Source of the DNA: Candidatus Falkowbacteria bacterium GW2011_GWF2_43_32
GTDB taxonomy: Bacteria > Patescibacteriota > Patescibacteriia > Patescibacteriales > UBA12465
Assembly: GCA_000999715.1 (NCBI GenBank)
Contig: LCGL01000001.1
Location: 387,139-451,138 of the forward strand
DNA length: 64,000 nucleotides
Direction of reading: 5' to 3'
Positions within the stretch are counted from its first letter, which is position 1; every line of letters begins with the position of its first letter. The notes below the pieces were generated by a model, which worked only from the letters and a program-made list of their open reading frames with translations, was not told where the DNA came from and did not search any database. The translations under genes were made by a program, and so were the position numbers. This document shows positions 1 to 64,000 of this stretch, in pieces.

Positions 1-794
1 CGGTCGGTTATCGGGACAAGAAACAATATTTTATTGATCGTTTGGCGCAAGGCATCGCCTTAATCACCGCGGCTTATTATCCTAAAGACGTCATCGTTCG
101 TTTAAGCGATTTCAAAACCAATGAATACGCCAACTTAATCGGCGGTCGCGAATACGAGCCGGTGGAATCCAATCCGATGATCGGTTTTCGCGGTGCCAGT
201 CGTTATTATTCCCCGTTATTTTTGCCGGCCTTTAAGTTGGAATGCGAAGCTATCAAGAAAGTGCGGGTCGCCATGGGATTGAAAAATTTGAAAGTCATGA
301 TTCCTTTTTGCCGTACCGTGGAAGAAGGTCGGAAGGTTCAGCAAGTGATGGCCGATAACGGTTTGAAACGCGGTCAAGACGGCTTGGAAATTTATGTAAT
401 GGCGGAAATTCCCGCTAATATTATTTTGGCCGAGAAATTTTGTCACATTTTTGACGGCTTTTCCATCGGTTCCAACGATTTGACTCAGTTGACCTTGGGA
501 ATAGATCGCGATTCGGGAGGAACCTTGGAAGTCGCCGGCGTCAACAACGAGAAGAATGAAGCGGTCAAGGAATTGATCAGACAATTGATAAAAACAGCCA
601 AAAAATATCGTCGTAAAGTCGGTATTTGCGGCCAAGGACCGAGCGATTTCCCCGACTTCGCGGAATTTTTGGTGGAAGAGGGCATTGATAGTATTTCTTT
701 GAATCCCGATACGGTTATTTCCACCACTTTGACGATTGCGCAACGAGAAAAATTGATTCGGCGCAGTAAAGGAATATTGAGTTTATTTTTTTAA
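1..794 (+). CDS. ppsA: Phosphoenolpyruvate synthase / PEP-utilising enzyme, C-terminal TIM-barrel domain (5'-truncated by window edge)
   Basis: The frame is open from nt 3 (VGYRDKKQYFIDRLAQGIA...). It contains NPMIGFRGASRY and GFSIGSNDLTQLTLGIDRDS, typical of the PpsA/PPDK C-terminal domain. Stop at 794, followed by a terminator. Confidence 0.85.
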   Translation, partial: VGYRDKKQYFIDRLAQGIALITAAYYPKDVIVRLSDFKTNEYANLIGGREYEPVESNPMIGFRGASRYYSPLFLPAFKLECEAIKKVRVAMGLKNLKVMIPFCRTVEEGRKVQQVMADNGLKRGQDGLEIYVMAEIPANIILAEKFCHIFDGFSIGSNDLTQLTLGIDRDSGGTLEVAGVNNEKNEAVKELIRQLIKTAKKYRRKVGICGQGPSDFPDFAEFLVEEGIDSISLNPDTVISTTLTIAQREKLIRRSKGILSLFF

Positions 795-840
795 AGCAGT
801 TTTATTGAAGATAAATTTTTTGGATGTGCTGCCAATAAAA

Positions 841-882
841 ACACCCGCTCCTGGTACGTAGACAGGCGCGGGTGTTTTTTAT
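841..882. terminator. Bidirectional intrinsic terminator
   Basis: ACACCCGC (841-848) pairs with GCGGGTGT (868-875), with an A-run upstream and a T-run downstream. It sits between convergent genes. Confidence 0.6.
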
Positions 883-899
883 TTTAATTTGAAAATTAT

Positions 900-1577
900 T
901 TATTTTTTGGCGATTTCTTTTGCCGGGACCGCTTCGGGAACAATTGTCGGTTGTTCAATGACGATCGGCGTTTCTTCAATGACGATTACTTGGATTTTGG
1001 CGACTTTAACGCCGAACTGCCGAGCATCGCTTTTTTCTTTCATCCAAACGTCAACCCGGTCGCTGTATCTTTTGTTCATGCGATCGCGAACGATAAAAAT
1101 ACGGTCGCCGAATAATTCCGGAATTTGAACTTTAGTGCCGAATTTCAAGAAATTGGCGGCAATGGTATCTTCTTCATTATGCGCGCAGACGTCAAAACCG
1201 TTGGCCGTGATACAAGGAGTATCGTCGGTTTGAGCGGCTTCGGAGTTGTAAGCGGTAATCGTGTGCGTACTGGTACGGATAATTTTGATCACCGGAGCGG
1301 GAAGCACTTGTTCCGTCTCGGTAACCGTCGGATCGGAATTCATTAATTTAGCGGCCTCTTGATCCATCACCGCTTCTTTTAACAAAGAATCGTTGATAAT
1401 CAGCTCTTCCAGAGCGGACGCGGCCGTTACTTTGGCTTTATTGACCGCTTCATCGGCCAAGGCCGGCGAGAAAAACAGGGTAAATTGGAAGATGCAAGCA
1501 ATAACTACCAATAAAACCAAACCCTGCTTTCCGCTTAAAGGCACGATTTCTTCGCTTAATTTTCGTAATATAGTCAT
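900..1577 (-). CDS. 3D-domain (MltA/RlpA-like fold) secreted cell-wall protein
   Basis: N-terminal TM/signal segment. The C-terminal TITAYNSEAAQTDDTPCITANG...VRDRMNKRYSDRVDVWM matches the three-Asp '3D' domain pattern. Confidence 0.7.
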   Translation of the reverse strand: MTILRKLSEEIVPLSGKQGLVLLVVIACIFQFTLFFSPALADEAVNKAKVTAASALEELIINDSLLKEAVMDQEAAKLMNSDPTVTETEQVLPAPVIKIIRTSTHTITAYNSEAAQTDDTPCITANGFDVCAHNEEDTIAANFLKFGTKVQIPELFGDRIFIVRDRMNKRYSDRVDVWMKEKSDARQFGVKVAKIQVIVIEETPIVIEQPTIVPEAVPAKEIAKK

Positions 1578-1845
1578 ATTGTTTAATATTAGCCAAATTA
1601 AAAATTCCTACCATATCATAATATAATGACAATAGAGCAGGAATTTTCTTGACTAATTACTTTATCACATGTTGAAAAAAAAGTCAAGGCTAAAGCCAGG
1701 ATGCCTGTAGACAAGTTATTGACATAAATTAATAAATGTGATATACTTCACCAGAGTAATTCAGTGATAATTAAAAACAAAAAAGAGCGGGTGAGCCGTT
1801 CTTTAACAATAAAATAACAATAAAAAACATAAAAACCGAGAAATC

Positions 1846-2574
1846 ATGAAAAAAGCAGGAAAAAGTTTAGTTTTTATTTTAATGGCCGCCTTGGTGGTCA
1901 CGGTGTCCGGCAATGTTTACGGACAAAGATCAAAAATTGATTATGGAGACAAAAACTCCAAAAACATTGAAGCGTCGGTACAAATTTTTCACCAGCAAAT
2001 CGCCGGTTATCAGTTAAAAATTGACGAGTTGCGCTCGACTAATAAAAATTTGTGGCAACTCTTTCAACGTTCCGAAGATAACGATTATGTAAAACGTTAT
2101 GCCCAACAAATTCGTTACAATGATTCTTTGATTGCCGAGTATGATCAAAAAATCAACTATTTGGAACAGCAAACGGATGAATTCATTTCCGTGGCTGCCG
2201 GCAAGGATAATCAAAAGATTTGTAAATTGCGGGGTAAAGCGGAAGATGTCGCAACCGCTTATGTGATAATCGCTTATGCCGAACAAGCCGACCGGAGAGA
2301 CTCGGTAGCGCAATTGACGGGACTGTTGGTGAATAAGTGGCATTATCCGGTCACCGCCATCGTAACCGGTCCGGGAAATTTTTACAGGGAATTTTCCTTG
2401 AGAGCCAAAGACGGCCAAGCGGTTTTCAGTCTCCCGTCTCCCGGTAGATATACAACAACTTTTGTATTTGATACTCAGAGGCGCAGTATTGTAAAAACTG
2501 CCGGCATTTCTCATGTATATTATGATGATGACGGTCAAGCCTATGATTATAAGGCTACTTTGTTAAAAAATTAA
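1846..2574 (+). CDS. Hypothetical secreted protein
   Basis: ATG start, signal-peptide-like N-terminus (MKKAGKSLVFILMAALVVTVSGNVYG), terminator downstream. No recognisable domain. Confidence 0.55.
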   Translation: MKKAGKSLVFILMAALVVTVSGNVYGQRSKIDYGDKNSKNIEASVQIFHQQIAGYQLKIDELRSTNKNLWQLFQRSEDNDYVKRYAQQIRYNDSLIAEYDQKINYLEQQTDEFISVAAGKDNQKICKLRGKAEDVATAYVIIAYAEQADRRDSVAQLTGLLVNKWHYPVTAIVTGPGNFYREFSLRAKDGQAVFSLPSPGRYTTTFVFDTQRRSIVKTAGISHVYYDDDGQAYDYKATLLKN

Positions 2575-2579
2575 AAAAA

Positions 2580-2604
2580 GGGATGTTTAAAACATCCCTT
2601 TTAT
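2580..2604. terminator. Bidirectional intrinsic terminator
   Basis: Hairpin GGGATGTT-TAAA-ACATCCC flanked by an A-run and a T-run, between convergent genes. Confidence 0.55.
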
Positions 2605-2621
2605 ATTTGTTCATTGAAAGA

Positions 2622-3023
2622 TTAAATCGTCGAACCCATGGTGCTTCCTCCGCCGAAAGGAATATATTTGAAGACGAAATAAGTGATGGCATAAGCGGCC
2701 ATGACGATAATTAAACCGACGACCGCATTTGTGATGATGGTTTGCGCTTTTTTGATTTGTTCTTCATTGCCCCCGGCCATCATCCATCTGAATCCGGAAA
2801 CGATAATCAAAATGATGAAAATGATTCCCAGGAGTCCCAAAGCCACTTTAATTATTCCGGCAACCAAAACCCCGATATCCATATCGCCCAGATTGGCCGT
2901 AGTGGCGGTCAGATTGGTCATTTCTTCCAAAGCGTCGGTATCCGTCAACAGTTGGGCGGAAGCGCTTTGCACGAATAAAACCGATAAAGCCGTTAAGATG
3001 AATAAGCTGAGAATTTTTTTCAT
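2622..3023 (-). CDS. VirB2/TrbC-like 'T4SS pilin' family small membrane protein (paralog 1 of 7)
   Basis: Signal peptide ending SASAQ, two hydrophobic helices, and the shared loop motif FRWMMAGGNEEQIKKAQ. Same architecture as the next five genes. Confidence 0.7.
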   Translation of the reverse strand: MKKILSLFILTALSVLFVQSASAQLLTDTDALEEMTNLTATTANLGDMDIGVLVAGIIKVALGLLGIIFIILIIVSGFRWMMAGGNEEQIKKAQTIITNAVVGLIIVMAAYAITYFVFKYIPFGGGSTMGSTI

Positions 3024-3024
3024 A

Positions 3025-3435
3025 TTATTGTCCCATTAATATTAATCGGCGTAAAACAAAGGTCCAAAGACTCCAGGCGGAAATGGAGACAATCAAACCG
3101 ATCAAGGCGCTCTTTATCGTGCTTTGGGCTTTTTTGATTTTTTCTTCATTGCCGCTGGCCGTCATCCAGCCGTAACCGGCGATGACCATCAGAACGATGA
3201 AAGTAATGCCGGCAAAACCGATAAAGGCGCCGACAATCGTGCCGGCGATAATCGGAGTGGAAGCGATAGAAGAATCGGTTTGATAGCCGCCGCCTTGACC
3301 GACATTTTGCAAGGTCTGCAGAATGCGGGGAGAGCCGGCGCTGTCCGAGTTTTCTTGCGCACGCACCAGAAAGGGGGAAATTAACAGTCCGAACAGCAGG
3401 AGAGAAAGAAAAATGACGGTGTTTATTTTTTTCAT
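3025..3435 (-). CDS. VirB2/TrbC-like pilin family protein (paralog 2)
   Basis: Signal peptide (..LVRAQ), motif YGWMTASGNEEKIKKAQ between two TM helices. 1-nt spacing to paralog 1. Confidence 0.7.
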   Translation of the reverse strand: MKKINTVIFLSLLLFGLLISPFLVRAQENSDSAGSPRILQTLQNVGQGGGYQTDSSIASTPIIAGTIVGAFIGFAGITFIVLMVIAGYGWMTASGNEEKIKKAQSTIKSALIGLIVSISAWSLWTFVLRRLILMGQ

Positions 3436-3442
3436 ATAAAAT

Positions 3443-3847
3443 TTATTTAGCGACTATAATGCGAGCCAATAAACCGCCTAAGCCGGAGGCTAGAGCATAG
3501 GCAACCAGTACCAAGCTTAAACCGATTAACAGATTTTGGATAGTGGCCTTGGATTTTTTGATTTTTTCTTCATTGCCGGCGGCCTGCATCCAATTATTGC
3601 CGGCGACAAACATCAGTACGATGAAAATTGTCCCCAAGATGGAGAGAAAAACGCGAATGCCGGTGCTGATGATATTTTCCAAGCTGTTTTCTTGGTATTC
3701 GGCGTCGCCCGCGGTGGCGGCCTCATTTACTCTTTGATAAAATTCCGTGTTCTTATAATCTTGAAAAATAGCCGCCTGCGCGACGGAAATATTTAAAATC
3801 AGAAAAGCGGATAAGGCCAAAACAGTTGAGATAAGGATTTTTTTCAT
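3443..3847 (-). CDS. VirB2/TrbC-like pilin family protein (paralog 3)
   Basis: Motif NNWMQAAGNEEKIKKSK. I moved the start to the internal ATG (MKKILIS...) at 3847, which removes the overlap with paralog 4. Confidence 0.65.
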   Translation of the reverse strand: MKKILISTVLALSAFLILNISVAQAAIFQDYKNTEFYQRVNEAATAGDAEYQENSLENIISTGIRVFLSILGTIFIVLMFVAGNNWMQAAGNEEKIKKSKATIQNLLIGLSLVLVAYALASGLGGLLARIIVAK

Positions 3848-3855
3848 ATTCCCGA

Positions 3856-4254
3856 TTATTTCCAAAAAGCGTTAATTAAGAAATAGCTGAGAGCGTAAGC
3901 GGCCAAAACGACAATCAATCCCAGCAGGGCGTCCATAATAACGGCCGTGGATTTTTTGACTTTTTCTTCATTGCCCTGGGCAATCATCCAGGTGAAGCCG
4001 CCGTAAAGAACTAGAACGAAAAAGATTACTCCCAAAAGTCCCAGGAAAAGATAAATTACGATGCCGATGATATCTTCTACGGTAGAAGCTTCGGCGACGT
4101 CATAACCGGCTCGGTTAGCGGCGGCGTTCAGGCCGCTGTCTTCGGAAAAAGAATAAGTTCCGGATTCTTGCGCCAACAGAGGGCCGGAAAATGATAAGCA
4201 GATAAGCAAAACTGCCATGGCCAGTATCAGTTTTTTAAATGATTTTCTTTTCAT
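3856..4254 (-). CDS. VirB2/TrbC-like pilin family protein (paralog 4)
   Basis: Signal peptide (..PLLAQ), motif FTWMIAQGNEEKVKKST, two TM helices. Confidence 0.7.
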   Translation of the reverse strand: MKRKSFKKLILAMAVLLICLSFSGPLLAQESGTYSFSEDSGLNAAANRAGYDVAEASTVEDIIGIVIYLFLGLLGVIFFVLVLYGGFTWMIAQGNEEKVKKSTAVIMDALLGLIVVLAAYALSYFLINAFWK

Positions 4255-4256
4255 TG

Positions 4257-4655
4257 TTATTCTAAAATTTGTCGACCGATGAAATAAGTCAGCGCATAAG
4301 CGGCGAAAACAATCACTATGCCGATGACGGCATTGGTGATCATGGTTTTGGCTTTGGAAATTTCTTGTTCATTGCCGCGCGCCGTCATCCAAGTGACGCC
4401 GGCGTAAATCATTAAGACAAAGAAAAGCACGCCGACAAAGGCCAGTACGACGCCGACGACTTGTCCGACTTTGGTGGTCAGGAATCCGGGCCCGAAAGTT
4501 TCGTTGGTTTGACTGCGGAAAGCGTCCACGCGGGAAGCGGTGCTGTTTAGACCCTCCAACGTAGTGTCCAGAGCCGTTTGCGCCTGAATGACATTGAAAA
4601 CGGAGAAAAAGGCGAAGACGGCGGAGAATAGAGAGATAAAAATAGTTTTTTTCAT
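4257..4655 (-). CDS. VirB2/TrbC-like pilin family protein (paralog 5)
   Basis: Signal peptide (..VIQAQ), motif VTWMTARGNEQEISKAK, two TM helices. Confidence 0.7.
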   Translation of the reverse strand: MKKTIFISLFSAVFAFFSVFNVIQAQTALDTTLEGLNSTASRVDAFRSQTNETFGPGFLTTKVGQVVGVVLAFVGVLFFVLMIYAGVTWMTARGNEQEISKAKTMITNAVIGIVIVFAAYALTYFIGRQILE

Positions 4656-4783
4656 AAATAATGGCCGGTTAATTGGCGGGCCGGCAGATTATAACGAAGT
4701 TATTCACTGCTCCGAACAGGAAAAAATTTCCCGTCCGGAGCAGTGACGTCCATCATAAAGATGAACATCACTTATTTTTTTAG

Positions 4784-5173
4784 TTATCCTGCTATACCGC
4801 TGCTGAGTGAATTGATAACAAAAGTCGCTATCGCCCAGGAGGCCAAGATAATTACCAAGCCGATAACGCCGGCGCCCAATAATTTTTTAGCTTCGCTGGT
4901 TTTTTCTTCATTACCCATGGCCGTCATCCATTTGAAGCCGCCCAATAAAATGATGCAGACCGCAATCACACCCAAGAATCCTAAGGCGATATTGATGATC
5001 CGACCGATGATTTCTCTCGGATCGCCTTGCGCCAAGCTGTTGTTTAAACCCGTTTCAACTTCGTCAATGCCGAAAGCGTTGTCATTCTGCGCCAAAGCCG
5101 GCAAGGTTAGCATGGGTACCGCCAATAAGGCGATGATAGCCAAAGAGATTAAGTGTTTGGAAAATTTTTTCAT
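4784..5173 (-). CDS. VirB2/TrbC-like pilin family protein (paralog 6)
   Basis: Signal peptide (..PALAQ), motif FKWMTAMGNEEKTSEAK. Strong SD (AAAGGTGGTGA) upstream of the ATG. Confidence 0.7.
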   Translation of the reverse strand: MKKFSKHLISLAIIALLAVPMLTLPALAQNDNAFGIDEVETGLNNSLAQGDPREIIGRIINIALGFLGVIAVCIILLGGFKWMTAMGNEEKTSEAKKLLGAGVIGLVIILASWAIATFVINSLSSGIAG

Positions 5174-5355
5174 AATTTCACCACCTTTCTAGTTTTTAGA
5201 TATTTTTAATTTTACATCTCTAATTTTAGCATATTATTTAAAACAAGACAAATAAATTACTTAAACGATAAAGTAGTAAATTCTGGCTGTTTTTAGCCAA
5301 GTTTATGCTTAAAGTGTTTAAGGTCGGTCGAATTTGTCCGGACCTCGGTGATTTC

Positions 5356-5715
5356 TTAAAAAATATTGCGATAATGTTTCAGTCGGGCCAGCTTTTTAGC
5401 GCGATCAACCAGAATAACAATCAAATCCAAACGAGCCGTCTCCGGATTGAGGCGGTTTTTAAAACAATAGGCGATAATCGCTCGTTTCAGGTTAAGCGTT
5501 TGGCGCGAAGTTAAAGGATTTTCCGATAAACTGTCGGGAGTTTGCAGGCGTGTTTTTACTTCAATAAAGACCGGTTGTCGTCCTTGTCGGACAATCAAAT
5601 CTATTTCTCGGCGACCCAGCCGACAGTTGACCGCGATTAATTTATAGCCGCGTTTCAACAGATAATCCTTGGCCAGGAGTTCTCCTTGTCGGCCTAAATT
5701 TTGTTTGACGGTCAT
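5356..5715 (-). CDS. yraN: YraN-family (UPF0102) endonuclease-like protein
   Basis: GELLAKDYLLKRGYKLIAVNCR..GREIDLIV....VFIEVKTR is the typical YraN/PD-(D/E)xK pattern. 119 aa. Confidence 0.75.
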   Translation of the reverse strand: MTVKQNLGRQGELLAKDYLLKRGYKLIAVNCRLGRREIDLIVRQGRQPVFIEVKTRLQTPDSLSENPLTSRQTLNLKRAIIAYCFKNRLNPETARLDLIVILVDRAKKLARLKHYRNIF

Positions 5716-5723
5716 AGTGACGG

Positions 5724-5751
5724 TTTTAAAAGACCCCTGTTAACAGGGGTC
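5724..5751 (-). terminator. Intrinsic terminator
   Basis: Perfect hairpin GACCCCTGTTAACAGGGGTC (5732-5751), followed on the minus strand by TTTTAAAA. Lies downstream of the 5787..6170 gene. Confidence 0.6.
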
Positions 5752-5786
5752 CGGAGATTTTTATCAATATTTTCGCGTTTCCGTGT

Positions 5787-6170
5787 TTAAGGAATATATT
5801 TTTTTAGTTCTTCATTTTGTTCGTGTTCTTTCTTGATTCGCGGAATTCGCGCCAAACTTTTTAAGACGAAAATCAGCCAGACAATCAGACTGATTGCCCA
5901 GATACCCAGCCAAAAGCGCGCCGATAAGAAGGGGATGACCTCGTAATTGAAGAAGAATAAGAGTAAACCGATGACGGCGTTGGCCAAACAAAAATTATAC
6001 AAGCGTTTCAGGAAACCGCGGTAAAGACCGCCCCATTTTTTAAGAAAAGCGATAATGATGGCGAGAATTGCCAAACCGATGAGCAGGCCGATAAATAATT
6101 TTTGCGCCAACGGGGTAAGCGTCTCCGGGCGCAGGTTGAACCAGTAGTCCAAAGTGAGCAAGTTTTGCAT
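5787..6170 (-). CDS. Hypothetical integral membrane protein
   Basis: 127 aa with three or four hydrophobic helices. No recognisable motif. Confidence 0.5.
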   Translation of the reverse strand: MQNLLTLDYWFNLRPETLTPLAQKLFIGLLIGLAILAIIIAFLKKWGGLYRGFLKRLYNFCLANAVIGLLLFFFNYEVIPFLSARFWLGIWAISLIVWLIFVLKSLARIPRIKKEHEQNEELKKYIP

Positions 6171-6181
6171 AAAGGGTTGAT

Positions 6182-6733
6182 TTATAATTTAATTAGAATT
6201 AAGCCATAGTGATAGGGTCCGGCCTCAAACTCTTCGCTGATGTCCAAGCCGAGTTTCGGGGCGGCGGTTTTCAAGCTGTCGGTTTGAACGCGTCTTTCCC
6301 TGACGGGTCCGAAAGGCAGGTCAATGTTTTTCCATTCGACAATCAACAGTTTTCCGCCTTTTTTCAATAAACGAATCGCCTCGCGCAATATTTCTATTTT
6401 TTTCTCCGATTGGTGAAGAGTATTGATCAAGAGCGCGCAATCCAAACTGCTGGTTTCTATTTTAGTGGCTTTAAAAATTTCCAAGTTGCTCCAAATCGGT
6501 ACGATTTGCGGCAAGTTTTCTTTGGCGGCCTTACTTTTAATTTCATCCAAAGTTGGTTTGAGAATATCGACGGCATAAACCTTTCCTTGTCGACCGACCA
6601 GACGGGCGAGAGGAAAAACAAAAAATCCGAAATTGCCGCAACCCAGTTCCGCCGTTTGCTGTCTTTCGCCGATGCCCGTTTTTTTTAAGATCGCTTGAAT
6701 ATCAAATAAGGCGGTTTTTTTTATTTCTGGCAT
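6182..6733 (-). CDS. Class I SAM-dependent methyltransferase
   Basis: Motif I-like ELGCGNFGFF, followed by VYAVDI (acidic motif II). 183 aa. Confidence 0.65.
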   Translation of the reverse strand: MPEIKKTALFDIQAILKKTGIGERQQTAELGCGNFGFFVFPLARLVGRQGKVYAVDILKPTLDEIKSKAAKENLPQIVPIWSNLEIFKATKIETSSLDCALLINTLHQSEKKIEILREAIRLLKKGGKLLIVEWKNIDLPFGPVRERRVQTDSLKTAAPKLGLDISEEFEAGPYHYGLILIKL

Positions 6734-6740
6734 ATGTTTA

Positions 6741-7397
6741 TTATTTCACTAAAATTTGTCTGGTGACAGTTTCTTCCCGGCTATATTTTTTCTTGGCCGT
6801 GATCACTAAATTATTCGTGCCCTTTTTTAAATTCACCGTTTGGGAAAAATACCCGTTATCGTTGTTCAATACGAGAACGCCGTTGATTTTTACTTCCGCC
6901 TCCGCTTCGGTATTGCCGGTAACGATCAGGGAAGTATCGGCGGTCAGCAAACTGGTTTCCGGATGGCTAATAACGAGAACGGGCGGAGAAACGATTTTTT
7001 TAAAATAGAAAATCAAATAGAGAAAACATATCAAGACGGCCATAATCATCAAAGCGTTTCGGACAATTTTCGGAAAAATCAGAAATTTATGTCTTTTCAC
7101 TATTTTTTGAGAAAAGGGATCGGCCAAAGAATCGGTTTGTCCGGCGGACCAATTTTCTAAGAGCATCGCGGAATCAAGCTTGAGAAAAGACGCGTATTCC
7201 CTTAAAAAATTTTTACCGTACAATCCGGCCGGCAGATTTTCAAAGCGTTCTTCTTCCAGGGCGATCAGATATTCGGTTCGGATATTTATTTTCTTGGAGA
7301 TATCTTCAATTTTTAAATTCCTTTGCTGGCGCGCCTGGCGCAATCTTTCGCCCGTGGTTTCTTCCAGGGGCAGTTTTTTGGGAATAAAATGGTTCAT
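6741..7397 (-). CDS. RodZ-like HTH (XRE-type) membrane-anchored protein
   Basis: GERLRQARQQRNLKIEDISKKINIRTEYLIALEEERFENLP is a RodZ-type HTH. One TM helix and a C-terminal beta-rich domain. Start moved to the ATG at 7397 (MNHFIPKK) to avoid overlap with the upstream gene. Confidence 0.6.
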   Translation of the reverse strand: MNHFIPKKLPLEETTGERLRQARQQRNLKIEDISKKINIRTEYLIALEEERFENLPAGLYGKNFLREYASFLKLDSAMLLENWSAGQTDSLADPFSQKIVKRHKFLIFPKIVRNALMIMAVLICFLYLIFYFKKIVSPPVLVISHPETSLLTADTSLIVTGNTEAEAEVKINGVLVLNNDNGYFSQTVNLKKGTNNLVITAKKKYSREETVTRQILVK

Positions 7398-7401
7398 CGT
7401 T

Positions 7402-7968
7402 TTAAGGTTTCGGCTGACAGCATTGGATGTTGCTTGCTCCCGGACACAGACCGGTGCGACAATTTTGACCGATGGCGTTATCCATGCAACTGTAGCCCTG
7501 ACTGCCATAAGTGGCGGCGCATTGATTGCTGGTGCCGCCGCTCCAAGCTATTCCCAGTGAACCCATGACGAATTTTATGATCAGGTAGCTGGAAAATACG
7601 ATAATCAAACCGATCACCGAGGCGACGATTATTTTTTTGGCCTTGCTGATGGCCTCGCTGGAGCCGGCGGAAATCAGAAACGTGAAGCCGCCGTAAATGA
7701 ACATTATTAAAGACAAAGAGCCGACAATCCCCAAAATCCATTTGGAAATATTGATGGCCATCACCATAAAATCGTTGACGGTATAAATTCCGCAGTAGGT
7801 GGCATCGCCGCCGGGGCAACTATTGCCGATTGGGTCTCCCTTATCATTGTAGACGTTAATGTCTCCGGTTGCGGGTGGGAGAATATTGCCCTGCGCTTTG
7901 GCGATAGCGCCGAGCAGGCCAAAACCGATAATCAAGAATAAACTGAAGATGACGTATTTTTTAAACAT
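7402..7968 (-). CDS. VirB2/TrbC-like pilin family protein with Cys-rich C-terminal extension (paralog 7)
   Basis: Signal peptide (..IAKAQ) and a core like the six tandem paralogs (YGGFTFLISAGSSEAISKAKK plus a second TM). Extra Cys residues occur in the N-terminal part, and a roughly 55-aa tail carries 7 Cys (..CAATYGSQGYSCMDNAIGQNCRTGLCPGASNIQCCQPKP). Confidence 0.65.
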   Translation of the reverse strand: MFKKYVIFSLFLIIGFGLLGAIAKAQGNILPPATGDINVYNDKGDPIGNSCPGGDATYCGIYTVNDFMVMAINISKWILGIVGSLSLIMFIYGGFTFLISAGSSEAISKAKKIIVASVIGLIIVFSSYLIIKFVMGSLGIAWSGGTSNQCAATYGSQGYSCMDNAIGQNCRTGLCPGASNIQCCQPKP

Positions 7969-7991
7969 ATGTTTGATCGGAGCGGCCGGCC

Positions 7992-9371
7992 TTAATTTAT
8001 CGTTTGTTGAATTTTAGCCGCGGCGTTATTGATTATATTTTGTAATTTTTCTTCGGAATTGTTAAGCGTCGTTTCAATCATTTCTTTGATGGCGTCTTCG
8101 GCCGCTTGAGAATTTCGGCCTTTATACCAACTTCTGGCCGTTAAGACCTGATCGGCGAAAACACCGATTTCGTCATCTGTTCTTTGAGCGGCGACCAGAG
8201 AGCGCAAAGCGGTCGGTTTATTGGTTTTGGCCAGATAGCTTTTTGCTTGCTCTTCTTTGGTGATGAATTGAATAAAATCCCAAGCCTCGTTTTGGTAAGC
8301 GCTTTTTTTGGATACAACCTCCACCCAGTAATTGGCAAAGTTAACGTTGGTCGGCGGCGTACCTTCAATTTGCGGCAGTTTGGCGATGGAAAAATTCAGT
8401 TTCGGCGCCCGAGCTTTAATGGTGGGAATGTCGTAAGCGTAACTGAACATTATTCCCAGATTGCCGCTGATAAACATTTCCAGCGAATTGGGCAGGTCAC
8501 TGCTCCAAGTATAAGATTCTTTGCCCTGGTTGGCAAAATCGGTGTAGAAGCGCAGAGCTTCAATACCGGGATTGTAATCGCTATTGACGCCGGTGGGCGG
8601 AATAGCGTTGAACATCACTTGTCCGGCATCGTTCATCATGACCGCGCCGTTTTGCATCATCAAAATTGTCAGAATATCGCTGAAGCGGTTAATGTTGGCG
8701 GCGGCGCCCAGCGCGATGCCCGATTGGACGAGCTCATGTTGAGCGTTTTGTTGCGTTAATTTTTTGATGTCTTGCAAAAACTCTTTATTCCAATATTGCG
8801 GCGCTTGGCTGATGCCGGCGTTGTTGAACAAATCTTTGTTATAAAACATCGCCAGGGTGTCCACGGAAAGTGGCAGGCCGTAAACCAAGCCGTCATCAAG
8901 AATGACATCGTGGCCGACGACATCCACAAAATTATCTTTAATTTCTTTTAGGGTCAAACTGTTGGCGGTTCGCAATTGCGGCACCACTTCTTTTTTGAGA
9001 GTTCCTTGGACAACCGGATAGGCCATGGTAATCGTGGCCGGCATCGGGACTAATTTTGATTGATATTTTTTCAGCCAGGTATTGTGAAGAGAGAAGATGT
9101 CCGGTCCGCGATCCTCGGCCAAAGCGTTTAAAAGCTCCGCTTCGTATTCGCTATAGCGCAGTTTTCGATATTCAATGGTGATAAAGGGATGCAGGGATTT
9201 GTACTTGGCAATAATGTCTTGGAAAGCGTCGGCGTCGTCATAAACGCGCCAATAGGTGAGCGTGATGGGAGTCATGGCGGCCTGGGTTTCTTTATCCGCC
9301 AATTTACAGCCAAATCCGGAGCTCAACAGGAACACGGCCAAGAGGAATAAAATCGTGATTTTTTTCGACAT
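7992..9371 (-). CDS. ABC transporter extracellular solute-binding lipoprotein (family-1, sugar-type)
   Basis: Lipobox LSSGFGC after the start at MSKKITILF (9371). Size and composition are typical of family-1 solute-binding proteins (YNKDLF.., WVEVVSKKS..). Confidence 0.65.
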   Translation of the reverse strand: MSKKITILFLLAVFLLSSGFGCKLADKETQAAMTPITLTYWRVYDDADAFQDIIAKYKSLHPFITIEYRKLRYSEYEAELLNALAEDRGPDIFSLHNTWLKKYQSKLVPMPATITMAYPVVQGTLKKEVVPQLRTANSLTLKEIKDNFVDVVGHDVILDDGLVYGLPLSVDTLAMFYNKDLFNNAGISQAPQYWNKEFLQDIKKLTQQNAQHELVQSGIALGAAANINRFSDILTILMMQNGAVMMNDAGQVMFNAIPPTGVNSDYNPGIEALRFYTDFANQGKESYTWSSDLPNSLEMFISGNLGIMFSYAYDIPTIKARAPKLNFSIAKLPQIEGTPPTNVNFANYWVEVVSKKSAYQNEAWDFIQFITKEEQAKSYLAKTNKPTALRSLVAAQRTDDEIGVFADQVLTARSWYKGRNSQAAEDAIKEMIETTLNNSEEKLQNIINNAAAKIQQTIN

Positions 9372-9438
9372 ATTTTTATTTTTTAATCTCGCCTTCATTA
9401 TAGCAAAATAGGCTTTTTTATTCAAAGAAAAATCCGGG

Positions 9439-10950
9439 CTATAGTTTAGGGCGATATTGCAAAGCTTCCGCGATATGGTCGGCGGAAATATTTTCTGCTT
9501 GATTCAGGTCGGCAATAGTTCGCGCCAATTTTAAGATTCGGAAATAAGAACGAGCCGACAAGGCCAGTTTTTCCGCGGCGGTAGACAAGAGGCGGTTTGA
9601 TTCGGTCGTTAAAGGACAAAAGGCTTTGATGGCGCCGCCGGTCATATCGGCATTGGTCAAGAAAGGGTGGCGACGAAAACGGTTTTGTTGTCGTCGGCGC
9701 GCCGATTCAATTCTTTTTTTTACTTGATTCGACGACTCATTCGGTTTTTGCCAATTTGATTCTTGCCAGTTGATTTGAGGCACCGCCACGTGTAAGTCAA
9801 TTCGATCAATGATTGGTCCGGATAGACGACGGCGATAATTGGCTATTTGTTTCGGAGTACAATGGCAATTTTTGGTCTGATCGCCGAAATAACCGCAAGG
9901 ACAAGGATTCATGGCCGCAATGAGCATAAATTTAGCGGGAAATTTCAAACAAGCCGCGGCTCGGGAAATATTGATTAAACCTTCTTCCAGCGGTTGACGT
10001 AAATTTTCCAAAGCGGTGCGAGAAAATTCGGGAAATTCATCCAAAAATAACACGCCGCGGTGTGCCAAAGAAATTTCTCCCGGGTGCGGCCAGGTTCCGC
10101 CGCCGATTAAAGCCGTTCCCGAAGCGTTGTGGTGCGGCGCGCGGAAAGGCCGGGCAAAAGCCAGGGAAAAGTTATTTTTCAATTTTCCGGCGGCGCTGTA
10201 AATTTTGGTTATTTCCAATTTTTCCGTTCGGGAAAGTGGCGGCAGGATGCCGGGCAAAGCTTTGGCCAATAAGGTTTTTCCGGCACCCGGCGGTCCGAAG
10301 AATAAGAGGTTGTGTCCGCCGGCCGCCGCGATTTCTAAAGCGCGTTTAGCTTTTTCTTGACCGTTGATATCCGCCAAATCCGTGAGATTTTGGAATTTTA
10401 CCCGTTGATCCGGAAATTCGCTTGCCGCCGGTATCAATATTTTATTCTGCAGATGATCAATCAGTTGTTTTAAAGTTCGGACCGGAAAAACCGTCAATTT
10501 TTTGCTTAACTTGGCTTCGCGGATATTGGCTGTCGGTACGAACAAGTTTTTCAGTCCGGCCTGTTCGGCAGCCATGGCCATGGACAGGAGGCCGTTGACC
10601 GGTCGAACTTCGCCGCTCAAAGAAAGTTCGCCGACAAACAGACTGAGAGCCGGATCGGCGGGTAGTTTATTTTTAAGCGCCAAAATACTGACGGCAATCG
10701 GCAGATCGTAAGCCGGTCCGTGTTTTTTTAAATCGGCCGGCGCCAAATTAACGGTAATTTTACGTTGCGGAAAAGGCCGACCGCAATTGCGCAGGGCGCT
10801 ACGGACCCGTTCTTTAGCCTCGGAAACGGCGGTATCCGGCAGGCCGACAATGGCAATTTGCCCAAAATCGCCGCCGCCGGCATCGGCCTCGACGGTAACG
10901 ATGGCCGCCTCCAAGCCGTTTAGGGCGGCGGTAAGAATTTTTGTGGACAT
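9439..10950 (-). CDS. comM: YifB/ComM-family Mg-chelatase-like AAA+ ATPase
   Basis: N-terminal Lon-protease-like domain, Walker A GPPGAGKT, LFLDEFPEF (Walker B), C-terminal Mg-chelatase subunit ChlI-like domain. 503 aa. Confidence 0.85.
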   Translation of the reverse strand: MSTKILTAALNGLEAAIVTVEADAGGGDFGQIAIVGLPDTAVSEAKERVRSALRNCGRPFPQRKITVNLAPADLKKHGPAYDLPIAVSILALKNKLPADPALSLFVGELSLSGEVRPVNGLLSMAMAAEQAGLKNLFVPTANIREAKLSKKLTVFPVRTLKQLIDHLQNKILIPAASEFPDQRVKFQNLTDLADINGQEKAKRALEIAAAGGHNLLFFGPPGAGKTLLAKALPGILPPLSRTEKLEITKIYSAAGKLKNNFSLAFARPFRAPHHNASGTALIGGGTWPHPGEISLAHRGVLFLDEFPEFSRTALENLRQPLEEGLINISRAAACLKFPAKFMLIAAMNPCPCGYFGDQTKNCHCTPKQIANYRRRLSGPIIDRIDLHVAVPQINWQESNWQKPNESSNQVKKRIESARRRQQNRFRRHPFLTNADMTGGAIKAFCPLTTESNRLLSTAAEKLALSARSYFRILKLARTIADLNQAENISADHIAEALQYRPKL

Positions 10951-10994
10951 ATTTTCGGGCGGGGTGAAATTTTTTTAAGCAAAATTTTTCATTA

Positions 10995-11022
10995 CCAAAA
11001 AACCGCTTGTTTAACAAGCGGT
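10995..11022 (-). terminator. Intrinsic terminator downstream of smc
   Basis: Hairpin ACCGCTTGTT-TAA-CAAGCGGT with a T-run on the minus strand (A-run 10996-11001 on plus). Confidence 0.6.
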
Positions 11023-11077
11023 TTTATTATAAAGGATGACCGGTAAATAAAATTTAAATTTTTTCTAAAGAAGTTCT

Positions 11078-13843
11078 TTATTTTTTCAGATCGTCCAGTT
11101 TGACGCTTAACAGTTTGCTGACTCCGTCCGATTCCATGGTGACGCCATAGAGGATGCTGGCTTGGCGCATGGAAGCGCGGTTATGAGTGATGACGATAAA
11201 TTGTGTTTTATGCGATAAGTCGTCCAAGATTTTGGCCAGACGTTCGGAATTGGCTTCGTCCAGAGCGGCATCCACTTCGTCCAAAACGACGAAGGGAGAA
11301 GGATTGGCGCTGATGATGGCGCAAATCAAGGCGATGGCCGTTAAAGCCCGTTCTCCGCCGGACAGCATCGCGACCGCTTGGATTTTTTTGCCGGGCGGCG
11401 TCGCCTGGACTTCGATTCCCGCCAAACCGACGGCATTATGTTTCCGCAGGAATTTTATTTTATCAAGCTTGGAATCGGCTTCGTCTTTTATTTTTTTCTC
11501 CGTATCTGTCAATCCTTCGGTTAAATCAATCGTTTCCGTGCCATTTTTGGCCGTTTGATTGTTTTTGGCTTCTTCTTTTTCCAAATCTTGAATCAAGACT
11601 TTGGAAATCTTGGCGGTGCCGCCGTTGAAGAGTATTTTAAAATAATCGTTGAATTTTTCGGAAATGATTTTGAATTCGGCGTCAAAACGATTTTTAATGT
11701 TGGTATCCAGTTCGGCAATAATTTCCTCCAGAGATCGGATGGCTTTATCAAGGTCTTGCGTTTGACCGCTGAGAAAATCATAGCGCTCTTTAGTTTCTTG
11801 ATATTCTTTTTCGGTTTCCGGATCCAGGCCGCCGATTTGTTCCAATTGACTTTTAAGTTCGTTGATTTTTTTATTGCTTCGCTCCGGATCGGCGACCGCT
11901 TTTTCGGTCGGTCGGTGAGCGGTTATTTCCGACAAGTTTAAATTGTCGTTGCGAATATTAAGTTCCAAATCTTCCGAACGCGTTTCTTGACGGGTCGCGT
12001 TTATTTTTATCTCGTTTAATTCGTTGTTGAGAGCGTCAAGTTCGGTTTGCAAATTTTGCAGATCGCGTTGGCAAGTAAAAATTTGGGTTTTTTCTTGATA
12101 TTCGGCGGCATTTAAAATTTCCAATTTTTCTTCTCGTTCTTTAATTTGATGGTTGAGAGCCGCGATTTTTTCCTCTATCTCTTTTTTTTCTCGGATAGTT
12201 TCGGCTCCGGTTGTCGGCCGAGCTTGTTTGGAAATTTTGTTTTTTACGTCCGCCAAATCTCCTTCAATTTCATTTTTCTTTTCCAGCCACAGTTGGCGAC
12301 GTTCTTGGTTTAAAGACGAGGAATGTCGATAATCGTTTAAAGCGGCGCTGATTTTCTGTTTTTCTTCGTTGTGGGCAATGATTTGTTCTTGAATTTCTTT
12401 GATTTCCCGCAGTTTGTCGGTGTCGCTGGCTTCCAAAAAGCCGCGAATTTTTTCTTCAAAATCTTGCCGGGCGGACTGTAAAGATTTTTTGACTGTCGTC
12501 AAATCTTCCGCCTCGCTGATTTCTTCCAAGCGTTTCAGGAAAGCGGTGATGATTTGATTGATTTCCGCGCGCGTTTGTTCCGGACGTTGGCCGGCCGGTA
12601 AAACGGTGCTGGCGGATTTTAAGCGATTATTGGCGATTTCCAGTTGACGATTTATTCGCGCCAAGTCATCGGCGAGTTCTTGTTCTTTTTGATGATCGCG
12701 GGTTTTATCCGATAGGGCCAATTCTTTAGTGATTTTTTCCAATTCCGCTTCCAAGTCCGCTTGTTTGGCGTTCAACCAAGACAGGTCAAATTGGCCTTGC
12801 GCTTCCAGACCGACCTCAACTTCCGCCTGGAGTTTTGCCAATTGTTTATGAAATTTATTTTTGACGCCGAATAATTCTTGCAGTTGCGCCTGCAGTTCGT
12901 TGATTTCCCGGTTATTGTCGGTGGCTTTGATTTTGCCGAGCTCTTCGTTCAAGCGGCCGATTTTTTTCGTCCGCTCAATTTTTATTTTTTCTTTCTCCAA
13001 ATAGCGGGCGTTGTAATCGTTTAGCTTATCGTTGATTTCTTGCCAAAGACGATGATAATAATCCAGCTGTTCGGCTTTGAGTTCGTTTTCCAGCTGACTG
13101 CGCTTGTTGAGTTTTTCCACTTGGCGAGTCAAGCTTTTTAAACGCGGCTTGATTTCCGCCAAGAGCATATCCACCTGTTGCAGATTCTCGTAGCTGTTTT
13201 CCAATTTGTTCAAAGCCGAATCGCGTTTGATTTGAAATTGTTTGACGCCGGTCGCTTCATCAAAAAAATCTTTGCGTTCCGCGGCCGTGGTGCTGAGAAA
13301 ATTTTCCACCATGCCTTGGCCGATAACGCTGTAGGTTTTTTGACCGAAATTGGCTTTGGCCAAAAACATTTGAGTATCGGCCAGACGAACGCGATTGCCG
13401 TTTAGCAAATATTCGCTGTCGCCGTTGCGATAGAGCCGGCGAGTAATGGAAATTTCCGGACAAGAGGCAAGCAATCGGTCCAAATCGTTTTCCGTTTCCG
13501 GAGAAACTCCCGATTCGCCTTCCTTGGTTTTTATTGAGGACGTTTTATCTTTGACGGCCGCAGTGTTATTCAAATATAAAGAAACCTCAGCCATTCCCAG
13601 CTGATGTTTTTGGTCGGAACCGGAGAAAATAACGTCTTCGCTTTTTTTGCCGCGCAGAGTTTTCAGACTCTGTTCACCCAAAGCCCAGCGAATAGAGTCG
13701 GCGACATTGGATTTGCCGGATCCGTTCGGACCGACGATGGCCGTCAGTCCTCGTTTATGATCGTTAAGCAATCCGGAGAAGATGAGCTTATTTTTATTGG
13801 CAAAAGATTTGAAACCCTGGATTTCCAATTTCTCTAAAAACAT
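11078..13843 (-). CDS. smc: Chromosome segregation protein SMC (short, 921 aa)
   Basis: N-terminal Walker A GPNGSGKSN, long coiled-coil, C-terminal signature LSGGERALTAIALI and Walker B FVVLDEVDAALD. Confidence 0.9.
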   Translation of the reverse strand: MFLEKLEIQGFKSFANKNKLIFSGLLNDHKRGLTAIVGPNGSGKSNVADSIRWALGEQSLKTLRGKKSEDVIFSGSDQKHQLGMAEVSLYLNNTAAVKDKTSSIKTKEGESGVSPETENDLDRLLASCPEISITRRLYRNGDSEYLLNGNRVRLADTQMFLAKANFGQKTYSVIGQGMVENFLSTTAAERKDFFDEATGVKQFQIKRDSALNKLENSYENLQQVDMLLAEIKPRLKSLTRQVEKLNKRSQLENELKAEQLDYYHRLWQEINDKLNDYNARYLEKEKIKIERTKKIGRLNEELGKIKATDNNREINELQAQLQELFGVKNKFHKQLAKLQAEVEVGLEAQGQFDLSWLNAKQADLEAELEKITKELALSDKTRDHQKEQELADDLARINRQLEIANNRLKSASTVLPAGQRPEQTRAEINQIITAFLKRLEEISEAEDLTTVKKSLQSARQDFEEKIRGFLEASDTDKLREIKEIQEQIIAHNEEKQKISAALNDYRHSSSLNQERRQLWLEKKNEIEGDLADVKNKISKQARPTTGAETIREKKEIEEKIAALNHQIKEREEKLEILNAAEYQEKTQIFTCQRDLQNLQTELDALNNELNEIKINATRQETRSEDLELNIRNDNLNLSEITAHRPTEKAVADPERSNKKINELKSQLEQIGGLDPETEKEYQETKERYDFLSGQTQDLDKAIRSLEEIIAELDTNIKNRFDAEFKIISEKFNDYFKILFNGGTAKISKVLIQDLEKEEAKNNQTAKNGTETIDLTEGLTDTEKKIKDEADSKLDKIKFLRKHNAVGLAGIEVQATPPGKKIQAVAMLSGGERALTAIALICAIISANPSPFVVLDEVDAALDEANSERLAKILDDLSHKTQFIVITHNRASMRQASILYGVTMESDGVSKLLSVKLDDLKK

Positions 13844-13928
13844 AAATCAGTCCTTTTTTATTTAAGTTCTTTAGTATATAATTATAGTAGTATAATAAAC
13901 TTTTTTTACTAAAAAGACAACTAAATTT

Positions 13929-14498
13929 ATGATTATTTCTTTCAGCGGCGCGCCCGGCTCGGGAAAAAGCACTATCGCGCAAATGTTGGCCGATAAGTTG
14001 GCTTGGCCGCGGTATTATATCGGCGGTTTGCGTCGGGAGGCGGCTAAAAAACGCGGTTTGACCCTGGCAGAGTATAATCGGCTGGGAGAAAGCGATCCGG
14101 CTACCGACCGCGAAGCCGATGATTATGCCCAACAATTGGGTCGGGAAACAGACAATTTTGTGATTGAAGGAAGAACCTGTTGGCATTTTATCCCGCAATC
14201 TTTCAAAATATATTTGGATGTTGATCAAGAAGTCGGAGCAAAGCGCATTTTTGGCAGTTTACAGCGAAAAAATAACCGTAACGAGGCCGATAATTTGACC
14301 AGCTGGCAGGATGTTTTGGCTAATAATAAAGAGCGTATCGCCAGCGATGACCGGCGTTATCGCAAATATTATAAGATAGACGTTTATAATCGTAAGAATT
14401 ACGATTGTTATCTGGATACCACCGATTTGACACCGGAGCAAGTTTTTCAGTCAGTTTATGAAATTATCAACGCCAATCTTGACAATAAGAAAAATTGA
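13929..14498 (+). CDS. Cytidylate kinase-like (AAA/NMP kinase family) protein
   Basis: P-loop SFSGAPGSGKST at the N-terminus. Length and layout match archaeal-type CMP kinase family proteins. Confidence 0.6.
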   Translation: MIISFSGAPGSGKSTIAQMLADKLAWPRYYIGGLRREAAKKRGLTLAEYNRLGESDPATDREADDYAQQLGRETDNFVIEGRTCWHFIPQSFKIYLDVDQEVGAKRIFGSLQRKNNRNEADNLTSWQDVLANNKERIASDDRRYRKYYKIDVYNRKNYDCYLDTTDLTPEQVFQSVYEIINANLDNKKN

Positions 14499-14585
14499 TT
14501 ATAATATTAGACAAGATTTGATTTAAATTAAACAAGCTTTCAAAACGAGATTCTGGCAATCTCGTTTAAAAAATTTTTAAAACAT

Positions 14586-14912
14586 ATGGTTGAGACTAAA
14601 TTAGAATTAAAACCCGGATTGACCGTCAGAGTTCACCAAAAAATCAAGGAATTGAATTCCAAAGGCGAAGAAAAGGAAAGAATTCAATATTTTGAAGGCA
14701 TTATTATTGCGCGTAAGCATAATAAAGAAATCGGCGCCACGATTACCGTGCGAAAAACTTCGGAAGGTATCGGCGTAGAAAAGATTTTCCCGCTTAATTT
14801 GCCGACGATCACTAAAATTGAAATCAAGAAGCAGGCTAAAGTGAAGCGAGCCAAACTTTATTATTTACGCGACGGTTATAAAAAGAAGCTAAAGGAAAAA
14901 GTGATAAAATAA
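14586..14912 (+). CDS. rplS: 50S ribosomal protein L19
   Basis: RVHQKIKE...ERIQYFEGIIIARKH...ITVRK.S.GIGVEKIFPLNLP.I.KIEI is the L19 signature. Confidence 0.9.
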   Translation: MVETKLELKPGLTVRVHQKIKELNSKGEEKERIQYFEGIIIARKHNKEIGATITVRKTSEGIGVEKIFPLNLPTITKIEIKKQAKVKRAKLYYLRDGYKKKLKEKVIK

Positions 14913-14958
14913 CGAAAGGCCGTCATTAACTGGCGGCTTTTTGTAGATGATGATATCG

Positions 14959-15042
14959 GGGCGAGTGGTGAAATTGGTATACACGCAAGCTTGAGGTGCT
15001 TGTAGCCGCAAGGCTGTGGAGGTTCAAGTCCTCTCTCGCCCA
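14959..15042 (+). tRNA. tRNA-Leu(GAG)
   Basis: Manual fold: acceptor GGGCGAG/CTCGCCC, anticodon loop TTGAGGT, long variable arm, T-arm GGAGGTTCAAGTCCTCT. Confidence 0.85.
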
Positions 15043-15069
15043 CTCGTTTTACAACTATTTTTGTCATAT

Positions 15070-15143
15070 CGGGCGCATAGCTCAGCTGGTTAGAGCACTT
15101 CGTTTACACCGAAGGGGTCCAGGGTTCGAATCCTTGTGCGCCC
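15070..15143 (+). tRNA. tRNA-Val(TAC)
   Basis: Acceptor GGGCGCA/TGCGCCC, D-arm AGCTCAGCTGGTTAGAGC, anticodon stem-loop CTTCG-TTTACAC-CGAAG, T-loop GTTCGAATC. Confidence 0.9.
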
Positions 15144-15149
15144 ACCGGC

Positions 15150-15590
15150 ATGAAGAAAATAATTACGACAACCGAGAAGGAAACTTTCGCCTGGGGATTG
15201 AAGCTCGGCCGGCAGTGCCGCGGCGGGGAGGTTTTTGCGCTTTGTGGTGAGTTGGGTGCGGGCAAGACAAAATTAGCTCAAGGGATAGCCGCGGGATTGG
15301 GAGTCACCGGTCGGGTCAACAGCCCGACTTTTAATATTCTCAAGGTTTATAAGATTGATCAATCTAAAACGAAAAAAACGCCGGTGAGGACGTTTTGTCA
15401 TATTGACGCTTATCGTTTGCAATCCGAACGAGATTTGCAGGCGCTGGGCGTGGAAGAAATTTTTGTTTCGCCGGATACGGTTACGGCAATAGAATGGGGA
15501 GAAAAAGCGGTCGGCATTTTGCCGCTACGTACGCAAATTATCGGTTTAAAGTCCCTTGATCAAAAATGTCGGCAAGTGATTATTGTTTGA
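15150..15590 (+). CDS. tsaE: tRNA t6A37 biosynthesis ATPase TsaE
   Basis: GELGAGKTKLAQG P-loop and the SPTFNI motif. Confidence 0.85.
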   Translation: MKKIITTTEKETFAWGLKLGRQCRGGEVFALCGELGAGKTKLAQGIAAGLGVTGRVNSPTFNILKVYKIDQSKTKKTPVRTFCHIDAYRLQSERDLQALGVEEIFVSPDTVTAIEWGEKAVGILPLRTQIIGLKSLDQKCRQVIIV

Positions 15591-16281
15591 GACTTATTTT
15601 TTTATAATTTTCTATCAGCGTTTCTACGGTTTGTTCGGAAAATTCCTCTATTTTTCGGTCAAAAGCATTTTTATCAAAATCTTGGTTCTCCGGACTGGGA
15701 TCGTATTTTGTTTGGTCGTTGTCGTCGATAAAAAATATCAAATCCGCTTTTGCCGAATCTTTTCCCGGGCGTTTGGTAAAATCAATAGTGGCCGAGGTCA
15801 GCTCTTGGCCGCTTTCTTTATCATATAGTTTGAAGAAACAATCTATTCCGTGAACAACATCCAAATGTGTGCCGCCGGTAGCCGTAAAAAATTTCAGGAG
15901 ATATTTATCTTGAAAACGATTTTTTATCTTGTTGTACAGCGCGCGACTAAAGAATTTGCTCGGTTTTTCGGGATTGCCAATCTGGCATTTTTCGACCAAC
16001 TCCATGGAATCTTTAAAATTAATATAGTTTTCTCGAGCAAACAAGGCGGATGTTTCCTGAAGTTCTTTTTGCGCTTTTTCTTTGGTTTTTAATATCCATT
16101 GGTATTTTTTTTCGGCATCCAGATGCTCCGGAGTTTCTTTTTGATGAATGAATTGATAGGCCAATTCTTTGTACTTATGATTGTTAACGCCGCCGATAAA
16201 CTCTTCTTCCAATCTGGAGCCGGTATTTTCATGAGCCGAACAACCTTTGGAAATTTTTTCAAACGTTTCCCATCGTGACAT
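15580..16281 (-). CDS. Hypothetical protein
   Basis: 233-aa ORF with an ATG start, packed against lspA. No recognisable domain. Confidence 0.5.
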   Translation of the reverse strand: MSRWETFEKISKGCSAHENTGSRLEEEFIGGVNNHKYKELAYQFIHQKETPEHLDAEKKYQWILKTKEKAQKELQETSALFARENYINFKDSMELVEKCQIGNPEKPSKFFSRALYNKIKNRFQDKYLLKFFTATGGTHLDVVHGIDCFFKLYDKESGQELTSATIDFTKRPGKDSAKADLIFFIDDNDQTKYDPSPENQDFDKNAFDRKIEEFSEQTVETLIENYKKISLKQ

Positions 16282-16282
16282 A

Positions 16283-16750
16283 TTATTTGTGTTTTAGGTT
16301 TTTAATAATCAACACGCCCGCTCCGCCGGTTATCATTATATCCGCCAGATTAAAGACGGTAAAATATTTGAGCTCCCAATAGTCAATCACGTAACCATAA
16401 GTCAAACGATCAAAAATATTACTGAGAGCGCCCAATAAGATTAATGTCAGAAAAATGATGATCGTTTGTTCCGTTTTTTTGTTGATTAAATACAACACGC
16501 AGAAGCCTAGACAAAGAATGACGGAAATTACCAGGACGCTTAGGAGCGGTTCTTTCAGGGGTAGAGAAAAAGCCAAATTATAGTTCGCCGTAAAATTGAA
16601 AGAAAAAAAATCACCGATTAATTTGAGAGGCGGACGATCGGAGAAAATTAGAGCCAAAGACTTCAAATAGCGATCGCTTATAAAAAACATAGCCATTACC
16701 GACGCAATAGCTATGTTTTTTAGAGATATTTTCGCGGTTAATTTATTCAT
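16283..16750 (-). CDS. lspA: Lipoprotein signal peptidase (signal peptidase II)
   Basis: Four TM helices, N.FDR..YG.VIDY and FNLADI motifs. Confidence 0.8.
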
Positions 16751-17126
16751 TTTCTTGCAATTCCGTCTTACAGCTGATGCAGGAACTGGCGGTCGGACGC
16801 GCTAAAAGACGTTTTTTGGCAATGGGCTTGGCGCAATATTTACAAATTCCGTAATCGCCCTTTTTAATGCGATCTAAAGCTTTATTAATATCTTCCAGGC
16901 TTTTTTCCAACACTTTTTCCGTCATGATATCGGTAGAATAATCGCTGATTTCTTGAGCGTTTTCGTCCGGCTTATTGCCGTATTCCGGAAATTTGGCCGT
17001 TTTATTATCAGCTTCGTGATCGTCTTGACGCGATAAATCCTGCAGATCGTCCAAGATTTGTTTTTGTTGAGTTAAAAGTTGATTTTCAATTTCTTTGATG
17101 GTTTTGGGGTCTAAGGAATTGTCCAT
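16743..17126 (-). CDS. DksA/TraR-family C4 zinc-finger protein
   Basis: C-terminal CKYCAKPI...[11 protein letters not shown] four-Cys finger preceded by a coiled-coil. Confidence 0.75.
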
Positions 17127-17313
17127 ATTGATGTGAGAAAAGTGTTAGATATAGCGATTTTAATATTTAAATTATAGCGCAGGAGCCTATTTTTGGCAAG
17201 GTTTGCACATTTTTGCTTTTAGGGGCGTTCGGATGGGTATTAAATAAAAATTTCATGACCAGATTGGCGGATAATGAAAAAAGAACCCGGATAATTCGGG
17301 TTCTTTTTATCGG

Positions 17314-17387
17314 CGGAATGGACGGGGTTCGAACCCGCGACCTTCTGCGTGACAGGCAGACGCTCTAACCAGCTGAGCTACCACTCC
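17314..17387 (-). tRNA. tRNA-Asp(GTC)
   Basis: Reverse complement GGAGTGGTAGCTCAGCTGGTTAGAGC..CTGTCAC..GGGTTCGAACCCCGTCCATTCCG. A terminator hairpin (17281-17305) follows. Confidence 0.9.
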
Positions 17388-17471
17388 AATATTTGACCGT
17401 TGTTGAAATCGCATTGTAAAAAAATAGTAGCAAAGCGTTTCGGTTTTGTCAAAAGTTTTCCGGCTATTTTT

Positions 17472-17546
17472 TGGTGTCTCCAGGGGGAATCGAACCCTCA
17501 TCTTGAGATCCGGAATCTCACGTTCTATCCGTTGAACTATGGAGAC
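17472..17546 (-). tRNA. tRNA-Arg(CCG), CCA encoded
   Basis: Reverse complement GTCTCCA-TA-GTTC-AACGGATA-GAAC-G-TGAGA-TTCCGGA-TCTCA-AGAT-GAGGG-TTCGATT-CCCCC-TGGAGAC-A-CCA. Perfect acceptor, D and anticodon stems; one mismatch in the T stem. Confidence 0.8.
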
Positions 17547-17665
17547 CTTGTTAGTTTGTTTAGAACCCCTTTTATCATAGGATTCTTTATTGCGTGCTTC
17601 TTTGATTATTAAGCAAATGCGCCGAAAAATCAAGCGATGGCGCGAAGCCGTGAGTCGTAGATTTT

Positions 17666-18652
17666 TTAGTCGATGAATTTCAAATAAATAGTTTTATGGC
17701 CTAATTCATTTTTTAAGATTTCTTTCCATTCCGGCACGACTTCGGACAATCGGTTGATTTTATTTTTGTCCAAAAATAGCGGATCAACCAATCGGGATTT
17801 CAGATGGATTATTTTATCATAATTCTTCTGGCTATCCTTAAATTTTATTTTATTATCAATGCGAGTAAACAAACGGGACAATTCCGGATCGCTATCATGA
17901 AAGACGGCCAGTTTGTCCAAAACTTCCCGATCGGTCGTATATAAATCAGCTTTCTCCAGATAACCGCGCTCCAAAGCGTGGCGCAAATATTCGCCGACCG
18001 CTTGATGCATGGCGCCGGCATGAGGCGCGGTATAATAGTTAGTGTTTAGCAGTCGAAAAAGTTCGGCATATTTTTTGGCCGTTGCCAAGTTTTTAAAAAT
18101 CCAGAAATTATCTTTGACGATTAAATTATTTAAAATTTCTTGAAGGTTATCGGTCGAAATATCCTCATAAGCGATAGCCGTACGCAAAGAATAGTCTATT
18201 CGGTCGGCGCACAAATCCGGCAGAGGCTTTTCTTTCAAGGGGAAATTTTTATCATCTAAAATATAATCCGGATCTAAATCATATTTCTTAAGAATCGCCG
18301 GTAAATCGGAGTTCCGCACGAACTCCGCGAAAATATTATCCTGATGATTCTGTTCTTTGCCGTCGCCGCCTTCTAAAATGTAGTCGATACTATGTGAAAA
18401 AGCCGAGTGGGAAACGTCATGAATCAGCCCGGAAACTTGTTCGGCCAGTGGCGCGTCGTACTTTTTTAACAGCCAGTAAACGCCAATGGAATGTTCCAAG
18501 CGATTGATAATTTGATCCGTTCGCCAATAAGGTTTGGTGTGGCCGCCCTGATCCACGCCGGCCAAGCGGCGTAAAAACGGCGAAGCGAGTAGCTCCAAAA
18601 TAATCGGTTCCGTGATATTTATTTGCCCGTAAGCGCGATCGAAGATGAGCAT
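17666..18652 (-). CDS. HD-domain metal-dependent phosphohydrolase
   Basis: RLEHSIGVYWL...GLIHDVSHSAFSH gives the H...HD...D pattern. 328 aa. Confidence 0.7.
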   Translation of the reverse strand: MLIFDRAYGQINITEPIILELLASPFLRRLAGVDQGGHTKPYWRTDQIINRLEHSIGVYWLLKKYDAPLAEQVSGLIHDVSHSAFSHSIDYILEGGDGKEQNHQDNIFAEFVRNSDLPAILKKYDLDPDYILDDKNFPLKEKPLPDLCADRIDYSLRTAIAYEDISTDNLQEILNNLIVKDNFWIFKNLATAKKYAELFRLLNTNYYTAPHAGAMHQAVGEYLRHALERGYLEKADLYTTDREVLDKLAVFHDSDPELSRLFTRIDNKIKFKDSQKNYDKIIHLKSRLVDPLFLDKNKINRLSEVVPEWKEILKNELGHKTIYLKFID

Positions 18653-18658
18653 ATATGA

Positions 18659-19564
18659 TTAATTGTTTGTTTTGCGGCTATTATACACAAAGTCTTCGTT
18701 GATTTTCCAAACACCTTTTTCCCGAAAAGCCGGGATATTTTGACGTCGAGCGGCATTAAGCATAGCCGGCGCAGATAAGCTATGAATTTTTGTGTATTCA
18801 GACAAAGTAATAATTTTTTGATTTTTAAGATAAGTGATTCTTTTATGCAATGATTCGGTCAAAGCCAAAGAAATAACTTTTTCCATTGTTTTAGTGTTCT
18901 TTTTGTCCCGATAAACCTCAAACGCTTTGTAATATTCTTTTTTCTCTCGGTCACGGATGGTAACTACCGGAAAACCGAGCTGTTGAAGTTGAAAACAAAT
19001 AAGAATCCGGCCAATCCGGCCGTTGCCGTCGTTAAAGGGATGGATATTTTCAAAATCCAAATGAAATTTAGCTACTTTGTCCAAGAAATAATTTGACAGG
19101 TCGCCGGTATATTCAAGAATTATAGTTTTAATCATCAATTTAGCCTGTTCCGGAGCCGGAGCGACGTATGTCCCGACTCGAACATATTCGCCGGTATTCC
19201 TAAAACGGCCGGCGATTTCATCATCTATGCCACCGATCAACATCTGATGTAAAAGTAAAATTAATTCTTCGTTGATTTCCGTCTCTCGGCCTTTGTTTCG
19301 GATATAACCGATGACTCGGGCTAAATTTTTTGCCTCATAGGCTTCGCGCAGAGAAACGTCTCTGGAAATTTCCATGTCCAGAAGAATTTTCTCGGTTTCT
19401 TTGAGAGTCAGAGTGGAATTTTCAATGGCATTGGAGTTATAGACGCTTTCCGGAACTTCTGCTTCGTCAAGTATAGTCAAAAGCGACTCTCTGCCTTGGC
19501 GAAGAGTATCAAATTCGTTTTTCAGGGCGGTAAGCCGGGTTTTTATCGGTTTGGTTATGGCCAT
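18659..19564 (-). CDS. Fic/DOC family protein
   Basis: Canonical Fic motif HPFNDGNGRIGR. Start placed at the ATG at 19564 (MAITKPIK). Confidence 0.85.
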   Translation of the reverse strand: MAITKPIKTRLTALKNEFDTLRQGRESLLTILDEAEVPESVYNSNAIENSTLTLKETEKILLDMEISRDVSLREAYEAKNLARVIGYIRNKGRETEINEELILLLHQMLIGGIDDEIAGRFRNTGEYVRVGTYVAPAPEQAKLMIKTIILEYTGDLSNYFLDKVAKFHLDFENIHPFNDGNGRIGRILICFQLQQLGFPVVTIRDREKKEYYKAFEVYRDKKNTKTMEKVISLALTESLHKRITYLKNQKIITLSEYTKIHSLSAPAMLNAARRQNIPAFREKGVWKINEDFVYNSRKTNN

Positions 19565-19688
19565 ATAATATATTGCAATTATATACCATTCACTAAAAAA
19601 TGTCAATACTTAGTGAATTTAACCTATTTTATAGCTATTTTCACTAAAAAATAGAGTTTTTATAAGCGATTTCTTTATTTAGTTTAGA

Positions 19689-19760
19689 AGTCTCCAGGGG
19701 GAGTTGAACTCTCATCTTGAGATCCGGAATCTCACATTCCATCCGCTGAGCTATGGAGAC
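19689..19760 (-). pseudogene. Degenerate second copy of tRNA-Arg(CCG)
   Basis: About 89% identical over about 70 nt to the tRNA at 17472..17546, with identical acceptor and anticodon arms. It has mismatches in the D stem (GCTC/GAAT) and T stem (GAGAG/CCCCC) and no encoded CCA. Confidence 0.5.
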
Positions 19761-19830
19761 GCGATTTAATGATGATAAATTTGGCCAGTTCACTTTAATA
19801 TAAAACAAGTTGTAAAACAAGATTACAAAA

Positions 19831-19852
19831 AACCGCCGAAAAGCGGTTTTTT
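19831..19852. terminator. Bidirectional intrinsic terminator
   Basis: AAAAAACCGC-CGAAAA-GCGGTTTTTT. Confidence 0.6.
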
Positions 19853-19878
19853 GACTGATTATTTCAAAGAGGGTTATT

Positions 19879-20706
19879 TTATTCTGTGCTGGAATCCATC
19901 AGGGAATCTACGACTGCTTCTCCGCCGTCTTCAATCTCCAGTTCGCCGGCAACGGCTTCGCTGGAGGAAGAGGTGCCAATCATGTTTTTGGCACACTCTT
20001 TCAGGCCGGTTCGGTAAGCGCCCCAGATTTCTTTTTGTTTGGCTTTGGCGGCCGTATTTATCCTCTTGCTTTCCGTACGAAAAGTATTCACGCAAGCGTC
20101 CAGATTTTTTTTCTGATCATCGGCGGATTGAACGGCCGCTTGTTGGCAAACGCTGCGGGCGGTGATAGCGGCGCCGAAATCAACGGCGACGGTATTAACT
20201 TTTTCTACCAAGGCTTTGTCTTTGACGTCAATCGCCGCGATAACACAAGCGGAAATATCGGCCGTGACCGTCAACGGTTGGCGAGGGGTTTCTTTTTTTA
20301 TTCCCCACAAAGCGTTGCCGACTTTGCGGATCTTTTCATAAAGATTTATGAAGGCCGGAGCGGCGATTTTTTCCAGATTTTTATCGGTCGAATTAACGCC
20401 GGCGTTGGTCGAAGTGGCCTTGGTGGAGGTGGCGTTAACGGAGGAACTATTCGTCTGCGATTGTTCTCGGCGAACTCCGTATAAGGCGTTGCCGATTTTC
20501 TTCATCACCCGAAAATTTTTAATTTGATCGGGCGAAGGGATTTTTTCTAAACCGTCAACGGACGCGGCGTTTGCCGTTGCCGTAGCGGTCACCGCGGTTG
20601 TCGCGGACTGGTCAGTTTCTTCGGCTTGCAACGGCGCGATGACCGCGAAAGACAAAGTAAAAACCGCCAGAATTATGAGAAAACTTATTTTTTTCATAGT
20701 TTTCAA
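19879..20706 (-). CDS. Hypothetical secreted protein with an internal duplication
   Basis: Signal peptide (..APLQAEE). Two copies of LEKI.(S/A)P..I.N....(K/R)K(I/V)GNAL(Y/W)G(V/I)..E, separated by S/T/N-rich low-complexity sequence. Confidence 0.55.
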   Translation of the reverse strand: MKTMKKISFLIILAVFTLSFAVIAPLQAEETDQSATTAVTATATANAASVDGLEKIPSPDQIKNFRVMKKIGNALYGVRREQSQTNSSSVNATSTKATSTNAGVNSTDKNLEKIAAPAFINLYEKIRKVGNALWGIKKETPRQPLTVTADISACVIAAIDVKDKALVEKVNTVAVDFGAAITARSVCQQAAVQSADDQKKNLDACVNTFRTESKRINTAAKAKQKEIWGAYRTGLKECAKNMIGTSSSSEAVAGELEIEDGGEAVVDSLMDSSTE

Positions 20707-20797
20707 ATTAGTTAATAAATTATTCTTTGATTATAGCATAAAGAGCGGGCCTTCCGCCAGAAAGTCCGAAGTTTTCGGAAAGCCGTCGGGCAGGAAA

Positions 20798-21913
20798 TCA
20801 GCCGGATTTTTTTCTCAGTTTAACCGTCGCCAGAAAAGTAGCCACCGGCATAGACAGCATAACCCCGATGCCGCCCACTAAAGTTCTGACTATTTCCGTA
20901 CTGACTATTTCGGTGTTTACCAGTCGACCGAAAGTCAGACCGGATTCTTGATTTAAGATGAATAATAACAAGAGAGGCAGGGCGGCGCCGGCATAGGCCA
21001 GAAAAAGGGTGTTGATAATCGCGCCCAGATGAGTATTGCCGACTTTATAGGCCAAAGTAAAAATTTTTTTCGGCGGCAAAGAGGGATTGGCCGCTTTAAT
21101 TTGTTCAACCGTTTCTATTTGGCCGATGATAATATCATCCAAGACGCCGATGGCGCCGATGATGAATCCGGCCAGCAATAATCCTTGGAAATTGATGGTG
21201 GTATTTCCCAGGCCGATTAAAAAAGCCGCTTCTTCCTGGGCTAGTCCCGATAGTTTAGTTAAGTTTGTGAAGATTAACGACAAGATTAAGGTTATAGACA
21301 GGGAAATCAGCACGGAAGCGACGGCCAGATGTGATTTTTTTTGAACGCCTTCCGTGAGATAGATTACGACCGCCAAAATTACCAGCCCGCCGACGAGGCT
21401 GATCAGAAAAGGATCGCGGCCGTTCAGTATTTGCGGCAGAATGAATTTGATGATGATAACGAAGCTGATGGCCAGGCTGATTAAGGCCTTGAAACCTTTA
21501 TATCGACCGATGAGCAGAGCGGTCAAGATAAATAATGTAAATAAAAGAAAGAGCTGTCCGCTTCGGACAAAGTCGGTGATATAAAAAATTGTGGCGCCGC
21601 TTTCGTCGGTATAAGCATCCATGAAAACTCGGTCGCCGACTTTATAGAGGCCGATATTGGCCACTTCAACATCGTCCAGGCCCTGATAAATTACTTCGCG
21701 ATTTTTCCATTCGCCCTCCAGTCCGAGAAGTTTCAGATTTTGTTGTGCGAAAACAGACCCGTCTTCCCGTGTTTTTTGTTCAACTTGCAAAATTTCCATG
21801 ACGACCGCTTTGAAGATTGCGGGAGACTGGTTTGGTGTTTCTGCTCGGGATAAAGGCGGCCATAAAAAAATGGTCAACAATATTATGACGAGCAGTTGGC
21901 TGATTTTTTTCAT
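20798..21913 (-). CDS. YibE/F-like integral membrane protein
   Basis: Signal/TM segment, a roughly 100-aa extracytoplasmic beta domain, then about 7 TM helices. This layout is typical of the YibE/F family; the family call rests on recollection of the architecture only. Confidence 0.5.
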   Translation of the reverse strand: MKKISQLLVIILLTIFLWPPLSRAETPNQSPAIFKAVVMEILQVEQKTREDGSVFAQQNLKLLGLEGEWKNREVIYQGLDDVEVANIGLYKVGDRVFMDAYTDESGATIFYITDFVRSGQLFLLFTLFILTALLIGRYKGFKALISLAISFVIIIKFILPQILNGRDPFLISLVGGLVILAVVIYLTEGVQKKSHLAVASVLISLSITLILSLIFTNLTKLSGLAQEEAAFLIGLGNTTINFQGLLLAGFIIGAIGVLDDIIIGQIETVEQIKAANPSLPPKKIFTLAYKVGNTHLGAIINTLFLAYAGAALPLLLLFILNQESGLTFGRLVNTEIVSTEIVRTLVGGIGVMLSMPVATFLATVKLRKKSG

Positions 21914-22302
21914 ATTTTAAAATAATCCAGAGCTGGTTTGATGTTCGGAGCCAAATTTTCTTTGTCCAAATCCTCCAATTTTATCCAGCGCCATTCTCGG
22001 ATATCTTTTCCCGGCTTGATTTCACCGTGTCTGGCCGCCAAAAAATGAACCAGAATCACGCTGACCGCCCGGCCGTCTTTTTCTTTTTTGGTATGGAAAA
22101 AATACGGCTCATGATTCAGAATTTCTATCTCCAAACCCATTTCTTCCCGCACTTCTCGTTTGGCCGCTTCTTCAAGATCAAATTCGTCTTCGGCTACGCG
22201 GCCGCCGCAGAATTTCCAAAAATCGTCTTCGCCGTGCTTGTTCAGCAAGACTTGGCCGTTTTCAATTATCACCGGTCCGGAAGCGATAATGAGTTGAGAC
22301 AT
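21910..22302 (-). CDS. NUDIX hydrolase
   Basis: Near-canonical Nudix box GGRVAEDEFDLEEAAKREVREEMGL. Confidence 0.8.
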   Translation of the reverse strand: MSQLIIASGPVIIENGQVLLNKHGEDDFWKFCGGRVAEDEFDLEEAAKREVREEMGLEIEILNHEPYFFHTKKEKDGRAVSVILVHFLAARHGEIKPGKDIREWRWIKLEDLDKENLAPNIKPALDYFKI

Positions 22303-22334
22303 ATGTTTTATTTTATAATCGGATTAGTACTATA

Positions 22335-23009
22335 TTAGCATGATTTGCCGGGATTTTCAATCGGTTTTAATGGTGTTTGTCGATGTTCAGAGCGGTAGAT
22401 GGGCAGAGTTTTAAAAGGCAGTTTTTTCAATAATTCCGTTTTGACCGCCAGCATAATGTTTTGCCGGTACCACCAGTCAACTTGTTGATTATGAGCCAGC
22501 TTGGCGCGAAAAGGATCCAGCAGTTCATAGCCGTGTCGACGAAAAAGATTCTGCCAATATTCCGGCCATTGTTCGTTCACGTGACCGATGCCAATGTCGC
22601 CTTGGCCGGGAATGGCGGCACTGAAAAGAATGATGTCGGCGGCAGTCGTTAAATTGCGAATAAACAGTTCCGCTTTATCGGCCGGTAAATGTTCGGCCAC
22701 TTCCAGGCTAATCGCCAAGTCAAATTTTTTGTTCAAGATTAGGGGTGCCGATAAATCATGCGCCAAAAAAGAGGCGGCGGGAATATATAGTTTTTTTATA
22801 TCAATATAGTCTCCGTCTATTCCCAAGATTTCTTTTGCGCCTTGTTCGGCAAAAGCTTTCAACCAAGTTCCCAGTCCGCAGCCGACATCAACCACGCTGT
22901 GCGGTTTTATCAATTCTAATACTAGGGGAATAATGATTTTCGCCGACTGATATGATCCCTCGGCTTGTCGGGCGAAGAAATTGGCATCGTAGATATTTGA
23001 TTCATACAT
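22335..23009 (-). CDS. Class I SAM-dependent methyltransferase
   Basis: Motif I VVDVGCGLGTW. Start placed at the ATG at 23009 (MYESNIYD); the longer ORF would run through the junction repeat and terminator. Confidence 0.7.
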   Translation of the reverse strand: MYESNIYDANFFARQAEGSYQSAKIIIPLVLELIKPHSVVDVGCGLGTWLKAFAEQGAKEILGIDGDYIDIKKLYIPAASFLAHDLSAPLILNKKFDLAISLEVAEHLPADKAELFIRNLTTAADIILFSAAIPGQGDIGIGHVNEQWPEYWQNLFRRHGYELLDPFRAKLAHNQQVDWWYRQNIMLAVKTELLKKLPFKTLPIYRSEHRQTPLKPIENPGKSC

Positions 23010-23205
23010 AGAGTTGTTTCTTTTATTATAACAAAAAATAAGGCATTTGACCTTATTTTTATCGGCGGTGTACTCGGGGTAAGTCCCCCTATATAGCAAC
23101 ATTATAAGACTTTTCCGAGAACTTTTCATTGGACCATCTTTTTTTTCTGATATTCCTATGTATAAATTTTGATTATCAGTAAAATCCATAATTTTATTGT
23201 ATAAG

Positions 23206-24270
23206 CTAGATCTTTACATACCTTGTTCCCCGTCCTCGGCCAATTGCTTTTATTTTTTTCAGTGCTATTAAGCGAGCTAACGCTTGACGTACGGTCGGCA
23301 TCAGTACGCCGGTCGCTTTCATAATATCGCTCGGACTGGCCTCAAGTACGCCGGAAATATAATGCCAGACTTCATATTGCTTAGGCGAGAGGGTATCTTC
23401 AACTTTTTCTTCTTCAAGATAAACTAAAGCCGCAGTCGCCTGTTCTTTGATAACGACGAGAAAAAAGTTAAGCCAAGGCGAAATAGTGGCTTGGTCGGTC
23501 TTAAAAGTTTCTTGTGATTTACGCAGAGCAATATAATATTCGTCTTTCCGTTTTTCGACTAATTGTTCATGTGAAACATATTGAATAAACTGGTAGCCGT
23601 GACGGAGCAAAAGAAGATTGGTCAGCACGCGAGAAAGACGTCCGTTACCATCTTCAAACGGGTGAATCTTTAAAAATTCAATAACAAAATTAGCAATAAT
23701 AAGTAGCGGATGAAAACGATTCTTTTCAAACGCTTCCGCCGTCCATTCCACCAGTGCCTGCATTTCTATCGGCGTCAGATAGGCCGGAGTCGTCTCAAAT
23801 ATAATTTTAGCTACCCGCCCGTCAGGCCCCATTACGCCGACGGCATTTTCTATTTTTTTATACTGGCCTCGCTGTCGCTCATCTTTACTAGAATATTTAA
23901 GAAGTTCGTTATGCAATGATTGAATAATGCTTTCCCTAAGCGGTAAAGCTTGATAATTATCGAAAATGTTTTGTAAGGTCTCAAGATATCCTTGCACTTC
24001 TTGTGAATCTCGATCAGCAAATTTAGAAATCGCCAAACCTTGCATAATCTTCTTAACTTCTTCATCATTTAGCCTCGAGCCTTCAATACGAGTTGAAGCA
24101 CCGGCCGAAGTGATCAGGGTCGATTTTTTAAGATTAGTAATCGCTTGAGGCGTCATCCGTAAACCCGACTTAAATTCTCCCCTAATACCGTCAATTTCAG
24201 CCAAAAGAGCCACAATGTGTGGTTCCGGGCTCTTAATACGATTATCAAATTTTAGAGTATTATCGTTCAT
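23206..24270 (-). CDS. Fic family protein with C-terminal winged-helix domain
   Basis: Fic motif HPFEDGNGRLSR. The C-terminal segment (PSDIMKATGVLMPTVRQALARLIALKKIKAIGRGRGTRY) is wHTH-like. Confidence 0.85.
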   Translation of the reverse strand: MNDNTLKFDNRIKSPEPHIVALLAEIDGIRGEFKSGLRMTPQAITNLKKSTLITSAGASTRIEGSRLNDEEVKKIMQGLAISKFADRDSQEVQGYLETLQNIFDNYQALPLRESIIQSLHNELLKYSSKDERQRGQYKKIENAVGVMGPDGRVAKIIFETTPAYLTPIEMQALVEWTAEAFEKNRFHPLLIIANFVIEFLKIHPFEDGNGRLSRVLTNLLLLRHGYQFIQYVSHEQLVEKRKDEYYIALRKSQETFKTDQATISPWLNFFLVVIKEQATAALVYLEEEKVEDTLSPKQYEVWHYISGVLEASPSDIMKATGVLMPTVRQALARLIALKKIKAIGRGRGTRYVKI

Positions 24271-24526
24271 AAAATTGTTTATAATTAATGATATATACTA
24301 TATAGCAGATTATAGCAGTAAATAGCAGATTAATCAAGTAGGCTTTATTTAGTAGATATAATTACTTACTTTGGAATAAATGATATTTATATAAAAATTA
24401 GCTAAAATATATAATTATTTACTATTATTTTGCTTACTCCCTCCCTAGCTTTGGAACTTTTGGGCATCAAAAAATAAGGCATTTGACCTTATTTTTATCG
24501 GCGGAGAGGGGGCGCACTGGGAATGG

Positions 24527-24931
24527 TTATCGCTTAATTTCCATGCCCGTGCCTGACAATTTAAAACCGAATTTTTTATAGAAAGGAATCAAAAATTCTT
24601 TATTTTCCGGAGACGCAAATACACCAATAGAGGTATAACCTTTATCGTTAACCTGACTAATTAAACTATTCATGATCATTTTTCCGATTCCTTTGCCTTG
24701 ATAATCTTTGTGAACGACAATATCGTACAGCATGCACATTATTCCGTCTTCTAGAATTCTTCCCATGCCAACCATTAAATTTCCATCCCAGACGCTATAA
24801 ACAAAAGAAGATTTTTCCAGAATCTCTTTCCATTTTTCTGGACCACGATGTCTGTGCCAACCAACCGAATCGCGAAGAGATTCTATTTGTTTAACATCTA
24901 GATTTTTTTTTGTGGATTCAATCAAGTTCAT
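24527..24931 (-). CDS. GNAT family N-acetyltransferase
   Basis: Acetyl-CoA motif A VHKDYQGKGIGKMIM. 134 aa. An extended -10-like TGATATAAT lies only about 8 nt upstream of the ATG. Confidence 0.8.
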   Translation of the reverse strand: MNLIESTKKNLDVKQIESLRDSVGWHRHRGPEKWKEILEKSSFVYSVWDGNLMVGMGRILEDGIMCMLYDIVVHKDYQGKGIGKMIMNSLISQVNDKGYTSIGVFASPENKEFLIPFYKKFGFKLSGTGMEIKR

Positions 24932-25051
24932 ATATATTAATTATATCACGACGTTCCAAAGTGATAAACTCCCTAGCAAAAAATAGCCCCAATATTAGGG
25001 CTATTTACAATCTGCGGAGAGGGTGGGACGTAGTTGGAACGGTTATAACTT

Positions 25052-25486
25052 TTAATTAGTTTCTATCTTCTTTAAATCTCTAGTGAGTTTTCTTAATTTA
25101 TTCGGAATTTTTAATTTTAAGAACTCATCTATACTAACCCATTTGTATAAGTCATGCTCCCAACTTATCAACAATTTCCCCCTAGAAATAAAACCTCTAA
25201 ATGCCAAAGTTACCCAATAATCACCTGATAAGGTAGTGTGAGCATCAACACCAAAAAGACTTATATTATTAACAACCAAACCAGTCTCTTCTTTAACTTC
25301 TCGAATTATAGACTTTAGAGGTTCTTCACCAAATTTAACATCACCCCCAGGAAGATCCCAGTATAAAGGGTTCGAAGGAGCGGTTTTCGTACGTCGCATA
25401 GTTAAAAATTTCCCATTCAGACCAAATACAAAAGCTTTTTGAGAAAATCCTATTACTCCCATTTTTGGCTGTTTTTTCTTAACCAT
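25052..25486 (-). CDS. NUDIX hydrolase
   Basis: Perfect Nudix box GGDVKFGEEPLKSIIREVKEETGL. Start placed at the ATG at 25486; the track's start is a TTG inside the junction repeat. Confidence 0.75.
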   Translation of the reverse strand: MVKKKQPKMGVIGFSQKAFVFGLNGKFLTMRRTKTAPSNPLYWDLPGGDVKFGEEPLKSIIREVKEETGLVVNNISLFGVDAHTTLSGDYWVTLAFRGFISRGKLLISWEHDLYKWVSIDEFLKLKIPNKLRKLTRDLKKIETN

Positions 25487-25731
25487 AAAATTAATAACAA
25501 AATCTTTTAAACATTCTTTTAACGGTTTTATTATATCATAGCGTTCCAAAGCAATAAACTCCCTATCAAAAAATAGCTCTAATATTAGAACTGTTTCTTA
25601 CTGCGGAGAGGGAGGGATTATATTGGAATGCGTGTTAACAATAAAGTTATTGATGTTATGGTCTGGAACAAATAAAAAAGGAAGACTATTGTTAGACTTC
25701 CTCTAAATTTTCCTTTAATCTTTTACTAAGC

Positions 25732-26136
25732 TCATCCTTTAAAATCCGGGTTATAAATTCCTTTTTTATATGCTTTATAGATATAGTTTCGGATAGCTTC
25801 AAGTTTCTTGAAGTAGGAATTGTCTACTTCAAAGATCTTTCCGTCTTTTACAAACTCTGTGGACGTCAAATTGAATGATACATCGTCAACTATAAAAGTT
25901 TTTTCGTTCCAAGAAATCTTGACATTTTCATTCTTTGATCCTGAATTATAGTCGTAATAACTAATAGCTATTGAAATGTTGCTGTCCGGATTCTTTTCTG
26001 AAACAGTTTTGTAAATTTCCTCTGACCAGTTTTTGCAGGTTCCAGGAATATTCAACATCATAAGTTGTGCTTTTAATGAAGTGTTAATCAACAATCCCAA
26101 AGCAACGATACTTAAAAGAATAAATACTTTTTTCAT
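25732..26136 (-). CDS. Hypothetical secreted protein
   Basis: Signal peptide MKKVFILLSIVALGLLINTSLKAQ. No recognisable domain. Confidence 0.55.
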   Translation of the reverse strand: MKKVFILLSIVALGLLINTSLKAQLMMLNIPGTCKNWSEEIYKTVSEKNPDSNISIAISYYDYNSGSKNENVKISWNEKTFIVDDVSFNLTSTEFVKDGKIFEVDNSYFKKLEAIRNYIYKAYKKGIYNPDFKG

Positions 26137-26407
26137 GATTCTACCTTTTTAAGATTAATAATAATTTGATTAATTACTAAATCCGCCTGTTTTCAGACAA
26201 TCTTAGTAATTAATCAAATTTAACCTTATTTTTTAAAGTTCTAAACTAACAAAAAAATATACCATACTGGTATACTTTTGTCAATCAGCGGGGTGTTAGG
26301 GACGCTATCTGAACTTTTTTGATGGATTATTCATAACATTAGGTAAATATGTAGTTTAGTTTTTGTTAAAAAAGGAGTCATTGATTGACTCCTTGTGTTT
26401 TTCACAA

Positions 26408-26695
26408 TTAGTATAAGAACAGTTTTAATTCTGTTTCTTCTATACAAATTTTTGCATTAATTCTGACAAGTTTCTTTCTTAAAGTATTTATACCAGGCTC
26501 GTACTTCCTTTCTGATAATACTTTTTCCAGACTTTCTTTTTCTTGCTTTAACTTGCCCAATTTTGCTGATTTTCTTTTTTCAATAATATACATATCACTT
26601 CCGGACAATGTGCTTACTATATTGACCATGATGAAGTGAGCAATTGTGCGGCACATAAATTCACTGACACCTAAAGAAAAAAATAATAAAACCAA
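26408..26695 (-). CDS. Hypothetical small protein (possibly the 3' part of a disrupted gene)
   Basis: 95-aa ORF with a hydrophobic N-terminus and a charged helix. A 43-aa hydrophobic ORF (26723..26854, minus) lies just upstream in another frame, so a frameshifted membrane protein is possible. Confidence 0.3.
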   Translation of the reverse strand: MVLLFFSLGVSEFMCRTIAHFIMVNIVSTLSGSDMYIIEKRKSAKLGKLKQEKESLEKVLSERKYEPGINTLRKKLVRINAKICIEETELKLFLY

Positions 26696-27106
26696 ACCAT
26701 TGAACCAGTTTAATTCCAGTTCTAATTGCAGTCAGGCATAGAAAAAACCTATCAGCAATATTGAAGTAAAAAAATAGATAAACATTGAATCTGATAATTT
26801 TCTGTAAAAATAATTAAACAAAAAATTTTCTTTCTTTTTTGTTACAGCATTCATGATGATTTCCTCCTTTTAATTATTAAAGTTCATATTTATATAACAA
26901 AAAATTATAATAAATTAATAACATTTTGTCAATCATCGGTTCCCACATTCTGAACTTAAGCTTAATTTAGCGCAAAAAAACAAGCATTCGAACTAAATAA
27001 TTTTATCTAATATTAGATTTAATAATGTTGTTTTTATAATAACCGTCCCTGACACCTTCAGTCAATTATAACTATTTTGTAACTCGATATTTTTGCTTAT
27101 ATAAAA

Positions 27107-27340
27107 CAAAAAATAAGGCTATAAACCTTATTTTTGGCGAACTGCGGAGAGGGAGGGATTTCCGCCCTCGCTCCGCTTCCGCGTCGCTCACTTGTCCCGG
27201 GTCAGCTCAATCGCATCCTCGCCGCTCGGAAAAGCGGCTCGGATTTGTTTTGCTTCTTCCGCCAGCCGGCGGACTGTTCGGATCCCTTTCGTCTTTTACG
27301 CATACAAAAATACAACCCAGAAGGGTTATATTTTTGTATG
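27107..27340 (-). repeat. GC-rich mini-element, copy A (direct repeat of 29603..29826)
   Basis: Near-identical to copy B apart from a 3-nt and a roughly 13-nt indel. Contents: terminator AAAAAATAAGGCTATAAACCTTATTTTT, the tRNA-Ser 3' core, about 150 nt of GC-rich sequence, and a 40-nt hairpin at 27301-27340. Confidence 0.85.
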
Positions 27341-27390
27341 CGGGGTGTCGTGGACGTTGTTAGAACTGGGATGTTTAAAAATACCAACAA

Positions 27391-28011
27391 TTAGCAATTT
27401 TCTGTAAACTTTTTAAACTCCTCAATATCTTCCTCGGAACCTAGTATACGAACTTGTTCTGGCTCAAAGACAACATATTCATCGGGATAAACAGACCTAT
27501 CATCTATACTCTCATCAGCAACGCCAATTATGCTGTCATAGCCATCTTTTTTTAATTGATCAAGATCGGCCTGCTGAATATTGGCCACATTTCTATAACT
27601 ATTATCGCCCACACCTATCTTTACACTTTTGGGGGATGTCATTTTTAACAACACGCTATACATTTGCTCTCCAAACCCACTGGCATATTCAATATCGCTA
27701 GTAAAATAGTGGCCTAAACCATACCTCATTTTCAATTCATCCCTACCTAATTTTTTATTGTATTTTGTATTATCGAATTTTTCTATTCCTTCATTTCCTT
27801 CATGATAAAGAATATTTTTTATTTTACTTTGAGGAAACACAACATCCAGATACTGAGAGTATTGCTCTTGGCTGCCAATAGAAGCTAACTCTGGATTTTT
27901 CTCAAAAACAAAATCAACCCCCTTTTTAATAGCAGCGGATTCTACCTTATTCTGATTATGTTCGGCTGTGAGATTAATTTCATCACCGATATTATTATGA
28001 AAAAAATTCAT
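27391..28011 (-). CDS. ADP-ribosyltransferase-like domain protein (phage/conjugative 'polyvalent protein' ART-type)
   Basis: QEQYSQYLDVVFPQSKIKNILYHEG..., GHYFTSD..., DSIIGV..., DEYVVFEPEQVRILGS. This is an H-Y-E-like arrangement that I recall from ART domains of polyvalent proteins. Not searched. Confidence 0.45.
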   Translation of the reverse strand: MNFFHNNIGDEINLTAEHNQNKVESAAIKKGVDFVFEKNPELASIGSQEQYSQYLDVVFPQSKIKNILYHEGNEGIEKFDNTKYNKKLGRDELKMRYGLGHYFTSDIEYASGFGEQMYSVLLKMTSPKSVKIGVGDNSYRNVANIQQADLDQLKKDGYDSIIGVADESIDDRSVYPDEYVVFEPEQVRILGSEEDIEEFKKFTENC

Positions 28012-28329
28012 ATTTTTATTAGAATTTTTATGTTTTTCTGATGTCAGGAAAACATCTGTGGATAATTAATCTTAAAAACAACAAAAAACTGTTAATTCTA
28101 TATTCTTCTATGATGTATATTATTCTTTATTAAATATACAAAAATTTATTTTTTATTACCTATATTAAGACAATTATAGCATAAATAGTGATAAAATCAA
28201 GATTGAAAAATTGAATTTGAAATGGGTTCGAACTAATAAAAATCCTCAAAAACAAAAGACGAAGTGAGCTTTTAGAGCTACTTCGTCCCTTACTGCGGAG
28301 AGGACGGGACGTAGTTGGAACGGTTTTGA

Positions 28330-28944
28330 CTAAACAATGAGTAAATTCTTTAATTCTCTTAAATTATGTATTATAAAATTTGGGCTGTTAAGGGCTAGCC
28401 TGGTTTCAGAAGTAAATCCCCAAGTTACTGCTACGGTGCTAATACCAACTAGTTTGCCTACCTCTATTTCATGATTTGTGTCTCCAATTATTACTGTTTC
28501 TGTTTTATTAAAGTTATATTTATTAATTAAACTTTTTACCGACTCAACCTTATCATGAACATTGGAAATAACTTCTAAAAATACTCCATTTAGACCGAAG
28601 ATAACAAGTTCTGAAGTTATCGTCTCAACCAAATCAGAGCTAATGACAACCATCTTAATGTTATTAGCTTGTAATTCTTTAATTAACACGGCAATATTTT
28701 GATAAGCCTTGGGGACACGTTCCATAATCGCTTTCTTATAAACCACTGTTTGCTGTTTGCTGGAGAGGGCTGGTAAGTATTTGTTATAAAACATCATATG
28801 GGGCTGAATCCATTCTTCTTTTAGTTCTTTTAAGCTCATTTGTCTAACACCAAAGAACTGAAATACTTTATTAACAGCAAAAAGATGGTCCTCCACAGAA
28901 TCTTTAATTACACCAGACCAATCAAATATAATATTTTTTATCAT
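28330..28944 (-). CDS. HAD-superfamily hydrolase
   Basis: Motif I IIFDWSGVI at the N-terminus, motif IV IGDTNHEIEVG. 204 aa. Confidence 0.7.
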   Translation of the reverse strand: MIKNIIFDWSGVIKDSVEDHLFAVNKVFQFFGVRQMSLKELKEEWIQPHMMFYNKYLPALSSKQQTVVYKKAIMERVPKAYQNIAVLIKELQANNIKMVVISSDLVETITSELVIFGLNGVFLEVISNVHDKVESVKSLINKYNFNKTETVIIGDTNHEIEVGKLVGISTVAVTWGFTSETRLALNSPNFIIHNLRELKNLLIV

Positions 28945-29135
28945 ATTTACTTATTATTTTTTGTTAATATAAGAATATCATATCGTTCCAAAACAATAAA
29001 CTTCATATCAAAAAATAGCCCTAACATTAGGACTGTTTCTTACTGCGGAGAGGGGGGGGTAGTTGGAATGATTTTAGATAAATAAAAAAGGAAGTCTGAT
29101 GTTTTAGCCTTCCTTTTAAAACCAGGCACAGCATT

Positions 29136-29420
29136 TTAGAACAACAATTTTTTTTGTTCCCAAAGTCTGTCCAATTTTTTTGACAAAAACCCGTTATAGA
29201 AATAACCAGATATAAGCAGAGCGGCAAATGCAGAGAGTGTAACAGTAATTGTTATTGCTGCGGTTTCGCCATGATCGATTATAGGTGTTGATAAGGCTTT
29301 GCAATATATAATGGCCACAATAGCAGCCGTTACAAAAAATAATATCCTTAGCCATTCTTTTGTTAATTGCACCTTGTTTTCTTTACGGCAGATTTCGTCG
29401 ATTTTGGTTTCTTTTTTCAT
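29136..29420 (-). CDS. Hypothetical small membrane protein
   Basis: 94 aa, two predicted TM helices, ATG start. Confidence 0.45.
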   Translation of the reverse strand: MKKETKIDEICRKENKVQLTKEWLRILFFVTAAIVAIIYCKALSTPIIDHGETAAITITVTLSAFAALLISGYFYNGFLSKKLDRLWEQKKLLF

Positions 29421-29602
29421 GATTTTATTTTTTTAATGTTCAATTTAATAACAATATTATAGCATATTTTATTAAATATGTCAATTGATGGATAAAATGA
29501 CCCACTTAAACTAACACTATTTATATTAATATTAGCTAAAATATAACATTATATAACAATATTTTTGCTTATTCCTTATTTAGTTTTGGAACTTTTTGAC
29601 AC

Positions 29603-29826
29603 CAAAAAATAAGGCTATAAACCTTATTTTTGGCGAACTGCGGAGAGGGAGGGATTTCCGCCCTCGCTCCGCTTCCGCGTCGCTCACTTGTCCCGGGTCA
29701 GACGCTCAACCGCATCCTCGCCGCTCGGAAAAGCGGCTCGGATTTGTTTCGCTTCTGACCTGTTCGCATCCCTTTCGTCTTTTACGCATACAAAAATACA
29801 ACCCAGAAGGGCTGTATTTTTGTATG
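29603..29826 (-). repeat. GC-rich mini-element, copy B, abutting the tRNA-Ser 3' end
   Basis: In tRNA sense the order is: terminator hairpin CATACAAAAATACAGCCC-TTCT-GGGTTGTATTTTTGTATG (29787-29826) immediately after the tRNA; about 150 nt GC-rich sequence; GAGCGACGCGGAAGCGGAGCGAGGGCGGAAAT; a second copy of the tRNA 3' end CCCTCCCTCTCCGCA (29640-29654, with the upstream AAAT to 29658); and a second terminator. Confidence 0.85.
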
Positions 29827-29914
29827 CGGAGAGGGAGGGATTCGAACCCTCGATGCCCTTTCGGGCATACCGGTTTTCGAGACCAGCGCACTAGACCAAC
29901 TATGCGACCTCTCC
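29827..29914 (-). tRNA. tRNA-Ser(CGA)
   Basis: Reverse complement GGAGAGG..CTGGT-CTCGAAA-ACCGG, long variable arm TATGCCCGAAAGGGCATC, T-arm GAGGGTTCGAATCCCTC, acceptor CCTCTCC-G. Confidence 0.9.
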
Positions 29915-29931
29915 TTTGTCTCTAGCGATGA

Positions 29932-30249
29932 TTATTTAATCAGAAATAAAACGGTCAGAAAAATTAATAATAAGACGAATAGGCTGGCGCCGGTGTAAAA
30001 CAACAGTTTTAAACTCTCTCTTTTTTGTCCGTCCAGATAAAGCATAATCGGTTTGGCCAAAATCAGTCCTCCGGTGACCAGAGCGGAAAAGATGAATAAT
30101 AACAGAAAGGCGATTGGCGCAATAGCGTTATTGTCCGATGCGCCGAAAAGCTTATCGCCGTTGTTCATGATTAAAGATATCAGGAAGATATAAACGGTTA
30201 CTCCCACGGAATTTAAGATGGCTCTGATTGCCAGTTGAGAATTTTTCAT
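29932..30249 (-). CDS. Hypothetical membrane protein
   Basis: 105 aa, three hydrophobic helices. Confidence 0.45.
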   Translation of the reverse strand: MKNSQLAIRAILNSVGVTVYIFLISLIMNNGDKLFGASDNNAIAPIAFLLLFIFSALVTGGLILAKPIMLYLDGQKRESLKLLFYTGASLFVLLLIFLTVLFLIK

Positions 30250-30260
30250 AAAATAGTTAT

Positions 30261-30974
30261 TTATATTTTATTATTTTTTAATCTCATAATTTCTTCCTGC
30301 GGCAAATACTCCCAACGTCCTTCGGATAAAGTGCCGAGGGACAAGCCGCCCAAGGTGGTGCGCTTCAGGTCCCTCACTTTTATTCCCAGGGATTGGAACA
30401 TGCGTCTGATTTGTCGTTTCTTACCTTCGTTTAAGGTTATTACAAAAAGACCATTTTGTAAATATTTGGCGTTCTTGGCTCGCGCCAAACCGTCGCCTTC
30501 GCCGATATCCAAACCGCCGATTAATTTTTTAATGATGAAATCGGGATTATCGATTTGGCCGGCGATTTTTACTTCATAATTTTTTTCTTGTTCAAATTTA
30601 GGGTGGGTCAGATGTTGAGCCAAATCGCCGTCGTTGGTTAAAAGTATCAATCCGCGGCTGTCTTTATCCAATCGTCCGACCGCAAATAATCGTTCCGACA
30701 GATTTACCAAATCAAAAATATTCTTTTCGCCCGGAAAGTGGCGATTCGTGCAGGTATAGCCGATCGGTTTGTTGAGCTTGAGATATATCTTGTCGGCCGC
30801 TCGAGAAATCAGACGATTGTTAATGGTAATTTTATCTTTTTCCGGATCGGCTTTGGCACCGAGGGTGGCCGCTTGGCCGTTAATTTTCACTCGGTCGTTT
30901 CTGATCAATTCTTCCGCCTTGCGGCGTGAACAATATCCGCTGGCGGCGATGGCTTTTTGTAAGATTATTAACAT
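30261..30974 (-). CDS. Pseudouridine synthase, RsuA/RluB family
   Basis: N-terminal S4 domain (LQKAIAASGYCSRRKAEELI..RVKING) and catalytic GRLDKDSRGLILLTNDG. Start at the ATG at 30974, directly after the upstream stop. Confidence 0.85.
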   Translation of the reverse strand: MLIILQKAIAASGYCSRRKAEELIRNDRVKINGQAATLGAKADPEKDKITINNRLISRAADKIYLKLNKPIGYTCTNRHFPGEKNIFDLVNLSERLFAVGRLDKDSRGLILLTNDGDLAQHLTHPKFEQEKNYEVKIAGQIDNPDFIIKKLIGGLDIGEGDGLARAKNAKYLQNGLFVITLNEGKKRQIRRMFQSLGIKVRDLKRTTLGGLSLGTLSEGRWEYLPQEEIMRLKNNKI

Positions 30975-30975
30975 A

Positions 30976-32367
30976 TTAATTTTTAAGTTCTTGATCGCGC
31001 CGGTAATCCAAGTGCCAAGCGCCGGCAAAAGCAATCAAAAGCCAGAACATTGCGGCCAAATCATTTTTAAAATAAGGAACGTCCACCAAACCGTGGACAA
31101 CAATGGTTACCATCGCCATCAACAATCCTAAAGCCAGGTATTTCTCCGATCTTTTGTCGCGACTATAAGCAACGGTCAGTCTGAGAGAAATGTACAGATG
31201 TTTAATTATTATCCAAAGAAACAACAGGGCTCCGGCCAGGCCGAGTTCACTCCAGAAATTCAGGATGATATTATGCGGATATAAATATATTTCCACCGGT
31301 TGCCAATATTTTTCTCGTAGTTCTGCGCTGACCCAGGCCTGGGCATGAAAATTTTCAATCTTGTCGCGGTTAAAGAAAATGCCTTCTTGGTGGTAGGGGC
31401 TGACGGCGGCTTGATAGTTGCTTAAGCCGGCACCCAGCCAGAAGCGCGAGCCACTCAACATTTGTCCGGTTTCCCGCCATTGCTGGCGACGGATTTCTCC
31501 CGACAAATCTCTGAGAGCAACTTTTTCCAGCAAGACGGTTTTTAAGACCGGTGAAGAAAAAATGATGGCGGCACCGAAAATTAAAATAATTATTGTCGTC
31601 AAACGACTGATTTTATTGGCTAAAAGACCGAAAACGAATAAAGCGGCCGCTAGTCCTATTAAAGCGCCTTCCGAACGCGCAAACCAGACGGCTAAAACGG
31701 CCAGGATGATTGACGTCAGAATAAGCGCCGTTTTTAACAGGGAATTTTTTTCCTTTTTATAAAACAGCCAGCCGGTCAACAAGGCGACAATGGGCGCCAA
31801 GTATAAGCCGACGGCGTTGGGATAGCCGAAGAAGGACACGGTGCGCCGTTGCGCCTCTGCCGCCCAGAAAGGATTGGCGATAAAATTTCCGGTTATTTTT
31901 TGTACAAGAGCGAACAGGGAGACAACGACGGCAGACAGCAAGAGCGCCCAGAAAATTTTTAACCACTCCCGTTTGGTTTTAAAAATATTAAATAGGAGAA
32001 TAAAGAGCAGAGCCGGCTCAAAGAAATAGGCCTTCCAAATTCCCAGAGCTTCCGTGCTGAAACCGGCCACGCCGACGGAGACGAAGGCGATGATAACCGC
32101 CAGGGCTATTTCCCAGGAAAAAGGATAGGGAATTCTTGACGGACGATTTTTCCATAAATTTTTTAGGTTCGGCACAAAAAACTTTCCGAACCAGACGATG
32201 AAACTGATTAGAATCATGACTTCCAGAAAAGTGAAGGGCAGTCCGGCCAGTTGAAAACGGATCAAGTATGACGGCAGGGCGGCGATTAACAATAAAAGCG
32301 CCAAATCCAGGCGAAAGATGGCCAGGACCAGAAATAAAACGCTTAAAATAATAATCCAAACGGGCAT
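30976..32367 (-). CDS. O-antigen ligase (Wzy_C)-like polytopic membrane protein
   Basis: About 12 TM helices and a loop with ..YPHNIILNFWSELGLAGAL.., which resembles the O-antigen ligase/PglL domain. Confidence 0.55.
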   Translation of the reverse strand: MPVWIIILSVLFLVLAIFRLDLALLLLIAALPSYLIRFQLAGLPFTFLEVMILISFIVWFGKFFVPNLKNLWKNRPSRIPYPFSWEIALAVIIAFVSVGVAGFSTEALGIWKAYFFEPALLFILLFNIFKTKREWLKIFWALLLSAVVVSLFALVQKITGNFIANPFWAAEAQRRTVSFFGYPNAVGLYLAPIVALLTGWLFYKKEKNSLLKTALILTSIILAVLAVWFARSEGALIGLAAALFVFGLLANKISRLTTIIILIFGAAIIFSSPVLKTVLLEKVALRDLSGEIRRQQWRETGQMLSGSRFWLGAGLSNYQAAVSPYHQEGIFFNRDKIENFHAQAWVSAELREKYWQPVEIYLYPHNIILNFWSELGLAGALLFLWIIIKHLYISLRLTVAYSRDKRSEKYLALGLLMAMVTIVVHGLVDVPYFKNDLAAMFWLLIAFAGAWHLDYRRDQELKN

Positions 32368-32432
32368 AACGATTAGTGGTTATCTTAACTGCATTATATC
32401 ATTGCTTATCCAAACAAACAAAGACGGTATAA

Positions 32433-32463
32433 ACAAAAAACCGCCATTGTTATTAAGACGGTT
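32433..32463 (-). terminator. Probable intrinsic terminator downstream of efp
   Basis: Minus strand reads AACCGTC..loop..GGCGGTT followed by TTTTTGTTT. One stem mismatch. Confidence 0.4.
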
Positions 32464-32480
32464 CTTTGTGATATTTTAAT

Positions 32481-33041
32481 CTAATTTACTCTTTCCACGT
32501 ATTCTCCGGTATCGGTATTGACTCTAATCATATCTCCTTCATTAATAAACATCGGTGCGCCGATTTGAGTGCCGGTTTCAATTTCCACCAGTTTGTTGAC
32601 ATTGCCGGCGGAATTGCCTTTGACGCCCGGCGGAGCGCTAATGACCTTAAATTCCATTTTTATCGGCAGACTGATAGTCACCGGACGATTTTCAAAATAT
32701 AAGACATCGATATCCACACCCTCTTTAAGAAAACGCGCTTGCTCGCCGACTTCTTCGGCCGGCAAGCTGAATTGTTCAAAGCTGACATTATCCATGAAAT
32801 GAATTTCGTCTTTGTCTTTATATAAGAAATTCGCTTTTTTGGTGGCCGTTTCCGCCTCTTCCGCTTTTTCTGAGCCTTGGTAAGTTCGTTCCTGAATATT
32901 GCCGTTGATTAAATTACGGCATTTCACTTTAAGCACGGCACCGCCGCGGCCCATTTTATGATGATCGGTTTTGATGATGATGAACGGCTCGTCGTTGATC
33001 TTAATGACTTTGCCGGTTTTGATTTCGTTGAAATTCAGCAT
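32481..33041 (-). CDS. efp: Elongation factor P
   Basis: 186 aa with a three-domain EF-P pattern. The tip loop is KMGRGGA, with Arg at residue 32. Confidence 0.9.
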   Translation of the reverse strand: MLNFNEIKTGKVIKINDEPFIIIKTDHHKMGRGGAVLKVKCRNLINGNIQERTYQGSEKAEEAETATKKANFLYKDKDEIHFMDNVSFEQFSLPAEEVGEQARFLKEGVDIDVLYFENRPVTISLPIKMEFKVISAPPGVKGNSAGNVNKLVEIETGTQIGAPMFINEGDMIRVNTDTGEYVERVN

Positions 33042-33055
33042 AGGATCGACGTTAA

Positions 33056-33268
33056 TTATTTATGAGTGGCGGATAAGAGAGCCATAATGCGAGAACGTTT
33101 AATCGCGGCCGTCAATTTTCGTTGATGCCAGGCGCAGACGCCGGTTCTGGCCGCCGGCAATATCTTCATATAGAAATTGATGAAGCGGCGCAGAGTGCGC
33201 GTATCTTTGTAATCCACGTCCAAGTTGTTAACGCAAAAATAGCATTCTTTGGTTTTTTTGTTGGTCAT
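33056..33268 (-). CDS. rpsR: 30S ribosomal protein S18
   Basis: VDYKD...LRRFI...KILP.R.TG.CA.HQR.L..AIKR.R..ALL. Confidence 0.9.
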   Translation of the reverse strand: MTNKKTKECYFCVNNLDVDYKDTRTLRRFINFYMKILPAARTGVCAWHQRKLTAAIKRSRIMALLSATHK

Positions 33269-33282
33269 AATTTTATTGTTTA

Positions 33283-33762
33283 TTAAAAGGGAATATTTTC
33301 TACGCGAATTTCTTCGTCGCCGGTCGGTTCTTCCGGGATTTCAATGATCGGTTCGCCGGATGAGACGCCGGAGTTGCCGGCTCCGTTGCCGAAATTTCCG
33401 CCGGTGCCTTTGCTGTCCAGCATAATCATGTTGTCGGCGACGATTTCCGTGCGATAGCGTTTAACGCCGTCTTGTCCGGTCCAATCGGTAGTTTGTAAAC
33501 GGCCCTCGATATAGACTTTTGATCCTTTACGTAAGTATTTGGAGCAGATTTCCGCCAGCTTGCGCCAAGCGATGATGTTGTGAAACTCGGCCTTTTTTTG
33601 TTGTTGGCCGGTTTTATCGGTCCAAACTAAATTGGTTGCGACCGCGAAAGAGACGACACTTTGTCCGGAGGGAGTATTTTTCAATTCCGGATCGCGAGTG
33701 ACATTGCCGATGATCATGGCTTTGTTGAGATTCATATTTTTGGACTGGTCCGTAACCGCCAA
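33283..33762 (-). CDS. ssb: Single-stranded DNA-binding protein
   Basis: OB-fold N-terminus (LNKAMIIGNVTRDPELK.TPSG..V..F.VAT), Gly-rich linker, acidic tail ending ..ENIPF. Confidence 0.9.
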   Translation of the reverse strand: MAVTDQSKNMNLNKAMIIGNVTRDPELKNTPSGQSVVSFAVATNLVWTDKTGQQQKKAEFHNIIAWRKLAEICSKYLRKGSKVYIEGRLQTTDWTGQDGVKRYRTEIVADNMIMLDSKGTGGNFGNGAGNSGVSSGEPIIEIPEEPTGDEEIRVENIPF

Positions 33763-33786
33763 GTGCGACGACGGACAGATGTTAAA

Positions 33787-34308
33787 TTAAATTAAATCTT
33801 TGGCATTGAGAATGCCCTCCAATTTTTCATCCAAATCTTTTAAGTCCACTCTTTTGTCGGTTTTTTCTTTGCTCTTGGAAACAGCCGGAGAGGAGGACAA
33901 AATTTTTGCCTTTTCTTCCTGCTTTTTCTCGGCGGCGGCTTTTTTGGAATCGATTTTAGCTCGGATTTTTGTTTCTTGCGCAACCTCTTCTTCCGTTTTC
34001 GCTTTTTTAACGACAATTTGATGGCGCAAAACATCGGTTGAGAGGCGCAAAGCCTGATCGATTGTAGCCAGATTTTTCCCTTCTAGATCAAATTCAAATA
34101 AACCGTAATACCCGAAAGCGTTATGTTTTATTTCGTAAGCTAAGCGCTTCTTTCCCCAGTATTCCCGATGAGTGATTTGGCCTTCGTTGTCGGTGATGAT
34201 TTTTTCAATCTGGCCGATAACGGTTTTAGCCTCGTCGTCCGTGAATTTGTTGGGGACGATGAATAAAATTTCGTAATGGGTGATTCCGGCGGTCTTGGTT
34301 TTTGACAT
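33787..34308 (-). CDS. rpsF: 30S ribosomal protein S6 with Lys/Glu-rich C-terminal extension
   Basis: YEILFIV...EYWGKRRLAYEI....GYY..F.F pattern, and position in the rpsF-ssb-rpsR operon. Confidence 0.9.
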   Translation of the reverse strand: MSKTKTAGITHYEILFIVPNKFTDDEAKTVIGQIEKIITDNEGQITHREYWGKKRLAYEIKHNAFGYYGLFEFDLEGKNLATIDQALRLSTDVLRHQIVVKKAKTEEEVAQETKIRAKIDSKKAAAEKKQEEKAKILSSSPAVSKSKEKTDKRVDLKDLDEKLEGILNAKDLI

Positions 34309-34636
34309 AATTATTATAGATGACAGGCCCTAAAAATTATTTAAATTTTTTCTAAATAATTTCTAAAGACCCCCGATTAAATAAAATCCCCAAGTATTCC
34401 AAGACTTTGGGGTCAGAGAATACCTTTAATTTCGCTTTATAGGGCGGAATTATCCCGACAGTCGGAGCCATAAGAGGCGTCGCTGTGGAATATGGGAAAG
34501 ATATTGATATATTAATTTGTGTGTTTAGTCTAACATAAAGCTCCGGTAATTGCAAGGCTGGCGATTTGGCGGTTGACAAGAAGACTTTAATTGAGGCGAT
34601 TGTCAGTTAGCCGGGATTAGTATAAGATAAAATCAT

Positions 34637-35821
34637 ATGAAATATTTCTTTGTTTTGGGTACAAATGCCACTTTATCGGTCGCCGAATTGGCCGCGGTTT
34701 TGAATTTACAAAATTTTCGGCTTTTAGCCGTCGATTTTTTGACAGCGGAAACAGAACGGGAGTTAAATGTGGCCGATTTGATGAAGGGTTTGGGTGGCAT
34801 GATTAAAATCGGGAGAGTGGCGGCGGAAATAAAATCAGGAAATGATTTACGCTTGAGTGAAGCGGTTAAACAGGTCGCCGAAGCCAAACAATTAAAAAAT
34901 ACCGGCGGCAAGTTCAATTTCGGTTTGTCGGATTACGGTCGCCGCGCTTTTAATAAAAAGGATTTGGGTTTGAAATTGAAAAAATATTTTAGCGACGAGA
35001 AAATCAGTTCTCGCTTCGTTATCAGCCGGGAGAAAACTTTATCCAGCGTCGTGGTCACACAAAATAAATTGCTAAAAAATGGCGTGGAAATTATTCTGGC
35101 CGCCGACGGCGATAATGTTTTAATCGGCGAAACTTTAGGCGTTCAGCCGTTTAAAGATTTGTCTTTGCGGGATTACGGCCGGCCGGCGCGCGATGATTTA
35201 TCCGGCATGTTGCCGCCGAAATTGGCGCAAATCATGATTAATTTGGCGCAAATAAATGATAATAATGCCGTGATTATCGATCCTTTCTGCGGTTCGGGCA
35301 CGATTCTAAGCGAGGCGATTATTATGGGTTACAAGAATTTGTTCGGTTCGGATATTTCTTTGAAGGCGATTCAAGACACGCGAAAAAATATCAGTTGGAC
35401 CAAGGAATTATATAAAATAAATGATTTTAAATTGAAGTTATTGGTTAAAAACGCGGTGGATTTATCTAAATTCATCAAGAGCGGTTCGGCGGACGCGATT
35501 GTTACCGAGCCATATTTGGGGCCGCAGAGAGGGATGATTTCTTTCGCGTCGGTGATTAAGAATTTGGAGGAGCTGTATTCGTCCGCCATTAAGGAATTCG
35601 CCAAAGTTTTAAAACCGCAGGGGCGGTTGATAATGATTTGGCCGTTGTTTTATGGACAGAAACCGATTACGCCCGACTACACAGGATTTAAAATAATCAA
35701 TCCGGTGCCGGAAGAGTTGAGAAAAAGCGAATTCATCAAAAAAACCGGTCGCGAAACAATCGTGTACGGTCGGTTGGGACAAAAAGTTTATCGGGAAGTG
35801 GTGGTGATGGAAAAGATATAA
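34637..35821 (+). CDS. Putative RNA methyltransferase (UPF0020/Trm11-RlmL-like SAM-dependent methylase)
   Basis: Motif I DPFCGSGTILSEA and motif IV-like VTEPYLG. Confidence 0.6.
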   Translation: MKYFFVLGTNATLSVAELAAVLNLQNFRLLAVDFLTAETERELNVADLMKGLGGMIKIGRVAAEIKSGNDLRLSEAVKQVAEAKQLKNTGGKFNFGLSDYGRRAFNKKDLGLKLKKYFSDEKISSRFVISREKTLSSVVVTQNKLLKNGVEIILAADGDNVLIGETLGVQPFKDLSLRDYGRPARDDLSGMLPPKLAQIMINLAQINDNNAVIIDPFCGSGTILSEAIIMGYKNLFGSDISLKAIQDTRKNISWTKELYKINDFKLKLLVKNAVDLSKFIKSGSADAIVTEPYLGPQRGMISFASVIKNLEELYSSAIKEFAKVLKPQGRLIMIWPLFYGQKPITPDYTGFKIINPVPEELRKSEFIKKTGRETIVYGRLGQKVYREVVVMEKI

Positions 35822-35836
35822 ACAGTCAATTAAAAA

Positions 35837-35866
35837 AGAGCCCGGGTATTCTCGGCTCTTTTTATT
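35837..35866. terminator. Bidirectional intrinsic terminator
   Basis: AAAAAAGAGCC-loop-GGCTCTTTTTATTTTT, between convergent genes. Confidence 0.55.
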
Positions 35867-35876
35867 TTTGCTTGAG

Positions 35877-36941
35877 TTATCTGTTGATCAAGAAATTGCA
35901 AACATCACCGTCTTGAACAATATATTCTTTTCCTTCGGTGCGAATTAAACCAAGCTCTTTAGCCTTCGCTTCTCCGCCGCATTCTACGAATTTCAGCCAG
36001 TTGATCACTTCGGCACGGACAAACCCTTTGATGAAATCGGTATGGATAACTCCGGCGGCTTGCGGCGCCTTAGTTTCTTTCTTTATGGTCCAGGCGCGTG
36101 TTTCATCCGATCCGGTAGTGAAAAAAGTATCCAGTCCGAGCACTTGATAAGCGCTTTGAATCAGTTTGTCTAGCCCGCTTTGTTCCAAGCCCAACTCTTT
36201 AACATATTCGGCCTGTTCTTCTTCGGGCAGATTAGCAATTTCTTCCTCTAACTTTACATTAATTTTCAAAATTTCATCTTTTGTTCCCGGCAGAACATCG
36301 CCGCCGTGCTTTTCATCAATATTCAACAAGTAAATAATCGGTTTGATGGTCAGCAGGTTTAAAGTTTTTACAAACAATAATTCTTCTTCTTCAAATGCCA
36401 GACTGCGCGTCGGTTGTCCGTCTGCCAAGCCTGTGTATATTTTCTCTAATATTAGTTGATTACCGATTATTTCTTTATCGCCGCTTTTAGCTTCTCGACG
36501 AGCTTTGTCCAATTTTTTCTCTATTGTAGATAAATCGGCTAATATTAACTCAGTATTAATTGTTTCTTGATCGCTGGTCGGATTAACGCGCCCCTCTACA
36601 TGAATAACATTTTCATCCTTAAAATCTCTAATAACTTCACAGATAGCGTCACATTCTCTAATATGAGCCAAAAATTGATTGCCAAGTCCTTCGCCTTTAC
36701 TGGCGCCGGCCACTAATCCGGCAATATCCACGAATTCAATGGTTGTATTGATGATTTTTTCCGGTTTTGATATCGCGGCCAGTTTATCCAAACGAAAATC
36801 AGGCACCTTGACTACCCCGATATTGGGATCAATCGTACAGAAGGGATAATTGGCCGCTTCTACTCCTTTTTTAGTTAAGATGTTGAATAAAGTAGATTTT
36901 CCGACATTGGGAAGACCGACAATACCGATTGATAGTGACAT
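35877..36941 (-). CDS. ychF: Redox-regulated ribosome-binding ATPase YchF
   Basis: IGIVGLPNVGKSTLFN, DIAGLV.GAS.GEGLGN.FL, C-terminal TGS-like domain. Confidence 0.9.
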   Translation of the reverse strand: MSLSIGIVGLPNVGKSTLFNILTKKGVEAANYPFCTIDPNIGVVKVPDFRLDKLAAISKPEKIINTTIEFVDIAGLVAGASKGEGLGNQFLAHIRECDAICEVIRDFKDENVIHVEGRVNPTSDQETINTELILADLSTIEKKLDKARREAKSGDKEIIGNQLILEKIYTGLADGQPTRSLAFEEEELLFVKTLNLLTIKPIIYLLNIDEKHGGDVLPGTKDEILKINVKLEEEIANLPEEEQAEYVKELGLEQSGLDKLIQSAYQVLGLDTFFTTGSDETRAWTIKKETKAPQAAGVIHTDFIKGFVRAEVINWLKFVECGGEAKAKELGLIRTEGKEYIVQDGDVCNFLINR

Positions 36942-37612
36942 ATATTATAAATATGATTGAGTATAGCTAAGAAATGAATTTTTGCCAAATTTTGCTAATT
37001 TTCCCAAATAAAAAGAGGCCCAGAACGGGCCGCTTTTATTATAAAATAAAATAATAATTTATGGGCCATGTCTGAGCCTCATCCCCAATAGATCGATTTA
37101 TGTCCGTTTTATCGGGGATATGAAGCACTTTACTGACTTAAAGAGCATATTCTTACCAGCTCCTAGCAAATTAATTAATGTTTTTATTATTTTTGCTAAT
37201 TTTTAATAAGATCTAATAAAAATTTCTTTTTTGACTTTTATCAAATTTTATAACTTTGAATTAGCACGAGATTAATTTGCTCTAGATATAATTCTTTGTC
37301 ACGTCAGTGTTGACAATGAAACGAGAGCTAGTCAAAGAACTTATCTATATTATAGCACTTCTAAATATAAGGGTCAACTATTGTGGACTTAAAACTGTAG
37401 ATTAGGGTATATTTGTTTAATATTAGATAAGTTTATGCTGTTTTATTAAGGTATTTAGGGTTTAAGTCCACGCTACTTTAGACTTAAAACCGAGTTTTGT
37501 ACACAGAAAACACAAGTTATCCACAGATTTTAGCTTATTGACGTTTAAGTTTCGTTTGATCGTCGTTCATCAGTAACAAAACAAAGCGCCGGTTGGCACC
37601 TTGTTTTGTTAG
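36942..37612. other. ORF-free AT-rich intergenic region; candidate replication origin (oriC)
   Basis: About 670 bp with no ORF of 60 aa or more. Perfect DnaA box TTATCCACA at 37517-37525. Related TCCAC-containing elements: TGTGGACTTAAAAC (37382-37395) and its inverted partner TTTAAGTCCAC (37461-37471). Very AT-rich tract at about 37170-37240. Predominant gene orientation switches from minus (left) to plus (right) around here. Confidence 0.3.
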
Positions 37613-37686
37613 AGGCTTGGGTGGGAGTCGAACCCACGAATGGCAGTTTTGCAAACTGCAGCGTTAGACCACTTCGCCACCAAGCC
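37613..37686 (-). tRNA. tRNA-Cys(GCA)
   Basis: Reverse complement GGCTTGG-TG-GCGAAGTGGTCTAACGC..GCAGT-TTGCAAA-ACTGC..GTGGGTTCGACTCCCAC-CCAAGCC-T. Confidence 0.85.
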
Positions 37687-37739
37687 GATAATTTTTAATC
37701 GATAAAAACTCGAATTCAATATCTGAATTTTAACCCATC

Positions 37740-38789
37740 TTATTTCAGTTGTAAACCGGCATCTACCTTTAGTTTACTAAAAGAAATTGGTTGGCGTTGT
37801 TTTAGCTTATAAAAGGCGGCGGCGGCAATCATAGCGGCATTGTCGGTCGTATACGCCAGCTCCGGAACCAGAAACTCGGTTTTCGTCAGTTTATTTTTAA
37901 TCGTTTTCGCCAATTGTGCGCGTAATTCAGTATTGGCGCTGACGCCGCCGGAAAGCATAATAGTGCGAACTTTGGTTTTTTGAGCGGCCTGAATAGTCTT
38001 GCTTATTAAAACAGAGATAATCGCTTGCTGGATTTCATGGCAGTATTCGGGAATTCGTCGTTTCCAATGGGGATCTTTTTGCAACTGATAAAGCAGGGAA
38101 GTTTTTAAACCGGAAAAAGAAAAATCAAAATTTGCGGAATTAATCATCGGTCGCGGTAGATTGATGGGGAGATATTGATTATTTTTGTCGGTTGATTTTT
38201 TATACTTTTCAGCATAGCGGGAGATAATCGGTCCGCCTGGGTAACCGATATTCAACATTTTGGCCGCTTTATCAAAAGCTTCTCCGGCCGCATCATCCCT
38301 GGTTTCTCCCAGGATTTTGATTTTTCCGGTTTTGTTCATGGTCAATAAGATCGTATGTCCGCCGGAAACGGTCAAAATCAGAGCGGGGAATTTAATCGAT
38401 GCGGACGGATTGATAAAATTGGCGTAAATATGGCCCTCAATATGATTGATATCCATGATGGGTTTCTGCCAGGCATAAGCTAAGGCACGAACCGTTTCCG
38501 TGCCGGTAATCAGGGAAGTAATTAATCCCGGTCCTTTGGTGACGCCGATGACCCGGATTTTTTGCGGTGTAATTTTTGCCCGGCTTAGTGCCTCATGTAC
38601 GACCGGAAGAATATTCAAAACATGTTCGCGCGCCGCGACCTCCGGAACGACGCCGCCATATTTTTTGTGGATATCTATTTGCGAGGAAATAATATTGGAT
38701 AAAACCCGAAGACGGCCGGTTTGAGAATCGGCTTTAATAACGGCGGCGGCAGTTTCATCGCAACTGGTTTCTATCCCTAATATATACAT
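37740..38789 (-). CDS. tsaD: tRNA N6-adenosine threonylcarbamoyltransferase TsaD
   Basis: ILGIETSCDETAAAV, HIEGHI, LTVSGGHT and GGVSAN motifs of the Kae1/TsaD family. Confidence 0.9.
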   Translation of the reverse strand: MYILGIETSCDETAAAVIKADSQTGRLRVLSNIISSQIDIHKKYGGVVPEVAAREHVLNILPVVHEALSRAKITPQKIRVIGVTKGPGLITSLITGTETVRALAYAWQKPIMDINHIEGHIYANFINPSASIKFPALILTVSGGHTILLTMNKTGKIKILGETRDDAAGEAFDKAAKMLNIGYPGGPIISRYAEKYKKSTDKNNQYLPINLPRPMINSANFDFSFSGLKTSLLYQLQKDPHWKRRIPEYCHEIQQAIISVLISKTIQAAQKTKVRTIMLSGGVSANTELRAQLAKTIKNKLTKTEFLVPELAYTTDNAAMIAAAAFYKLKQRQPISFSKLKVDAGLQLK

Positions 38790-38866
38790 ATCTATTATTG
38801 TAGGGCATTTTAGGAAAAAGACAAATTTAAGCGATTTGGACCGGGATCGATTTGACCGATGCCGTG

Positions 38867-38895
38867 TTGACAGAAGCCGGGCTTGTCTGTAAAAT
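38867..38895 (+). promoter_or_regulatory. Sigma70-like promoter upstream of tRNA-Glu
   Basis: TTGACA (38867-38872), 17-nt spacer, TAAAAT (38890-38895). The tRNA starts 58 nt downstream. Confidence 0.45.
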
Positions 38896-38952
38896 GAAGT
38901 TAAATCTAAATATTTAGATTTTTATTTTTCGCCAATTTGGGAAAATATGTAC

Positions 38953-39024
38953 GGTCCCTTCGTCTAGTGGTTAGGACATCAGGTTTTCATCCTGGTAACA
39001 GGGGTTCGATTCCCCTAGGGACTA
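38953..39024 (+). tRNA. tRNA-Glu(TTC)
   Basis: GGTCCCTTCGTCTAGTGGTTAGGAC..TCAGG-TTTTCAT-CCTGG..AGGGGTTCGATTCCCCT-AGGGACT-A. Confidence 0.9.
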
Positions 39025-39254
39025 CTAATTAAAAAGTGCTCAGCGTTAGCTGGGCATTTTTTAATTAGACGGCGTTAGCCGAGGGGAATCGGACGGGCGG
39101 CAGCGAACTAGATATTTGCCAGTAGGCAAATATCGCAGTGAGCGCCGACAAAAGCGAGCTAGCGTAGCTTTTGGCGCCGCCCAGGACAACGAGAGAGCGA
39201 GCTCCGCCAGCTGGCGGAGGTGAGCGAACGAGGCGGAATTCCCCTAGGGACTAC
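39025..39254 (+). repeat. GC-rich mini-element abutting the tRNA-Glu 3' end (same architecture as the tRNA-Ser elements)
   Basis: Terminator hairpin CTAATTAAAAAGTGCTCAGC-GTTA-GCTGGGCATTTTTTAATTAG directly after the tRNA. Then GC-rich sequence with several perfect hairpins (ATATTTGCC-AGTA-GGCAAATAT; CTCCGCC-AGCT-GGCGGAG). Then GAGCGAACGAGGCGGAATT plus a second copy of the tRNA 3' end ATTCCCCTAGGGACTAC (39238-39254), and a second terminator (39259-39297). Confidence 0.8.
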
Positions 39255-39348
39255 ATAATAAAAATACTCCAACAAAGTTGGAGTATTTTGATTTTTTAGG
39301 CTAACCCTGTTATATTTATAATATATTTTATTATGATTTTTGCCAACG

Positions 39349-39759
39349 ATGAAAAATAATTTAACTAAGGTGGCTTTTGTCTATCTTCAGCGGGACAATA
39401 AAATTTTGCTATTAAAAGAAGGCGGGCGGCTAGCCATGGGTTTGTGGTGTTTCCCCGGCGGGCACGTCGATGTTGGAGAAACTTTTGAACAGGCGGCCAT
39501 TAGAGAGGCCCTAGAAGAAAGCGGTTATCGGATCAGCTTGGGAAAAATAATATACAAATCATTAATGCTTAACTCAGAATATAAAGGCTCTAGGGGTGAT
39601 ACTAATGAGGTTGAATTAGCTATTTTTGAAGGAAATATTATTGGCGGTGAATTTAAAATTGATGATCAAGCCTTGGATTTAAAATGGTTAACTAAAGAAG
39701 AAATTCTTAAACTCCCTTTGCGCTGGAATTTAATACAAGATTTAGTTTTGACAAACTAA
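39349..39759 (+). CDS. NUDIX hydrolase
   Basis: Perfect Nudix box GGHVDVGETFEQAAIREALEESGY. Start at the ATG at 39349 (MKNNLTK). Confidence 0.75.
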   Translation: MKNNLTKVAFVYLQRDNKILLLKEGGRLAMGLWCFPGGHVDVGETFEQAAIREALEESGYRISLGKIIYKSLMLNSEYKGSRGDTNEVELAIFEGNIIGGEFKIDDQALDLKWLTKEEILKLPLRWNLIQDLVLTN

Positions 39760-39922
39760 TTTTAAATTACTAAAATTTCCGCCCATCTCTCAATTTCCCC
39801 AATAATCCCGTCAAAATTTTGGCAAATTTTAGACTTTAGGACTACATAAAAAAAATAACGTGCAATTTGCACGTTATTTTTTTTATGACGCCGTAGGCGG
39901 AAGAATCGAACAAATTAAAATA

Positions 39923-40573
39923 TTATTTCTCTAAAATCAATTCTCCGGTAGCTAACGCTTCTTCATGGGAAGCGCAGCGCGGCCATGGTCGCTCTAAAAC
40001 ATCCTCTGAATCAAAAATAAATATAAAGCAATCTCCGGGAGGGACTTTGCCATAGTTGTTTGTTAAAATATGGTCTTTCTCTTTCCAGATAATTCGTGAA
40101 TAAATAGACCACGGGTCTGTTCCGGTTTCAACACGATGATGTATTACGTGAAGCATGGCTTTCTTCCCATTACACAAATCGCCAGAATGAAACTCGCGTA
40201 CGCCAAGTTCAGTTGGTAAATAAAGATTGGATTCATGATCTACCGTATATTCAATAATGCTGCCAACTGCTTTAAAAAATGAACTTAATAAAACATTATC
40301 ATCACTTGTAACAAAACCATCAGCAATAACCTTGCCGGATTCACTCCGTGTAAACAGACCATTTCTTTTAGTTTTGAGATCTTCTTTGTCTATTTTTAAA
40401 AATATTTCTTCGCCACACGCAAATATACGGTAATCAACCCTTGATAAAAGCTCTTCCATTTTTTTACTTCGCTCTCTATTTTTTAATACAAAAAATATGC
40501 TTATACAAATAACCAGTGCCGCTAAAAGGCTTAAAATACCAAATTTATAAATATGATTTTTTATTAATTTCAT
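39923..40573 (-). CDS. Membrane-anchored hypothetical protein (candidate immunity/partner of the upstream YkuD-like protein)
   Basis: N-terminal TM anchor (FGILSLLAALVICISIFFVL) plus a roughly 175-aa extracytoplasmic domain. The start codon is 2 nt after the upstream stop, so the two are probably co-transcribed or translationally coupled. Confidence 0.5.
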   Translation of the reverse strand: MKLIKNHIYKFGILSLLAALVICISIFFVLKNRERSKKMEELLSRVDYRIFACGEEIFLKIDKEDLKTKRNGLFTRSESGKVIADGFVTSDDNVLLSSFFKAVGSIIEYTVDHESNLYLPTELGVREFHSGDLCNGKKAMLHVIHHRVETGTDPWSIYSRIIWKEKDHILTNNYGKVPPGDCFIFIFDSEDVLERPWPRCASHEEALATGELILEK

Positions 40574-40575
40574 AT

Positions 40576-41538
40576 TTAATCAATAATTTCAAGCACGCCT
40601 ACGCTTATAAAATCTCCTTTACGCGCTTTGATTAATTTGTCGTATATCTCATTCCATTTTTCAATTTCGATTACTGTGATGCAGCCAAGCGAAGCTCTGC
40701 CTGTATGCAAATATTTTTCACCTGAATGCCCAATCCTAAACCAAGTTTTAAATCTAGATGATATATTAACATAACTGCTTGGGTCTTTGTGCGGATAATC
40801 CGGCAACTCAATGTCATGCCAACCCTTTTTCCATGGCGAACCGGTATAATCCGTGGTCTGATATTTTTTATTATCGATGATCAATGCTTTTTGGGAAATA
40901 GAGTATTGTAAATGGATTAGCGGCTCATGTTCAATTTTTGACAGAAAACGTGACTCCTTATTTTCGTCCAAACTAACCGACCCTTTTTGTCCACGATATA
41001 TTCCTTCTAAAATTGTAAAATATTCGCGCCCGCCTTCAATATAATCTGATTGTATTTTTAGGAAGGCGGGGAGAGAGACCGCATCACCATCTACGATTTT
41101 AACTTTAAGCCAGCCGTTATCTATATCGGGTGTATATTTTATTGTATTTATGACTAATGCTTCAATGGTGACTTCAAAAATAGCAATGGACTTGCCCCAG
41201 GTCTTGCCAAAACGATTTTCCCGAAGCTCAATATTATAGGTGAAATTTTGCGGTTTAATATCACCCGTGTCGACTTTAATTGTCTTTTCTGTCTTCCCAA
41301 TATCATTAAATAATATATCTTTTTCGGTAACGGTAATTTTTACGTTAGCAGAAAATGTTTTTTGGTCAGAAGGAAAAGTACCTATCGATTGATTGAGCTC
41401 GGCGGTTTTTCTAGCCCGCATCCTTTTATCGACACGCAAGACCTGATCCAGTAGCTCTATGTCAATACGGATGTCGTTACCAATTGATTTGCCCGTATAT
41501 TTTATTTTTATCAATTTGAACTGAATTTTTTTAAGCAT
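40576..41538 (-). CDS. L,D-transpeptidase-fold (YkuD/Tlde1-DUF2778-like) domain protein, no signal peptide
   Basis: C-terminal ...WFRIGHSGEKYLHTGRASLGCITV..EKWNEIYDKL. This is a His ... S-x-G-C-(I/V) arrangement like the YkuD catalytic H/C motif and T6SS Tlde1-type toxins. The N-terminal roughly 200 aa are beta-rich and unrecognised. Confidence 0.5.
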   Translation of the reverse strand: MLKKIQFKLIKIKYTGKSIGNDIRIDIELLDQVLRVDKRMRARKTAELNQSIGTFPSDQKTFSANVKITVTEKDILFNDIGKTEKTIKVDTGDIKPQNFTYNIELRENRFGKTWGKSIAIFEVTIEALVINTIKYTPDIDNGWLKVKIVDGDAVSLPAFLKIQSDYIEGGREYFTILEGIYRGQKGSVSLDENKESRFLSKIEHEPLIHLQYSISQKALIIDNKKYQTTDYTGSPWKKGWHDIELPDYPHKDPSSYVNISSRFKTWFRIGHSGEKYLHTGRASLGCITVIEIEKWNEIYDKLIKARKGDFISVGVLEIID

Positions 41539-41554
41539 AAAGATTTTTTATTTT

Positions 41555-42034
41555 TTAAATTTTTAATACATCCTGCCTATTCAATATCGAGTGCAGCTCT
41601 TTAACTTTTATCAATAAGACTCTAGCATCTGTATGGGCTTGACTTAATTCTGCTTCCGAGATTCCGATAAAATCACCATATTCAATTCTATTTCTTTTCT
41701 TTCTCATTTGTTGGAATCTTTGAAATTCATTACTGAGCTCACCGTTAAGCAAGGTAGCGGCGGCATTAATTACGATATAATGATGCCCCTCTCCACTTGT
41801 TTTTGCTCTATATCCGTTAATTAACAATATGGCTTCACAGCACAATCTTATAGAATCATAGATGTTGTTATACACAATATCCTCGTCTCCAGTGCCTAAT
41901 CCGGACAAATTTTTATTTGCATAATTATATAACCTGTCTGCCTTCTCAATTTTTATTTCAACCCCTTTTAAGTTAAGCAAAAAAGGCTCAATAGAATTAT
42001 TATTCAACAGTGTTTGAATCTCTGGTAAAATCAT
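41555..42034 (-). CDS. HEPN-domain protein (toxin-like partner of the upstream nucleotidyltransferase)
   Basis: All-helical 159 aa with MRKKRNRIEYGD (the R-x-x-R-N-x-x-x-(H/Y) HEPN-type motif). Overlaps the upstream MNT gene by 35 nt. Confidence 0.55.
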   Translation of the reverse strand: MILPEIQTLLNNNSIEPFLLNLKGVEIKIEKADRLYNYANKNLSGLGTGDEDIVYNNIYDSIRLCCEAILLINGYRAKTSGEGHHYIVINAAATLLNGELSNEFQRFQQMRKKRNRIEYGDFIGISEAELSQAHTDARVLLIKVKELHSILNRQDVLKI

Positions 42035-42587
42035 ATGGGTCTCCTTTTAATTTAATTATTGGCGATAGAAATATATTAGATATAAAATTATTTTTTTCTT
42101 TTATCTTTTTAACAATTTCTTGACTGCTGTAAATATGATAATTTATTTCTCTGGCAATTTTTCTTTCTATAGAACTTATCATGGTAATAAGGGCATTTTG
42201 GTTTATGTCCCCAATTAACATTAAATCAATATCGCTATTATTATTTTCTGTTCCTTTGGCGATTGATCCGAAAACAAAAGCACATTCAACATTATCAAGT
42301 TTATCGACTAACTTTTTTAATTCATTTTCTAAGCCGAATGTTTTTGAAATAATACTTTTTATTTCCTCGTAAAGCGGGTGAGCTTTATTTAATTTAAAAA
42401 AACGCATATTTCCGCGACGCTCATCTAATAATATCCTATCTTCCACTAAATTATCCAAATATTTTTGATAATGACTCGGTTCTTTCTTTAAGTTTTTGGC
42501 AATTTCTCTAAAATAGTATTCCTTTTCTGGGTTTTTAAAAAATAGCTCGATGATTTCTCCACCGCCCTTTTTCAAGAAATTTAGCAT
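42000..42587 (-). CDS. wHTH + minimal nucleotidyltransferase (MNT) domain protein
   Basis: N-terminal wHTH-like segment (YYFREIAKNLKKEPSHYQKYLDNLVEDRILL). NTase motif FVFGSIAKGTENNNSDIDLMLIG (G-S-x10-D-x-D). Confidence 0.7.
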   Translation of the reverse strand: MLNFLKKGGGEIIELFFKNPEKEYYFREIAKNLKKEPSHYQKYLDNLVEDRILLDERRGNMRFFKLNKAHPLYEEIKSIISKTFGLENELKKLVDKLDNVECAFVFGSIAKGTENNNSDIDLMLIGDINQNALITMISSIERKIAREINYHIYSSQEIVKKIKEKNNFISNIFLSPIIKLKGDPYDFTRDSNTVE

Positions 42588-42943
42588 AGTATGTTTGATA
42601 ATTTTTATTTCAATTATTCTTGATTATATTATACACTATTTATGTACAATTGTACATACTTTGTATATGGTGGCTAACATTAGTAAATAATTACACATTT
42701 ATCAAGAGAAGGGTTAAATTATCCCAAAACTTCCCCCCACTTCTCAATTTCCCCAATAATCCCCTCAGAATTTTGGCAAATTTCAGACTTTAGGACTACA
42801 TAATAAAAATACTCCAACTTTTTGGAGTATTTTTATTATTTTGATAATTTATTTTTCCCTGTTGACAATTTTGCATAAAAGAGATATTCTTTTTTGAAAC
42901 ATAAATATCATAAACTATTGGTCATTAACAAAAATTTATAAAA

Positions 42944-43528
42944 ATGGAAACAAACGATGAGCCGCAAAAAGACGAAGTAACTCAGCGTGATTTAGAAATT
43001 CTCGAAATTTTTATTTCTAATTCATTGGAAGCCACTGTCAGGGCCAAAAAAGCGATTATTTGGTTTTTACGCCAAAGTAATTATTTGCAATCCAATATTG
43101 CCATGTCCATCTCATCACCTTCTAGGAAAAGCGATGAGTATAAATGGGCTCAGGAAGTTGGCATTGCTCTTCATGACATGAGATTGCCAATCAGGATAGA
43201 TGACCTCTTTTCTTTAATGAGGATTTCAAAACGTTTTGTTTCTCATTGTGGAGTGGCAAAGAAAATTAGTGATGATCTAATTGAACTTGAAACTGGTTGG
43301 GACAGTGAACATCAGAGACATGTCCCGGTAGACCTTCTTGGTTATACAATTTGGCTGGCTGACGAGTTTTATCAAAAAGAAGTTTATCTGATTGAATTCA
43401 AGCCCGCAGAAGTTAAAGTTGTAAAGCTACGAAAAGATCATTCGGATGTGATAGAATATCATGGTAAAGAGTTTTATGAAGATTGCGAAATTCCTAAAAA
43501 TCTCCGCGACGTTCAAGCAAGGTGGTAA
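42944..43528 (+). CDS. Hypothetical protein
   Basis: 194-aa ORF with an ATG start. It is the only gene in its cassette. No recognisable domain. Confidence 0.45.
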   Translation: METNDEPQKDEVTQRDLEILEIFISNSLEATVRAKKAIIWFLRQSNYLQSNIAMSISSPSRKSDEYKWAQEVGIALHDMRLPIRIDDLFSLMRISKRFVSHCGVAKKISDDLIELETGWDSEHQRHVPVDLLGYTIWLADEFYQKEVYLIEFKPAEVKVVKLRKDHSDVIEYHGKEFYEDCEIPKNLRDVQARW

Positions 43529-43777
43529 AAGTCTCAGCTCTTAACAAATAAAGTCTATATCCATGAGATAAGGTATAGACTTTTTATTTTAAGTAAGATT
43601 TATCAGCCAATGTCAGAATTTCCACTCACTTCTCGATTTCCCTAACAATTTTCTCAAAATTTTGAGAAACTTCAAAACCTAGGACTACTAACTAAAAAGA
43701 TCCAATATTTACCGGATATTGCTTAATTTGCTTTTCCGGTTTTTATTTATTAAACTTAAAAATATAGAATAAACAAT

Positions 43778-44242
43778 ATGAAAATCACAATTTGCGGCAG
43801 TATTGCTTTTTATCAAGAGATGGAGCAACTCAAGGATTCGCTAGAGGCTAAGGGGCATGAAGTTTTTGTTCCCTTGCTCAGCAATGAAGCGCCGGCGGAA
43901 ATGGGCGGAGGGAAAAAAATATATTTCGATAAATATATTGAAGATAACGGGGGTATGGATGCTTTCCCGCCCGATCATGAACTTTGGGGTTTGAAAGAAA
44001 AAGCGATTCGCGATCATTATGATAAAATTGAATGGTGCGATGCGATTCTTGTTTCTAATCATGAAAAAAAAGGTATTGCCGGATACATCGGTGGGAATAC
44101 TTTAATTGAAATTGGCGTTGCCTTCTTTTTAAAAAAGAAGATTTATATTTTAAACCCCGTTTCTTCGGAGCTTTCTTATAAGCAAGAGATTTACGGAATG
44201 AAGCCGATTTTGTTAAATGGAGATATAAATTTGATAAATTAA
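43778..44242 (+). CDS. Nucleoside 2-deoxyribosyltransferase-like (Rossmann-like) protein
   Basis: MKITICGSIAF...CDAILVSN....GYIGGNTLIEIGVAF..KK.IY resembles the Nuc_deoxyrib_tr/YtoQ-type fold family. Weak, by recollection. Confidence 0.4.
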   Translation: MKITICGSIAFYQEMEQLKDSLEAKGHEVFVPLLSNEAPAEMGGGKKIYFDKYIEDNGGMDAFPPDHELWGLKEKAIRDHYDKIEWCDAILVSNHEKKGIAGYIGGNTLIEIGVAFFLKKKIYILNPVSSELSYKQEIYGMKPILLNGDINLIN

Positions 44243-44253
44243 CATTGAATCGG

Positions 44254-45234
44254 TTAGTTCAAGTTAACGAAAGCGTTAAATAAATAACCGATAATCATTA
44301 TATTGATTGTAGTAACTCCAAAGAAGTAAATAAGGAGTTTTACCTTCATCACTCTTTTTAGAATAAGAGCTTCCGGCAAAGACAGGCCGACTATCGCCAA
44401 CATGAAAGCCATCGCCGTCCCTAAGGGGATTCCTTTTTCCACCAAAGATTGCATAATCGGAATTACGCCCACGGCATTGGCATACATCGGCACGGCGACG
44501 ATAGTCGCCACCGGTACGGCTAAAAGATTTTCGGCGGTGATATAATTTTCAAAAAAACCGGCCGGCACGAAACCGTGGATGGCGGCGCCGACGGCAATAC
44601 CGATTAACACGTAAGGGGTGATTTTTTTTGTCATGGCTAAACCTTCTCGCCAAAATTTAAACAATAATTTTTTGCGAGACAATTTTTCCGTTTTTATTTC
44701 CAATTTGTCGTTTTTTATTTTCCGAACATAATCGGTCACGTATTTTTCCAATTTTAATTTGCTTAAAATAAAGCCGCCCACCACGCCCAATGAAACGGCG
44801 GCGACGACATAAAGAACCGTCACTTTCCAGCCGAATAAGCCGGCAAACAAAACTACCGCTACTTGATTAACCAATGGCGATACGATTAAAAAAGACAAGG
44901 TAACGCCCAAAGGAATGCCGGCCTCCAGAAATCCGATGAACAAAGGGATGGAAGAACAAGAACAAAAAGGAGTGATTGTGCCGAATACGGCGGCCAATAA
45001 ATAATCCAGACCATACCATTTGCGCGAAGCCAAAAAGTCGCGCAATTTTTCTATCGGCAAGTAATGGCGAATAATGGCCATTAAATAGTTAATCGCCAAG
45101 AGCAGTAATAATATTTTTAAAGAATCGTAAATAAAAAAATTAACCGAGTCGCCTAAATGAGAGCCCTTAATTAAATTGAAAAGGCCATAAGATAAGTAAT
45201 CGGCCGTTAATTCTAAAGGGTAAAAAATGTTCAT
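44254..45234 (-). CDS. Predicted permease (COG0701/ArsP_1-type)
   Basis: Polytopic membrane protein with the family-typical TPFCSCSSIPLF motif. Confidence 0.7.
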   Translation of the reverse strand: MNIFYPLELTADYLSYGLFNLIKGSHLGDSVNFFIYDSLKILLLLLAINYLMAIIRHYLPIEKLRDFLASRKWYGLDYLLAAVFGTITPFCSCSSIPLFIGFLEAGIPLGVTLSFLIVSPLVNQVAVVLFAGLFGWKVTVLYVVAAVSLGVVGGFILSKLKLEKYVTDYVRKIKNDKLEIKTEKLSRKKLLFKFWREGLAMTKKITPYVLIGIAVGAAIHGFVPAGFFENYITAENLLAVPVATIVAVPMYANAVGVIPIMQSLVEKGIPLGTAMAFMLAIVGLSLPEALILKRVMKVKLLIYFFGVTTINIMIIGYLFNAFVNLN

Positions 45235-45412
45235 AATGATTAATTGAATAAATGATTGATTGAATGATTTTGTGTTTTCGTCGCCCTGTTGGCGGCAAAT
45301 GAAATTAGATGAAACAACGGTATTGACATTATTTAATTATGGGTATATACTCATAATAGGCAATGAGCAAAGGTCGAATTGCCGCTCTAAAAAATAATGT
45401 TATAATAAACAT

Positions 45413-45652
45413 ATGCCAAGAATGAATGGAACGGGTCCGATGGGTCAGGGTCCGATGACCGGACGAGGCTTGGGCCGATGTGCTACCGGAGCCAGGATGA
45501 TGGGACGAGGACAAAGGATGATGGGTGGAGGTTTTCGGGTGTCTTTATCCCCTCAAGATCAGCTTAAAGCCCTGCAAGACGAAGAAAAAGCGTTACTGGA
45601 AGAATTGGCGGCGATTAAAGCCGAGCAGGCGACTTTGGAAAATCAGAAGTAA
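45413..45652 (+). CDS. DUF5320-family small protein
   Basis: MPRMNGTGPMGQGPMTGRGLGRC N-terminus plus a C-terminal coiled-coil, as in DUF5320. Confidence 0.65.
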   Translation: MPRMNGTGPMGQGPMTGRGLGRCATGARMMGRGQRMMGGGFRVSLSPQDQLKALQDEEKALLEELAAIKAEQATLENQK

Positions 45653-45743
45653 AAGAAGGTTTGAGGCCGGCCTCTTGAAAATAAGGGGCCGGGAAAACCT
45701 GTTTTAGTGAATAACCGTTAATAACAGTATTATCTCAATATTT

Positions 45744-46019
45744 ATGCCCAGACCGCGACTGTGCCGTCGAGTAGTATTCAATCCCGCGATTACTTATTTT
45801 AAACCTCAGGGCGTTCCTTTGAGGAAGCTTGAAGTGGTGGAATTGACTTATGAAGAGATGGAAGCCTATCGTTTGCGTCATACCAACGGTTTTGACCAAC
45901 GAACGGCGGCTAAAAAAATGGCCACCTCGGTCAGCACTTATCAACGCATTTTTTATTCGGCCGGTCAAAAAATTGCCGATGCGCTTATCAATGGTAAAGC
46001 GATAAAAATTATTAAATAG
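45744..46019 (+). CDS. DUF134 (UPF0251) predicted DNA-binding protein
   Basis: MPRPRLCRRV...FKPQG......L..EE.EA.RL....G..Q..AA..M..S..T..R....A..K.A.AL..GKAI.I pattern. Confidence 0.7.
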   Translation: MPRPRLCRRVVFNPAITYFKPQGVPLRKLEVVELTYEEMEAYRLRHTNGFDQRTAAKKMATSVSTYQRIFYSAGQKIADALINGKAIKIIK

Positions 46020-46036
46020 AACCATGTCTGGCGGAT

Positions 46037-47260
46037 TTATATCTGGCCGATTTTTTCGCCGTTCGGTTTTCCGACGGCGTCTTTTTTAAAGCTGAATAAT
46101 AGAGCGGCGACGAGAGCCGTGCCGGCTCCGAAGAAGAAGGGGGCCTGAGGATTGATATAACTCCATAAAGCGCCGGCGATGACTGATGCGCCCAATACGC
46201 AAAGACCGGTAATCATTTGATAAGCGCCGAAAGCGGCGCCGGATTTGCTCGGGTCTATCGTTCGACCGATATAGGCGCGACTGATACCGTCATTCAAGGC
46301 CATGTAGAGTCCGTAAAACGGGAACAAAACCCAAATCCAAAAGTTATTTTGAGTTAACCCCAATCCCAAGTATATCAAGGCGAACATCCAAAAGCTGGCG
46401 GCCAAAATTCTTTTTGGGCCGATTTTATCGCTGAGCACGCCGATGGGATAGGAGAAAATCGAGTAGCTGATGTTATAAAGGACATAAGCGGCGACCGTTA
46501 AGGTAATCGTCAAGCCCAAATCTTGTGCGCGCAAGATTAAGAAAGCATCGGAACTGTTGCCGATAGCGAAAATTAAACTGACGATCAGAAAAAATTTTAA
46601 ATTCTTGTCTAATTCTTTCCATTTAAATTTCAAATTTAATTTTTTGGGCGCGGCGGCCTCGTTAACGACCGTAACAATCGGTTTCTTTTTTTCTCTGACA
46701 AAAATAATCAGCACCAGAACGCCGATGACCGAGGGAATGAAGGCCAAGAAGAAAATGGTGGAATAATTGTCTTGGAAGACGGCAATTAATGCCAGAGACA
46801 ATATGGTGCCGACGACCGCTCCCAGACTGTCCAAGGAGCGATGCAATCCGAAAGCGCGTCCGCGTTTTTCCGGCGGAACGCTTTCTAAAATCAGGGCGTC
46901 TCGCGCCGCCACTCGCGTTCCTTTGCCGAAGCGGTCGATAAAGCGGGCAAAAAGTACAAAGGGCCAAACATGGGCAAAACCCAATAACAGCTTGGAAACG
47001 CCGGATAAAGAATAACCGATGGTGACAAAAATTTTTCTTTTTTTCAGGTGATCGGAAATCCAGCCGGATACCAGTTTTAATAGGCTGGCCGTTGATTCGG
47101 CTACGCCTTCGATTAAGCCGATGACTGACGCCGGCGCGCCCAGAACAACCTTTAAAAAAATCGGTATAATCGGATAAATCATTTCCGAGGCGATGTCGTT
47201 AAAGAGGCTTACTAAGCCCATCGCCCAAACATTACGCGGTAATTTGTGATTATTTTCCAT
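46037..47260 (-). CDS. MFS transporter
   Basis: 407 aa, about 12 TM helices, loop motif D(R)FGK(G)TR between TM2 and TM3. Confidence 0.75.
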   Translation of the reverse strand: MENNHKLPRNVWAMGLVSLFNDIASEMIYPIIPIFLKVVLGAPASVIGLIEGVAESTASLLKLVSGWISDHLKKRKIFVTIGYSLSGVSKLLLGFAHVWPFVLFARFIDRFGKGTRVAARDALILESVPPEKRGRAFGLHRSLDSLGAVVGTILSLALIAVFQDNYSTIFFLAFIPSVIGVLVLIIFVREKKKPIVTVVNEAAAPKKLNLKFKWKELDKNLKFFLIVSLIFAIGNSSDAFLILRAQDLGLTITLTVAAYVLYNISYSIFSYPIGVLSDKIGPKRILAASFWMFALIYLGLGLTQNNFWIWVLFPFYGLYMALNDGISRAYIGRTIDPSKSGAAFGAYQMITGLCVLGASVIAGALWSYINPQAPFFFGAGTALVAALLFSFKKDAVGKPNGEKIGQI

Positions 47261-47384
47261 ATGTTAGTTTAAGTAATAAATAAATATCGGTTATTTAATT
47301 TTAACTCGGTCTATTCTTAAAGTCCAGACGATCGCCTGTCGGGTTCCGGTATTTATGTTATAATGGGAGATATTTATTAATTTT

Positions 47385-48194
47385 ATGAAACATCCTCAAT
47401 CCGTCGGCTTGGCTCTCGGTTCCGGCGCTTTTCGCGGTTTTGCGCATATTGGCGTGATAAAAGTTTTGGAAAAGAAAGGCGTCGCCATCGATTATATTGC
47501 CGGTTCCAGTATCGGCGCTTGGATTGCGGCTTATTATGCCGTTTTTCAAGACATTCGGCGCTTGGAAAATGATTTGTTGGCCGACCCCAAAGGCGGTTTG
47601 GCCGCTTTTATCGACCCCAGTTTGATCGGCGGATTTATCGGCGGGCGCAAATTAAACAGTTATTTGGAAAAAAGTTTGGGGCGGCACAGTTTTTCTTCTT
47701 TAAAAATTCCTTTGCGGATTGTGGCCACGGACTTGATCAGCGGTCTTCCGTTTATTTTTAAAGAAGGCGACGTGGCCAAAGCGGTTCGGGCCAGCACGTC
47801 CGTTCCTTTGGTTTTCCGGCCGGAATCGTATCAGAATAAGTTGTTGGTTGACGGAGCACTAAGCAATCCGGTGCCGGTCGGCGCGTTGAAAGAAATGGGC
47901 GCGAAGTCGGTTATCGCCGTCAATCTTTATCACAGAAACGAGTTCGTCAATCGTAAATTTACGATGTCCAAAATTGCTCTAAGAAGCATGCGTATCGTTA
48001 TTCACAATTTGGCGAAAGTGGATATTAAGGAAGCGGCAGCGGTTATTGAGCCGGATTGTTCGCCGTTCATCAAAAAAGAAGGCTGGGGAAAATATTTTAC
48101 GACCGAAGTGATTGCGGCTTTGATTACGATCGGCGAAGAAGCGGCGGAGCGAGCCTGGCCGGCGATTGAACGGGCGCTGGCCGAAGGGAAATAA
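47385..48194 (+). CDS. Patatin-like phospholipase
   Basis: Oxyanion GSGAFRG, nucleophile elbow GSSIG (GxSxG), and a DGA(L) catalytic Asp motif. An extended -10 TGTTATAAT lies at 47356-47364. Confidence 0.85.
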   Translation: MKHPQSVGLALGSGAFRGFAHIGVIKVLEKKGVAIDYIAGSSIGAWIAAYYAVFQDIRRLENDLLADPKGGLAAFIDPSLIGGFIGGRKLNSYLEKSLGRHSFSSLKIPLRIVATDLISGLPFIFKEGDVAKAVRASTSVPLVFRPESYQNKLLVDGALSNPVPVGALKEMGAKSVIAVNLYHRNEFVNRKFTMSKIALRSMRIVIHNLAKVDIKEAAAVIEPDCSPFIKKEGWGKYFTTEVIAALITIGEEAAERAWPAIERALAEGK

Positions 48195-48201
48195 GCTGTT
48201 T

Positions 48202-49239
48202 ATGAAATATAAATTTTATACAACTTCGCAAAAAGCTTGGGACGGGATGTTTGAAGCGATGGCGGCGGCGCAACAATCCATTTTTATTGAAATGTACATT
48301 TTTGCGGATGATACGCAGATAACGCATGATTTTTTAGGGTTGTTGAAAGACAAGGCGCGCGCCGGTTTGGAAGTTGTAATTATTGCCGACGCTTATGGCA
48401 GCGCTTCCTTGCGAAACAGCGCGGTGGACGAACTACGTTCGGCCGGTGCGGAATTCATTTTTTTCAGTCACTGGTTGCGACATACGCATCGCAAAATTTT
48501 AATCGTTGATAACGCGGTGGCCTTTATCGGCGGAGTGAACATTGAAGAAAAAATTCGGCATTGGCGCGATTTGCAAATCAGATTGCAAGGCCGGATTGTC
48601 AGACCGTTGTTGAAGTCCTTCGCCTATACTTATGAAATGGCGGGCGGCAAAAAGGAAAATATTTTGCAATACCGTCGCTTGCCTTTGATTAAAAAAATCA
48701 AATCCTGGATTACGGATAATTTGACGGACGCCGATAAAACTTATCATTTGAGCGGGTATTATCGAAAAAAAATTATTGCCGCGCAGACATCCATCTTGAT
48801 AGTGACGCCTTATTTGTTGCCGCCGCGTTGGTTGATTGCTTTGTTGGACGACGCTTGTCGCCGCGGGGTTAAAGTAGAAGTTCTTATTCCGCGGGATACG
48901 GACGTCAAACCTTTAAACAAGATTAATTATTGGAACGCCTGTCGGTTGGCCGATTACGGGGCGGAAATTTATTTGATGCCGTCCATGAATCATGCCAAAA
49001 TAATGTTGATTGATCAGGAAGAGGGTGTAATCGGTTCGCAGAATATTGATATTTTGTCTTTTCGGTTGAATGTCGAGGCGGGCGTCTTTTTTCGGCAAAA
49101 AGATTTGGTTAACGATTTGCAACATCTCGTGACGGAATGGAAAAAAGAAGCGACGCTTTTAACAAGCACGCCGGATAAGATAAAATGGTTTGATAAAATT
49201 TTAATCCGGATCTTAAAAATTTTTTATCCGATATTTTAA
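48202..49239 (+). CDS. Phospholipase D / cardiolipin synthase-like protein (two HKD motifs)
   Basis: HRKILIVDNAVAFIGGVN and HAKIMLIDQEEGVIGSQN. Start at the ATG at 48202, 8 nt after the patatin stop. Confidence 0.8.
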   Translation: MKYKFYTTSQKAWDGMFEAMAAAQQSIFIEMYIFADDTQITHDFLGLLKDKARAGLEVVIIADAYGSASLRNSAVDELRSAGAEFIFFSHWLRHTHRKILIVDNAVAFIGGVNIEEKIRHWRDLQIRLQGRIVRPLLKSFAYTYEMAGGKKENILQYRRLPLIKKIKSWITDNLTDADKTYHLSGYYRKKIIAAQTSILIVTPYLLPPRWLIALLDDACRRGVKVEVLIPRDTDVKPLNKINYWNACRLADYGAEIYLMPSMNHAKIMLIDQEEGVIGSQNIDILSFRLNVEAGVFFRQKDLVNDLQHLVTEWKKEATLLTSTPDKIKWFDKILIRILKIFYPIF

Positions 49240-49303
49240 GACTTGTCTTTTGTGCCGGTTTCCGCTATAATAGCGGCAACATTAATTTTTAAATTTAACT
49301 TCC

Positions 49304-51793
49304 ATGGCCGATAGTTTTATTAAGATCAAGGGGGCGAGAACCAATAATTTAAAAAATATCAGCCTGGACATTCCCCGCGACAAGCTGGTGGTCATTACCG
49401 GTTTGTCGGGTTCGGGCAAATCTTCTTTGGCTTTTGATACCGTTTATGCCGAAGGACAGCGGCGTTATTTGGAATCATTATCTTCTTACGCGCGGCAATT
49501 TGCGGGTTTGATGGACAAGCCGGAAGTGGATTTGATTGAAGGGTTGTCGCCGGCGATTTCTATCGATCAACGCGCCGCCATGCATAATCCCCGGTCTACG
49601 GTCGGCACGATTACGGAAATTTACGATTATTTGCGTTTATTATATGCTCGTTCCGGAACGCCTTATTGTCCGCATTGCGATTTGAAATTGAAGAAAGCGG
49701 CGGAAGAGAAAAAAACCGTCAAGAACATTCGCGGTCGGGACATTAAATCTACCAAGCTGGAGAGATTTTTTTATTGTCCGTCTTGCGATTATCGCCGTCC
49801 GGAATTGGAGCCGCGCGATTTTTCTTTTAATTCCGCCAGTGGCGCTTGTTTGGTTTGCGGCGGTCTGGGAACCAAGGCGGAAATTGATCCGGAATTGTTG
49901 TTTAATCATAATCTCAGTATTTTGGAAGGAGCGATCAAACCTTTGGCCCATACGAACTCCAACGGTAACGGTCTATTTTTGGATTTGAATGAATTGGCGA
50001 CGCGTCATAATTTCAGTTTGCGCGTGGCCGTTAAAGATTTGGCGCCGGAGAAATATAAATTAATTTTGAAAGGCGACGGACAATTTCCGGGATTGTTGGC
50101 TTATTTGGAAGAAAAATATGACGGCACCAAATCCAATTTCGTCAAACAAGAGATAGAGAAAGTGATGCGCGTGTCTTTGTGTCCGGCTTGCCACGGTGCT
50201 CGTCTTAAAACGGAATCGTTGACGGTAAAAGTCAACGGCTTGTCCATTGCGGAAATCAGCAATAAAAGCATTAAAGAATTGTTGATATTGTTTGACGGTT
50301 GGTTGAAAAAGCCCGCCGTTTTGAATGGTGGCGCTAAAATCGGCGAACCGATAATCAAAGAAATGGTGAAGAATCTGGGATTTTTAAGCGATGTCGGATT
50401 GGATTATTTGTCTTTAAGCCGCAGTGCCGTCACTTTGTCGGGCGGCGAGGCGCAACGGATTAGGCTGGCTTCTCAGGTCAGCTCAACTTTGAGCGGCGTC
50501 TTATATGTTTTAGACGAACCCTCGGTCGGTTTGCATCAGAGAGATAACGATAAATTAATCGCGACGTTGAAAAATTTACGCGATAACGGCAGTACGGTTA
50601 TTGTGGTGGAACATGACGCCGCGACTATCTTGGCGGCCGATTGGTTGGTGGATATCGGGCCGGGTGCCGGTGATCTCGGCGGAGAGGTGTTGTTTACCGG
50701 AACACCGGACAATATTAAAAAATGCGCCGGTTCTTTGACCGGAGCTTATTTGTCCGGTAAAAAACAAATCAGAATTCCCGAGAAATTTCGGGCCGGTAAC
50801 GGTCAAGCGTTGAAAATCATCGGTGCGACCGAGCACAACTTAAAAAATATTGATGTGGAGATTCCTTTGGGAAAACTGGTGGCGATTACCGGCGTTTCCG
50901 GATCGGGCAAATCCACTTTGATGAACGATATTCTGGCCAACGCGCTTAATCGTAAATTTTATCGCGCCAAAACGGAACCGGGGGCGCACCGATCTCTCGT
51001 CGGCCTGGAATTTATTGATAAAGTGATTGATATTGATCAATCGCCCATCGGTCGGACGCCGCGCTCCAATCCGGCGACTTATACCGGTCTGTTTACCTAT
51101 ATTCGCGATTTGTTTGCCGATTTGCCCGAAGCTCGGGTGAAAGGCTTGGGGGCGGGACATTTTTCTTTCAATGTTCCGGGCGGGCGTTGTGAAAATTGTT
51201 CCGGTGACGGCGTGATTAAAGTGGAGATGCAATTTTTATCCGATGTATATTTGACTTGTGAAGTTTGCGGCGGACGCAAGTTCACGCCGAAGGTCTTGGA
51301 TGTTTTATATCAAGGAAAGAACATCGCCGAGATATTGGATATGACCGTGGCCGAGGCGCGAGAATTTTTTCACGGTCATTCGGCTTTGAGCCAGAAATTA
51401 AACACTTTGGAAGAAGTGGGGTTGGGTTATATCAAGCTCGGTCAGAGCGCTACGACCTTTTCCGGCGGAGAAGCCCAGCGCATCAAATTGGCGACGGAGT
51501 TGTCGCGTCGGGCGACCGGAAAAACTTTGTATATTTTAGACGAGCCGACGACCGGTTTGCATTTTGCCGATATCGATCGCTTGTTAAAAGTATTGAATAT
51601 GTTGGTTGATCAAGGTAATACCGTTTTGATTATTGAACATAATTTGGATGTCATTAAATCGGTGGATTGGGTAATTGATTTGGGGCCGGACGGCGGAGAC
51701 GAAGGCGGTTATTTGGTGGCTGCCGGCACGCCGCCGACGGTGGCGAAGACCGTTAAAAGTCACACGGGACGGTATTTGAAGGAAGTGTTATAA
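49304..51793 (+). CDS. uvrA: Excinuclease ABC subunit A, short form lacking the UvrB-binding insert
   Basis: Two ABC modules (GLSGSGKSS; GVSGSGKST), signatures LSGGEAQR twice, zinc modules. 829 aa. Only about 45 aa lie between CPHC and [17 protein letters not shown]. Confidence 0.85.
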
Positions 51794-51817
51794 ATATTAT
51801 TGATTAAAATTTTAAAA

Positions 51818-51840
51818 GACCCGATGATCCGGGTCTTTTT
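51818..51840. terminator. Bidirectional intrinsic terminator
   Basis: AAAAGACCCG-ATGAT-CGGGTCTTTTT. Confidence 0.6.
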
Positions 51841-51860
51841 GGTTTCTGATATCATTTTTT

Positions 51861-52358
51861 TTATAAATCGGCCACAAGTTTTAATTCCAGTTTTTCCGTG
51901 GCCGTGTCCAGGGTGGCGAAGGTCGCTTGATGAAAAGTTCCGGCGATATTGCCGGGATTAACGACGATGGCGGAACCGCGTTTGGAGAGCCAGGGTTTGT
52001 GAGTGTGACCGTAAAAAATAAAATTTAAATCTTGCGGCGCTATTTCCGACAGTTCGGAAATTTTTTCCGGTTCGTGGCAGAGGCCGATGTGCAAGCCGCC
52101 CAACTCGATGATGCCGAGCTCTCCGCAGTAGCGGATATTTTTACATTTATCCAGATCGTTTTCGCGGTATAATTCGATATTTCCACGAATTACAAAAATC
52201 TCGCCGTTGAAATTAGCGGCGAGCCAAGCGGCGGTTTCTCCGGTAGTCATATCGCCGCAACAGAGAATTTTTTCTATTTTGTGATTACGGCACCAAGACA
52301 GGCATTTGTCCAAATTGGCGAGATTGTCATGGATGTCGGAAATGATGGCGATGAACAT
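51861..52358 (-). CDS. YfcE/MJ0936-family metallophosphoesterase
   Basis: Motifs ISDIHDN, CCGDM, RGNIE, LCHEP, YGHTH. Confidence 0.8.
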   Translation of the reverse strand: MFIAIISDIHDNLANLDKCLSWCRNHKIEKILCCGDMTTGETAAWLAANFNGEIFVIRGNIELYRENDLDKCKNIRYCGELGIIELGGLHIGLCHEPEKISELSEIAPQDLNFIFYGHTHKPWLSKRGSAIVVNPGNIAGTFHQATFATLDTATEKLELKLVADL

Positions 52359-52370
52359 ATTGTCGAACGT

Positions 52371-52946
52371 TTATTTTTTACCGCGCAACTTTATTTCATA
52401 AGCCATTTGTTCCAATTTTCTGAGATGGCCGCGCGCTTGATCGTATTTGGTGCGAAGATAACCGGTTAAATCAAAATCAACCAGCTGGGCCATAATGTCA
52501 TCGGCAATTTTTTTTATTTTGGCGACGTCGTTGAATTTTCCGGCGGCGGCGCGGTTAGTGGCGTAGCGGACCAGTTCGCCGATCAGGTCGCAGATGCCGC
52601 CCAGATAACCCTCGTAATCCAAATCCAAACTTGATATGGCGGAGATTTTTTTGCCTTTGATCGTCGCGTGAAAAGTACTGGCTTCCAAATATTCTTCCAC
52701 GGCGGCTTTATAGGCCCCTTCGCGATTCAGGCGCGCCGCGCCGAAACGGGCTTGCAAATCTTTTAAAGCTTTTTCCGCGTCGTTGAGTTTGACGACGGCC
52801 GATTTAAAATCTTGGCGTTGCAGAGCGAAGATGGTTTTTTTGGCTTCAAATAAAATATTATTGGCGGCGCTGATGATTTGTCGGCGTTGCGATTCGTTGG
52901 CTTGGTAGTCTTTTTTTAATTTTTCTAAAAATTCGGTCTCGATCAT
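52371..52946 (-). CDS. Translin-family protein (tentative)
   Basis: All-helical 191 aa with EEYLEA....YLGGICDLIGELVRYA, which resembles the translin core (Y..G..D.TGEL.R). Confidence 0.45.
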   Translation of the reverse strand: MIETEFLEKLKKDYQANESQRRQIISAANNILFEAKKTIFALQRQDFKSAVVKLNDAEKALKDLQARFGAARLNREGAYKAAVEEYLEASTFHATIKGKKISAISSLDLDYEGYLGGICDLIGELVRYATNRAAAGKFNDVAKIKKIADDIMAQLVDFDLTGYLRTKYDQARGHLRKLEQMAYEIKLRGKK

Positions 52947-52955
52947 AAAATTTGA

Positions 52956-55900
52956 TTAAATTACCCGGAACACTTCTTCCAGACTGGTTTCTCCGGCCAG
53001 TGCTTTTAAAATGCCGTCTTGCAGTATATTGATCATCCCGTCGGCGGCCGCGGCGGTTTCAATTTCAAAATCGGTGACGTTGGTAGTTTGAATTAATTTT
53101 TGAATATCGGGCGTCATGGCAATGGTTTCATATAATCCCAATCGGCCTTTATAACCGATTTTATTGCATTGGTCGCAACCGTGGCTGGTGTAGAAAACTA
53201 GCTTGTCCGGAATTTTGATTTGAGGGTTTTTAATTTTACTCAAGGCTTCTTGCGCTCGTTTTAAATCTTCCGGAGAAATTTTGGCTTCTTGCTTGCAGTG
53301 TGGACAGAGTTTGCGCACCAAGCGTTGGCCGATAGTAAATTCAATGGCATTCGCTAGGGTCTGACGATCTAATCCCAAGCCGGTAAAACGAGAAATTGCG
53401 CCGGCGGCGCTGTTGGCGTGAATGGTGGATAAAACCAAGTGTCCGGTCATCGCGGCTTCCACGGCGATTTTGGCGGTTTCCTGATCGCGAATTTCGCCGA
53501 TCATCATGATGTTCGGATTTTGACGCAACAACGAACGCATCGCCGCCGCAAAAGTATAACCGCGTTCTTCGTCAATTTGAGTTTGCATCACGCCCGCCAA
53601 TTGATATTCAATCGGATCCTCCACGGTGATGATTTTGACGTCCGGTTTGTTTAATTTGTTTAACACGCTGTATAGAGTGGTGGTTTTGCCGGAGCCGGTC
53701 GGACCGGTGGTCAGAATAATGCCTCGGGTTTTTTTCATGGCCTGTTGCAGAGAATCAAAGGAAACGGAAGTGATGCCCAATTTTTCCATATCTAAATTGG
53801 CGGCGGAAGTGGACAGCAAGCGGATAACGATGGTTTCGCCGTAACCGCCGGCAATAATGGACAAACGACAATCAATTTTCCGATCGGGCAAGTAAATGGT
53901 AAAGCGGCCGTCAAAAGTGGCTCGCCTGACATTGGTCGGCGCACCGGCCAATATTTTTATTTCCGACAATAGCGGCAGATAGCTGGTTTTCGGCAAACTG
54001 AGCACATCGTGTAAAACGCCGTCTATGCGGAAACGAACCTTCACATCGATGTCCGTCGGTTCAATATGAACATCGCCGGCATCGGCGACCACCGCCAAGG
54101 CGGCGATTAAATTGATCAGTTCGCCGGTGGGGATTTCTTTTACCGTTGCGGCGATTTTCGGTAAATCGCGGCTCAGTTCTTCCGCTTGTTTGACTCGCTC
54201 TGCTTTGATTTTGATGCCGCGGCCGATAGTTTGCGAAATGACGATATCGTATAATTCGTTGACGTAATCAAAGTTGCCGATAACACGATAAACTTCTTCC
54301 AAGGAAGTTTCGCCGTCCAAAGCTTTTAATACCCCGTCTTGCAACATGGTAATCATGCCGTCTTCAATGGCTTGTTGGAGAATTTTAAAAGAAGGCGCTT
54401 GATCAATGGTTAACTGCTTGATCTTATCGTCCATGGTAAAGACTTCAAAAATTCCGGTACGCCCTTTATAGCCGGTGAAATTACAATGCTCGCAACCGGT
54501 GCCTGCTTGATATAGTTTCGGTAAATTGGCCGGAATATCGATGCCGGCTTTGGGAGAAATAACCGACAAAATTTTATTGATTTGTTCGGTTTCGCTTTCA
54601 GTCGGCACATGTTCGGCGCGACAGTGCGGACAGAGTTTGCGCACCAAGCGTTGACCGATGACGGCATTGATTGCCGGCACCAAAAAATATGGTTTAACGC
54701 CGATGTCAATCAGACTGGGAATGGCATCGGCGGCGCTGTTGGCATGCAGAGTGGATAATACCAAATGGCCGGTCAGAGAAGCTTGAATGGCTATTTCCGC
54801 GGTTTCCAAATCGCGGATCTCGCCGATCATCACGATATTGGGATCTTGACGCAGAACCGAGCGCAGACCTTCGGAAAAAGTGTAGCCGCGTTTGGCGTCC
54901 ACTTGGCTTTGATTAATGCCCGGCAATTGATATTCCACCGGGTCTTCCAGAGTAATGATTTTGGCTCCCGGTTGATTCAGTTTGCTTAAAATCGCATACA
55001 AAGTGGTGGTTTTTCCGCCGCCGGTCGGACCGGTAGTCAAAATCAGGCCGTTGGGTTTGGAAATTTCTCTGTTTAGAATAGGCATGATTTCCGGGCGAAC
55101 GCCCAGTTTTTCCAATTCCAGCACGGTGGTGGCGGAATCCAAAATACGCATCACCACGCTTTCGCCGTAAGCGGTCGGCAAGAAAGAACAGCGGACATCG
55201 ATTTTTTTGTTTTTTAAGTAAATGGTATAGCGACCGTCTTGAGGTTTATTGGCGATGTTAATTTTAACGCGCGCCAAGATTTTCAAACGAGAAATTATTT
55301 TATCCCATTTCTCCCGACTGATTGTCGCCGCATCTTGCAAAACGCCGTCCAGGCGCATCCGAATAGCCACGCCGCTCTCTTCCGCTTCAACGTGAATGTC
55401 GCTCGCTTCAACCTTAATGGCCGTGGCCAGCAATAAAGTGATAACATCGGTGATGGTGACATCGTTTATTTTTTTGTCCAGGCTTTTGTAATTGGCGATA
55501 TCCGCCGCGAATTTTTCCAAATTGGCTTCGCTGATTTCTACGCCGCTTTCATATTTTTTGGTCGGCGGCAGAGCTTTGTAAGCGTTAAAAGCGATGTCCA
55601 GGCTGTTTTGGGAAATCAAATATAACTTAACTTCGGAAAAATATTGGTCGCTCAAACGGGTCATTTCATCTTTAACGGCGGCGGTAGGCTCCAAACAGGC
55701 AATCCGAATATTTTTGCCGTCGTAATAAAAACAAACGGCCCGGAGTTCTCGGGCGCGTTCTTCTTGAATCAAGATTAAAGCTTCTTGGCTAATCGGAAAA
55801 CCGGACAGGTTGACATAGTCCACGCCCATTTGTTCCGCTTCTTTTTTGGTCTGTTTTTCAACTTCTTTGATTTTTATCTCACCTTGCTTTTTAGCAAAAA

Positions 55901-55967
55901 GACCGGTGGTGCTTTCTTCATCGCCGGTCGGATTGATGAGGTTTTCAATGGAAGAGAGATCGCTCAT
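52956..55967 (-). CDS. Tandem (double) GspE/PilB-type secretion ATPase
   Basis: One T2SSE_N-like domain, then two full ATPase modules. Walker A is GPTGGGKTT and GPTGSGKTT. Each module has EDP(V/I)EYQL, IM(I)GEIRD, the His box TGHLVLST(L/I)HAN and the tetracysteine CPHC...C(E/D)(H/Q)C..GYKGR. Confidence 0.85.
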   Translation of the reverse strand: MSDLSSIENLINPTGDEESTTGLFAKKQGEIKIKEVEKQTKKEAEQMGVDYVNLSGFPISQEALILIQEERARELRAVCFYYDGKNIRIACLEPTAAVKDEMTRLSDQYFSEVKLYLISQNSLDIAFNAYKALPPTKKYESGVEISEANLEKFAADIANYKSLDKKINDVTITDVITLLLATAIKVEASDIHVEAEESGVAIRMRLDGVLQDAATISREKWDKIISRLKILARVKINIANKPQDGRYTIYLKNKKIDVRCSFLPTAYGESVVMRILDSATTVLELEKLGVRPEIMPILNREISKPNGLILTTGPTGGGKTTTLYAILSKLNQPGAKIITLEDPVEYQLPGINQSQVDAKRGYTFSEGLRSVLRQDPNIVMIGEIRDLETAEIAIQASLTGHLVLSTLHANSAADAIPSLIDIGVKPYFLVPAINAVIGQRLVRKLCPHCRAEHVPTESETEQINKILSVISPKAGIDIPANLPKLYQAGTGCEHCNFTGYKGRTGIFEVFTMDDKIKQLTIDQAPSFKILQQAIEDGMITMLQDGVLKALDGETSLEEVYRVIGNFDYVNELYDIVISQTIGRGIKIKAERVKQAEELSRDLPKIAATVKEIPTGELINLIAALAVVADAGDVHIEPTDIDVKVRFRIDGVLHDVLSLPKTSYLPLLSEIKILAGAPTNVRRATFDGRFTIYLPDRKIDCRLSIIAGGYGETIVIRLLSTSAANLDMEKLGITSVSFDSLQQAMKKTRGIILTTGPTGSGKTTTLYSVLNKLNKPDVKIITVEDPIEYQLAGVMQTQIDEERGYTFAAAMRSLLRQNPNIMMIGEIRDQETAKIAVEAAMTGHLVLSTIHANSAAGAISRFTGLGLDRQTLANAIEFTIGQRLVRKLCPHCKQEAKISPEDLKRAQEALSKIKNPQIKIPDKLVFYTSHGCDQCNKIGYKGRLGLYETIAMTPDIQKLIQTTNVTDFEIETAAAADGMINILQDGILKALAGETSLEEVFRVI

Positions 55968-55972
55968 AGTGT

Positions 55973-56953
55973 TTATTGTCGTCGTCTAAAAAGTCGTTCC
56001 AATTTTGCCAGAACGTTCGTCTCGCTCAATTGCAAGAATAGCCCCGTCCAGGCGCTGATTTGAAAAGTGGTCAGGAATGAGCCGATGAAAATGATGAGAA
56101 CAATCGCCAGAAACATGGTTAAAATCACCAGGCCGCCCAGTTCAAACAAAATACCCAAGAGCAATAACGGCAAAAGAAAGACGCCGATTAACAGAAGCAG
56201 AGCAAGGCCGACCAGAAAATTGACCAGGAAAAGAATGACTGCCGTTTCCAGACTGACCAACCAATGTTTTTTAAATAATTTCCAACCCTTTTCCAGCGAG
56301 GCCACGAAAGAATAATCGTCCAAAACTTGATAAGCGATGGCATATTTTACCATTAAAGACAGGCCGGCGGCCAAGGGTACGAAAATCACGAATAAAACGA
56401 TATAAACGATCGTTAAAATTGTGCCGCCTTGTATAACCATTAACAGCAGAGGCAGACAAACGATGAATAAAAGGCCGACAATAATCGCTTTGGTTAAGAT
56501 GTTCAAACACAAAACCGGCCAGAAATGACGGTGCCCGACGGTTAAACCGTCGCGGACGGACAGCGGCAATATTTTTTTCTTGAGATTCAAAATCTTTTTG
56601 ACGCTATCCACCAATGAAGCCTGGGAAGAAACGGCCAGCCAAACGATAAAGAGAATCAGGACGGCCGTGACGATCAGCACGGACAAGACATTCAGAATCG
56701 TCCAAAAATCATATTGGAAAAGACTGATTATTCCTTGCCATAAGTTTTTTAAGAAATCGCCGAAAGCCAAAATGTCTCCCAAACGAGAATAAAGGTTGTT
56801 GACCAAATTACGATTGAGATTCCCGAACAAAAGATGGTATTCCCAGGAGCCGCCGGCGGCGGTTAAAGAGGCAAATAACCCGAAAAACCATAAATATTTG
56901 TGTTTCCAAGCGATATTCAGAGATTGTTTTAATAAAGAGCGGTAAGAAAACAT
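55973..56953 (-). CDS. Hypothetical polytopic membrane protein
   Basis: 326 aa, about 7 TM helices. Starts 5 nt upstream of... (stop 55973 is adjacent to the PilB start at 55967); same strand, likely the same operon. Confidence 0.5.
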   Translation of the reverse strand: MFSYRSLLKQSLNIAWKHKYLWFFGLFASLTAAGGSWEYHLLFGNLNRNLVNNLYSRLGDILAFGDFLKNLWQGIISLFQYDFWTILNVLSVLIVTAVLILFIVWLAVSSQASLVDSVKKILNLKKKILPLSVRDGLTVGHRHFWPVLCLNILTKAIIVGLLFIVCLPLLLMVIQGGTILTIVYIVLFVIFVPLAAGLSLMVKYAIAYQVLDDYSFVASLEKGWKLFKKHWLVSLETAVILFLVNFLVGLALLLLIGVFLLPLLLLGILFELGGLVILTMFLAIVLIIFIGSFLTTFQISAWTGLFLQLSETNVLAKLERLFRRRQ

Positions 56954-57090
56954 AAGATTAAAAAGCTAGTTTTAATTTAGCTTAGTTAATTATTTACTTA
57001 AAATTAATTAAAAATTGATTGAAAAATTTCCGAAAGTCTGTTAATATTATAACATAATTTTATAATTAATACCAAATCAACAGCATCTAT

Positions 57091-58320
57091 ATGACTAAAG
57101 TTATTACGGATAAAAAAAGGGTGGCGGAACTTTTGACGCGAGGCGTGGAAAGAATTTATCCGAATCGCGAAGCTTTGGAGAAAAAGCTGTTAAGCGGCGA
57201 AAAAATCCGTTTGTATTGCGGTTACGATCCGACGGCGGCGGCTTTGCACATCGGCAACGCCATTTCTATCAATAAATTAGGGCAATTTCAGGCGCTCGGT
57301 CACGAAGTCATTTTTCTAATCGGCGATTTTACGGGCCTGATCGGCGATCCGACCGATAAAAAAGCGGCTCGTCGAAAAATGACGCGCGAAGAAGTTTTGG
57401 CGAACGCCCGCGACTATCAGAAACAGGCCTCGGCTTATTTGAAATTTGACGGCGATAATCCGGCGAAAATAATGTACAATAGCGCTTGGAACGGCAAGCT
57501 TAACTTCGCAGACGTGGTTGAATTGGCTGCCAATTTTACGGTTCAGCAGATGATTCAGCGCGATATGTTCCAGGAACGGATAAAAGAAGAAAAACCGATT
57601 TATCTTCACGAGTTTTTATATCCGCTGACGCAAGGTTACGATAGCGTGGCCATGGAGGTCGATTTGGAAATCGGCGGCAATGATCAGATGTTCAATATGT
57701 TGTGCGGACGGGATTTGTTGCGGGCGGTCAAGAAAAAAGAAAAATTTGTGATGACTTTGAAACTGTTGGCCGACGAGAACGGTCATAAAATGGGCAAGAG
57801 TGAAGGTAACGCGGTATTTCTGGACGAAAAACCGCATGATATGTACGGACAAATCATGTCTTGGCCGGATGGGGTGATTATTCCCGCCTTTGAATTGTGC
57901 ACGAATGTCGCGACGGCAGACCTGGTGACGATGGCGGCGGAGTTGAAAAAGGAAAAAGTTAATCCGCGAGATTTAAAAATGAAATTGGCTCGGGAAATTA
58001 CGACCATGAATCACGGATCGCTGGCGGCGGACGAAGCGCAGGCAAATTTCGTCAAGACGGTTCAAAAGAAAGAGATGCCGACAGAGATGCCGACTTGGAA
58101 AGCGAAAAAGGACGAGTATGATATTGGAGAATTAGTGGTGGTTAGTGGTCTGGCTTTTAGTAATAGCGAGGCGCGGCGATTAATAGAACAAAAAGCGATA
58201 AAAATAATGGGGAAAGCTCAGGAATTAAAGGTTGTCGATGATTTTAAAATGAAAGCAAATATTAAGAATGTATCTTTTATACAGCGCGGGAAATTGCAGT
58301 TTAGAAAAATTATTTGGTAG
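57091..58320 (+). CDS. tyrS: Tyrosine--tRNA ligase
   Basis: HIGN (ALHIGNAI), KMGKS, C-terminal S4 domain. Confidence 0.9.
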   Translation: MTKVITDKKRVAELLTRGVERIYPNREALEKKLLSGEKIRLYCGYDPTAAALHIGNAISINKLGQFQALGHEVIFLIGDFTGLIGDPTDKKAARRKMTREEVLANARDYQKQASAYLKFDGDNPAKIMYNSAWNGKLNFADVVELAANFTVQQMIQRDMFQERIKEEKPIYLHEFLYPLTQGYDSVAMEVDLEIGGNDQMFNMLCGRDLLRAVKKKEKFVMTLKLLADENGHKMGKSEGNAVFLDEKPHDMYGQIMSWPDGVIIPAFELCTNVATADLVTMAAELKKEKVNPRDLKMKLAREITTMNHGSLAADEAQANFVKTVQKKEMPTEMPTWKAKKDEYDIGELVVVSGLAFSNSEARRLIEQKAIKIMGKAQELKVVDDFKMKANIKNVSFIQRGKLQFRKIIW

Positions 58321-58336
58321 GATTATTAACTAAAGT

Positions 58337-60046
58337 ATGTTTTTAGAAGAGTTAAAATTAAAAATAAAAGCGTCTTTGGAAATTATCCGGCCGTTTTCCG
58401 GCGAGCTGGTTTTTTCTTATCCGCCTAATTCGGAGTTGGGCGACTTGAGTCTGGCTTGTTTTGAATTGGCCAAAACGCAACAAAAAAATCCGGCCGAGTT
58501 GGCCCGCGAGTTGGCGGAAAAATTAACAGTCGATCAAGGATTGAAAAAATATTTTACCGATATCAAGGCTGTCGGACCGTATTTGAATTTTTTTATTGCG
58601 GTGGCATATCTGGCGGCCGGCACGATCGGCGACATAAAAACCGCCGGCGCCCGATACGGAGACAATAAAAAGGGCGGCGCCAAGAAAGTGATGATTGAGT
58701 ATTCCAACGGCAATACGCATAAGGAGCATCATATCGGACATTTACGCAATATTTCTTATGGCGACGCGATTTATCGTTTATTGGCGGCTAACGGTTATCG
58801 GGCGATTCCGGTTTCTTATATCAATGATTTCGGCATTCATGTGGCAAAAACCATTTGGAATTGGCAACGCCGCTCCAGCTATGCCGAGAGACCGGAGCCG
58901 AAAGGTTATCTCTTGGGTAAATGTTATGCCGAAGCCAGTCGGGAGTTGGCCGAACATCCGGAGTATAAAGAAGAAGTGGGCCGGATTATGACGGAGATAG
59001 AAAGTCGTTATGGCGCCAATTATAAATTATGGCGGCAGTCGCGACAGTGGAGCATTGATTATTTTTTTTCCATTTATCAAGAATTAAACGTCAGTTTTCG
59101 GAAAATTTTTTATGAAAGCGAATTGTTGGACGCCGGTTTGAAATTGGTGGCCGAATTGACGACCCAAGGGATTTTGCGGAAGAGCGAAGGCGCTTTGATT
59201 GCCGATTTGGAAAAATACGGACTCGGCATTTTGCCGATTATTCGTTCCGACGGCACGGCGCTGTATCCGGTGGCCGATTTGGCGCTCGCTTCGGAAAAAT
59301 TCAAGAAATACGGATTGGACGAATCCATTTATATTGTCGATGTGAGACAGAGCTTGTATTTCAAACAACTATTCAAAATTTTGGACTTGATGGGCTATCG
59401 GAAATCTTTGCGTCACCTGACTTACGATTTTGTCACTTTGCCGGAAGGCATGATGGCCTCGCGCACCGGCAACGTTATCACTTATCGGGAATTGAAAGCC
59501 AAGCTGTTGGAAAAGTTAATGACGGAAATAACACAACGACATCCGGATTGGTCCGTCGATCGCGTGACTGACGTGGCTTTGAATCTGGCGATCTCTACCA
59601 TGAAATTTGAAATGTTGAAAGTCGGTGCGGAGAAAATAATCACGTTCAATGTCGAGGAAGCTTTAAAATTTGACGGCTACACCGCTTGTTATCTACAATA
59701 CGGATATGTGCGTTTGCAAAGCATCGTTCGGAAAGCGGGGTTTAGTTTATTTGTCGGTCGACCGGATTTGAGCAAGCTGACCGACGGCAAAGAAAAAGCA
59801 TTACTGATGAAAATTGCCCGCTATCCGGAAGTTATCGCTCAGGCCGGCGCCGGATATAATCCGAGCGAATTGACCAAATATTTATTTGAATTAGTTCAGC
59901 TGTTTAGCGATTATTATCATGAGGTTAATATTTTGAAAGCGGCGACGGCGGTACGTCGCGCCCGTTTGACACTAGTCAAGGCAATCGCCCAGGTGTTGAA
60001 AAACGGTTTCGGAATTTTGGGCATCAAAGAATCGGCGGGAATGTAA
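58337..60046 (+). CDS. argS: Arginine--tRNA ligase
   Basis: N-terminal Arg_tRNA_synt_N, HIGH-type NGNTHKEHHIGHLRN, C-terminal DALR anticodon-binding domain ending ..GM. Confidence 0.9.
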   Translation: MFLEELKLKIKASLEIIRPFSGELVFSYPPNSELGDLSLACFELAKTQQKNPAELARELAEKLTVDQGLKKYFTDIKAVGPYLNFFIAVAYLAAGTIGDIKTAGARYGDNKKGGAKKVMIEYSNGNTHKEHHIGHLRNISYGDAIYRLLAANGYRAIPVSYINDFGIHVAKTIWNWQRRSSYAERPEPKGYLLGKCYAEASRELAEHPEYKEEVGRIMTEIESRYGANYKLWRQSRQWSIDYFFSIYQELNVSFRKIFYESELLDAGLKLVAELTTQGILRKSEGALIADLEKYGLGILPIIRSDGTALYPVADLALASEKFKKYGLDESIYIVDVRQSLYFKQLFKILDLMGYRKSLRHLTYDFVTLPEGMMASRTGNVITYRELKAKLLEKLMTEITQRHPDWSVDRVTDVALNLAISTMKFEMLKVGAEKIITFNVEEALKFDGYTACYLQYGYVRLQSIVRKAGFSLFVGRPDLSKLTDGKEKALLMKIARYPEVIAQAGAGYNPSELTKYLFELVQLFSDYYHEVNILKAATAVRRARLTLVKAIAQVLKNGFGILGIKESAGM

Positions 60047-60071
60047 AGGCAATAAATTTTTTATCAAATAT

Positions 60072-61460
60072 ATGTCACATAAAGAATCGGAGAACCTGTT
60101 GGACAAAATCGTTTCGCTGTGCAAGCGGCGCGGCTTTGTTTTTCCGTCTTCGGAAATTTACGACGGCTTTACCGCCGTTTATGATTTCGGTCCTTACGGC
60201 GTGGAATTGGCGAACAATATCAAACAAGCTTGGTGGAAGACGATGACTCAATATCGCGACGATATCGTGGGATTGGATGCGGCGATTTTTATGAGTCCGA
60301 AAATCTGGGAAGCCTCGGGACACGTTAAGGGGTTTTCCGATCCTTTGACGGAGTGCAAAAAATGTCATACGCGCTTGCGCTTGGACGCTTTGTTGGAAGA
60401 AGCGGGAATTTTTGCCGATGAAAAAATGAGCGAAGAGGAAATCAATCAAATTTTTAACAAGAACATCAAAAAAATAAAATGTCCGACTTGCGGTGCGGCC
60501 GATTTCACGCCCGGCAAGAAATTTAATTTGCTCGTACAGTCTAATTTGGGCAATTTTACCAATGATTGGACAAAGGCGCCGACATATTTGCGCGGCGAAA
60601 CTTGTCAGGGCATCTATGTTAATTTTAAAAACGTCATGGACACGGCGCGCGTAAAAATTCCTTTCGGTGTCGCGCAGATCGGTAAAGCCTTTCGCAACGA
60701 AATTACGGCCCGACAATTTATTTTTCGGACGCGAGAATTTGAGCAGATGGAAATGCAGTATTTCGTTAAGCCGGGAGACGATCAGAAGTATTACGAGGAA
60801 TGGAAGGCGACGCGTTGGAAATTTTATCTTGATTTGGGTTTGAGCGAAAAAAATTTAAAATGGCATAAGCATGAAAATCTGGTTTTTTACGCGAAAGAAG
60901 CGTATGATATAGAATATAATTTTCCTTTCGGCTTTAAGGAATTGGAAGGAGTCCACGCCCGCGGCGATTATGATCTTGTTCAGCACGGCAAATCTTCCGG
61001 ACAGGAGTTGAGTTATTTGGACCCGGCGACCAATGAAAGATACGTGCCGCACGTCATAGAGACTTCCGCCGGTGTCGGTCGGACTTTGTTGGCGGTTTTG
61101 ACGGAAGCTTATCGGGAGGAAGAATTGGCCGGAGAAACAAGAATTGTTTTAAAATTAGCCCCGAAATTGGCACCGATTAAGATTGCGGTTTTTCCCTTAT
61201 TGAAGAACAAGCCGGAGCTGGTGAAGAAAGCGCGAGCTATTTATGATGTTTTAAAATTGAATTGGCGCTGTGAGTTTGACGACAACGGAAATATCGGCAA
61301 GCGCTATCGCCGTCAGGATGAAATCGGTACGCCGTATTGTTTGACGATTGATTTTGATTCTTTGGAGGACGGCGCGGCGACCGTCAGAGATCGCGACACT
61401 ATGAAACAGGAAAGAGTTGATATAGCGGAACTGGAAAATTTTTTTCGGAAAAAGATTTAG
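60072..61460 (+). CDS. glyQS: Glycine--tRNA ligase (alpha2 type)
   Basis: KRRGFVFPSSEIY.G....YD.GP.G.EL..NI...WW, class II motifs, C-terminal anticodon-binding domain. Confidence 0.9.
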   Translation: MSHKESENLLDKIVSLCKRRGFVFPSSEIYDGFTAVYDFGPYGVELANNIKQAWWKTMTQYRDDIVGLDAAIFMSPKIWEASGHVKGFSDPLTECKKCHTRLRLDALLEEAGIFADEKMSEEEINQIFNKNIKKIKCPTCGAADFTPGKKFNLLVQSNLGNFTNDWTKAPTYLRGETCQGIYVNFKNVMDTARVKIPFGVAQIGKAFRNEITARQFIFRTREFEQMEMQYFVKPGDDQKYYEEWKATRWKFYLDLGLSEKNLKWHKHENLVFYAKEAYDIEYNFPFGFKELEGVHARGDYDLVQHGKSSGQELSYLDPATNERYVPHVIETSAGVGRTLLAVLTEAYREEELAGETRIVLKLAPKLAPIKIAVFPLLKNKPELVKKARAIYDVLKLNWRCEFDDNGNIGKRYRRQDEIGTPYCLTIDFDSLEDGAATVRDRDTMKQERVDIAELENFFRKKI

Positions 61461-61481
61461 TGATTGATCGGTAAAATAAAA

Positions 61482-61519
61482 ATCCTTCGCTCTCGGAATC
61501 GAGCGAAGGATTTTTTTTT
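61482..61519 (+). terminator. Intrinsic terminator after glyQS
   Basis: 11-bp stem ATCCTTCGCTC/GAGCGAAGGAT followed by T9. Confidence 0.75.
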
Positions 61520-61553
61520 AAACGGCGCCATCGGAAAAAATCGCGAAAAACTA

Positions 61554-61582
61554 TTGCTACTTATTTTAGTTAGTTGTATAAT
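61554..61582 (+). promoter_or_regulatory. Sigma70-like promoter of the small lysine-rich ORF
   Basis: TTGCTA (61554-61559), 17-nt spacer, TATAAT (61577-61582). Confidence 0.5.
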
Positions 61583-61661
61583 ATAAGCAGAAGATTAATT
61601 TTTTATTTTTCTTCAAAAAAAATTTTAAAAACATTAAATTTTTAGAAAGGAGGTGACTATT

Positions 61662-61790
61662 ATGAAAAAGAAAGCCAAAAAAAAGGTGGTAAAAAAAGTG
61701 GCTAAGAAAAAGGTAGCCAAGAAAAAGGTGGCTAAGAAACCGGCTAAGAAAAAGGTAGCCAAGAAAAAGACCGCCAAAAGAAAGAAATAA
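61662..61790 (+). CDS. 42-aa lysine-rich (AKKKV-repeat) histone H1-like basic protein; not in the ORF track
   Basis: Strong SD AAAGGAGGTGA 6 nt upstream of the ATG. Sequence MKKKAKKKVVKKVAKKKVAKKKVAKKPAKKKVAKKKTAKRKK. Own promoter, and a downstream hairpin plus T-run at about 61847-61885. Confidence 0.65.
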   Translation: MKKKAKKKVVKKVAKKKVAKKKVAKKPAKKKVAKKKTAKRKK

Positions 61791-61944
61791 TTTTTAAAAT
61801 TTATTATTTAAATTAATAAGTTTTATTAATTTGAAAATTATACAGAAGCCGTCCCCGTTCTCATTATACGAGGGGGCGGTTTTTGTATAAAAAAACCGCT
61901 TGATTGCTCAAGCGGCCGGTTGGTTCGATTTTTTTTGTCGGTTT

Positions 61945-62535
61945 TTAATGACGGGGTGAAGACGGTGCGGAAATTTTTTCCACGCTGATAAATTTTGTCG
62001 TTCCCGGGATTACCACTAATTTTCTGCGGCCGTCGGAAATTATTTTTTCTCCGTTCCGGGCGCGCGCGGTGCTGTCGGCTCCTATTTTAACGACGTGTTG
62101 CGGTACGGCGTCGGGAGATTTGACCAAAAAAATATCAATAGTAATTGTTTCTTTTCCGGTCAATAAATGTTTCTTCAACTTAATGGCTAATGAGCTTAAG
62201 ATGGTTTTTCCCAATGACTCTTCAGAAACATAAAAATTTCTGGTAACCATTCGGCCTTGATAAAAATCACCGCGGCGGTAATGTTTAGGAATCTTGAGGA
62301 TTGTTAACCCGTCGATGCCTTCATTTTCCGGAACATAAAATTTATTGGCCGGTACCAGCTTTAAGAATTTGTCCGTTTCTTTAGGCACCTTCATTAAAAC
62401 ATTAATGACCGTCAAAAGACGTGTTACCGTAGATTGTCCGCAAATCAAGTCTTTTTCCTTGGCCAGTTCTGTGCCGATAGCGATTCGGTCGGCAATCGCT
62501 TGCCGGGTTGTTTCTGTACATTGTTGTTCTTTCAT
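61945..62535 (-). CDS. Hypothetical protein
   Basis: 196-aa ORF with an ATG start preceded by GGAGGAGC. No recognisable domain. Confidence 0.5.
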   Translation of the reverse strand: MKEQQCTETTRQAIADRIAIGTELAKEKDLICGQSTVTRLLTVINVLMKVPKETDKFLKLVPANKFYVPENEGIDGLTILKIPKHYRRGDFYQGRMVTRNFYVSEESLGKTILSSLAIKLKKHLLTGKETITIDIFLVKSPDAVPQHVVKIGADSTARARNGEKIISDGRRKLVVIPGTTKFISVEKISAPSSPRH

Positions 62536-62697
62536 TTCTGAGCTCCTCCAGGGCTTTTAAAAGTTAGATTATTTGATTGTTAACGAATGAATTATTATAT
62601 CACCTTTTATTAATTATGTCAATAGTATGACGGGACGAAAGAGGGACGGTTCTCTGACTTTATTTTTTCTTCATTTCTATTATTGTATAGTGGGGAA

Positions 62698-63588
62698 ATG
62701 ACTGACGGAAAAGCCTTAATGGTCGAAAAAGAACCAAGACAGAAAATCAGACGACGGCGGCGCAAATGGCGGCCGGTTTTTTTGACGGTTGTCGCGATAT
62801 TACTGTTTTTTATTGCCAAGTCGGCGTTTAATGTCGTTCGATTATCGACGCATGGACCGGAAGTTCATTTTTTTGACATCGGACAAGGGGATGCGGCCCT
62901 AATCAAAGCTCCCGACGGACAGACCGTTTTATTGGATGGCGGCCCGGATAATTCTGTTCTTCGTCGTTTGGGAGATAGTTTGCCGTTTTATCGTCGCCGG
63001 CTTGATTTTGTCATTTTCAGTCATTATCACGACGACCACATCACCGGCTTGGTTGAGGTTTTGCAAAGATATCGGGTAGGAAAATTGATTTTTGCGCCTC
63101 CGGAAAGAGAGTCGCCGATTTTGGAAGCTCTTTGGGAGACCGCGGCGGAACGTCGAGTGGAGATGTTGCCGGTAGAGAATATGATCCGTCTTAGTTTTAC
63201 TCCGGATTGCACTTTAGATTTGTTGAATCCGAATTCTCTGGGCATCACGGCAGACGATAATAATTCTTTGTATGCGAGATTTGTTTGCGATAAGCAAAGC
63301 GTTCTGTTTACCGGCGACAATAGCGCCAAGGCGGAAAAAGCTTTATTGGTTTCCGGCTGGCCGCTGTCAGCCGAGGTGTTGAAGGCTTCGCATCACGGAT
63401 CCAAAACCGCTAACAGTGAAGAATTTTTACGAGCCGTCAATCCGAATTTATTGGTTATTTCCGTGGGAGAGGATAATCGGTTTGGACATCCTCATCCCTT
63501 GATTTTGGAGCGAGCCGTCGATTTGGGAATTAGCGTTAAACGCACCGACGAACTCGGCAGCCTTAAAATTTTCAATCGGTCGGAATAA
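62698..63588 (+). CDS. ComEC/Rec2-related MBL-fold metallo-hydrolase (stand-alone C-terminal-domain type)
   Basis: N-terminal TM anchor, then FFDIGQGDAALI, SHYHDDHITGL and ASHHGSKTANS motifs, as in the beta-lactamase-like domain of ComEC. Start at the ATG at 62698. Confidence 0.75.
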   Translation: MTDGKALMVEKEPRQKIRRRRRKWRPVFLTVVAILLFFIAKSAFNVVRLSTHGPEVHFFDIGQGDAALIKAPDGQTVLLDGGPDNSVLRRLGDSLPFYRRRLDFVIFSHYHDDHITGLVEVLQRYRVGKLIFAPPERESPILEALWETAAERRVEMLPVENMIRLSFTPDCTLDLLNPNSLGITADDNNSLYARFVCDKQSVLFTGDNSAKAEKALLVSGWPLSAEVLKASHHGSKTANSEEFLRAVNPNLLVISVGEDNRFGHPHPLILERAVDLGISVKRTDELGSLKIFNRSE

Positions 63589-63713
63589 GGAAAAAGTTGA
63601 TAAAAAACAGAGTATTTTCATTATTTTTAGGCGTTTTTTCAAGTTGACCAAGCGAGACGGATTTGTTATAATAGTTTTAAGGTTTCTAAGCCTTTTTTAT
63701 TGTTTAAGAATAT

Positions 63714-64000
63714 ATGATTATTACCTGGCAAGGACATTCCTGCTTTAAAATTCAAGATAAAATCGGACCGGATGGCGTGACGGTCACGACCGATCCCTTT
63801 GATAAAGATTTGGCCACTAAGGCCAATTTGAAAGTTCCGAATTTTGAATCGGACATCGTCACGGTTTCTCATCAACATCATGATCATAACAACGCGGGCG
63901 CTTTGCGCGGCGTGCCCTTTGTGATTGATTGCGCCGGCGAATATGATTTTAAAGGCGTTTTGATTGAAGGGATCGATTCTTATCATGATGAAAAGAACGG
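63714..64000 (+). CDS. MBL-fold metal-dependent hydrolase (UPF0173-like), 3'-truncated by window edge; not in the ORF track
   Basis: ATG at 63714. MIITWQGHSCFKIQD...VTVTTDPFD......DIVTVSHQHHDHNN, open to the end of the window. Confidence 0.65.
   Translation, partial: MIITWQGHSCFKIQDKIGPDGVTVTTDPFDKDLATKANLKVPNFESDIVTVSHQHHDHNNAGALRGVPFVIDCAGEYDFKGVLIEGIDSYHDEKN

Follow-up and report, generated by a model that had tools for sequence, protein, structure and literature searches.

The cassette array downstream of tRNA-Ser(CGA)

In the tiny genome of a groundwater Candidatus Falkowbacteria, a string of mostly single-gene cassettes lies downstream of tRNA-Ser(CGA) in the window, by which we mean the whole 64-kb stretch of DNA that was analysed (Table 1). 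As the original prediction stated, the stretch below the tRNA is AT-rich (GC 0.28–0.38 over 23–30 kb vs. ~0.43–0.48 in the flanks), and its genes share one strand and have the functions listed there; Pfam assigned HAD, ART-PolyVal, NUDIX, GNAT, Fic and methyltransferase families, with three small ORFs lacking a significant family. The two ORFs of cassette 4 are possibly a single disrupted gene, and the true start of cassette 9 is likely the ATG at 23009; junction J10 falls within the additional N-terminal stretch of the mechanically called ORF (22335–23189).

Table 1. Coordinates of the array, its junctions and the related tRNA-Glu site (window positions; J, junction).
Feature	Position	Strand	Details
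tRNA-Ser(CGA)	29826..29914	-	anchor; B-type left half-site; GTTCGAA 16 nt from core end
B module copy 1	29638..29825	-	A-rich hairpin and T-run, ~130 nt GC-rich structured, GGCGGAAAT, core
J1 right half	29421..29637	-	hairpin 29603-29637; GTTCCAAA box; 12/12 promoter match with TG extension, 29456-29484
Cassette 1, 94-aa small membrane protein	29136..29420	-	no significant Pfam family
J2, full attR-type	28970..29079	-	ATTCCAA box; core 29043-29059; hairpin; TTTGGAACG; -10-like element
Cassette 2, HAD hydrolase	28330..28944	-	Pfam
J3	28227..28331	-	P arm CCGTTCCAACTACG; core 28293-28309; hairpin of different kind
Cassette 3, ART-PolyVal ADP-ribosyltransferase-like protein	27391..28011	-	Pfam
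J4	27338..27376	-	degenerate P arm and core; abuts start of B module copy 2
B module copy 2	27142..27337	-	95% identical to copy 1; one extra hairpin; perfect core 27142-27158
J5 right half	26855..27141	-	hairpin 27107-27141; 12/12 promoter match 26904-26932
Cassette 4, 40-aa ORF and 95-aa ORF	26408..26854	-	possibly one disrupted gene
J6	26235..26313	-	degenerate P arm (AGTTCAGATAGCG); degenerate core to ~26288; then hairpin
Cassette 5, 134-aa protein	25732..26136	-	hydrophobic N-terminal segment; no Pfam family
J7, full attR-type	25527..25639	-	core 25601-25617, identical to tRNA 3' end
Cassette 6, NUDIX hydrolase	25052..25549	-	Pfam; start codon uncertain, source annotation 136 aa
J8, full attR-type	24936..25050	-	core 25012-25028
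Cassette 7, GNAT acetyltransferase	24527..24931	-	Pfam; TGATATAAT ends 8 nt before ATG
J9	24466..24530	-	degenerate P arm (CCATTCCCAGTGCG); core to ~24499; hairpin 100% identical to J10 hairpin
Cassette 8, Fic-domain protein	23206..24270	-	Pfam; wHTH-like C-terminal region
J10	23032..23068	-	remnant (..CACCGCC) and J9-identical hairpin
Cassette 9, class I methyltransferase	22335..23009	-	Pfam
tRNA-Glu(TTC) and homologous B module	38953..39254	+	ends in 17-nt tRNA-Glu 3'-end copy 39238-39254

All ten boundaries from tRNA-Ser(CGA) to ~23000 bear a tRNA 3'-end copy, and a hairpin with a T-run comes after it each time. The derivation of these copies from the tRNA is supported. The 17-mer CTGCGGAGAGGGAGGGA, allowing up to three mismatches, matched seven times vs. 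0.06 expected from shuffles (at 25012, 25601, 27142, 28293, 29043, 29638 and in the tRNA itself), and alignments placed degenerate cores at 24499, 26288, 27340 and 23066. When a profile built from nine junctions was run over the whole 64 kb, a search proposed along with the original prediction, its matches were confined to 24466–29841, on the minus strand every time, with no significant match outside the array.

The junctions are 70–90% identical to one another over 90–115 nt. They had been described as the same module at nearly every boundary, the fuller ones with four parts (CGTTCCAAC plus core, hairpin plus T-run, TTTGGAACG and TGATATAAT); copies do occur at all ten boundaries, but they fall into two classes rather than one, and the four parts are present in J2, J7 and J8 and partly in J3, while TGnTATAAT is this genome's general promoter form and is found before core genes too. 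The B-module start occurs after the tRNA and after J4, the 'aaaaataagg' hairpin type after J1, J5, J9 and J10, and the native hairpin type after J2, J7 and J8 as well as after the tRNA itself in two relatives (loci L114 and L118). The left and right junction halves thus shuffle independently at one fixed point.

Turnover of the locus in relatives

We compared the syntenic loci of seven relatives with readable DNA (pseudouridine synthase 59–72% identical). EF-P, Wzy_C, the pseudouridine synthase, tRNA-Ser and, farther on, DksA and Lsp are kept in all seven, and tRNA-Arg was found in five and tRNA-Asp in six of them. From tRNA-Ser to the far anchor, each relative has its own set of mostly same-strand accessory genes, no cassette protein of the window was found in the seven readable syntenic loci, and the gene list of an eighth relative agrees with this pattern. 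L132 has ~17 junctions in 14 kb. The array is real and fast-changing; the cassette turnover for which a comparison with related genomes had been proposed is supported, as is the reading of a locus anchored on a tRNA and growing by units of cassette size.

At closer range, no difference in cassette presence or absence was found between strains, L001–L003, L135 and L133 sharing the order of their closest relatives. A 98.2%-identical strain has six substitutions clustered in the P arm and core of J3, a short-patch replacement of P arm and core by recent exchange. HAD homologs occur in three other loci (76–95% identity); those in L132 and L134 (76–78%) have different neighbours and are fused into two-gene units with no junction separating the genes, and the limits of a unit thus vary.

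In L114 and L118, the sequence natively found downstream of tRNA-Ser is homologous to the right halves of J2, J7 and J8. The promoter-plus-terminator junction is therefore not a purpose-built module; it is a copy of what natively follows the tRNA (its terminator and the next gene's promoter), and because the right half is this native downstream region, the junctions are attR-type sites.

A large serine recombinase at the same tRNA

In line with the original prediction, Pfam scanning of the window's ORFs of at least 70 aa gave no integrase, transposase or recombinase domain (five genes at 32.5–35.8 kb rest on precomputed Pfam families), nor did tblastn detect any remnant of a large serine recombinase (LSR) or Rep there; none of the best 120 LSR homologs lay on a contig matching those of the window genome in length. 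The search of relatives for recombinases, also proposed with that prediction, located a ~6-kb element encoding Rep and an LSR at tRNA-Ser in L117 and L132. The LSR is a 502-aa protein in which Resolvase, Recombinase and Zn_ribbon_recom domains were recognised, and identity between the two copies is 70%. In both loci the Rep gene (PF23343) adjoins the LSR gene, whose final, C-terminal codons run antisense over the 3' end of tRNA-Ser.

A third copy of the element, in L137, preserves attP, cattccaagtgcgtcccaccctctccgca/ctgagttaaaatcgc..., the left arm of which is the box of CGTTCCAAC plus core noted earlier. The attL of L117 is the tRNA joined to the right side of the L137 attP, and its attR, ccgttccaagtgcgtcccaccctctccgcg/gattgtaaatagccc, is the P arm joined to the native B' side; J8 is 81% identical to this attR over 114 nt. 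All eight tRNA genes listed (that of L132 being tRNA-Ser(GCT)) have GTTCGAA at 16 nt from the end of the core. Of the 20 sites of cassette type, namely 19 junctions and the L137 attP, 18 have a GTTC(C/G)AA-like box at 21 nt and the remaining two at 19 and 20 nt. In serine integrases, the attB motif for the zinc-ribbon domain is 5 bp nearer the centre than that of attP (PMC3783163). The two spacings correspond to this known attB/attP offset. The right half-sites have no convincing inverted GTTC(G/C)AA copy. Serine integrases normally recombine attP with attB only, or attL with attR given a directionality factor; none was identified here.

The long GC-rich stretches at 29638–29825 and 27142–27340 are two copies of a separate non-coding structured element of ~190 nt (the B module), inserted at the same point as the cassettes. 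The last 17 nt of copy 1 (29638–29654) repeat the tRNA 3' end without a mismatch. Each copy, taken with the hairpin after it, belongs to a 245-nt duplication, the right end of which does not fall at a core. The B modules and a two-gene unit in L116 show exact 17–22-nt duplications with no 5-nt offset, which suggests a second insertion mechanism at the same site. The B module at tRNA-Glu(TTC), outside the tRNA-Ser array, belongs to the same element family.

Origin of the array

We consider it probable that the array is a hypervariable additive island that began at the tRNA-Ser(CGA) 3' end, with attR-type junctions laid down by the LSR of the ~6-kb Rep element. The repeats, the gene turnover between relatives, the attP/attB/attL/attR relationship, the 5-nt offset and the shuffling of junction halves at one point are established by the comparisons above, and each junction resembles a scar left by a large serine recombinase, an enzyme absent from the window and present at the same site in relatives. 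A unit would run from one point after ...CCGCA to the next and would comprise, in order, a copy of the native tRNA-Ser downstream region (the tRNA terminator, the conserved TTTGGAACG box and an extended -10 promoter), one gene, the P-arm box (CGTTCCAAC-TAC-G) and the tRNA-3'-end-like core; its junction would join the attP P arm to the attB B' side, hence an attR-type product. The integrative element, absent from the window and occupying tRNA-Ser in relatives, would be the source of the LSR. Cassettes may hitch-hike: the element would excise via a distal attR, taking neighbouring cassettes along, enter the tRNA-Ser of another cell and exit via the proximal attR, the cassettes remaining behind, so that the modelled route would be accretion with cis-mobilisation. 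Each cassette could be expressed from the promoter that its copy of the tRNA-downstream sequence contains. In L117 and L132 the element has cargo but no attR inside it, and so does not itself show cassette capture.

It is possible, and in our view unlikely, that the array is instead a true integron analogue, a dedicated capture-and-expression platform rather than a row of scars, in which the junctions are functional attC-like sites, cassettes leave singly as circles and re-enter at the tRNA or at another junction, and a recombinase (LSR or other) encoded elsewhere acts in trans. The regular build is what such a platform would have (mostly one gene per unit with its own promoter and terminator, in ten units here and ~17 in L132), and the whole junction is an imperfect palindrome, in which a central hairpin is flanked by two pairings, left box with right box and CTCCC with TAGGGAG (z = -2.6 when folded as single-stranded DNA); the box pairing, however, amounts to only 6–8 bp across ~80 nt with slight covariation, and the right box and hairpin already stand at the native tRNA-Ser of L114 and L118, making a special origin unneeded. 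The cores of L132 and L117 are closer to each other and to the window junctions than to the local tRNA, and on the integron-analogue argument this means that site and cassette move together. The J3 exchange and the HAD cassette with different neighbours in two other loci also fit this alternative, but in those loci HAD lies in junction-less two-gene units, and neither circles nor cassette-level polymorphism was observed.

Less credible still is an origin without a dedicated recombinase, in which the ~100-bp terminator–promoter modules serve as dispersed homologous repeats, and RecA-dependent homologous recombination and gene conversion, following the uptake of DNA, account for the gain, loss and exchange of cassettes. 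The junction identity of 70–90% speaks for this account, the J3 patch resembles short-patch gene conversion, the J9 and J10 hairpins are identical, and the B-module duplication ends away from a core. Against it, the junction halves recombine at a single fixed point rather than at variable positions, the constant 21-nt vs. 16-nt spacing and the clean attP/attL/attR relation with the LSR element would be unexpected, and the cores, 16–17 nt long and often diverged, make poor substrates. Most improbable of all is classical tyrosine-integrase insertion at the tRNA 3' end with later deletion of the integrase genes, the footprint originally proposed. Exact tRNA 3'-end repeats are the usual mark of such integrases according to Williams (2002), as cited within bioRxiv 10.1101/2020.12.28.424599, and exact, offset-less repeats do flank the B modules and the L116 unit; most junctions, however, bear the offset P arm, neither the window nor the variable region of any relative's locus showed a tyrosine recombinase domain, and the sole recombinase at this tRNA belongs to the serine type, which the evidence favours.

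Relation to known systems

The architecture had been put forward as undescribed, but it matches the accretion of islands that site-specific recombinases are known to drive at the 3' ends of tRNA or tmRNA genes. Its nearest counterpart is found in the ssrA islands of Dehalococcoides: there attL is overlapped by the gene of a large serine recombinase, and each direct repeat has a conserved motif upstream of it (PMC3146451); tycheposon-seeded islands are likewise close (bioRxiv 10.1101/2020.12.28.424599). The tRNA-Ser array is not an integron, since it fails the membership tests; 'integron-like' is fair as a functional analogy, and the earlier interpretation as a whole is partly supported. What is novel here is a ~190-nt structured element at tRNA 3' ends and the single-gene size of the units.

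Results

A one-directional cassette array behind tRNA-Ser(CGA)

All genes downstream of tRNA-Ser(CGA) lie on the minus strand, and GC content across 23–30 kb is 0.28–0.38 (vs. ~0.43–0.48 in the flanks). Pfam recovered every family named in the original prediction (HAD, ART-PolyVal, NUDIX, GNAT, Fic and class I methyltransferase), and three small cassette ORFs had no significant Pfam family. Direct repeats of the tRNA 3′ end are reiterated on the downstream side of the gene. The proposed array of repeated junctions was confirmed in three ways: the 17-mer CTGCGGAGAGGGAGGGA (plus strand) matched 7 times at ≤3 mismatches (vs. 0.06 expected); a tRNA 3′-end-like core followed by a hairpin and T-run was found at 10/10 aligned boundaries (J1 to J10); and a junction profile built from nine of these matched the window on the minus strand throughout, within a single array. 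We conclude that the array is real and statistically solid. Exact protein matches put the window on a 417-kb scaffold of the Rifle aquifer metagenomes (ANAN16) annotated as Candidatus Falkowbacteria, and the same array was found in two other assemblies. One independent assembly of the same genome (L002, JGI Ga0209417_1000024) breaks at position 1, at a distance of 286 nt from the first cassette gene, and the break falls at the repeat formed by two copies of a GC-rich structured element (B1/B2, described below); the array is an assembly weak point, where strain variation may be hidden.

Coordinates of the features discussed, in the window and in loci of relatives (L handles)
Sequence	Feature	Position	Strand	Remark
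Window	tRNA-Ser(CGA)	29826–29914	minus	ARAGORN and Rfam
Window	Junction profile matches	24466–29841	minus
Window	Part of J3 that differs in L135	28291–28330
Window	B module		 	3′ of tRNA-Ser
Window	B module		 	3′ of J4
Window	B module	39026–39254	plus	3′ of tRNA-Glu (tRNA and module, 38953–39254)
L005	B module	685–852		3′ of tRNA-Ser
L119	B module	17554–17761	minus	3′ of tRNA-Val
L117	B module	20570–20708	minus	cut by locus end
L137	Circularly permuted Rep + LSR element	10001–15709
L116	Two-gene unit	11114–12821
Window	Two tRNA-Arg(CCG) genes with Fic and HD genes	17472–19760	minus
Window	T4SS_pilin ORFs	2622–4655 and 7402–7968	minus
Window	Second AT-rich block	39900–43600
Window	Translin-family protein	52371–52946	minus

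The original prediction described a single type of junction, and this description stands for J2, J7, J8 and partly J3 (class A), which contain, in order, a box CGTTCCAAC-TAC-G, the core TCCCnCCCTCTCCGCA, the hairpin and T-run, TAGGGAG..TTTGGAACG, and TGATATAAT. A separate class B must be added, however: a ~190-nt module directly 3′ of tRNA-Ser and again 3′ of J4 (two copies, 95% identical), consisting of an A-rich hairpin, ~130 nt of GC-rich sequence, and GGCGGAAAT joined to a perfect copy of the tRNA 3′ end. Judged by sequence, most cassettes have their own TG-extended −10 element and several have full −35/−10 matches, TGnTATAAT being the general promoter form of this genome. The right box TTTGGAACG was ruled out as a −35 element because its spacing to the −10 is only 8 nt. 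A simple terminator scan (7 sites vs. 6 expected) says little about the junction hairpins, since most of these are AT-rich and thus unlisted.

Gene content differs among the relatives compared

Relatives’ loci were obtained by homologue search and contig look-ups. Scanning the genome collection with the pseudouridine synthase returned only L004 (too short for use) and L005 as close relatives, and the metagenome collection gave relatives at ≤54% identity (≤48% full-length) from other phyla, of no use for synteny. Syntenic loci with readable DNA came from seven relatives (pseudouridine synthase 59–72% identical), in all of which one conserved flank comprises EF-P, Wzy_C, pseudouridine synthase and tRNA-Ser and the opposite flank DksA and Lsp; tRNA-Arg(CCG) was detected in 5/7 and tRNA-Asp in 6/7, and an eighth relative, for which a gene list but no DNA was at hand, follows the same pattern. 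Between these anchors, each relative has a different, mostly same-strand set of accessory genes (adh_short/Methyltransf_21/Nuc_deoxyrib_tr/EamA in one; Asp_Glu_race in another; NUDIX/Peptidase_S51/Ham1p/Ser_hydrolase/PEP-utilizers/Zeta_toxin in a third), and the seven readable loci contain no homologues of the window’s cassette proteins. Synteny is thus broken by strain- or species-specific content between conserved flanks. This is the turnover that had been predicted for the locus, and it rules out a gene order strictly conserved together with its junctions. As a sign of exchange, homologues of the HAD cassette are 76–78% identical (vs. 72% for the housekeeping pseudouridine synthase of the best relative), and those in L132 and L134 adjoin different genes. 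No cassette circles or presence/absence variants were seen among the loci compared.

A serine recombinase at tRNA-Ser in relatives

We found no integrase, transposase or resolvase, and no Phage_integrase or other recombinase domain, in the Pfam-scanned ORFs of the window (mechanical ORFs ≥70 aa, with precomputed Pfam families used instead for five genes at 32.5–35.8 kb: S6, SSB, S18, EF-P and a methyltransferase). The domain set of large serine recombinases (LSRs; Resolvase, Recombinase and Zn_ribbon_recom) was absent by Pfam and tblastn, and no LSR or Rep remnant was detected in the window when the recombinase and Rep proteins of the relatives served as tblastn queries. The claim that the 64 kb hold no recombinase is upheld. 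Among the best 120 LSR homologues none was assignable to the genome of the window, and a more distant LSR is possible.

The integration module, found in 0 units of the window array, was seen only in two relatives. Next to tRNA-Ser(CGA) of L117, immediately 3′ and on the opposite strand, we found a 502-aa ORF that had not been called as a gene; its domains (Resolvase, Recombinase, Zn_ribbon_recom) mark it as an LSR. In L132, a locus found through a 78%-identical homologue of the HAD cassette, an LSR 70% identical to that of L117 lies at tRNA-Ser(GCT). In both loci the last ~10 codons of the LSR are antisense to the T-arm and acceptor strand of the tRNA, and the LSR is followed by a Rep gene (PF23343) and a 310–318-aa gene; beyond this Rep + LSR element, L132 has ~17 class-A-type junctions among ~20 same-strand genes. 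The LSR family is widespread in Patescibacteria. IMG/VR viral contigs probed with the B motif, the LSR protein and the P arm (the box left of the core in attP) gave chance matches only, so by these probes neither the Rep + LSR element nor the B module is in IMG/VR.

Junctions have the form of attR

A third element copy, in L137, is 95% identical to that of L117 and circularly permuted, and its attP is therefore intact, with cattccaagtgcgtcccaccctctccgca to the left of the junction point and ctgagttaaaatcgc... to the right. In L117, attL has the relative’s own tRNA 3′ end on the left and the right side of the L137 attP on the right; attR has ccgttccaagtgcgtcccaccctctccgcg on the left and gattgtaaatagccc... 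(the native B′ side) on the right. The relation attP × attB → attL + attR thus holds: attL joins the tRNA left side to the right side of the L137 attP, and attR joins the left arm of that attP to the native B′ side, the native attB being seen in L114 and L118. In the window, J2, J3, J7 and J8 have the attR form, so that the box originally described as CGTTCCAAC plus core is the P arm of attP. The L137 element sits within a 158-kb chromosomal contig, where LSR codons 1–59 lie 3.7 kb downstream of codons 57–499 and the latter are fused to the N-terminus of a GNAT gene; this arrangement reflects either an unusual integration event within the recombinase gene or an error of assembly.

The distance from GTTCGAA to the core end is 16 nt in 8/8 tRNA genes listed, and that from a GTTC(C/G)AA-like box to the core end is 21 nt in 18/20 cassette-type sites (19 junctions and the L137 attP; 19 and 20 nt in the other two). 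The attP sites of serine integrases have the motif bound by the zinc-ribbon domain 5 bp more distal to the centre than attB sites do (Rutherford et al., 2013, PMC3783163), and the same 5-bp offset is found here, in the left half-sites only; right half-sites showed no clear symmetry and, by eye, no convincing inverted GTTC(G/C)AA motif. The P arm resembles the tRNA 3′ end over 16 nt. In L117, the attR core mismatches the relative’s own tRNA and the attL core matches it, which confines the crossover to the interval from core position 10 to the end of ...CCGCA. L135 represents a variant strain (98.2% identity across 1.9 kb). Its J2 is identical to ours (100%), but within the 19 nt of P arm and core its J3 has a cluster of six substitutions, which shift J3 toward the L117/L137 version; this pattern points to the exchange of a short patch at J3.

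The right half of the class A junction has a native counterpart. Directly 3′ of tRNA-Ser, L114 and L118 have an aaatagcc..ggctattt hairpin, then tttattgCTTTGGAgCG, then TGcTATAAT, the same sequence as the class A right half, from which it follows that the terminator and promoter module is a copy of the native region downstream of tRNA-Ser; there, the module is predicted to comprise the terminator of the tRNA and the promoter of the next gene. Left halves are of three kinds (tRNA, P arm, B-module end) and right halves of five (native hairpin type, B-module start, ‘aaaaataagg’ hairpin type, other hairpins, LSR end), and these combine in many ways with a constant joining point. J4 joins a P arm to a B start, which implies that an LSR element once integrated into a tRNA-Ser already followed by B.

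The B module

We found six copies of the B module, among them copies directly 3′ of tRNA-Ser, tRNA-Glu and tRNA-Val. Every complete copy ends in GCGGAA(A/T)T and a copy of the T-stem and acceptor 3′ strand of its own tRNA; this tRNA-derived end shows no mismatch in the window copies and increasing degrees of decay elsewhere, and the 5′ segment complementary to it varies with tRNA identity. The internal helices covary (double compensatory changes in 7/21 predicted pairs), and the predicted folds are modelled as much more stable than shuffled sequences (z = −3.3 and −6.1). The module had no Rfam match at the gathering threshold and chance-level matches only at E up to 10, and we saw no promoter in the stretch from the first hairpin to B. 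Candidate identities are an RNA gene, a miniature non-autonomous integrative element and a DNA-level structure. A retro-copy of mature tRNA was ruled out because the copies carry genomic GCA(G), not CCA; we found no supporting feature for a group II intron domain, a TnpB/IscB guide RNA or a rolling-circle single-strand origin. The B modules and a two-gene unit in L116 have exact 17–22-nt repeats without the 5-nt offset, a hint of a second mechanism at the same site.

The L116 unit itself encodes a protein of 176 aa and a PRTase-like protein of 276 aa, both without a Pfam match, has a 295-nt non-coding stretch and no recombinase, and lies between perfect 22-nt direct repeats of the tRNA-Ser 3′ end.

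Other features of the window

Two tRNA-Arg(CCG) genes, one diverged (41.7 vs. 64.5 bits), bracket Fic and HD genes; relatives have one tRNA-Arg, immediately after HD, which makes the second tRNA-Arg and Fic look like a tRNA-duplicating insertion. A second AT-rich block (GC 0.28–0.36), located past tRNA-Glu with its B module and past a NUDIX gene, contains four minus-strand ORFs without Pfam match and a Polbeta-type nucleotidyltransferase, and has no matches to the junction profile. Six small paralogous ORFs, five in tandem, match the T4SS_pilin family (PF18895). A Translin-family protein (PF01997), uncommon in bacteria, adjoins a double-length T2SSE/PilB-like ATPase of 1003 aa.

Discussion

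Read from its sequence, the locus is best described as a tRNA-Ser-seeded accretion island whose junctions would be attR-type sites of a serine-integrase element family. We propose that the LSR element integrates at the tRNA-Ser end and, with a putative directionality factor, would excise using either the nearest or a more distal attR, in the latter case carrying the intervening cassettes along. In a new cell, integration followed by excision at the proximal attR would leave the cassettes behind, and each resulting cassette would start with a copy of the terminator and promoter downstream of the tRNA and end with P arm and core. No directionality factor was identified, the candidates encoded by the element being a 72-aa zinc-ribbon protein and the 310–318-aa protein, and the LSR elements seen carry no internal attR.

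Several other readings of the junctions were weighed. Dispersal of the REP or MITE type does not fit, as all profile matches in the 64 kb fall in one array on one strand. The hairpins were ruled out as Xer/dif-like protein sites because their stems vary freely with compensating changes, and the junction had no Rfam match at gathering or permissive thresholds. The likeness to integrons put forward in the original prediction is real at the level of layout: one-directional, mostly single-gene cassettes are separated by imperfect palindromic sites, an array may lack a nearby integrase, and cassette content varies between relatives. CALINs, for instance, are attC clusters without an integrase. As a class, however, the assignment to integrons fails. 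Integrons have an IntI tyrosine recombinase, an attI anchor and promoterless cassettes served by a common Pc promoter, whereas here the anchor is a tRNA, no IntI-type recombinase was found in the window or adjoining the arrays of relatives, and most cassettes appear to have their own promoter. For attC sites the comparison is mixed: the junction is an imperfect palindrome, but its boxes, (C)GTTCCAAC and TTTGGAACG, both depart from the RYYYAAC/GTTRRRY consensus at the first position. Site geometry fits serine-integrase att sites. With the LI/A118, Bxb1 and phiC31 sites (PMC3783163) the family shares the 5-bp motif shift between attP and attB and the hybrid attL/attR products; it differs in that the motif is in left half-sites only, the P arm mimics the tRNA 3′ end, and attR-type sites are serial.

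Nor is the system categorically new, as had been supposed; it is a variant of known accretion at tRNA/tmRNA 3′ ends, as in Dehalococcoides and in tycheposon islands. The ssrA-specific islands of Dehalococcoides are tandem units downstream of a small stable-RNA gene, bounded by a ~20-bp direct repeat of its 3′ end, with an LSR whose 3′ end overlaps attL, in a region that is the main site of strain variation and for which accretion and cis-mobilisation were proposed (McMurdie et al., 2011, PMC3146451). Shared with the family described here are the tandem units, the 3′-end repeats, the LSR gene overlapping attL, a conserved motif upstream of each repeat that does not align to the RNA gene, and units without an integration module, which in Dehalococcoides are read as cis-mobilisable. 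The target, however, is tRNA-Ser rather than tmRNA; the units are single genes of 0.4–1.1 kb with their own promoter and terminator rather than multi-gene islands (~7 kbp of cargo was amplified from one with the primers of that paper, PMC3146451); no window unit keeps the integration module; the carrier has a rolling-circle-type Rep gene; and the host belongs to the CPR. In the tycheposon-seeded islands of Prochlorococcus (Hackl et al., bioRxiv 10.1101/2020.12.28.424599), which are seeded by tRNAs, transient elements enter at the tRNA-proximal end. Seeding by a tRNA, scattered partial tRNA copies, islands mostly without an element at a given time, and streamlined hosts without classical mobile elements are common to both, but tycheposons mostly use tyrosine recombinases and their islands are irregular, with no conserved junction at each gene boundary. 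In the ICE/CIME model of Streptococcus thermophilus ICESt1/3 (PMC5704250), att-flanked elements without recombination genes co-excise with a neighbouring autonomous element. Such co-excision through alternative att sites is the same accretion and cis-mobilisation scheme that we propose here, although ICE/CIME systems have tyrosine integrases, conjugative helpers, and much larger and fewer units.

A broader and rather doubtful possibility is that Falkowbacteria, and perhaps other Patescibacteria, have a serine-recombinase analogue of the integron, with att sites that mimic tRNA-Ser, a terminator and promoter for each single-gene cassette, and a small Rep + LSR element that shuttles cassettes between genomes and stacks them at tRNA-Ser, alongside a second, non-coding ~190-nt B element that inserts at, and duplicates, the 3′ ends of several tRNAs. 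Follow-up is warranted by the regular single-gene units, the size that the array reaches in L132, the occurrence in a CPR host, and the B module, which may be a new structured RNA or a miniature integrative element. If the link to the LSR is true, serine-integrase biology would extend from phage-sized cargo to cassette-sized units, and the family would provide natural attP/attB pairs targeting a tRNA 3′ end. CPR/Patescibacteria have tiny genomes with few recognisable mobile elements, and the ways in which they acquire and swap accessory genes are therefore poorly understood. The locus suggests a concrete route for gene gain, in which one tRNA-Ser would serve as a landing pad for single accessory genes (NUDIX, GNAT, Fic, ART, HAD, methyltransferase) that arrive with terminator and promoter and whose content differs in every relative examined.

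Follow-up and report, generated by a model that had tools for sequence, protein, structure and literature searches.

The genomes of Patescibacteria are tiny and contain few recognisable mobile elements, and yet the islands located behind tRNA genes are very variable in the 64,000-nucleotide stretch of the Candidatus Falkowbacteria bacterium GW2011_GWF2_43_32 genome analysed here (the window). Three short GC-rich elements are found in these islands, two of them behind tRNA-Ser and one behind tRNA-Glu, which raises the question of what they are and how they came to be there. Results of our analysis indicate that they belong to an apparently undescribed family of insertions of about 250 bp in Patescibacteria. 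On balance, and by a modest measure, we favour the view that they are non-autonomous modules inserted at the tRNA 3' ends of Falkowbacteria-like Patescibacteria, which carry a putative structured RNA co-transcribed with the tRNA.

Results

Organization of the three elements of the window

Both tRNA genes were found at the positions given by an earlier inspection of the same DNA (the sequence-only reading). As that reading stated, copy B adjoins the 3' end of tRNA-Ser, and copy A, located 2.5 kb farther out, is nearly identical to it (95-96% over ungapped blocks of 110, 70, and 53 nt), the two differing by one 3-nt and one ~13-nt indel. The described five-part layout, namely a hairpin (T1), a GC-rich core, the GAGCGA..CGGAA motifs, a copy of the tRNA end (18 nt in the Ser elements and 17 nt in the Glu element), and a second hairpin (T2), was recognised in all three elements (Table 1). 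The GC content of their cores is 52-54% vs. 18-37% in the flanks, and all five occurrences of GAGCGA-N(1-8)-CGGAA in the window fall within the three elements (0.34 in shuffles). The ORFs overlapping the elements have no Pfam match, which speaks against the origin of the GC-rich part from a gene fragment.

Table 1. Elements, target tRNA genes, and associated features (positions in the window)
Feature	Position	Strand	Remarks
tRNA-Ser(cga), target gene of copy B	29826..29914	-	ARAGORN; Rfam tRNA 56.3 bits
Copy B, entire	29603-29827	-	
Copy B, hairpin T1	29786..29827	-	20-bp A/U-rich stem, GC tip; begins in last 2 nt of tRNA
Copy B, structured core	29654..29773	-	covariance model, folding
Copy B, left motif	29762-29773	-	AGGGATGCGAAC, inverted T-loop
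Copy B, helix P5	29664-29687	-	GTGAGCGA-CGC-GGAA-GCG-GAGCGA
Copy B, right motif	29654-29665	-	GAGGGCGGAAAT
Copy B, displaced tRNA-Ser nt 58-73 plus CA	29639..29656	-	AATCCCTCCCTCTCCGCA; first 6-7 nt are the 3' strand of closing helix P1
Copy B, hairpin T2	29603..29638	-	GTTCGCC-AAAAATAAGG..CCTTATTTTT
Degenerate tRNA-tail-like site directly upstream of copy A	27342..27372	-	GTTCTAACAACGTCCACGACACCCCGCA
Copy A, entire	27107-27341	-	
Copy A, hairpin T1	27300..27341	-	
Copy A, structured core	27158..27287	-	covariance model
Copy A, left motif	27276-27287	-	AGGGATCCGAAC
Copy A, distal-end copy of tRNA-Ser tail	27143..27160	-	
Copy A, hairpin T2	27107..27142	-	identical to copy B T2
tRNA-Glu(ttc), target gene of the third element	38953..39025	+	ARAGORN
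tRNA-Glu promoter	38867-38895	+	TTGACA-17-TAAAAT
Glu element, entire	39025-39289	+	
Glu element, hairpin T1	39025..39068	+	20 bp
Glu element, structured core	39083..39240	+	covariance model
Glu element, left motif	39083-39094	+	GGGGAATCGGAC, inverted TTCGATT T-loop
Glu element, helix P2	within core 39083..39240	+	GGGCGGC/GCCGCCC
Glu element, right motif	39230-39240	+	GAGGCGGAATT
Glu element, displaced tRNA-Glu tail	39238..39254	+	ATTCCCCTAGGGACTAC
Glu element, hairpin T2	39261..39289	+	terminator scan: bidirectional terminator
Truncated older Glu-type element behind NUDIX cassette	39846..39911	+	T1-like hairpin, then GACGCCGTAGGCGGAAGAATCGAAC; core lost beyond

In two sister assemblies from the same population (L006 and L007) both A and B contain a perfect 12-bp hairpin, CGCTAAGCATCC-GGG-GGATGCTTAGCG. 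Its absence from both copies of the window, which accounts for the only two gaps relative to the sisters in 20 kb, indicates that the window copies are shortened versions. When compared with L006, copy B is devoid of hairpin P4. The T1 hairpin of copy B is supplied by the element, resembles a bidirectional terminator, and contains a G·U pair that is valid on the tRNA-sense strand only, while the perfect sigma-70 promoter of a 94-aa cassette gene comes after T2. Copy A, which looks older and partly decayed, likewise lacks P4, and in its core the 5' strand of P2 is broken by an additional hairpin (TCCGCCGGCTGGCGGA). Degenerate tail-like sites of the type that precedes copy A are present also ahead of internal copies in L136 and L082.

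Related elements in other Patescibacteria

About 15 further members were identified in other Patescibacteria assemblies, and the family comprises 17 distinct members from at least seven assemblies. Their targets are tRNA-Ser (three isoacceptors), tRNA-Gly, tRNA-Arg, tRNA-Val, and tRNA-Glu. The modules, of about 230-270 bp, are each located directly behind a tRNA gene called intact by ARAGORN and Rfam and are co-oriented with it; their common plan is a 16-22-bp hairpin at the tRNA end, an inverted copy of the T-loop, a core of 120-170 nt, and a copy of tRNA nt 58-73. Most members were found with a search pattern that contained GGACAAGTGAGCGA and GGCGGAAWT, and thus the conservation of these two motifs is overstated.

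A covariance model constructed from 12 elements of other genomes only, none of them at tRNA-Glu or tRNA-Arg, matched the window elements end to end, with scores of 99 bits for copy B, 78 bits for copy A, and 40.8 bits (E ~1e-9) for the Glu element. Its sole further match in the window was a weak one, on the T-arm of tRNA-Ser, and it had no match in 43 loci (304 kb) that contain the short motif by chance. Thus, the postulated kinship of the Ser and Glu elements is not confined to short motifs, as their alignment extends over the whole elements. Scanning of the window against Rfam 15 at gathering thresholds revealed tRNAs only, and a cmscan search of both element regions at E<=10 revealed the real tRNAs and nothing credible for the core.

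Fold of the core and its covariation

The core, when read in the direction of the tRNA, has a conserved five-helix fold closed by helix P1. The member used as the structure reference (L143) was found by synteny and not by the motif search. In MAFFT alignments, in which many sequences are closely related and the effective number of sequences is about three, 77.1% of cells are paired under this structure vs. 34-42% in shifted controls, 34 of 55 pairs are changed on both sides vs. 9-13, and the covariation score is 0.305 vs. at most 0.093 in controls, a value reached by none of 500 shuffles. For both covariation runs together, the ranges are 77-80% vs. 34-46% of paired cells and 27-34 vs. 5-13 double-change pairs. 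In each of 15 members, the sense strand gives a better fold than the antisense strand. The internal loops of the core are tandem G·A pairs, several helix tips are GGAA tetraloops, and the joining sequences (GGACAA) are invariant.

The GAGCGA..CGGAA motifs had been proposed to be arm-type recombinase binding sites. In the fold they are helix halves interrupted by tandem G·A pairs: two GAGCGA strands are opposed as G·A/A·G - GC/GC - G·A/A·G around a hairpin with compensatory substitutions in its stem. Of another proposal, a structured tRNA-like non-coding RNA, the structured part is strengthened by the covariation, while the tRNA-like part is contradicted by the lack of an Rfam match for the core. 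The tRNA mimicry concerns only half of the T-arm; the 5' acceptor strand is absent, and the core takes the place of the T-loop.

Closing helix and the match to target tRNA

Helix P1 is formed by the inverted T-loop/T-stem copy at the 5' end of the domain and the first 6-10 nt of the displaced tRNA copy, and it is fitted to each tRNA. The left motif is GGGAUU where the T-loop is TTCGAAT, GGGAAU where it is TTCGATT, AGGAAU at tRNA-Arg, and ACAAGGAUU at tRNA-Val. The P1 duplex is imperfect, with some bases unpaired, and TTCGAAC and GTTCGAA fit the R-box consensus of integron sites (boxes RYYYAAC/GTTRRRY), as judged by eye, in only about 5 of 7 positions. Direct repeats of 16-18 nt, representing tRNA nt 58-73, are associated with copy B, the Glu element, L050, L080, L088, and L132. 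The match of the tail to the target is exact in eight members, while there are mismatches of 3 nt in L133, 2 nt in L080b, and 1 nt in L082b, and in L143 the match is lost after 9 nt; the scaffold is kept in all four. In L143, only the nine P1-pairing nucleotides of the displaced copy are preserved and the rest has decayed, and the domain scores 134 bits.

Transcription signals

A sigma-70-like promoter was not found in the stretch from T1 to the core, although consensus promoters are present at the neighbouring tRNA and cassette genes. Nor was a promoter detected in the interval between tRNA-Val and tsaE in L143, and hence tsaE probably relies there on read-through across the element. The resemblance of T1 to an efficient bidirectional terminator suggests that it would limit such read-through.

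Occupied and empty sites

The orthologous tRNA-Ser(cga) gene is not followed by the element in three relatives (L140, L141, and L142). An element separates tRNA-Val from tsaE in L143; the window has none at this junction, and its tsaE begins 4 nt after tRNA-Val. These comparisons are between species, the flanking RluA-family pseudouridine synthase being only 67-70% identical, and within a single population neither an excised circle nor an exact empty-site allele was encountered. Cores of elements at different tRNAs can be 81-85% identical, while those of the Ser and Glu elements of this genome are 42% identical, and core identity does not track host divergence. Tandem and truncated copies are present as well. 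The empty orthologous sites, together with the uncoupling of core type from tRNA identity, indicate that the elements are mobile and change their targets. As they carry no recombinase, their movement must occur in trans.

Recombinase Pfam domains were found neither among the scanned ORFs of the window (most ORFs of at least 90 aa) nor in the island loci of relatives, and none of the about 18 copies contains an ORF. TnpA, TnpB, IscB, and DEDD recombinase domains, expected of IS200/IS605 or IS110 partners, were also not found in the loci examined. The sole transposase gene nearby, an IS481-type rve gene, is that of L082.

Discussion

In the explanation that we favour, the elements would enter by site-specific recombination within the segment of a tRNA gene from the T-loop to the 3' end, catalysed by an enzyme encoded elsewhere, and this recombination would regenerate the tRNA and duplicate 16-18 bp. 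Hairpin T1 would take the place of the tRNA's own terminator. The domain could arise as RNA when transcription from the tRNA promoter reads through T1, and it may be under selection in place, as RNA serving the maintenance or mobilisation of the element or some cellular role. A bolder and rather improbable reading is that the core is the nucleic-acid part of a novel insertion system of ultra-small bacteria. Its anti-T-loop and tRNA-tail segments would read the two strands of the T-arm, and a recombinase encoded elsewhere would place the 250-bp modules, and perhaps the single-gene cassettes next to them, behind any tRNA, with a change of a few nucleotides sufficing for retargeting.

The structures of RNA and single-stranded DNA are inseparable by bioinformatics (PMC5737381), and the fold could act as DNA, namely as a folded attachment site like attC of integrons or attP(+) of CTX phage. 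P1 would then rebuild a T-arm-like duplex, on which a host tyrosine recombinase would act during replication or after single-strand uptake. Similarly to attC and attP(+), two distant segments pair to rebuild the site, the site is strand-specific, the enzyme would act in trans, and there are cassette arrays. P1 reproduces the T-arm duplex and has unpaired bases beside it, the whole unit including T1 makes up one large fold, a promoter is absent, no recombinase is encoded in cis, and the type IV pilus/secretion genes of the window (T4SS-pilin-like, T2SSE ATPase) would be compatible with DNA uptake. However, the known folded sites are simple hairpins of weak sequence conservation, whereas the mini-elements have a junction of five helices, invariant joining sequences, and GNRA loops, and their target is the tRNA T-arm; a link to IntI or Xer is here a conjecture. 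Moreover, the L143 domain is intact despite the loss of most of its tRNA-tail repeat, which suggests a function after insertion. We therefore regard a folded DNA site as rather unlikely. It is also unlikely, in our opinion, that the core is a guide-like or bridge-like RNA of a nucleic-acid-guided insertion enzyme encoded elsewhere, with the anti-T-loop and the tail copy reading the two strands of the tRNA gene. Like omega RNAs (IS200/IS605, PATEs) and IS110 bridge RNAs, the mini-elements have a scaffold of 100-200 nt at the element end beside a target-matching segment, and non-autonomous copies can exist in those systems too. The 3' segment is identical to the target and the 5' segment is complementary to the opposite strand, only these segments are altered when the target changes among at least seven tRNAs, and no protein is encoded in cis. 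Yet the tail drifts from the adjacent tRNA while the scaffold stays, the regenerated tRNA keeps the full target and would be open to cleavage by a guided nuclease, internal guide loops are absent, and no internal loop co-varies with the target. In addition, IS110, TnpA, TnpB, IscB, and Cas genes were seen in none of the loci, no autonomous ORF-bearing version occurs among the copies, and no Rfam family of such RNAs is matched.

The main proposal of the sequence-only reading was that of CIME-like attL/attR remnants mobilised in trans. They would be plain remnants of a larger integrative element, and the GC-rich part would be its duplex attP arm. The size of a lambda-type attP is close to that of a mini-element. 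Integrases that target tRNA genes classically give rise to direct repeats of the tRNA tail, to regeneration of the tRNA, and to tandem accretion (10.1101/2020.12.28.424599). What persists of this proposal is the small tRNA-3'-end insertion devoid of a recombinase; the interpretation as plain remnants with arm-type sites is very unlikely, as the long-range compensatory changes in P2, P3, P4, and P5 are not explicable by duplex protein-binding sites, the GAGCGA motifs pair with one another, and no integrase-bearing full-length parent was found among the about 18 copies from several genomes. An immobile alternative, namely a small-RNA gene of the host that resides in the tRNA 3' trailer and is inherited vertically, would account for the constant co-orientation with the tRNA and for the presence, in three distant genomes, of an element at tRNA-Ser(gct) beside tRNA-Arg(gcg). 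It is made highly improbable by the empty orthologous sites in relatives, the two near-identical copies in one array, the duplicated tRNA tail, and core similarities that follow neither host divergence nor tRNA identity. We give hardly any credence to the further suggestion that the elements are an attI-like recombination platform needed by the cassette arrays. The window elements at tRNA-Ser and tRNA-Glu are indeed the tRNA-proximal units of such arrays, but tRNA-Ser of L140 is directly followed by a cassette of the same family, with no mini-element, the elements of L080, L088, and L143 have no arrays, and copy A, like several others, is located inside an array. Hallmarks of integrons are also missing: an integrase was not found, a tRNA stands at the head of the array, and every cassette has its own terminator and promoter.

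The core represents a structured motif that is new and has no counterpart in Rfam, and its covariation is unusually clear. Should the fold be RNA, it would represent a new class of tRNA-linked RNAs; should it participate in its own insertion, whether as a folded att site or as a guide, it would represent a new way to programme site-specific insertion at tRNA genes. In either case, covariance models make the question testable in metagenomes and metatranscriptomes, and the mini-elements, being compact and easy to search for, can serve as a marker of whichever machinery builds the tRNA islands.

Some known elements and RNAs share particular features with the mini-elements. Correia, ERIC, and BOX repeats and 3'ETS-leuZ-type RNAs are also small, gene-less, and multi-copy, and they are co-transcribed with their neighbours, as the mini-elements would be; as in their case, long hairpins could be RNase III substrates and an RNA could be freed from the tRNA trailer. 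However, Correia, ERIC, and BOX repeats have terminal inverted repeats, short target duplications, and no tRNA specificity, while 3'ETS RNAs are neither mobile nor as structured. The large RNAs GOLLD and ROOL, which are often encoded near tRNAs, resemble the mini-elements in their complex fold and possible co-transcription (PMC5737381) but are of 500-800 nt, are represented in Rfam, and show no target duplication. With islands of tyrosine integrases, Prochlorococcus tycheposons, and CIMEs, the mini-elements share insertion into the 3' part of a tRNA gene, the regenerated tRNA, and direct repeats of partial tRNA. Most of the material of such islands is devoid of an integrase (10.1101/2020.12.28.424599). 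Unlike such integrative elements, the mini-elements are of only ~250 bp, gene-less, and have no integrase-bearing parent among those found, and their body is a conserved multi-helix fold with a closing helix built from the duplicated target. In tRNA-targeting islands, later insertions push older ones outward. The displacement of copy A by later insertions, as suggested in the sequence-only reading, fits our data; a truncated older copy is located also behind the first cassette at tRNA-Glu.

Mini-elements behind tRNA-Ser and tRNA-Glu

The three GC-rich mini-elements, copies B and A behind tRNA-Ser(cga) and one behind tRNA-Glu(ttc), have the architecture proposed for them in the sequence-only reading. 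In the direction of the tRNA, each comprises a hairpin (T1), a short spacer, the GC-rich core, a copy of the tRNA tail, and a second hairpin (T2). T1, about 20 bp long, is perfectly or almost perfectly paired and starts within the final tRNA nucleotides, and the tail copy exactly reproduces the tRNA from T-loop position 58 to just beyond the discriminator (AATCCCTCCCTCTCCGCA in the case of Ser and ATTCCCCTAGGGACTAC in the case of Glu). The overall GC content of the window is 42%, and that of the region behind tRNA-Ser is 18-37%. Five instances of the motif GAGCGA-N(1-8)-CGGAA were counted in the window (0.34 expected), all of them inside the three elements.

Copies A and B, described earlier as near-identical save for two indels, are indeed 95-96% identical over ungapped blocks and are separated by two indels. 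The locus is 99.7% identical over 20 kb to that of two sister assemblies (ENA ANAN16-1 scaffold_31 and GCA_003489845.1), the sole gaps being two stretches of about 27 nt each. Both copies of the sister assemblies have a perfect 12-bp hairpin, CGCTAAGCATCC-GGG-GGATGCTTAGCG, which the window copies do not have, and the end points of the loss are not the same in A and B. By this comparison, the window copies are taken as shortened versions, the hairpin having been lost either as a palindrome in vivo or through an assembly artefact.

Positions of the features discussed (window coordinates unless a locus from another assembly is named)
Feature	Position	Strand	Remark
tRNA-Ser(cga)	29826-29914	minus	
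tRNA-Glu(ttc)	38953-39025	plus	
Copy B	29603-29827		core 120 nt
Copy A	27107-27341		core 130 nt
Glu element	39025-39289		core 158 nt
Truncated Glu remnant	39846-39911		
Core of copy A, lacking the hairpin	27158-27287		compared with sister assembly L006, 12982-13171
Core of copy B, lacking the hairpin	29654-29773		compared with sister assembly L006, 10469-10645
Cassette array behind tRNA-Ser	24400-29600	minus	no integrase near
Cassette array behind tRNA-Glu	39300-43700		no integrase near
86-nt repeat, three copies	39772-39857, 42726-42811, 43615-43700		each ends in tRNA-Glu tail
tRNA-Arg(ccg), two copies	17472-17546, 19689-19760		
Ser/Asp hybrid site	24501-24514		
Second copy of hybrid-site hairpin	23032-23068		hybrid site noted together with 23053-23068
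Paralogous genes	2622-4655		
42-nt repeat	61661-61786		
Repeats within displaced tail	L130 313-380, L136 2084-2115		
IS481-family gene	L082 4682-5626		
22-nt repeat	L141 10800-10821		
Strain breakpoint	L008 10332-10430		
Interrupted tRNA-Ser	L147 6704-7505		also in P0038 genome

Members of the family in other genomes

A scan of species-representative genomes with a degenerate form of the pattern GTGAGCGA..GGCGGAAWTCCC yielded five true relatives among the 117 loci listed (in the CAYPAS01 MAG, on two contigs, and in WY1.bin77, WY1.bin50, and "Patescibacteria group bacterium"); the rest were almost all chance matches in GC-rich genomes. With a tighter pattern, five of nine loci from JGI metagenomes were real. 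Pattern scans of viral contigs gave chance coding-sequence matches or none, and a blastn search of phage and plasmid collections with one element gave no match. A covariance model added a member behind tRNA-Arg(ccg) (L080) and another between tRNA-Val(tac) and tsaE (L143), the latter in a locus taken for synteny alone and not by motif. The distinct members number 17, the majority of them retrieved via conserved motifs and with an effective sequence number of about 3, and the order of parts is common to all. They are located at tRNA-Ser (cga, gct, gga), Gly (gcc, tcc), Arg, Val, or Glu, or at a degenerate tRNA-tail site inside an array. In two members (L130 and L136), short repeats of GCCTGCC type and palindromes sit within the displaced tRNA-tail copy.

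The relatedness of the Ser and Glu elements, also suggested earlier, is borne out by the covariance model R2, which was trained on 12 foreign members and excluded the window genome as well as elements at Glu or Arg. Over its full length this model scored 99 bits for copy B, 78 for copy A, 44.7 for the L080 Arg element, and 40.8 for the Glu element, which it matched end to end (E about 1e-9, approximate due to a shortened model calibration). Over the rest of the 64-kb window, R2 found nothing beyond a weak match to the tRNA-Ser T-arm, and it had no matches in 43 loci (304 kb) where the short motif occurs by chance. Rfam 15, at gathering or permissive thresholds, yielded no family for the core, and literature searches retrieved no description of such an element.

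Fold of the core

The RNAalifold consensus and single-sequence folds concur in five helices. In the closing helix P1, a copy of the T-loop/T-stem in inverted form, AGGGAWTCGAAC, pairs with the beginning of the displaced tRNA tail. P2 is a long-range helix and P3 forms a long arm, whereas P4 and P5 are hairpins, the tip of P4 being mostly CC-GGG-GG. P2 alone occurs as GGUCAG/CUGACC, GGUUGG/CCAACC, GGUUGC/GCAACC, GGAUUG/CAAUCC, GGUUAG/CUAACC, and GGGCGGC/GCCGCCC. When the L143 structure was imposed on a MAFFT alignment of the 17 members, standard pairs occupied 77.1% of cells (34-42% in shifted controls), 34 of 55 pairs had double-sided changes (9-13 in the controls), and the covariation score was 0.305 (at most 0.093 in the controls). 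None of 500 shuffles matched the observed values, and a preceding count based on the L133 structure had a similar outcome. The several stem-loops noticed previously in the GC-rich part agree with a five-helix fold with compensatory covariation.

The helices are divided by symmetric GA/GA internal loops, and opposed GAGCGA strands pair as G·A, A·G, G-C, C-G, G·A, and A·G. With these strands facing each other inside covarying helices, the repeated motif is explained as a structural feature rather than a row of protein sites, and the interpretation of GAGCGA..CGGAA as arm-type recombinase sites is very unlikely. GGAA tetraloops cap several helices. Folding energy was better in the tRNA sense than in the complement in 15 of 15 members tested; the strand was assigned from these energies together with the G·A loops, as the counts of G·U and A·C (30 vs. 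34) gave no guidance owing to misalignment of helix P4.

At tRNAs with the TTCGAAT loop, P1 of the members is GGGAUU/AAUCCC, and at those with the TTCGATT loop it is GGGAAU/AUUCCC. The Arg member has AGGAAU, a C-to-U change in its displaced copy being tolerated as G·U, and in the Val member ACAAGGAUU is paired with AAUCCUUGU. Of the L143 tail, nine P1-pairing nucleotides remain, the other tail nucleotides and T2 being lost, and the domain is whole; tail mismatches are present also in L133 and in the family members L080b and L082b. These observations suggest that P1 and the fold are selected after insertion and that the remaining tail is not.

Mobility and the search for an enzyme

The order Wzy - RluA - 105 aa - tRNA-Ser - variable island - tRNA-Arg - Cyt-b5 around tRNA-Ser(cga) is kept in relatives that share 67-70% identity in the flanking RluA-family pseudouridine synthase, and in three of them the element is absent at this tRNA. 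The sources of this synthase identify the host of the window as Candidatus Falkowbacteria. Similarly, the site between tRNA-Val and tsaE is occupied in L143, and in the window tsaE begins 4 nt past tRNA-Val; every such comparison of occupied and empty sites is between species. Elements at different tRNAs of different genomes have cores 81-85% identical, the two types within one genome 42-44%, and core identity does not track host protein divergence. Tandem and truncated copies occur as well, namely a second copy in L132 and the Glu remnant of the window. As judged from these comparisons, the elements are insertions that move between tRNAs.

Neither the window (about 60 ORFs scanned) nor related loci (about 20 ORFs), the islands of relatives included, gave a recombinase or transposase, with the sole exception of an IS481-type (rve) transposase gene in L082. 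This gene, some 80 bp away from one mini-element and oppositely oriented, probably belongs to an unrelated IS. Unannotated proteins beside the elements (384 aa in L136 and 275 aa in the window) had no resemblance to recombinases. No ORF is contained in a copy, Pfam gave no match for ORFs that overlap the elements, and the lengths of the indels among members are not divisible by three; these tests gave no sign that the GC-rich segment is a gene fragment.

Cassette arrays

The cassettes behind both tRNAs are single-gene units that encode a 94-aa membrane protein, HAD, ART (ART-PolyVal), NUDIX, GNAT, and Fic proteins, a HEPN/NTase pair, and others. Every cassette has a conserved terminator and an extended -10 promoter at its start and, at its end, a tRNA-tail copy with a conserved arm in front of it (GTTCCAACTAC in the Ser array and the 86-nt repeat in the Glu array). 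The first 86-nt copy opens with AAATTTCCGCCC, the inverse of the mini-element motif GGGCGGAAAT; this likeness may reflect a common protein site or coincidence. The arrays resemble the tRNA-anchored islands of Prochlorococcus, where the bulk of island material is without an integrase (10.1101/2020.12.28.424599).

The mini-elements had been considered a possible platform of the arrays, analogous to attI. In L140, a relative with no mini-element at tRNA-Ser, a cassette of the same family is located directly behind this tRNA, and L080, L088, and L143 have the element without arrays. The mini-element is thus not needed for the arrays, which argues against an attI-like role. The same data agree with the suggestion that copy A was displaced outward by later insertions: copy A and the Glu remnant fit older, displaced, and partly decayed copies left by successive insertion at the tRNA.

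Nature of the core and of the elements

No sigma-70-like promoter was found between T1 and the core, and consensus promoters are present at the tRNA-Glu gene and at the first cassette; lacking a promoter of its own, the core, if transcribed, would depend on read-through from the tRNA. As no promoter was detectable in L143, where the element lies between a tRNA pair and tsaE, we infer that read-through across T1 may occur there. The core is favoured to be an RNA, judging from the junction of several helices, the invariant joining sequences GGACAA and GGCGGAA, the tetraloops, and a fold that outlasts decay of the repeat. It is possible that it acts instead as a folded single DNA strand serving as an attachment site; motifs of this kind are indistinguishable by sequence as RNA or single-stranded DNA (PMC5737381). 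Any functional likeness to folded sites of attC/CTX type, or to the guide RNAs of transposons, is speculative; the tested features of those families were absent or gave a mixed picture.

Several known systems were set aside. A T-box or riboswitch is at odds with downstream genes that are mutually unrelated, a retron or group II intron with the absence of a reverse transcriptase and of domain V, a split tRNA or tRNA intron with the intact tRNA, a tRNA-primed retroelement with the sense-strand structure and lack of a reverse transcriptase, and an IS608-like end geometry with the unrelated hairpins T1 and P5. The elements follow the insertion logic of integrative elements that target tRNAs. They differ in lacking the defining recombinase and in having as their body a structured domain partly made of target sequence. 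The proposal of CIME-like integrative mini-elements mobilised in trans is supported in its tRNA-targeting logic and in the absence of a recombinase from the elements; it is not supported in its reading of the GAGCGA motifs, which are better explained as structural. We would classify the elements as miniature, non-autonomous tRNA-tail insertions, and the structured motif that they carry as new. The probability that the fold contributes to targeting is modest; if it does, the kind of element would be categorically new.

Other observations in the window and around tRNA genes

Two tRNA-Arg(ccg) genes, 87% identical, flank an HD-domain gene and a Fic gene in what looks like a further tRNA-anchored insertion that carried in or duplicated a whole tRNA. 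At a hybrid site, a tRNA-Ser-type tail, CCCTCTCCGC, is joined to the sequence found behind tRNA-Asp, CGATAAAAA..., and the recurrence of its downstream hairpin elsewhere in the window suggests recombination between Ser-type and Asp-type sites. In the relative L141, a 22-nt repeat from T-loop position 54 (TTCAAATCCCTCCCTCTCCGCA) bounds a 1.7-kb two-gene unit behind tRNA-Ser; being longer than the mini-element repeat of 16-18 nt, it may point to another crossover point or enzyme.

The tRNA-Ser gene itself is altered in two loci. In another strain (L008), which has 13 mismatches in the 10.4 kb upstream, divergence sets in within tRNA-Ser after nucleotide 28, and the sequence continues with a tRNA-Ser(uga)-like 3' part and another downstream gene, placing the strain breakpoint inside the tRNA gene. 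In L147, from a relative, tRNA-Ser at the orthologous site is broken after about 22 nt by an insertion encoding a LAGLIDADG-type protein. ARAGORN called no tRNA there, and the insertion is possibly a D-loop intron. Elsewhere in the window, five paralogous genes of about 133 aa lie in tandem (64-71% DNA identity, T4SS-pilin Pfam match), and an A/G-rich 42-nt repeat, present three times in tandem, apparently encodes lysine-rich repeats.

Follow-up and report, generated by a model that had tools for sequence, protein, structure and literature searches.

A recombinase-less cassette array downstream of tRNA-Glu as likely junction scars and abandoned cargo of large serine recombinase elements in Patescibacteria

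The question raised by this locus is why parts of the 3' end of a tRNA-Glu gene recur downstream of it with small gene units in between, and whether this reflects a site-specific mechanism or the decay of a single island. Throughout, the window means the whole 64-kb stretch of DNA that was analysed. In our assessment the array is likely to consist of junction scars and abandoned cargo of large serine recombinase (LSR) elements of Patescibacteria (CPR) that insert at the tRNA-Glu 3' end; what remains of them in the window lacks the recombinase.

Repeats, terminators and cargo of the array

The tRNA-Glu(TTC) gene was located at 38953..39025 on the + strand using ARAGORN and Rfam, and its 3' end, with the terminator that follows, would form the primary attachment site attB1, unoccupied in the window. 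The initial annotation had listed four further copies of the tRNA 3' end, the last three preceded by a conserved AT-rich arm, and these repeats are real. The copy at 39238..39254 is an exact 17-nt repeat, ATTCCCCTAGGGACTAC, but the three arm-linked copies have just ~8-11 nt in common with it. The arms, each ~75 nt and terminating in the core ..GGACTAC, were recovered as an 86-nt repeat family at 39772-39857, 42726-42811 (91% identity) and 43615-43700 (71%). The core TAGGACTAC occurs three times in 64 kb, always within an arm-linked copy, versus 0.06 expected from shuffles. An arm 23-mer with an expectation of 0 is restricted to these sites in the window, and an nhmmer arm profile matched the same three sites only, so REP-like dispersal of the arms can be rejected here. 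Across 40-44 kb the G+C content is 28-36%, versus ~44% in the background.

A hairpin and T-run were described after every copy, and one is present in each case, although four of the five post-core folds are strong A-tract/hairpin/T-tract structures (z -6 to -10) and the remaining one (43691-43750) folds less strongly (z -3.1). The first terminator, T0 (39026..39067, + strand; fold -24.8 kcal/mol, z -10.2), has this three-part form and supplies the B' side of attB1; in two metagenome loci, L058 and L069, T0 instead lies 3' of an arm and core, there forming attR. The near-identity reported for the terminators at 39256 and 42801 includes 26 identical nucleotides (39248-39273 versus 42793-42818) spanning the core end and the terminator start.

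Three units of cargo between the copies stood as gene cassettes. The NUDIX cassette starts with the B'-type terminator TA (39255..39297, + strand), which is near-identical to 42801-42842, and carries a single NUDIX hydrolase gene (39340..39759, + strand; Pfam NUDIX 5.8e-18; PADLOC candidate PDC-S07). The next starts with terminator TB and a truncated 5' fragment of a GC-rich element (39846..39912, + strand, with the fragment at 39887-39912; fold z -7.3) and contains four genes on the - strand (39923..42587), assigned using Pfam and PADLOC (PDC-M05A/B), for a 216-aa membrane-anchored protein, a 320-aa protein, a HEPN protein and a wHTH-MNT nucleotidyltransferase. The third starts with the B'-type terminator TA' (42800..42842, + strand; z -8.6) and holds one orphan gene of 194 aa (42944..43528, + strand), for which no family match was found in searches that included Pfam and PADLOC; its homologues in other Patescibacteria are 42-82% identical, and one of them lies directly 3' of tRNA-Arg. 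The array closes with a weak terminator-like B' sequence (43689..43750, + strand; z -3.1), 3' of the last core, which resembles the post-core hairpin of L039 and L046.

Origin of the arm and of the 17-nt copy

A search with the arm motif returned 49 metagenome contigs, all with the ~75-nt arm, the core and then a hairpin, and many with two or three arms in one orientation. The longer of these loci in which tRNA-Glu is missing are those where the array runs off the fetched sequence. Judged from relatives, the arm reads as the antisense of the last ~25 codons (VVLKSEISQNFDGIIGEIEKWAEIL, then stop) of a ~510-aa LSR gene that spans attP, stranded at attR. In attP-type junctions (L068, L036, L038, L064) the ORF runs in frame through the core into the arm, as ..ASASSSIVV|LKSEISQNFDGIIGEIEKWAEVL and a stop; the antisense frame is open in 42 of 47 distinct arms, and arm variability is highest at third codon positions (0.22 versus 0.14 and 0.16). 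Three of the 49 arm contigs (L043, L038 and L033) each encode an LSR of 507-533 aa followed by a rolling-circle Rep; for L043 the Pfam matches were Resolvase, Recombinase and Zn_ribbon_recom for the LSR and REP_ORF2-G2P for the Rep. The LSR gene abuts the tRNA-Glu end on the opposite strand in relatives: its 3' end overlaps tRNA-Glu antisense in L043 and L038, and the L033 contig stops before the LSR end. Among the 120 best LSR homologues, 104 have a tail antisense to the tRNA T-loop; the native tail, recognisable by ..I.EI.[KR]W, is present in four. The 10,823-bp contig L100, with a 30-nt terminal overlap, no tRNA and an LSR with the native tail, appears to be the circular form of a family member with its tail intact. 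Serine-integrase cores are 5-8 bp long (PMC8092301), and agreement of the short core of the arm copies with this length counts for the LSR reading.

The three arms of the window, all on the + strand, accordingly have antisense readings of VVLKSKICQNFDGIIGEIERWAEILVI (39771..39845; nhmmer 1.6e-22), VVLKSEICQNSEGIIGEIEKWGEVLG (42725..42799; 9.7e-21) and VVLGFEVSQNFEKIVREIEK (43614..43688; 1.8e-16), each followed by a stop, and with their cores would be attR scars; the third, partly decayed, would be the oldest still recognisable. A dedicated cassette recombination site comparable to integron attC is not what the arm represents; it is the antisense 3' end of an LSR gene. Nor can we give credence to an ordinary dispersed intergenic repeat or small RNA gene, apart from recombination: the arm is close to a tRNA in length, highly conserved and always followed by a terminator, but within the window it is confined to the tRNA-Glu array, it has no Rfam match, it is C/T/A-rich with self-complementarity of at most a 10-16-nt inverted repeat (as read from the sequence), and its open antisense frame continues that of the LSR. 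Furthermore, it lies downstream of tRNA-Glu (TTC or CTC), in matching orientation, in the 11 metagenome loci with sufficient flank. The dispersed-repeat explanation is already contradicted by these data, and the proposed anchoring of a modular array on the tRNA 3' end is supported.

The 210-bp GC-rich unit, initially counted as cargo, is not of the gene-cassette type and belongs to a separate structured family. The element (39067..39237, + strand; fold z -10) repeats the tRNA-Glu T-arm in inverted orientation, AGGGGAATCGGAC, in its 5' part and is closed by the exact 17-nt copy at 39238..39254 (+ strand). All 14 RNAalifold pairs of the family show at least one compensatory change, and members adjoin tRNA-Glu, tRNA-Ser and tRNA-Cys in other genomes. 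The 17-nt copy is probably a secondary attachment site, attB2; the tails of two LSR homologues, P0022 and P0039, run antisense through a GC-rich element, a sign that integration took place at a tRNA-end copy of this kind. LSR chemistry does not explain the 17-nt repeat or the GC-rich element. The length of this repeat exceeds typical serine-recombinase cores, as might be expected had the repeats been made by tyrosine-integrase elements, which are the elements normally found at tRNA genes; in L073 one such element does occupy tRNA-Glu(CTC) and has an LSR element downstream of it. The tRNA repeat produced by that element is 45 nt long, extends from the anticodon loop to the 3' end and has no counterpart in the window; the three arms can be shown to be the ends of LSR genes; and no tyrosine integrase was present among the Pfam matches on record for called genes at window positions 7,666-48,789. 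We therefore regard this origin as very improbable.

Cassette exchange and the proposed mechanism

The four-gene module forms one unit in five other loci and stands between arms in L047, L040/L050, L063 and L046. In the alignment with L046, L047 and L063 homology resumes at the 216-aa gene, and the GC-rich piece is longer in L046. Cassette order was checked between loci and varies among genomes, one cassette having different followers and one unit different predecessors; shared cassettes with different neighbours are 85-97% identical, and homology between loci stops exactly at the GACTAC core. Related bacteria thus appear to swap small recombinase-less gene cassettes between scars. Comparison with relatives shows where the arm came from, that the elements occur as circles and in integrated form, that they are tied to tRNA-Glu, and that cassette exchange between genomes breaks at the core.

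In the free circular element, attP would lie within the recombinase gene, ~25 codons ahead of its stop. Integration would place the gene body beside the tRNA on the opposite strand, with a new end of ~10 tRNA-antisense codons (..VVPRGIEPLLPG and a stop), and would carry the native last ~25 codons with the common core GACTAC(TA) to the far element end, ahead of the former terminator of the tRNA. This far junction, attR, would be the arm, core and terminator described above, and stranding of the tail in this manner gives window units of the form B'-type terminator, cargo, arm and core. Plain integration followed by excision would leave no scar, and recombinase-less cassettes with B'-type terminators need an extra step, which we infer. 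An element upstream of older scars might excise with any of several attR sites or be looped out through homologous recombination between repeats, gaining or losing cassettes in either case; the newest units would then be nearest the tRNA. Once an element has integrated, attL has taken the place of attB at the tRNA junction, so repeated LSR integration is not trivially expected. Chromosomal attP-type junctions in L038, L036 and L068 show that tandem states exist; they do not give the route of formation.

It could instead be supposed that separate full-length LSR elements integrated and later lost recombinase and Rep, that the cassettes were never mobile, and that their likeness across genomes reflects vertical descent or ordinary homologous recombination. 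Neither LSR nor Rep was found by tblastn within the 64-kb window, stop codons or truncations occur in arm 3 and several metagenomic arms, and an ArsP operon lies ahead of a degraded arm in L055, all of which would suit such decay. The cassettes, however, are compact (arms start 12-90 nt past the cargo stop codon) and those of the window contain no recombinase or Rep pseudogene fragments; a terminator stands directly 3' of each core, which every deletion would have had to restore; and the same cassettes occur beside different neighbours at the identities given above with breakpoints exactly at the core. Independent decay is unlikely on this evidence.

Less probable still is integron-like capture, in which a recombinase encoded elsewhere would add small cassettes singly at the tRNA end, with the arm as an attC-like site. 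Cassettes of one to four genes without a recombinase, a conserved bounding site and an order that differs between genomes fit this picture, as does L058, a looped 1.2-kb contig whose ~1.1-kb unit carries a single gene together with an arm and a GC-rich element and which may represent a circle or a tandem copy, or else an assembly loop caused by repeats. The arm, however, belongs to autonomous elements as the coding end of their recombinase gene and is not free-standing, and it has no attC-like imperfect palindrome beyond its short inverted repeat. Beside tRNA-Glu there is no integrase with attI and a promoter next to it, and a circle of arm, core and terminator would be an attR and not an attP, in need of an attL partner and a directionality factor. 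With LSR elements as the preferred source, the array in the source strain is either a fossil or the substrate of a recombinase encoded elsewhere; the sole hints of population heterogeneity at the tRNA-Glu locus in that strain are an N-padded join between scaffolds and breaks in the assembly, which lie at the cores.

Relation to known systems and extent in the clade

The class of mechanism, integrative elements at tRNA genes with tandem accretion, is already known. Streptococcus thermophilus has CIMEs alongside ICEs, in which att-flanked modules without a recombinase lie beside an autonomous element and move with it via alternative att partners; there the recombinase is a tyrosine integrase, the elements are conjugative and the site is the fda locus. 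The present array is similar in its recombinase-less att-flanked modules, of which the mobility is deduced from sequence. Integrase genes spanning attP are known from Mx8 intP/intX and SSV1-type integrases, which are tyrosine integrases. In mycobacteriophages with integration-dependent immunity, integration alters the 3' end of a phage gene and yields a prophage protein with a different C-terminus (PMC8092301). All share with the LSR elements a change in the 3' end of an element gene upon integration, but they involve tyrosine integrases or repressors and not a serine recombinase, and here a family-conserved predicted tail (..I.EI.[KR]W) is swapped out and tRNA antisense is swapped in.

SCC elements (CcrAB/CcrC at the orfX/rlmH 3' end) likewise involve LSR insertion at the 3' end of a conserved gene that is not destroyed, tandem accumulation, and units bounded by a short repeated integration-site sequence, some without a recombinase; composite islands include psi-SCC units that lack one and have up to eight integration-site copies per island (PMC3900703). 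The present elements differ from SCC in targeting a tRNA gene instead of a protein gene, in using a single LSR, probably of a different lineage, and in having attP within the recombinase gene, which exchanges its tail when the element integrates. Their units, at 0.6-3 kb, are also far smaller, a rolling-circle Rep is present in autonomous members, and the hosts are Patescibacteria. Tycheposons and Prochlorococcus tRNA islands also arise by tRNA-gene integration, with newcomers displacing older elements inward, older events marked by partial tRNA copies and degraded remnants, and adaptive or defensive cargo; tyrosine recombinases are found in 910 of 937 tycheposons, with att repeats of ~40 nt (10.1101/2020.12.28.424599). 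Displacement of older units, partial tRNA copies and remnants are common to both systems, whereas here a serine recombinase is used, the core is ~8 nt and the arm that is repeated comes from the coding end of the recombinase itself. Integrons share the ordered small, often single-gene cassettes with a conserved recombination-related end and an order that differs between genomes; here, unlike in integrons, there is no IntI tyrosine recombinase, attI or attC, the anchor is a tRNA gene, and each cassette comes with its own terminator and probably also a promoter of its own.

The same logic had been proposed for tRNA-Ser in the window, and this was supported. A second LSR family, with Rep, adjoins tRNA-Ser in named Falkowbacteria and Parcubacteria MAGs. 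Its native tail (..LRRGWDVVGT..) constitutes the tRNA-Ser arms, and the tRNA-Ser arm was found at 26 genome loci; the tRNA-Ser array of the window would thus derive from this family, which is ~32% identical to that at tRNA-Glu. The 49 metagenome loci, the tRNA-Ser loci and the shuffling of cassettes at the core point to a site-specific mechanism across a clade and agree with the original suggestion of a mechanism rather than one-off decay.

Repeats and terminators of the tRNA-Glu array

The tRNA-Glu(TTC) gene (38953-39025, + strand) was intact and scored 63 bits in Rfam. The initial annotation had placed further copies of its 3' end downstream, three of them preceded by a conserved arm, and this was borne out by an exact repeat of the last 17 nt at 39238-39254 and by an 86-nt repeat family at 39772-39857, 42726-42811 (91% identity), and 43615-43700 (71% identity). 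The cores, which are the reiterated tRNA ends, were located at 39238, 39837, 42791, and 43680, and the G+C content across 40-44 kb was 28-36% against a background of about 44%. A terminator hairpin had been described after every copy. A simple terminator scan recognized one of the five post-core hairpins, and each sequence was then folded individually; four gave a strong A-tract/hairpin/T-tract structure (z -6 to -10), but the fifth was weak. The near identity of two terminators was found as described, with 26 nt shared between 39248-39273 and 42793-42818. In the Rfam search of 22-45 kb (E <= 1), the credible matches were tRNAs only, and the arms and the GC-rich element were unmatched. A degenerate tRNA, which would be of similar length, was rejected as the identity of the arm; by eye, the likeness is limited to the 3' end, and neither ARAGORN nor Rfam calls a tRNA there.

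A metagenome collection was scanned with a degenerate arm motif from which the core was excluded, and 49 loci were obtained. The whole arm of about 75 nt was conserved in all of them, and the core (ending in GACTTTAAGACTAC) with the hairpin after it was present in all except one truncated copy (L044). The arm of that copy does not run into an opposite-strand gene, as had been considered, and was truncated by rearrangement beside a NUDIX fragment. Many loci contained two or three arms in the same orientation, 0.7-3 kb apart, and direct repeats of the tRNA end bounded the units as they do in the window. A tRNA-Glu gene (TTC or CTC) was located upstream in the same orientation in 11 of the 49 loci; those without one were mostly short, and in a few longer ones the array ran off the fetched sequence. 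These data bear on the alternative named in the initial annotation, an ordinary dispersed repeat of the REP type. The sequence TAGGACTAC occurred three times in the 64 kb, always in arm copies, where shuffled sequences gave an expectation of 0.06; an arm 23-mer searched across the 64-kb window was confined to the array copies, and a profile built from the arms matched three sites in the whole window, all in the array. Because the arm is confined to the array within the window and lies downstream of tRNA-Glu in the 11 other loci that have sufficient flanking sequence, the REP-like alternative was excluded.

Arms as ends of large serine recombinase genes

In two of these loci (L043 and L038), tRNA-Glu is followed first by a gene of opposite orientation that runs with its 3' end into the tRNA, and the element starts in the last nucleotides of the tRNA. 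The encoded proteins are 507-533 aa in length and contain the motifs YRVSTEDQ and DRLSR. Pfam matches of the L043 protein to Resolvase (PF00239, 1.5e-36), Recombinase (PF07508, 6.2e-11), and Zn_ribbon_recom (PF13408, 9.2e-08) identified it as a large serine recombinase (LSR), a class defined by these three domains and a length of about 450-600 aa. According to Pfam, the gene following the LSR encodes a REP_ORF2-G2P rolling-circle initiator (Rep). The integrated LSR ends in ..SSPIVV followed by PRGIEPLLPG and a stop codon, and PRGIEP.. is the T-arm of the tRNA read antisense. At L068, L036, L064, and the end of L038, what comes after the arm and core is not a terminator but the terminal part of an LSR gene body, and the antisense frame continues unbroken over the core (..ASASSSIVV followed by LKSEISQNFDGIIGEIEKWAEVL and a stop codon). 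It follows that the final 25 or so codons of the LSR gene form the arm, with attP inside the gene. Read antisense, the window arms translate as VVLKSKICQNFDGIIGEIERWAEILVI, VVLKSEICQNSEGIIGEIEKWGEVLG, and VVLGFEVSQNFEKIVREIEK, each ending at a stop codon; the frame was open in 42 of 47 distinct arms, and variation was highest at third codon positions. Comparison of attB (..CCCCTAGGGACTAC followed by TAATT..) with attP (..ACTTTAAGACTAC followed by TATCG..) left approximately GACTACTA as a short common core. Genes that span attP are known for tyrosine systems and repressors.

A recombinase gene was found beside one junction in the relatives L043, L038, L033, and L073. Neither LSR nor Rep was present in the 64-kb window, and for this reason the tRNA-Glu array of the window may be inactive. 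In L073 (11500-21331), one tRNA-Glu(CTC) was followed by two tandem elements, of which the first carries a tyrosine integrase and left a 45-nt tRNA repeat from the anticodon loop to the 3' end; an LSR+Rep element and then a Fic cassette follow. The same tRNA is thus a target for recombinases of two classes.

A protein search returned 245 LSR homologues at E <= 1e-30, and those with a named source were from Falkowbacteria, Woesebacteria, Buchananbacteria, or 'Patescibacteria group'. Among the best 120 of the 245, a T-loop-antisense tail was found in 104, in about 50 variants (e.g., RGIEPLLPG, TGIEPVLPH, RRIELLLPG, GGIEPPLPG, and TGFEPV..); this variety implies that many different tRNAs are targeted. 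A native tail with the common motif ..I.EI.[KR]W was retained in four of the 120 (P0035, P0062, P0070, and P0090), the fuller form ..[FL]..[IL]I.EI.[KR]W.. being conserved in these four and in all arms, and in two (P0022 and P0039) the tail was read antisense through a GC-rich element. One LSR with a native tail was encoded on L100, a contig of 10,823 bp whose ends overlap by 30 nt and on which no tRNA is present. The other products of this contig include an N6/N4 methyltransferase, a ResIII helicase, and DUF5655; no Rep homologue was found on it. This contig is probably the circular excised form of a family member with a restriction-like or defence module aboard. L100 and the native and antisense tails thus appear, on sequence evidence, to show the family in both its free and its integrated state. 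No LSR relatives were found in viral contigs, and six matches there to a 19-nt arm pattern were attributed to chance, as no similarity extended outside the pattern.

Past the tRNA-Ser(CGA) gene (29826-29914, - strand), its 3' end is repeated seven more times, and the array (23000-29914, - strand) contains single-gene cassettes encoding Fic, GNAT, NUDIX, ART-PolyVal, HAD, and small membrane proteins. A scan of species-representative genomes located the conserved Ser arm at 26 loci, which were from MAGs named Falkowbacteria, Parcubacteria, Saccharimonadales, and Patescibacteria, with about nine labelled uncultured Gammaproteobacteria and one Bacillota. A tRNA-Ser (TGA, GCT, or CGA) was upstream in nine of the 26, and six contained an LSR 27-34% identical to the Glu LSR, accompanied by Rep in five cases. 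In L080, the Ser-type LSR ends in ..DSV followed by RRGRDSNPG.., which is tRNA-Ser antisense; at the attP-type junctions of L097 and L095 it ends in ..RPV followed by LRRGWDVVGT.., the antisense of the Ser arms in the window. The Ser arms are thus the native tail of a second LSR, and the two window arrays derive from two related LSR families, each with its own tRNA. The proposal that two tRNAs carry the same type of array, each reiterating its own 3' end, was accordingly upheld.

Cassettes, cargo, and the GC-rich element

The flanks of every arm (300 bp upstream and 300 bp downstream) were compared. One cassette end was joined to unrelated downstream units in L035/L048/L059/L070 (88-97% identical) and in L028/L029/L070, and one downstream unit was preceded by unrelated cassettes in L027/L033/L072 and in the window (39846 onward) versus L046/L047/L063. 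In the alignments, homology stops or begins exactly at GACTAC. Variation in cassette order, which the initial annotation had suggested looking for, was thus seen across loci as the same cassettes with different neighbours. Same-strain contigs were found via an exactly identical TsaD or HD protein, and the window sequence was recovered in a 417-kb ENA scaffold, a 418-kb JGI contig, and the NCBI MAG GCA_003489845.1, all from one strain. The short-read contigs stop inside repeats, and joins padded with N occur at cores in one MAG; among the same-strain contigs, no usable cassette-order variation was present beyond these assembly breaks and joins, which fit repeat-induced assembly ambiguity or heterogeneity and prove nothing. 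In L002 (NCBI DNKM01000011.1), N-padded joins occur at the core/terminator (1266-1267 and 576-577), and at one of them the terminator variant resembles the 42801 copy more closely than the 39255 one. That join may be a scaffolding artefact, or it hints at an alternative arrangement from which the NUDIX and four-gene units are absent. The two ends of L058 (1,228 bp) overlap exactly over 123 nt, up to the core and no further, and the contig contains an arm, a terminator, a GC-rich element, and a gene for a 246-aa protein that by eye is SAM-dependent-methyltransferase-like. Possible readings of L058 are a circular molecule of 1.1 kb, a tandem copy, and a loop made by the assembly between two GC-rich repeats.

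The units between copies in the window are a 210-bp GC-rich stretch, a NUDIX gene, a four-gene module encoding 216-aa, 320-aa, HEPN, and MNT proteins, and a 194-aa orphan. The intervals had been described as discrete cargo units, and this holds for the gene cassettes, but the GC-rich stretch is a separate matter. The four-gene module was found as a single block between arms in L047, L040/L050, L063, and L046 (51-88% aa identity), and in L047 it is the third unit past tRNA-Glu(CTC). Candidate defence families were matched by HEPN/MNT (PDC-M05) and NUDIX (PDC-S07). In another genome, a homologue of the orphan is located directly 3' of tRNA-Arg(GCG) (L021, 10640-10909, - strand), separated from it by a short GAGGCGG/GAGCGA-rich stretch reminiscent of the GC-rich elements. 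An ArsP-permease operon 82% identical to the window's ArsP (44254-45234) lies inside an array ahead of a degraded arm in L055 (3668-5442), and the tRNA-Glu array of the window may continue, eroded, past 43690 through a 154-aa gene and ArsP. Elsewhere in the window, a Fic gene (18659-19606) and an HD-domain gene (17666-18652) are enclosed by two tRNA-Arg(CCG) genes (17472-17546 and 19689-19760, - strand). The T-stem of the upstream tRNA copy is mispaired (GAGAG..CCCCC), and the tRNA pair may represent a third insertion that duplicated the tRNA.

The GC-rich element, about 150-190 nt in length, was located at 39067-39254 in the Glu array, at 29640-29790 and 27143-27343 (- strand) in the Ser array, and beside tRNA-Cys in L062 (6342-6491). 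Homologues follow either tRNA and terminator or arm, core, and terminator in L039, L040, L047, L048, L055, L056, L058, L060, L062, and others. Each copy consists, 5' to 3', of an inverted copy of the cognate T-arm, a conserved interior, and, repeated in direct orientation, the 3' end of the cognate tRNA (17 nt in the Glu case). Compensatory changes were found in all 14 pairs predicted by RNAalifold, including a covarying long-range helix (GGTTGG/CCAACC, GGGCGGC/GCCGCCC, and GGTCAGA/TCTGACC). A coding role was rejected, as antisense translations vary between copies and some contain stop codons. No copy was found by nhmmer inside L043, L038, L033, or L073, which argues against a part of the LSR/Rep element, and a single-strand replication origin was likewise rejected, since the TAGCGT loop motif of the window copy is not conserved in the others. 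In the window, L047, and L062, every cassette lies beyond the GC-rich element; this and the tails of P0022 and P0039 suggest that its terminal tRNA-like copy, with the next terminator, is a second attachment site.

Comparison with known systems and proposed mechanism

Serine integrases have cores of 5-8 bp, and in a mycobacterial survey they targeted ORFs, with tRNA sites used by tyrosine integrases throughout (PMC8092301). The array resembles tRNA-targeted tandem elements in its 3'-end insertion, intact tRNA, units bounded by tRNA-end repeats, and recombinase in relatives. Putative excision and integration of the LSR elements are suggested indirectly by the circular contig L100 with its intact attP-form LSR and by the occurrence of the best homologues in integrated-tail and native-tail forms. 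Tycheposon islands, almost all of which are tyrosine-recombinase based, are the closest tRNA-linked analogue. The SCC composite islands of staphylococci, in which serine recombinases target a conserved gene at its 3' end and elements are stacked with integration-site repeats, including psi-SCC without a recombinase (PMC3900703), are the closest working analogue. The likeness is functional only. Ccr acts at rlmH/orfX in staphylococci, whereas here the target is a tRNA and the host a member of the Patescibacteria. No IntI with attI and Pc was found at the array head, where no integrase adjoins the tRNA and the neighbours are tsaD, tRNA-Cys, and ychF. Integron attC sites are imperfect palindromes that fold single-stranded, whereas the arm is a coding remnant with a 10-16-nt inverted repeat only. 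In the open-access papers searched, the coverage of which is incomplete, neither this LSR family nor CPR arrays of serine recombinases anchored on a tRNA were found to be described, and the family may have been reported elsewhere.

The tRNA-Glu array is a real and largely explained finding. Sequence comparison showed a probable circular form in which the LSR is intact, integration at the tRNA end accompanied by a tail swap, tandem states on the chromosome, and exchange of cassettes between genomes. As judged from the junctions, the far junction (attR) consists of arm, core, and the former terminator of the tRNA. Pick-up would take place when an element upstream of older scars excises with the distal attR and carries the intervening cassette; drop-off would follow integration elsewhere, when excision with the proximal attR leaves the cassette beside a regenerated attB. 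The same result could come from homologous recombination between repeats. Choice of attR is the preferred route to the recombinase-less units (terminator, cargo, arm, and core), and the compact units, the lack of recombinase fragments, and the B'-type terminator that opens every unit fit it. A CPR-wide system of exchange working like SCC or an integron is proposed tentatively and is judged rather less probable than its converse: a large family of LSRs, each for one tRNA 3' end, would move recombinase-less defence or toxin cassettes from genome to genome by attR choice, with the tail swap as a switch of activity or direction through which the LSR senses its own state and the GC-rich element as a dedicated secondary landing pad.

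A tRNA-targeting serine recombinase lineage with attP in its own gene is unusual. The replacement of the native tail by tRNA-antisense residues on integration may act as an inbuilt control of the activity or direction of the enzyme, and the tail swap is suggested as a testable regulatory device. The target sites of these enzymes are short, well defined, and highly conserved, and the family is of possible interest for genome engineering. The genomes of CPR/Patescibacteria are tiny and their mobile elements are poorly described. An LSR family acting at tRNA 3' ends would be a major route of gene flux that seeds compact defence-type arrays (HEPN/MNT, NUDIX, Fic, Abi, and ART), and tRNA-linked arrays could be a main source of strain-level variation in Patescibacteria.
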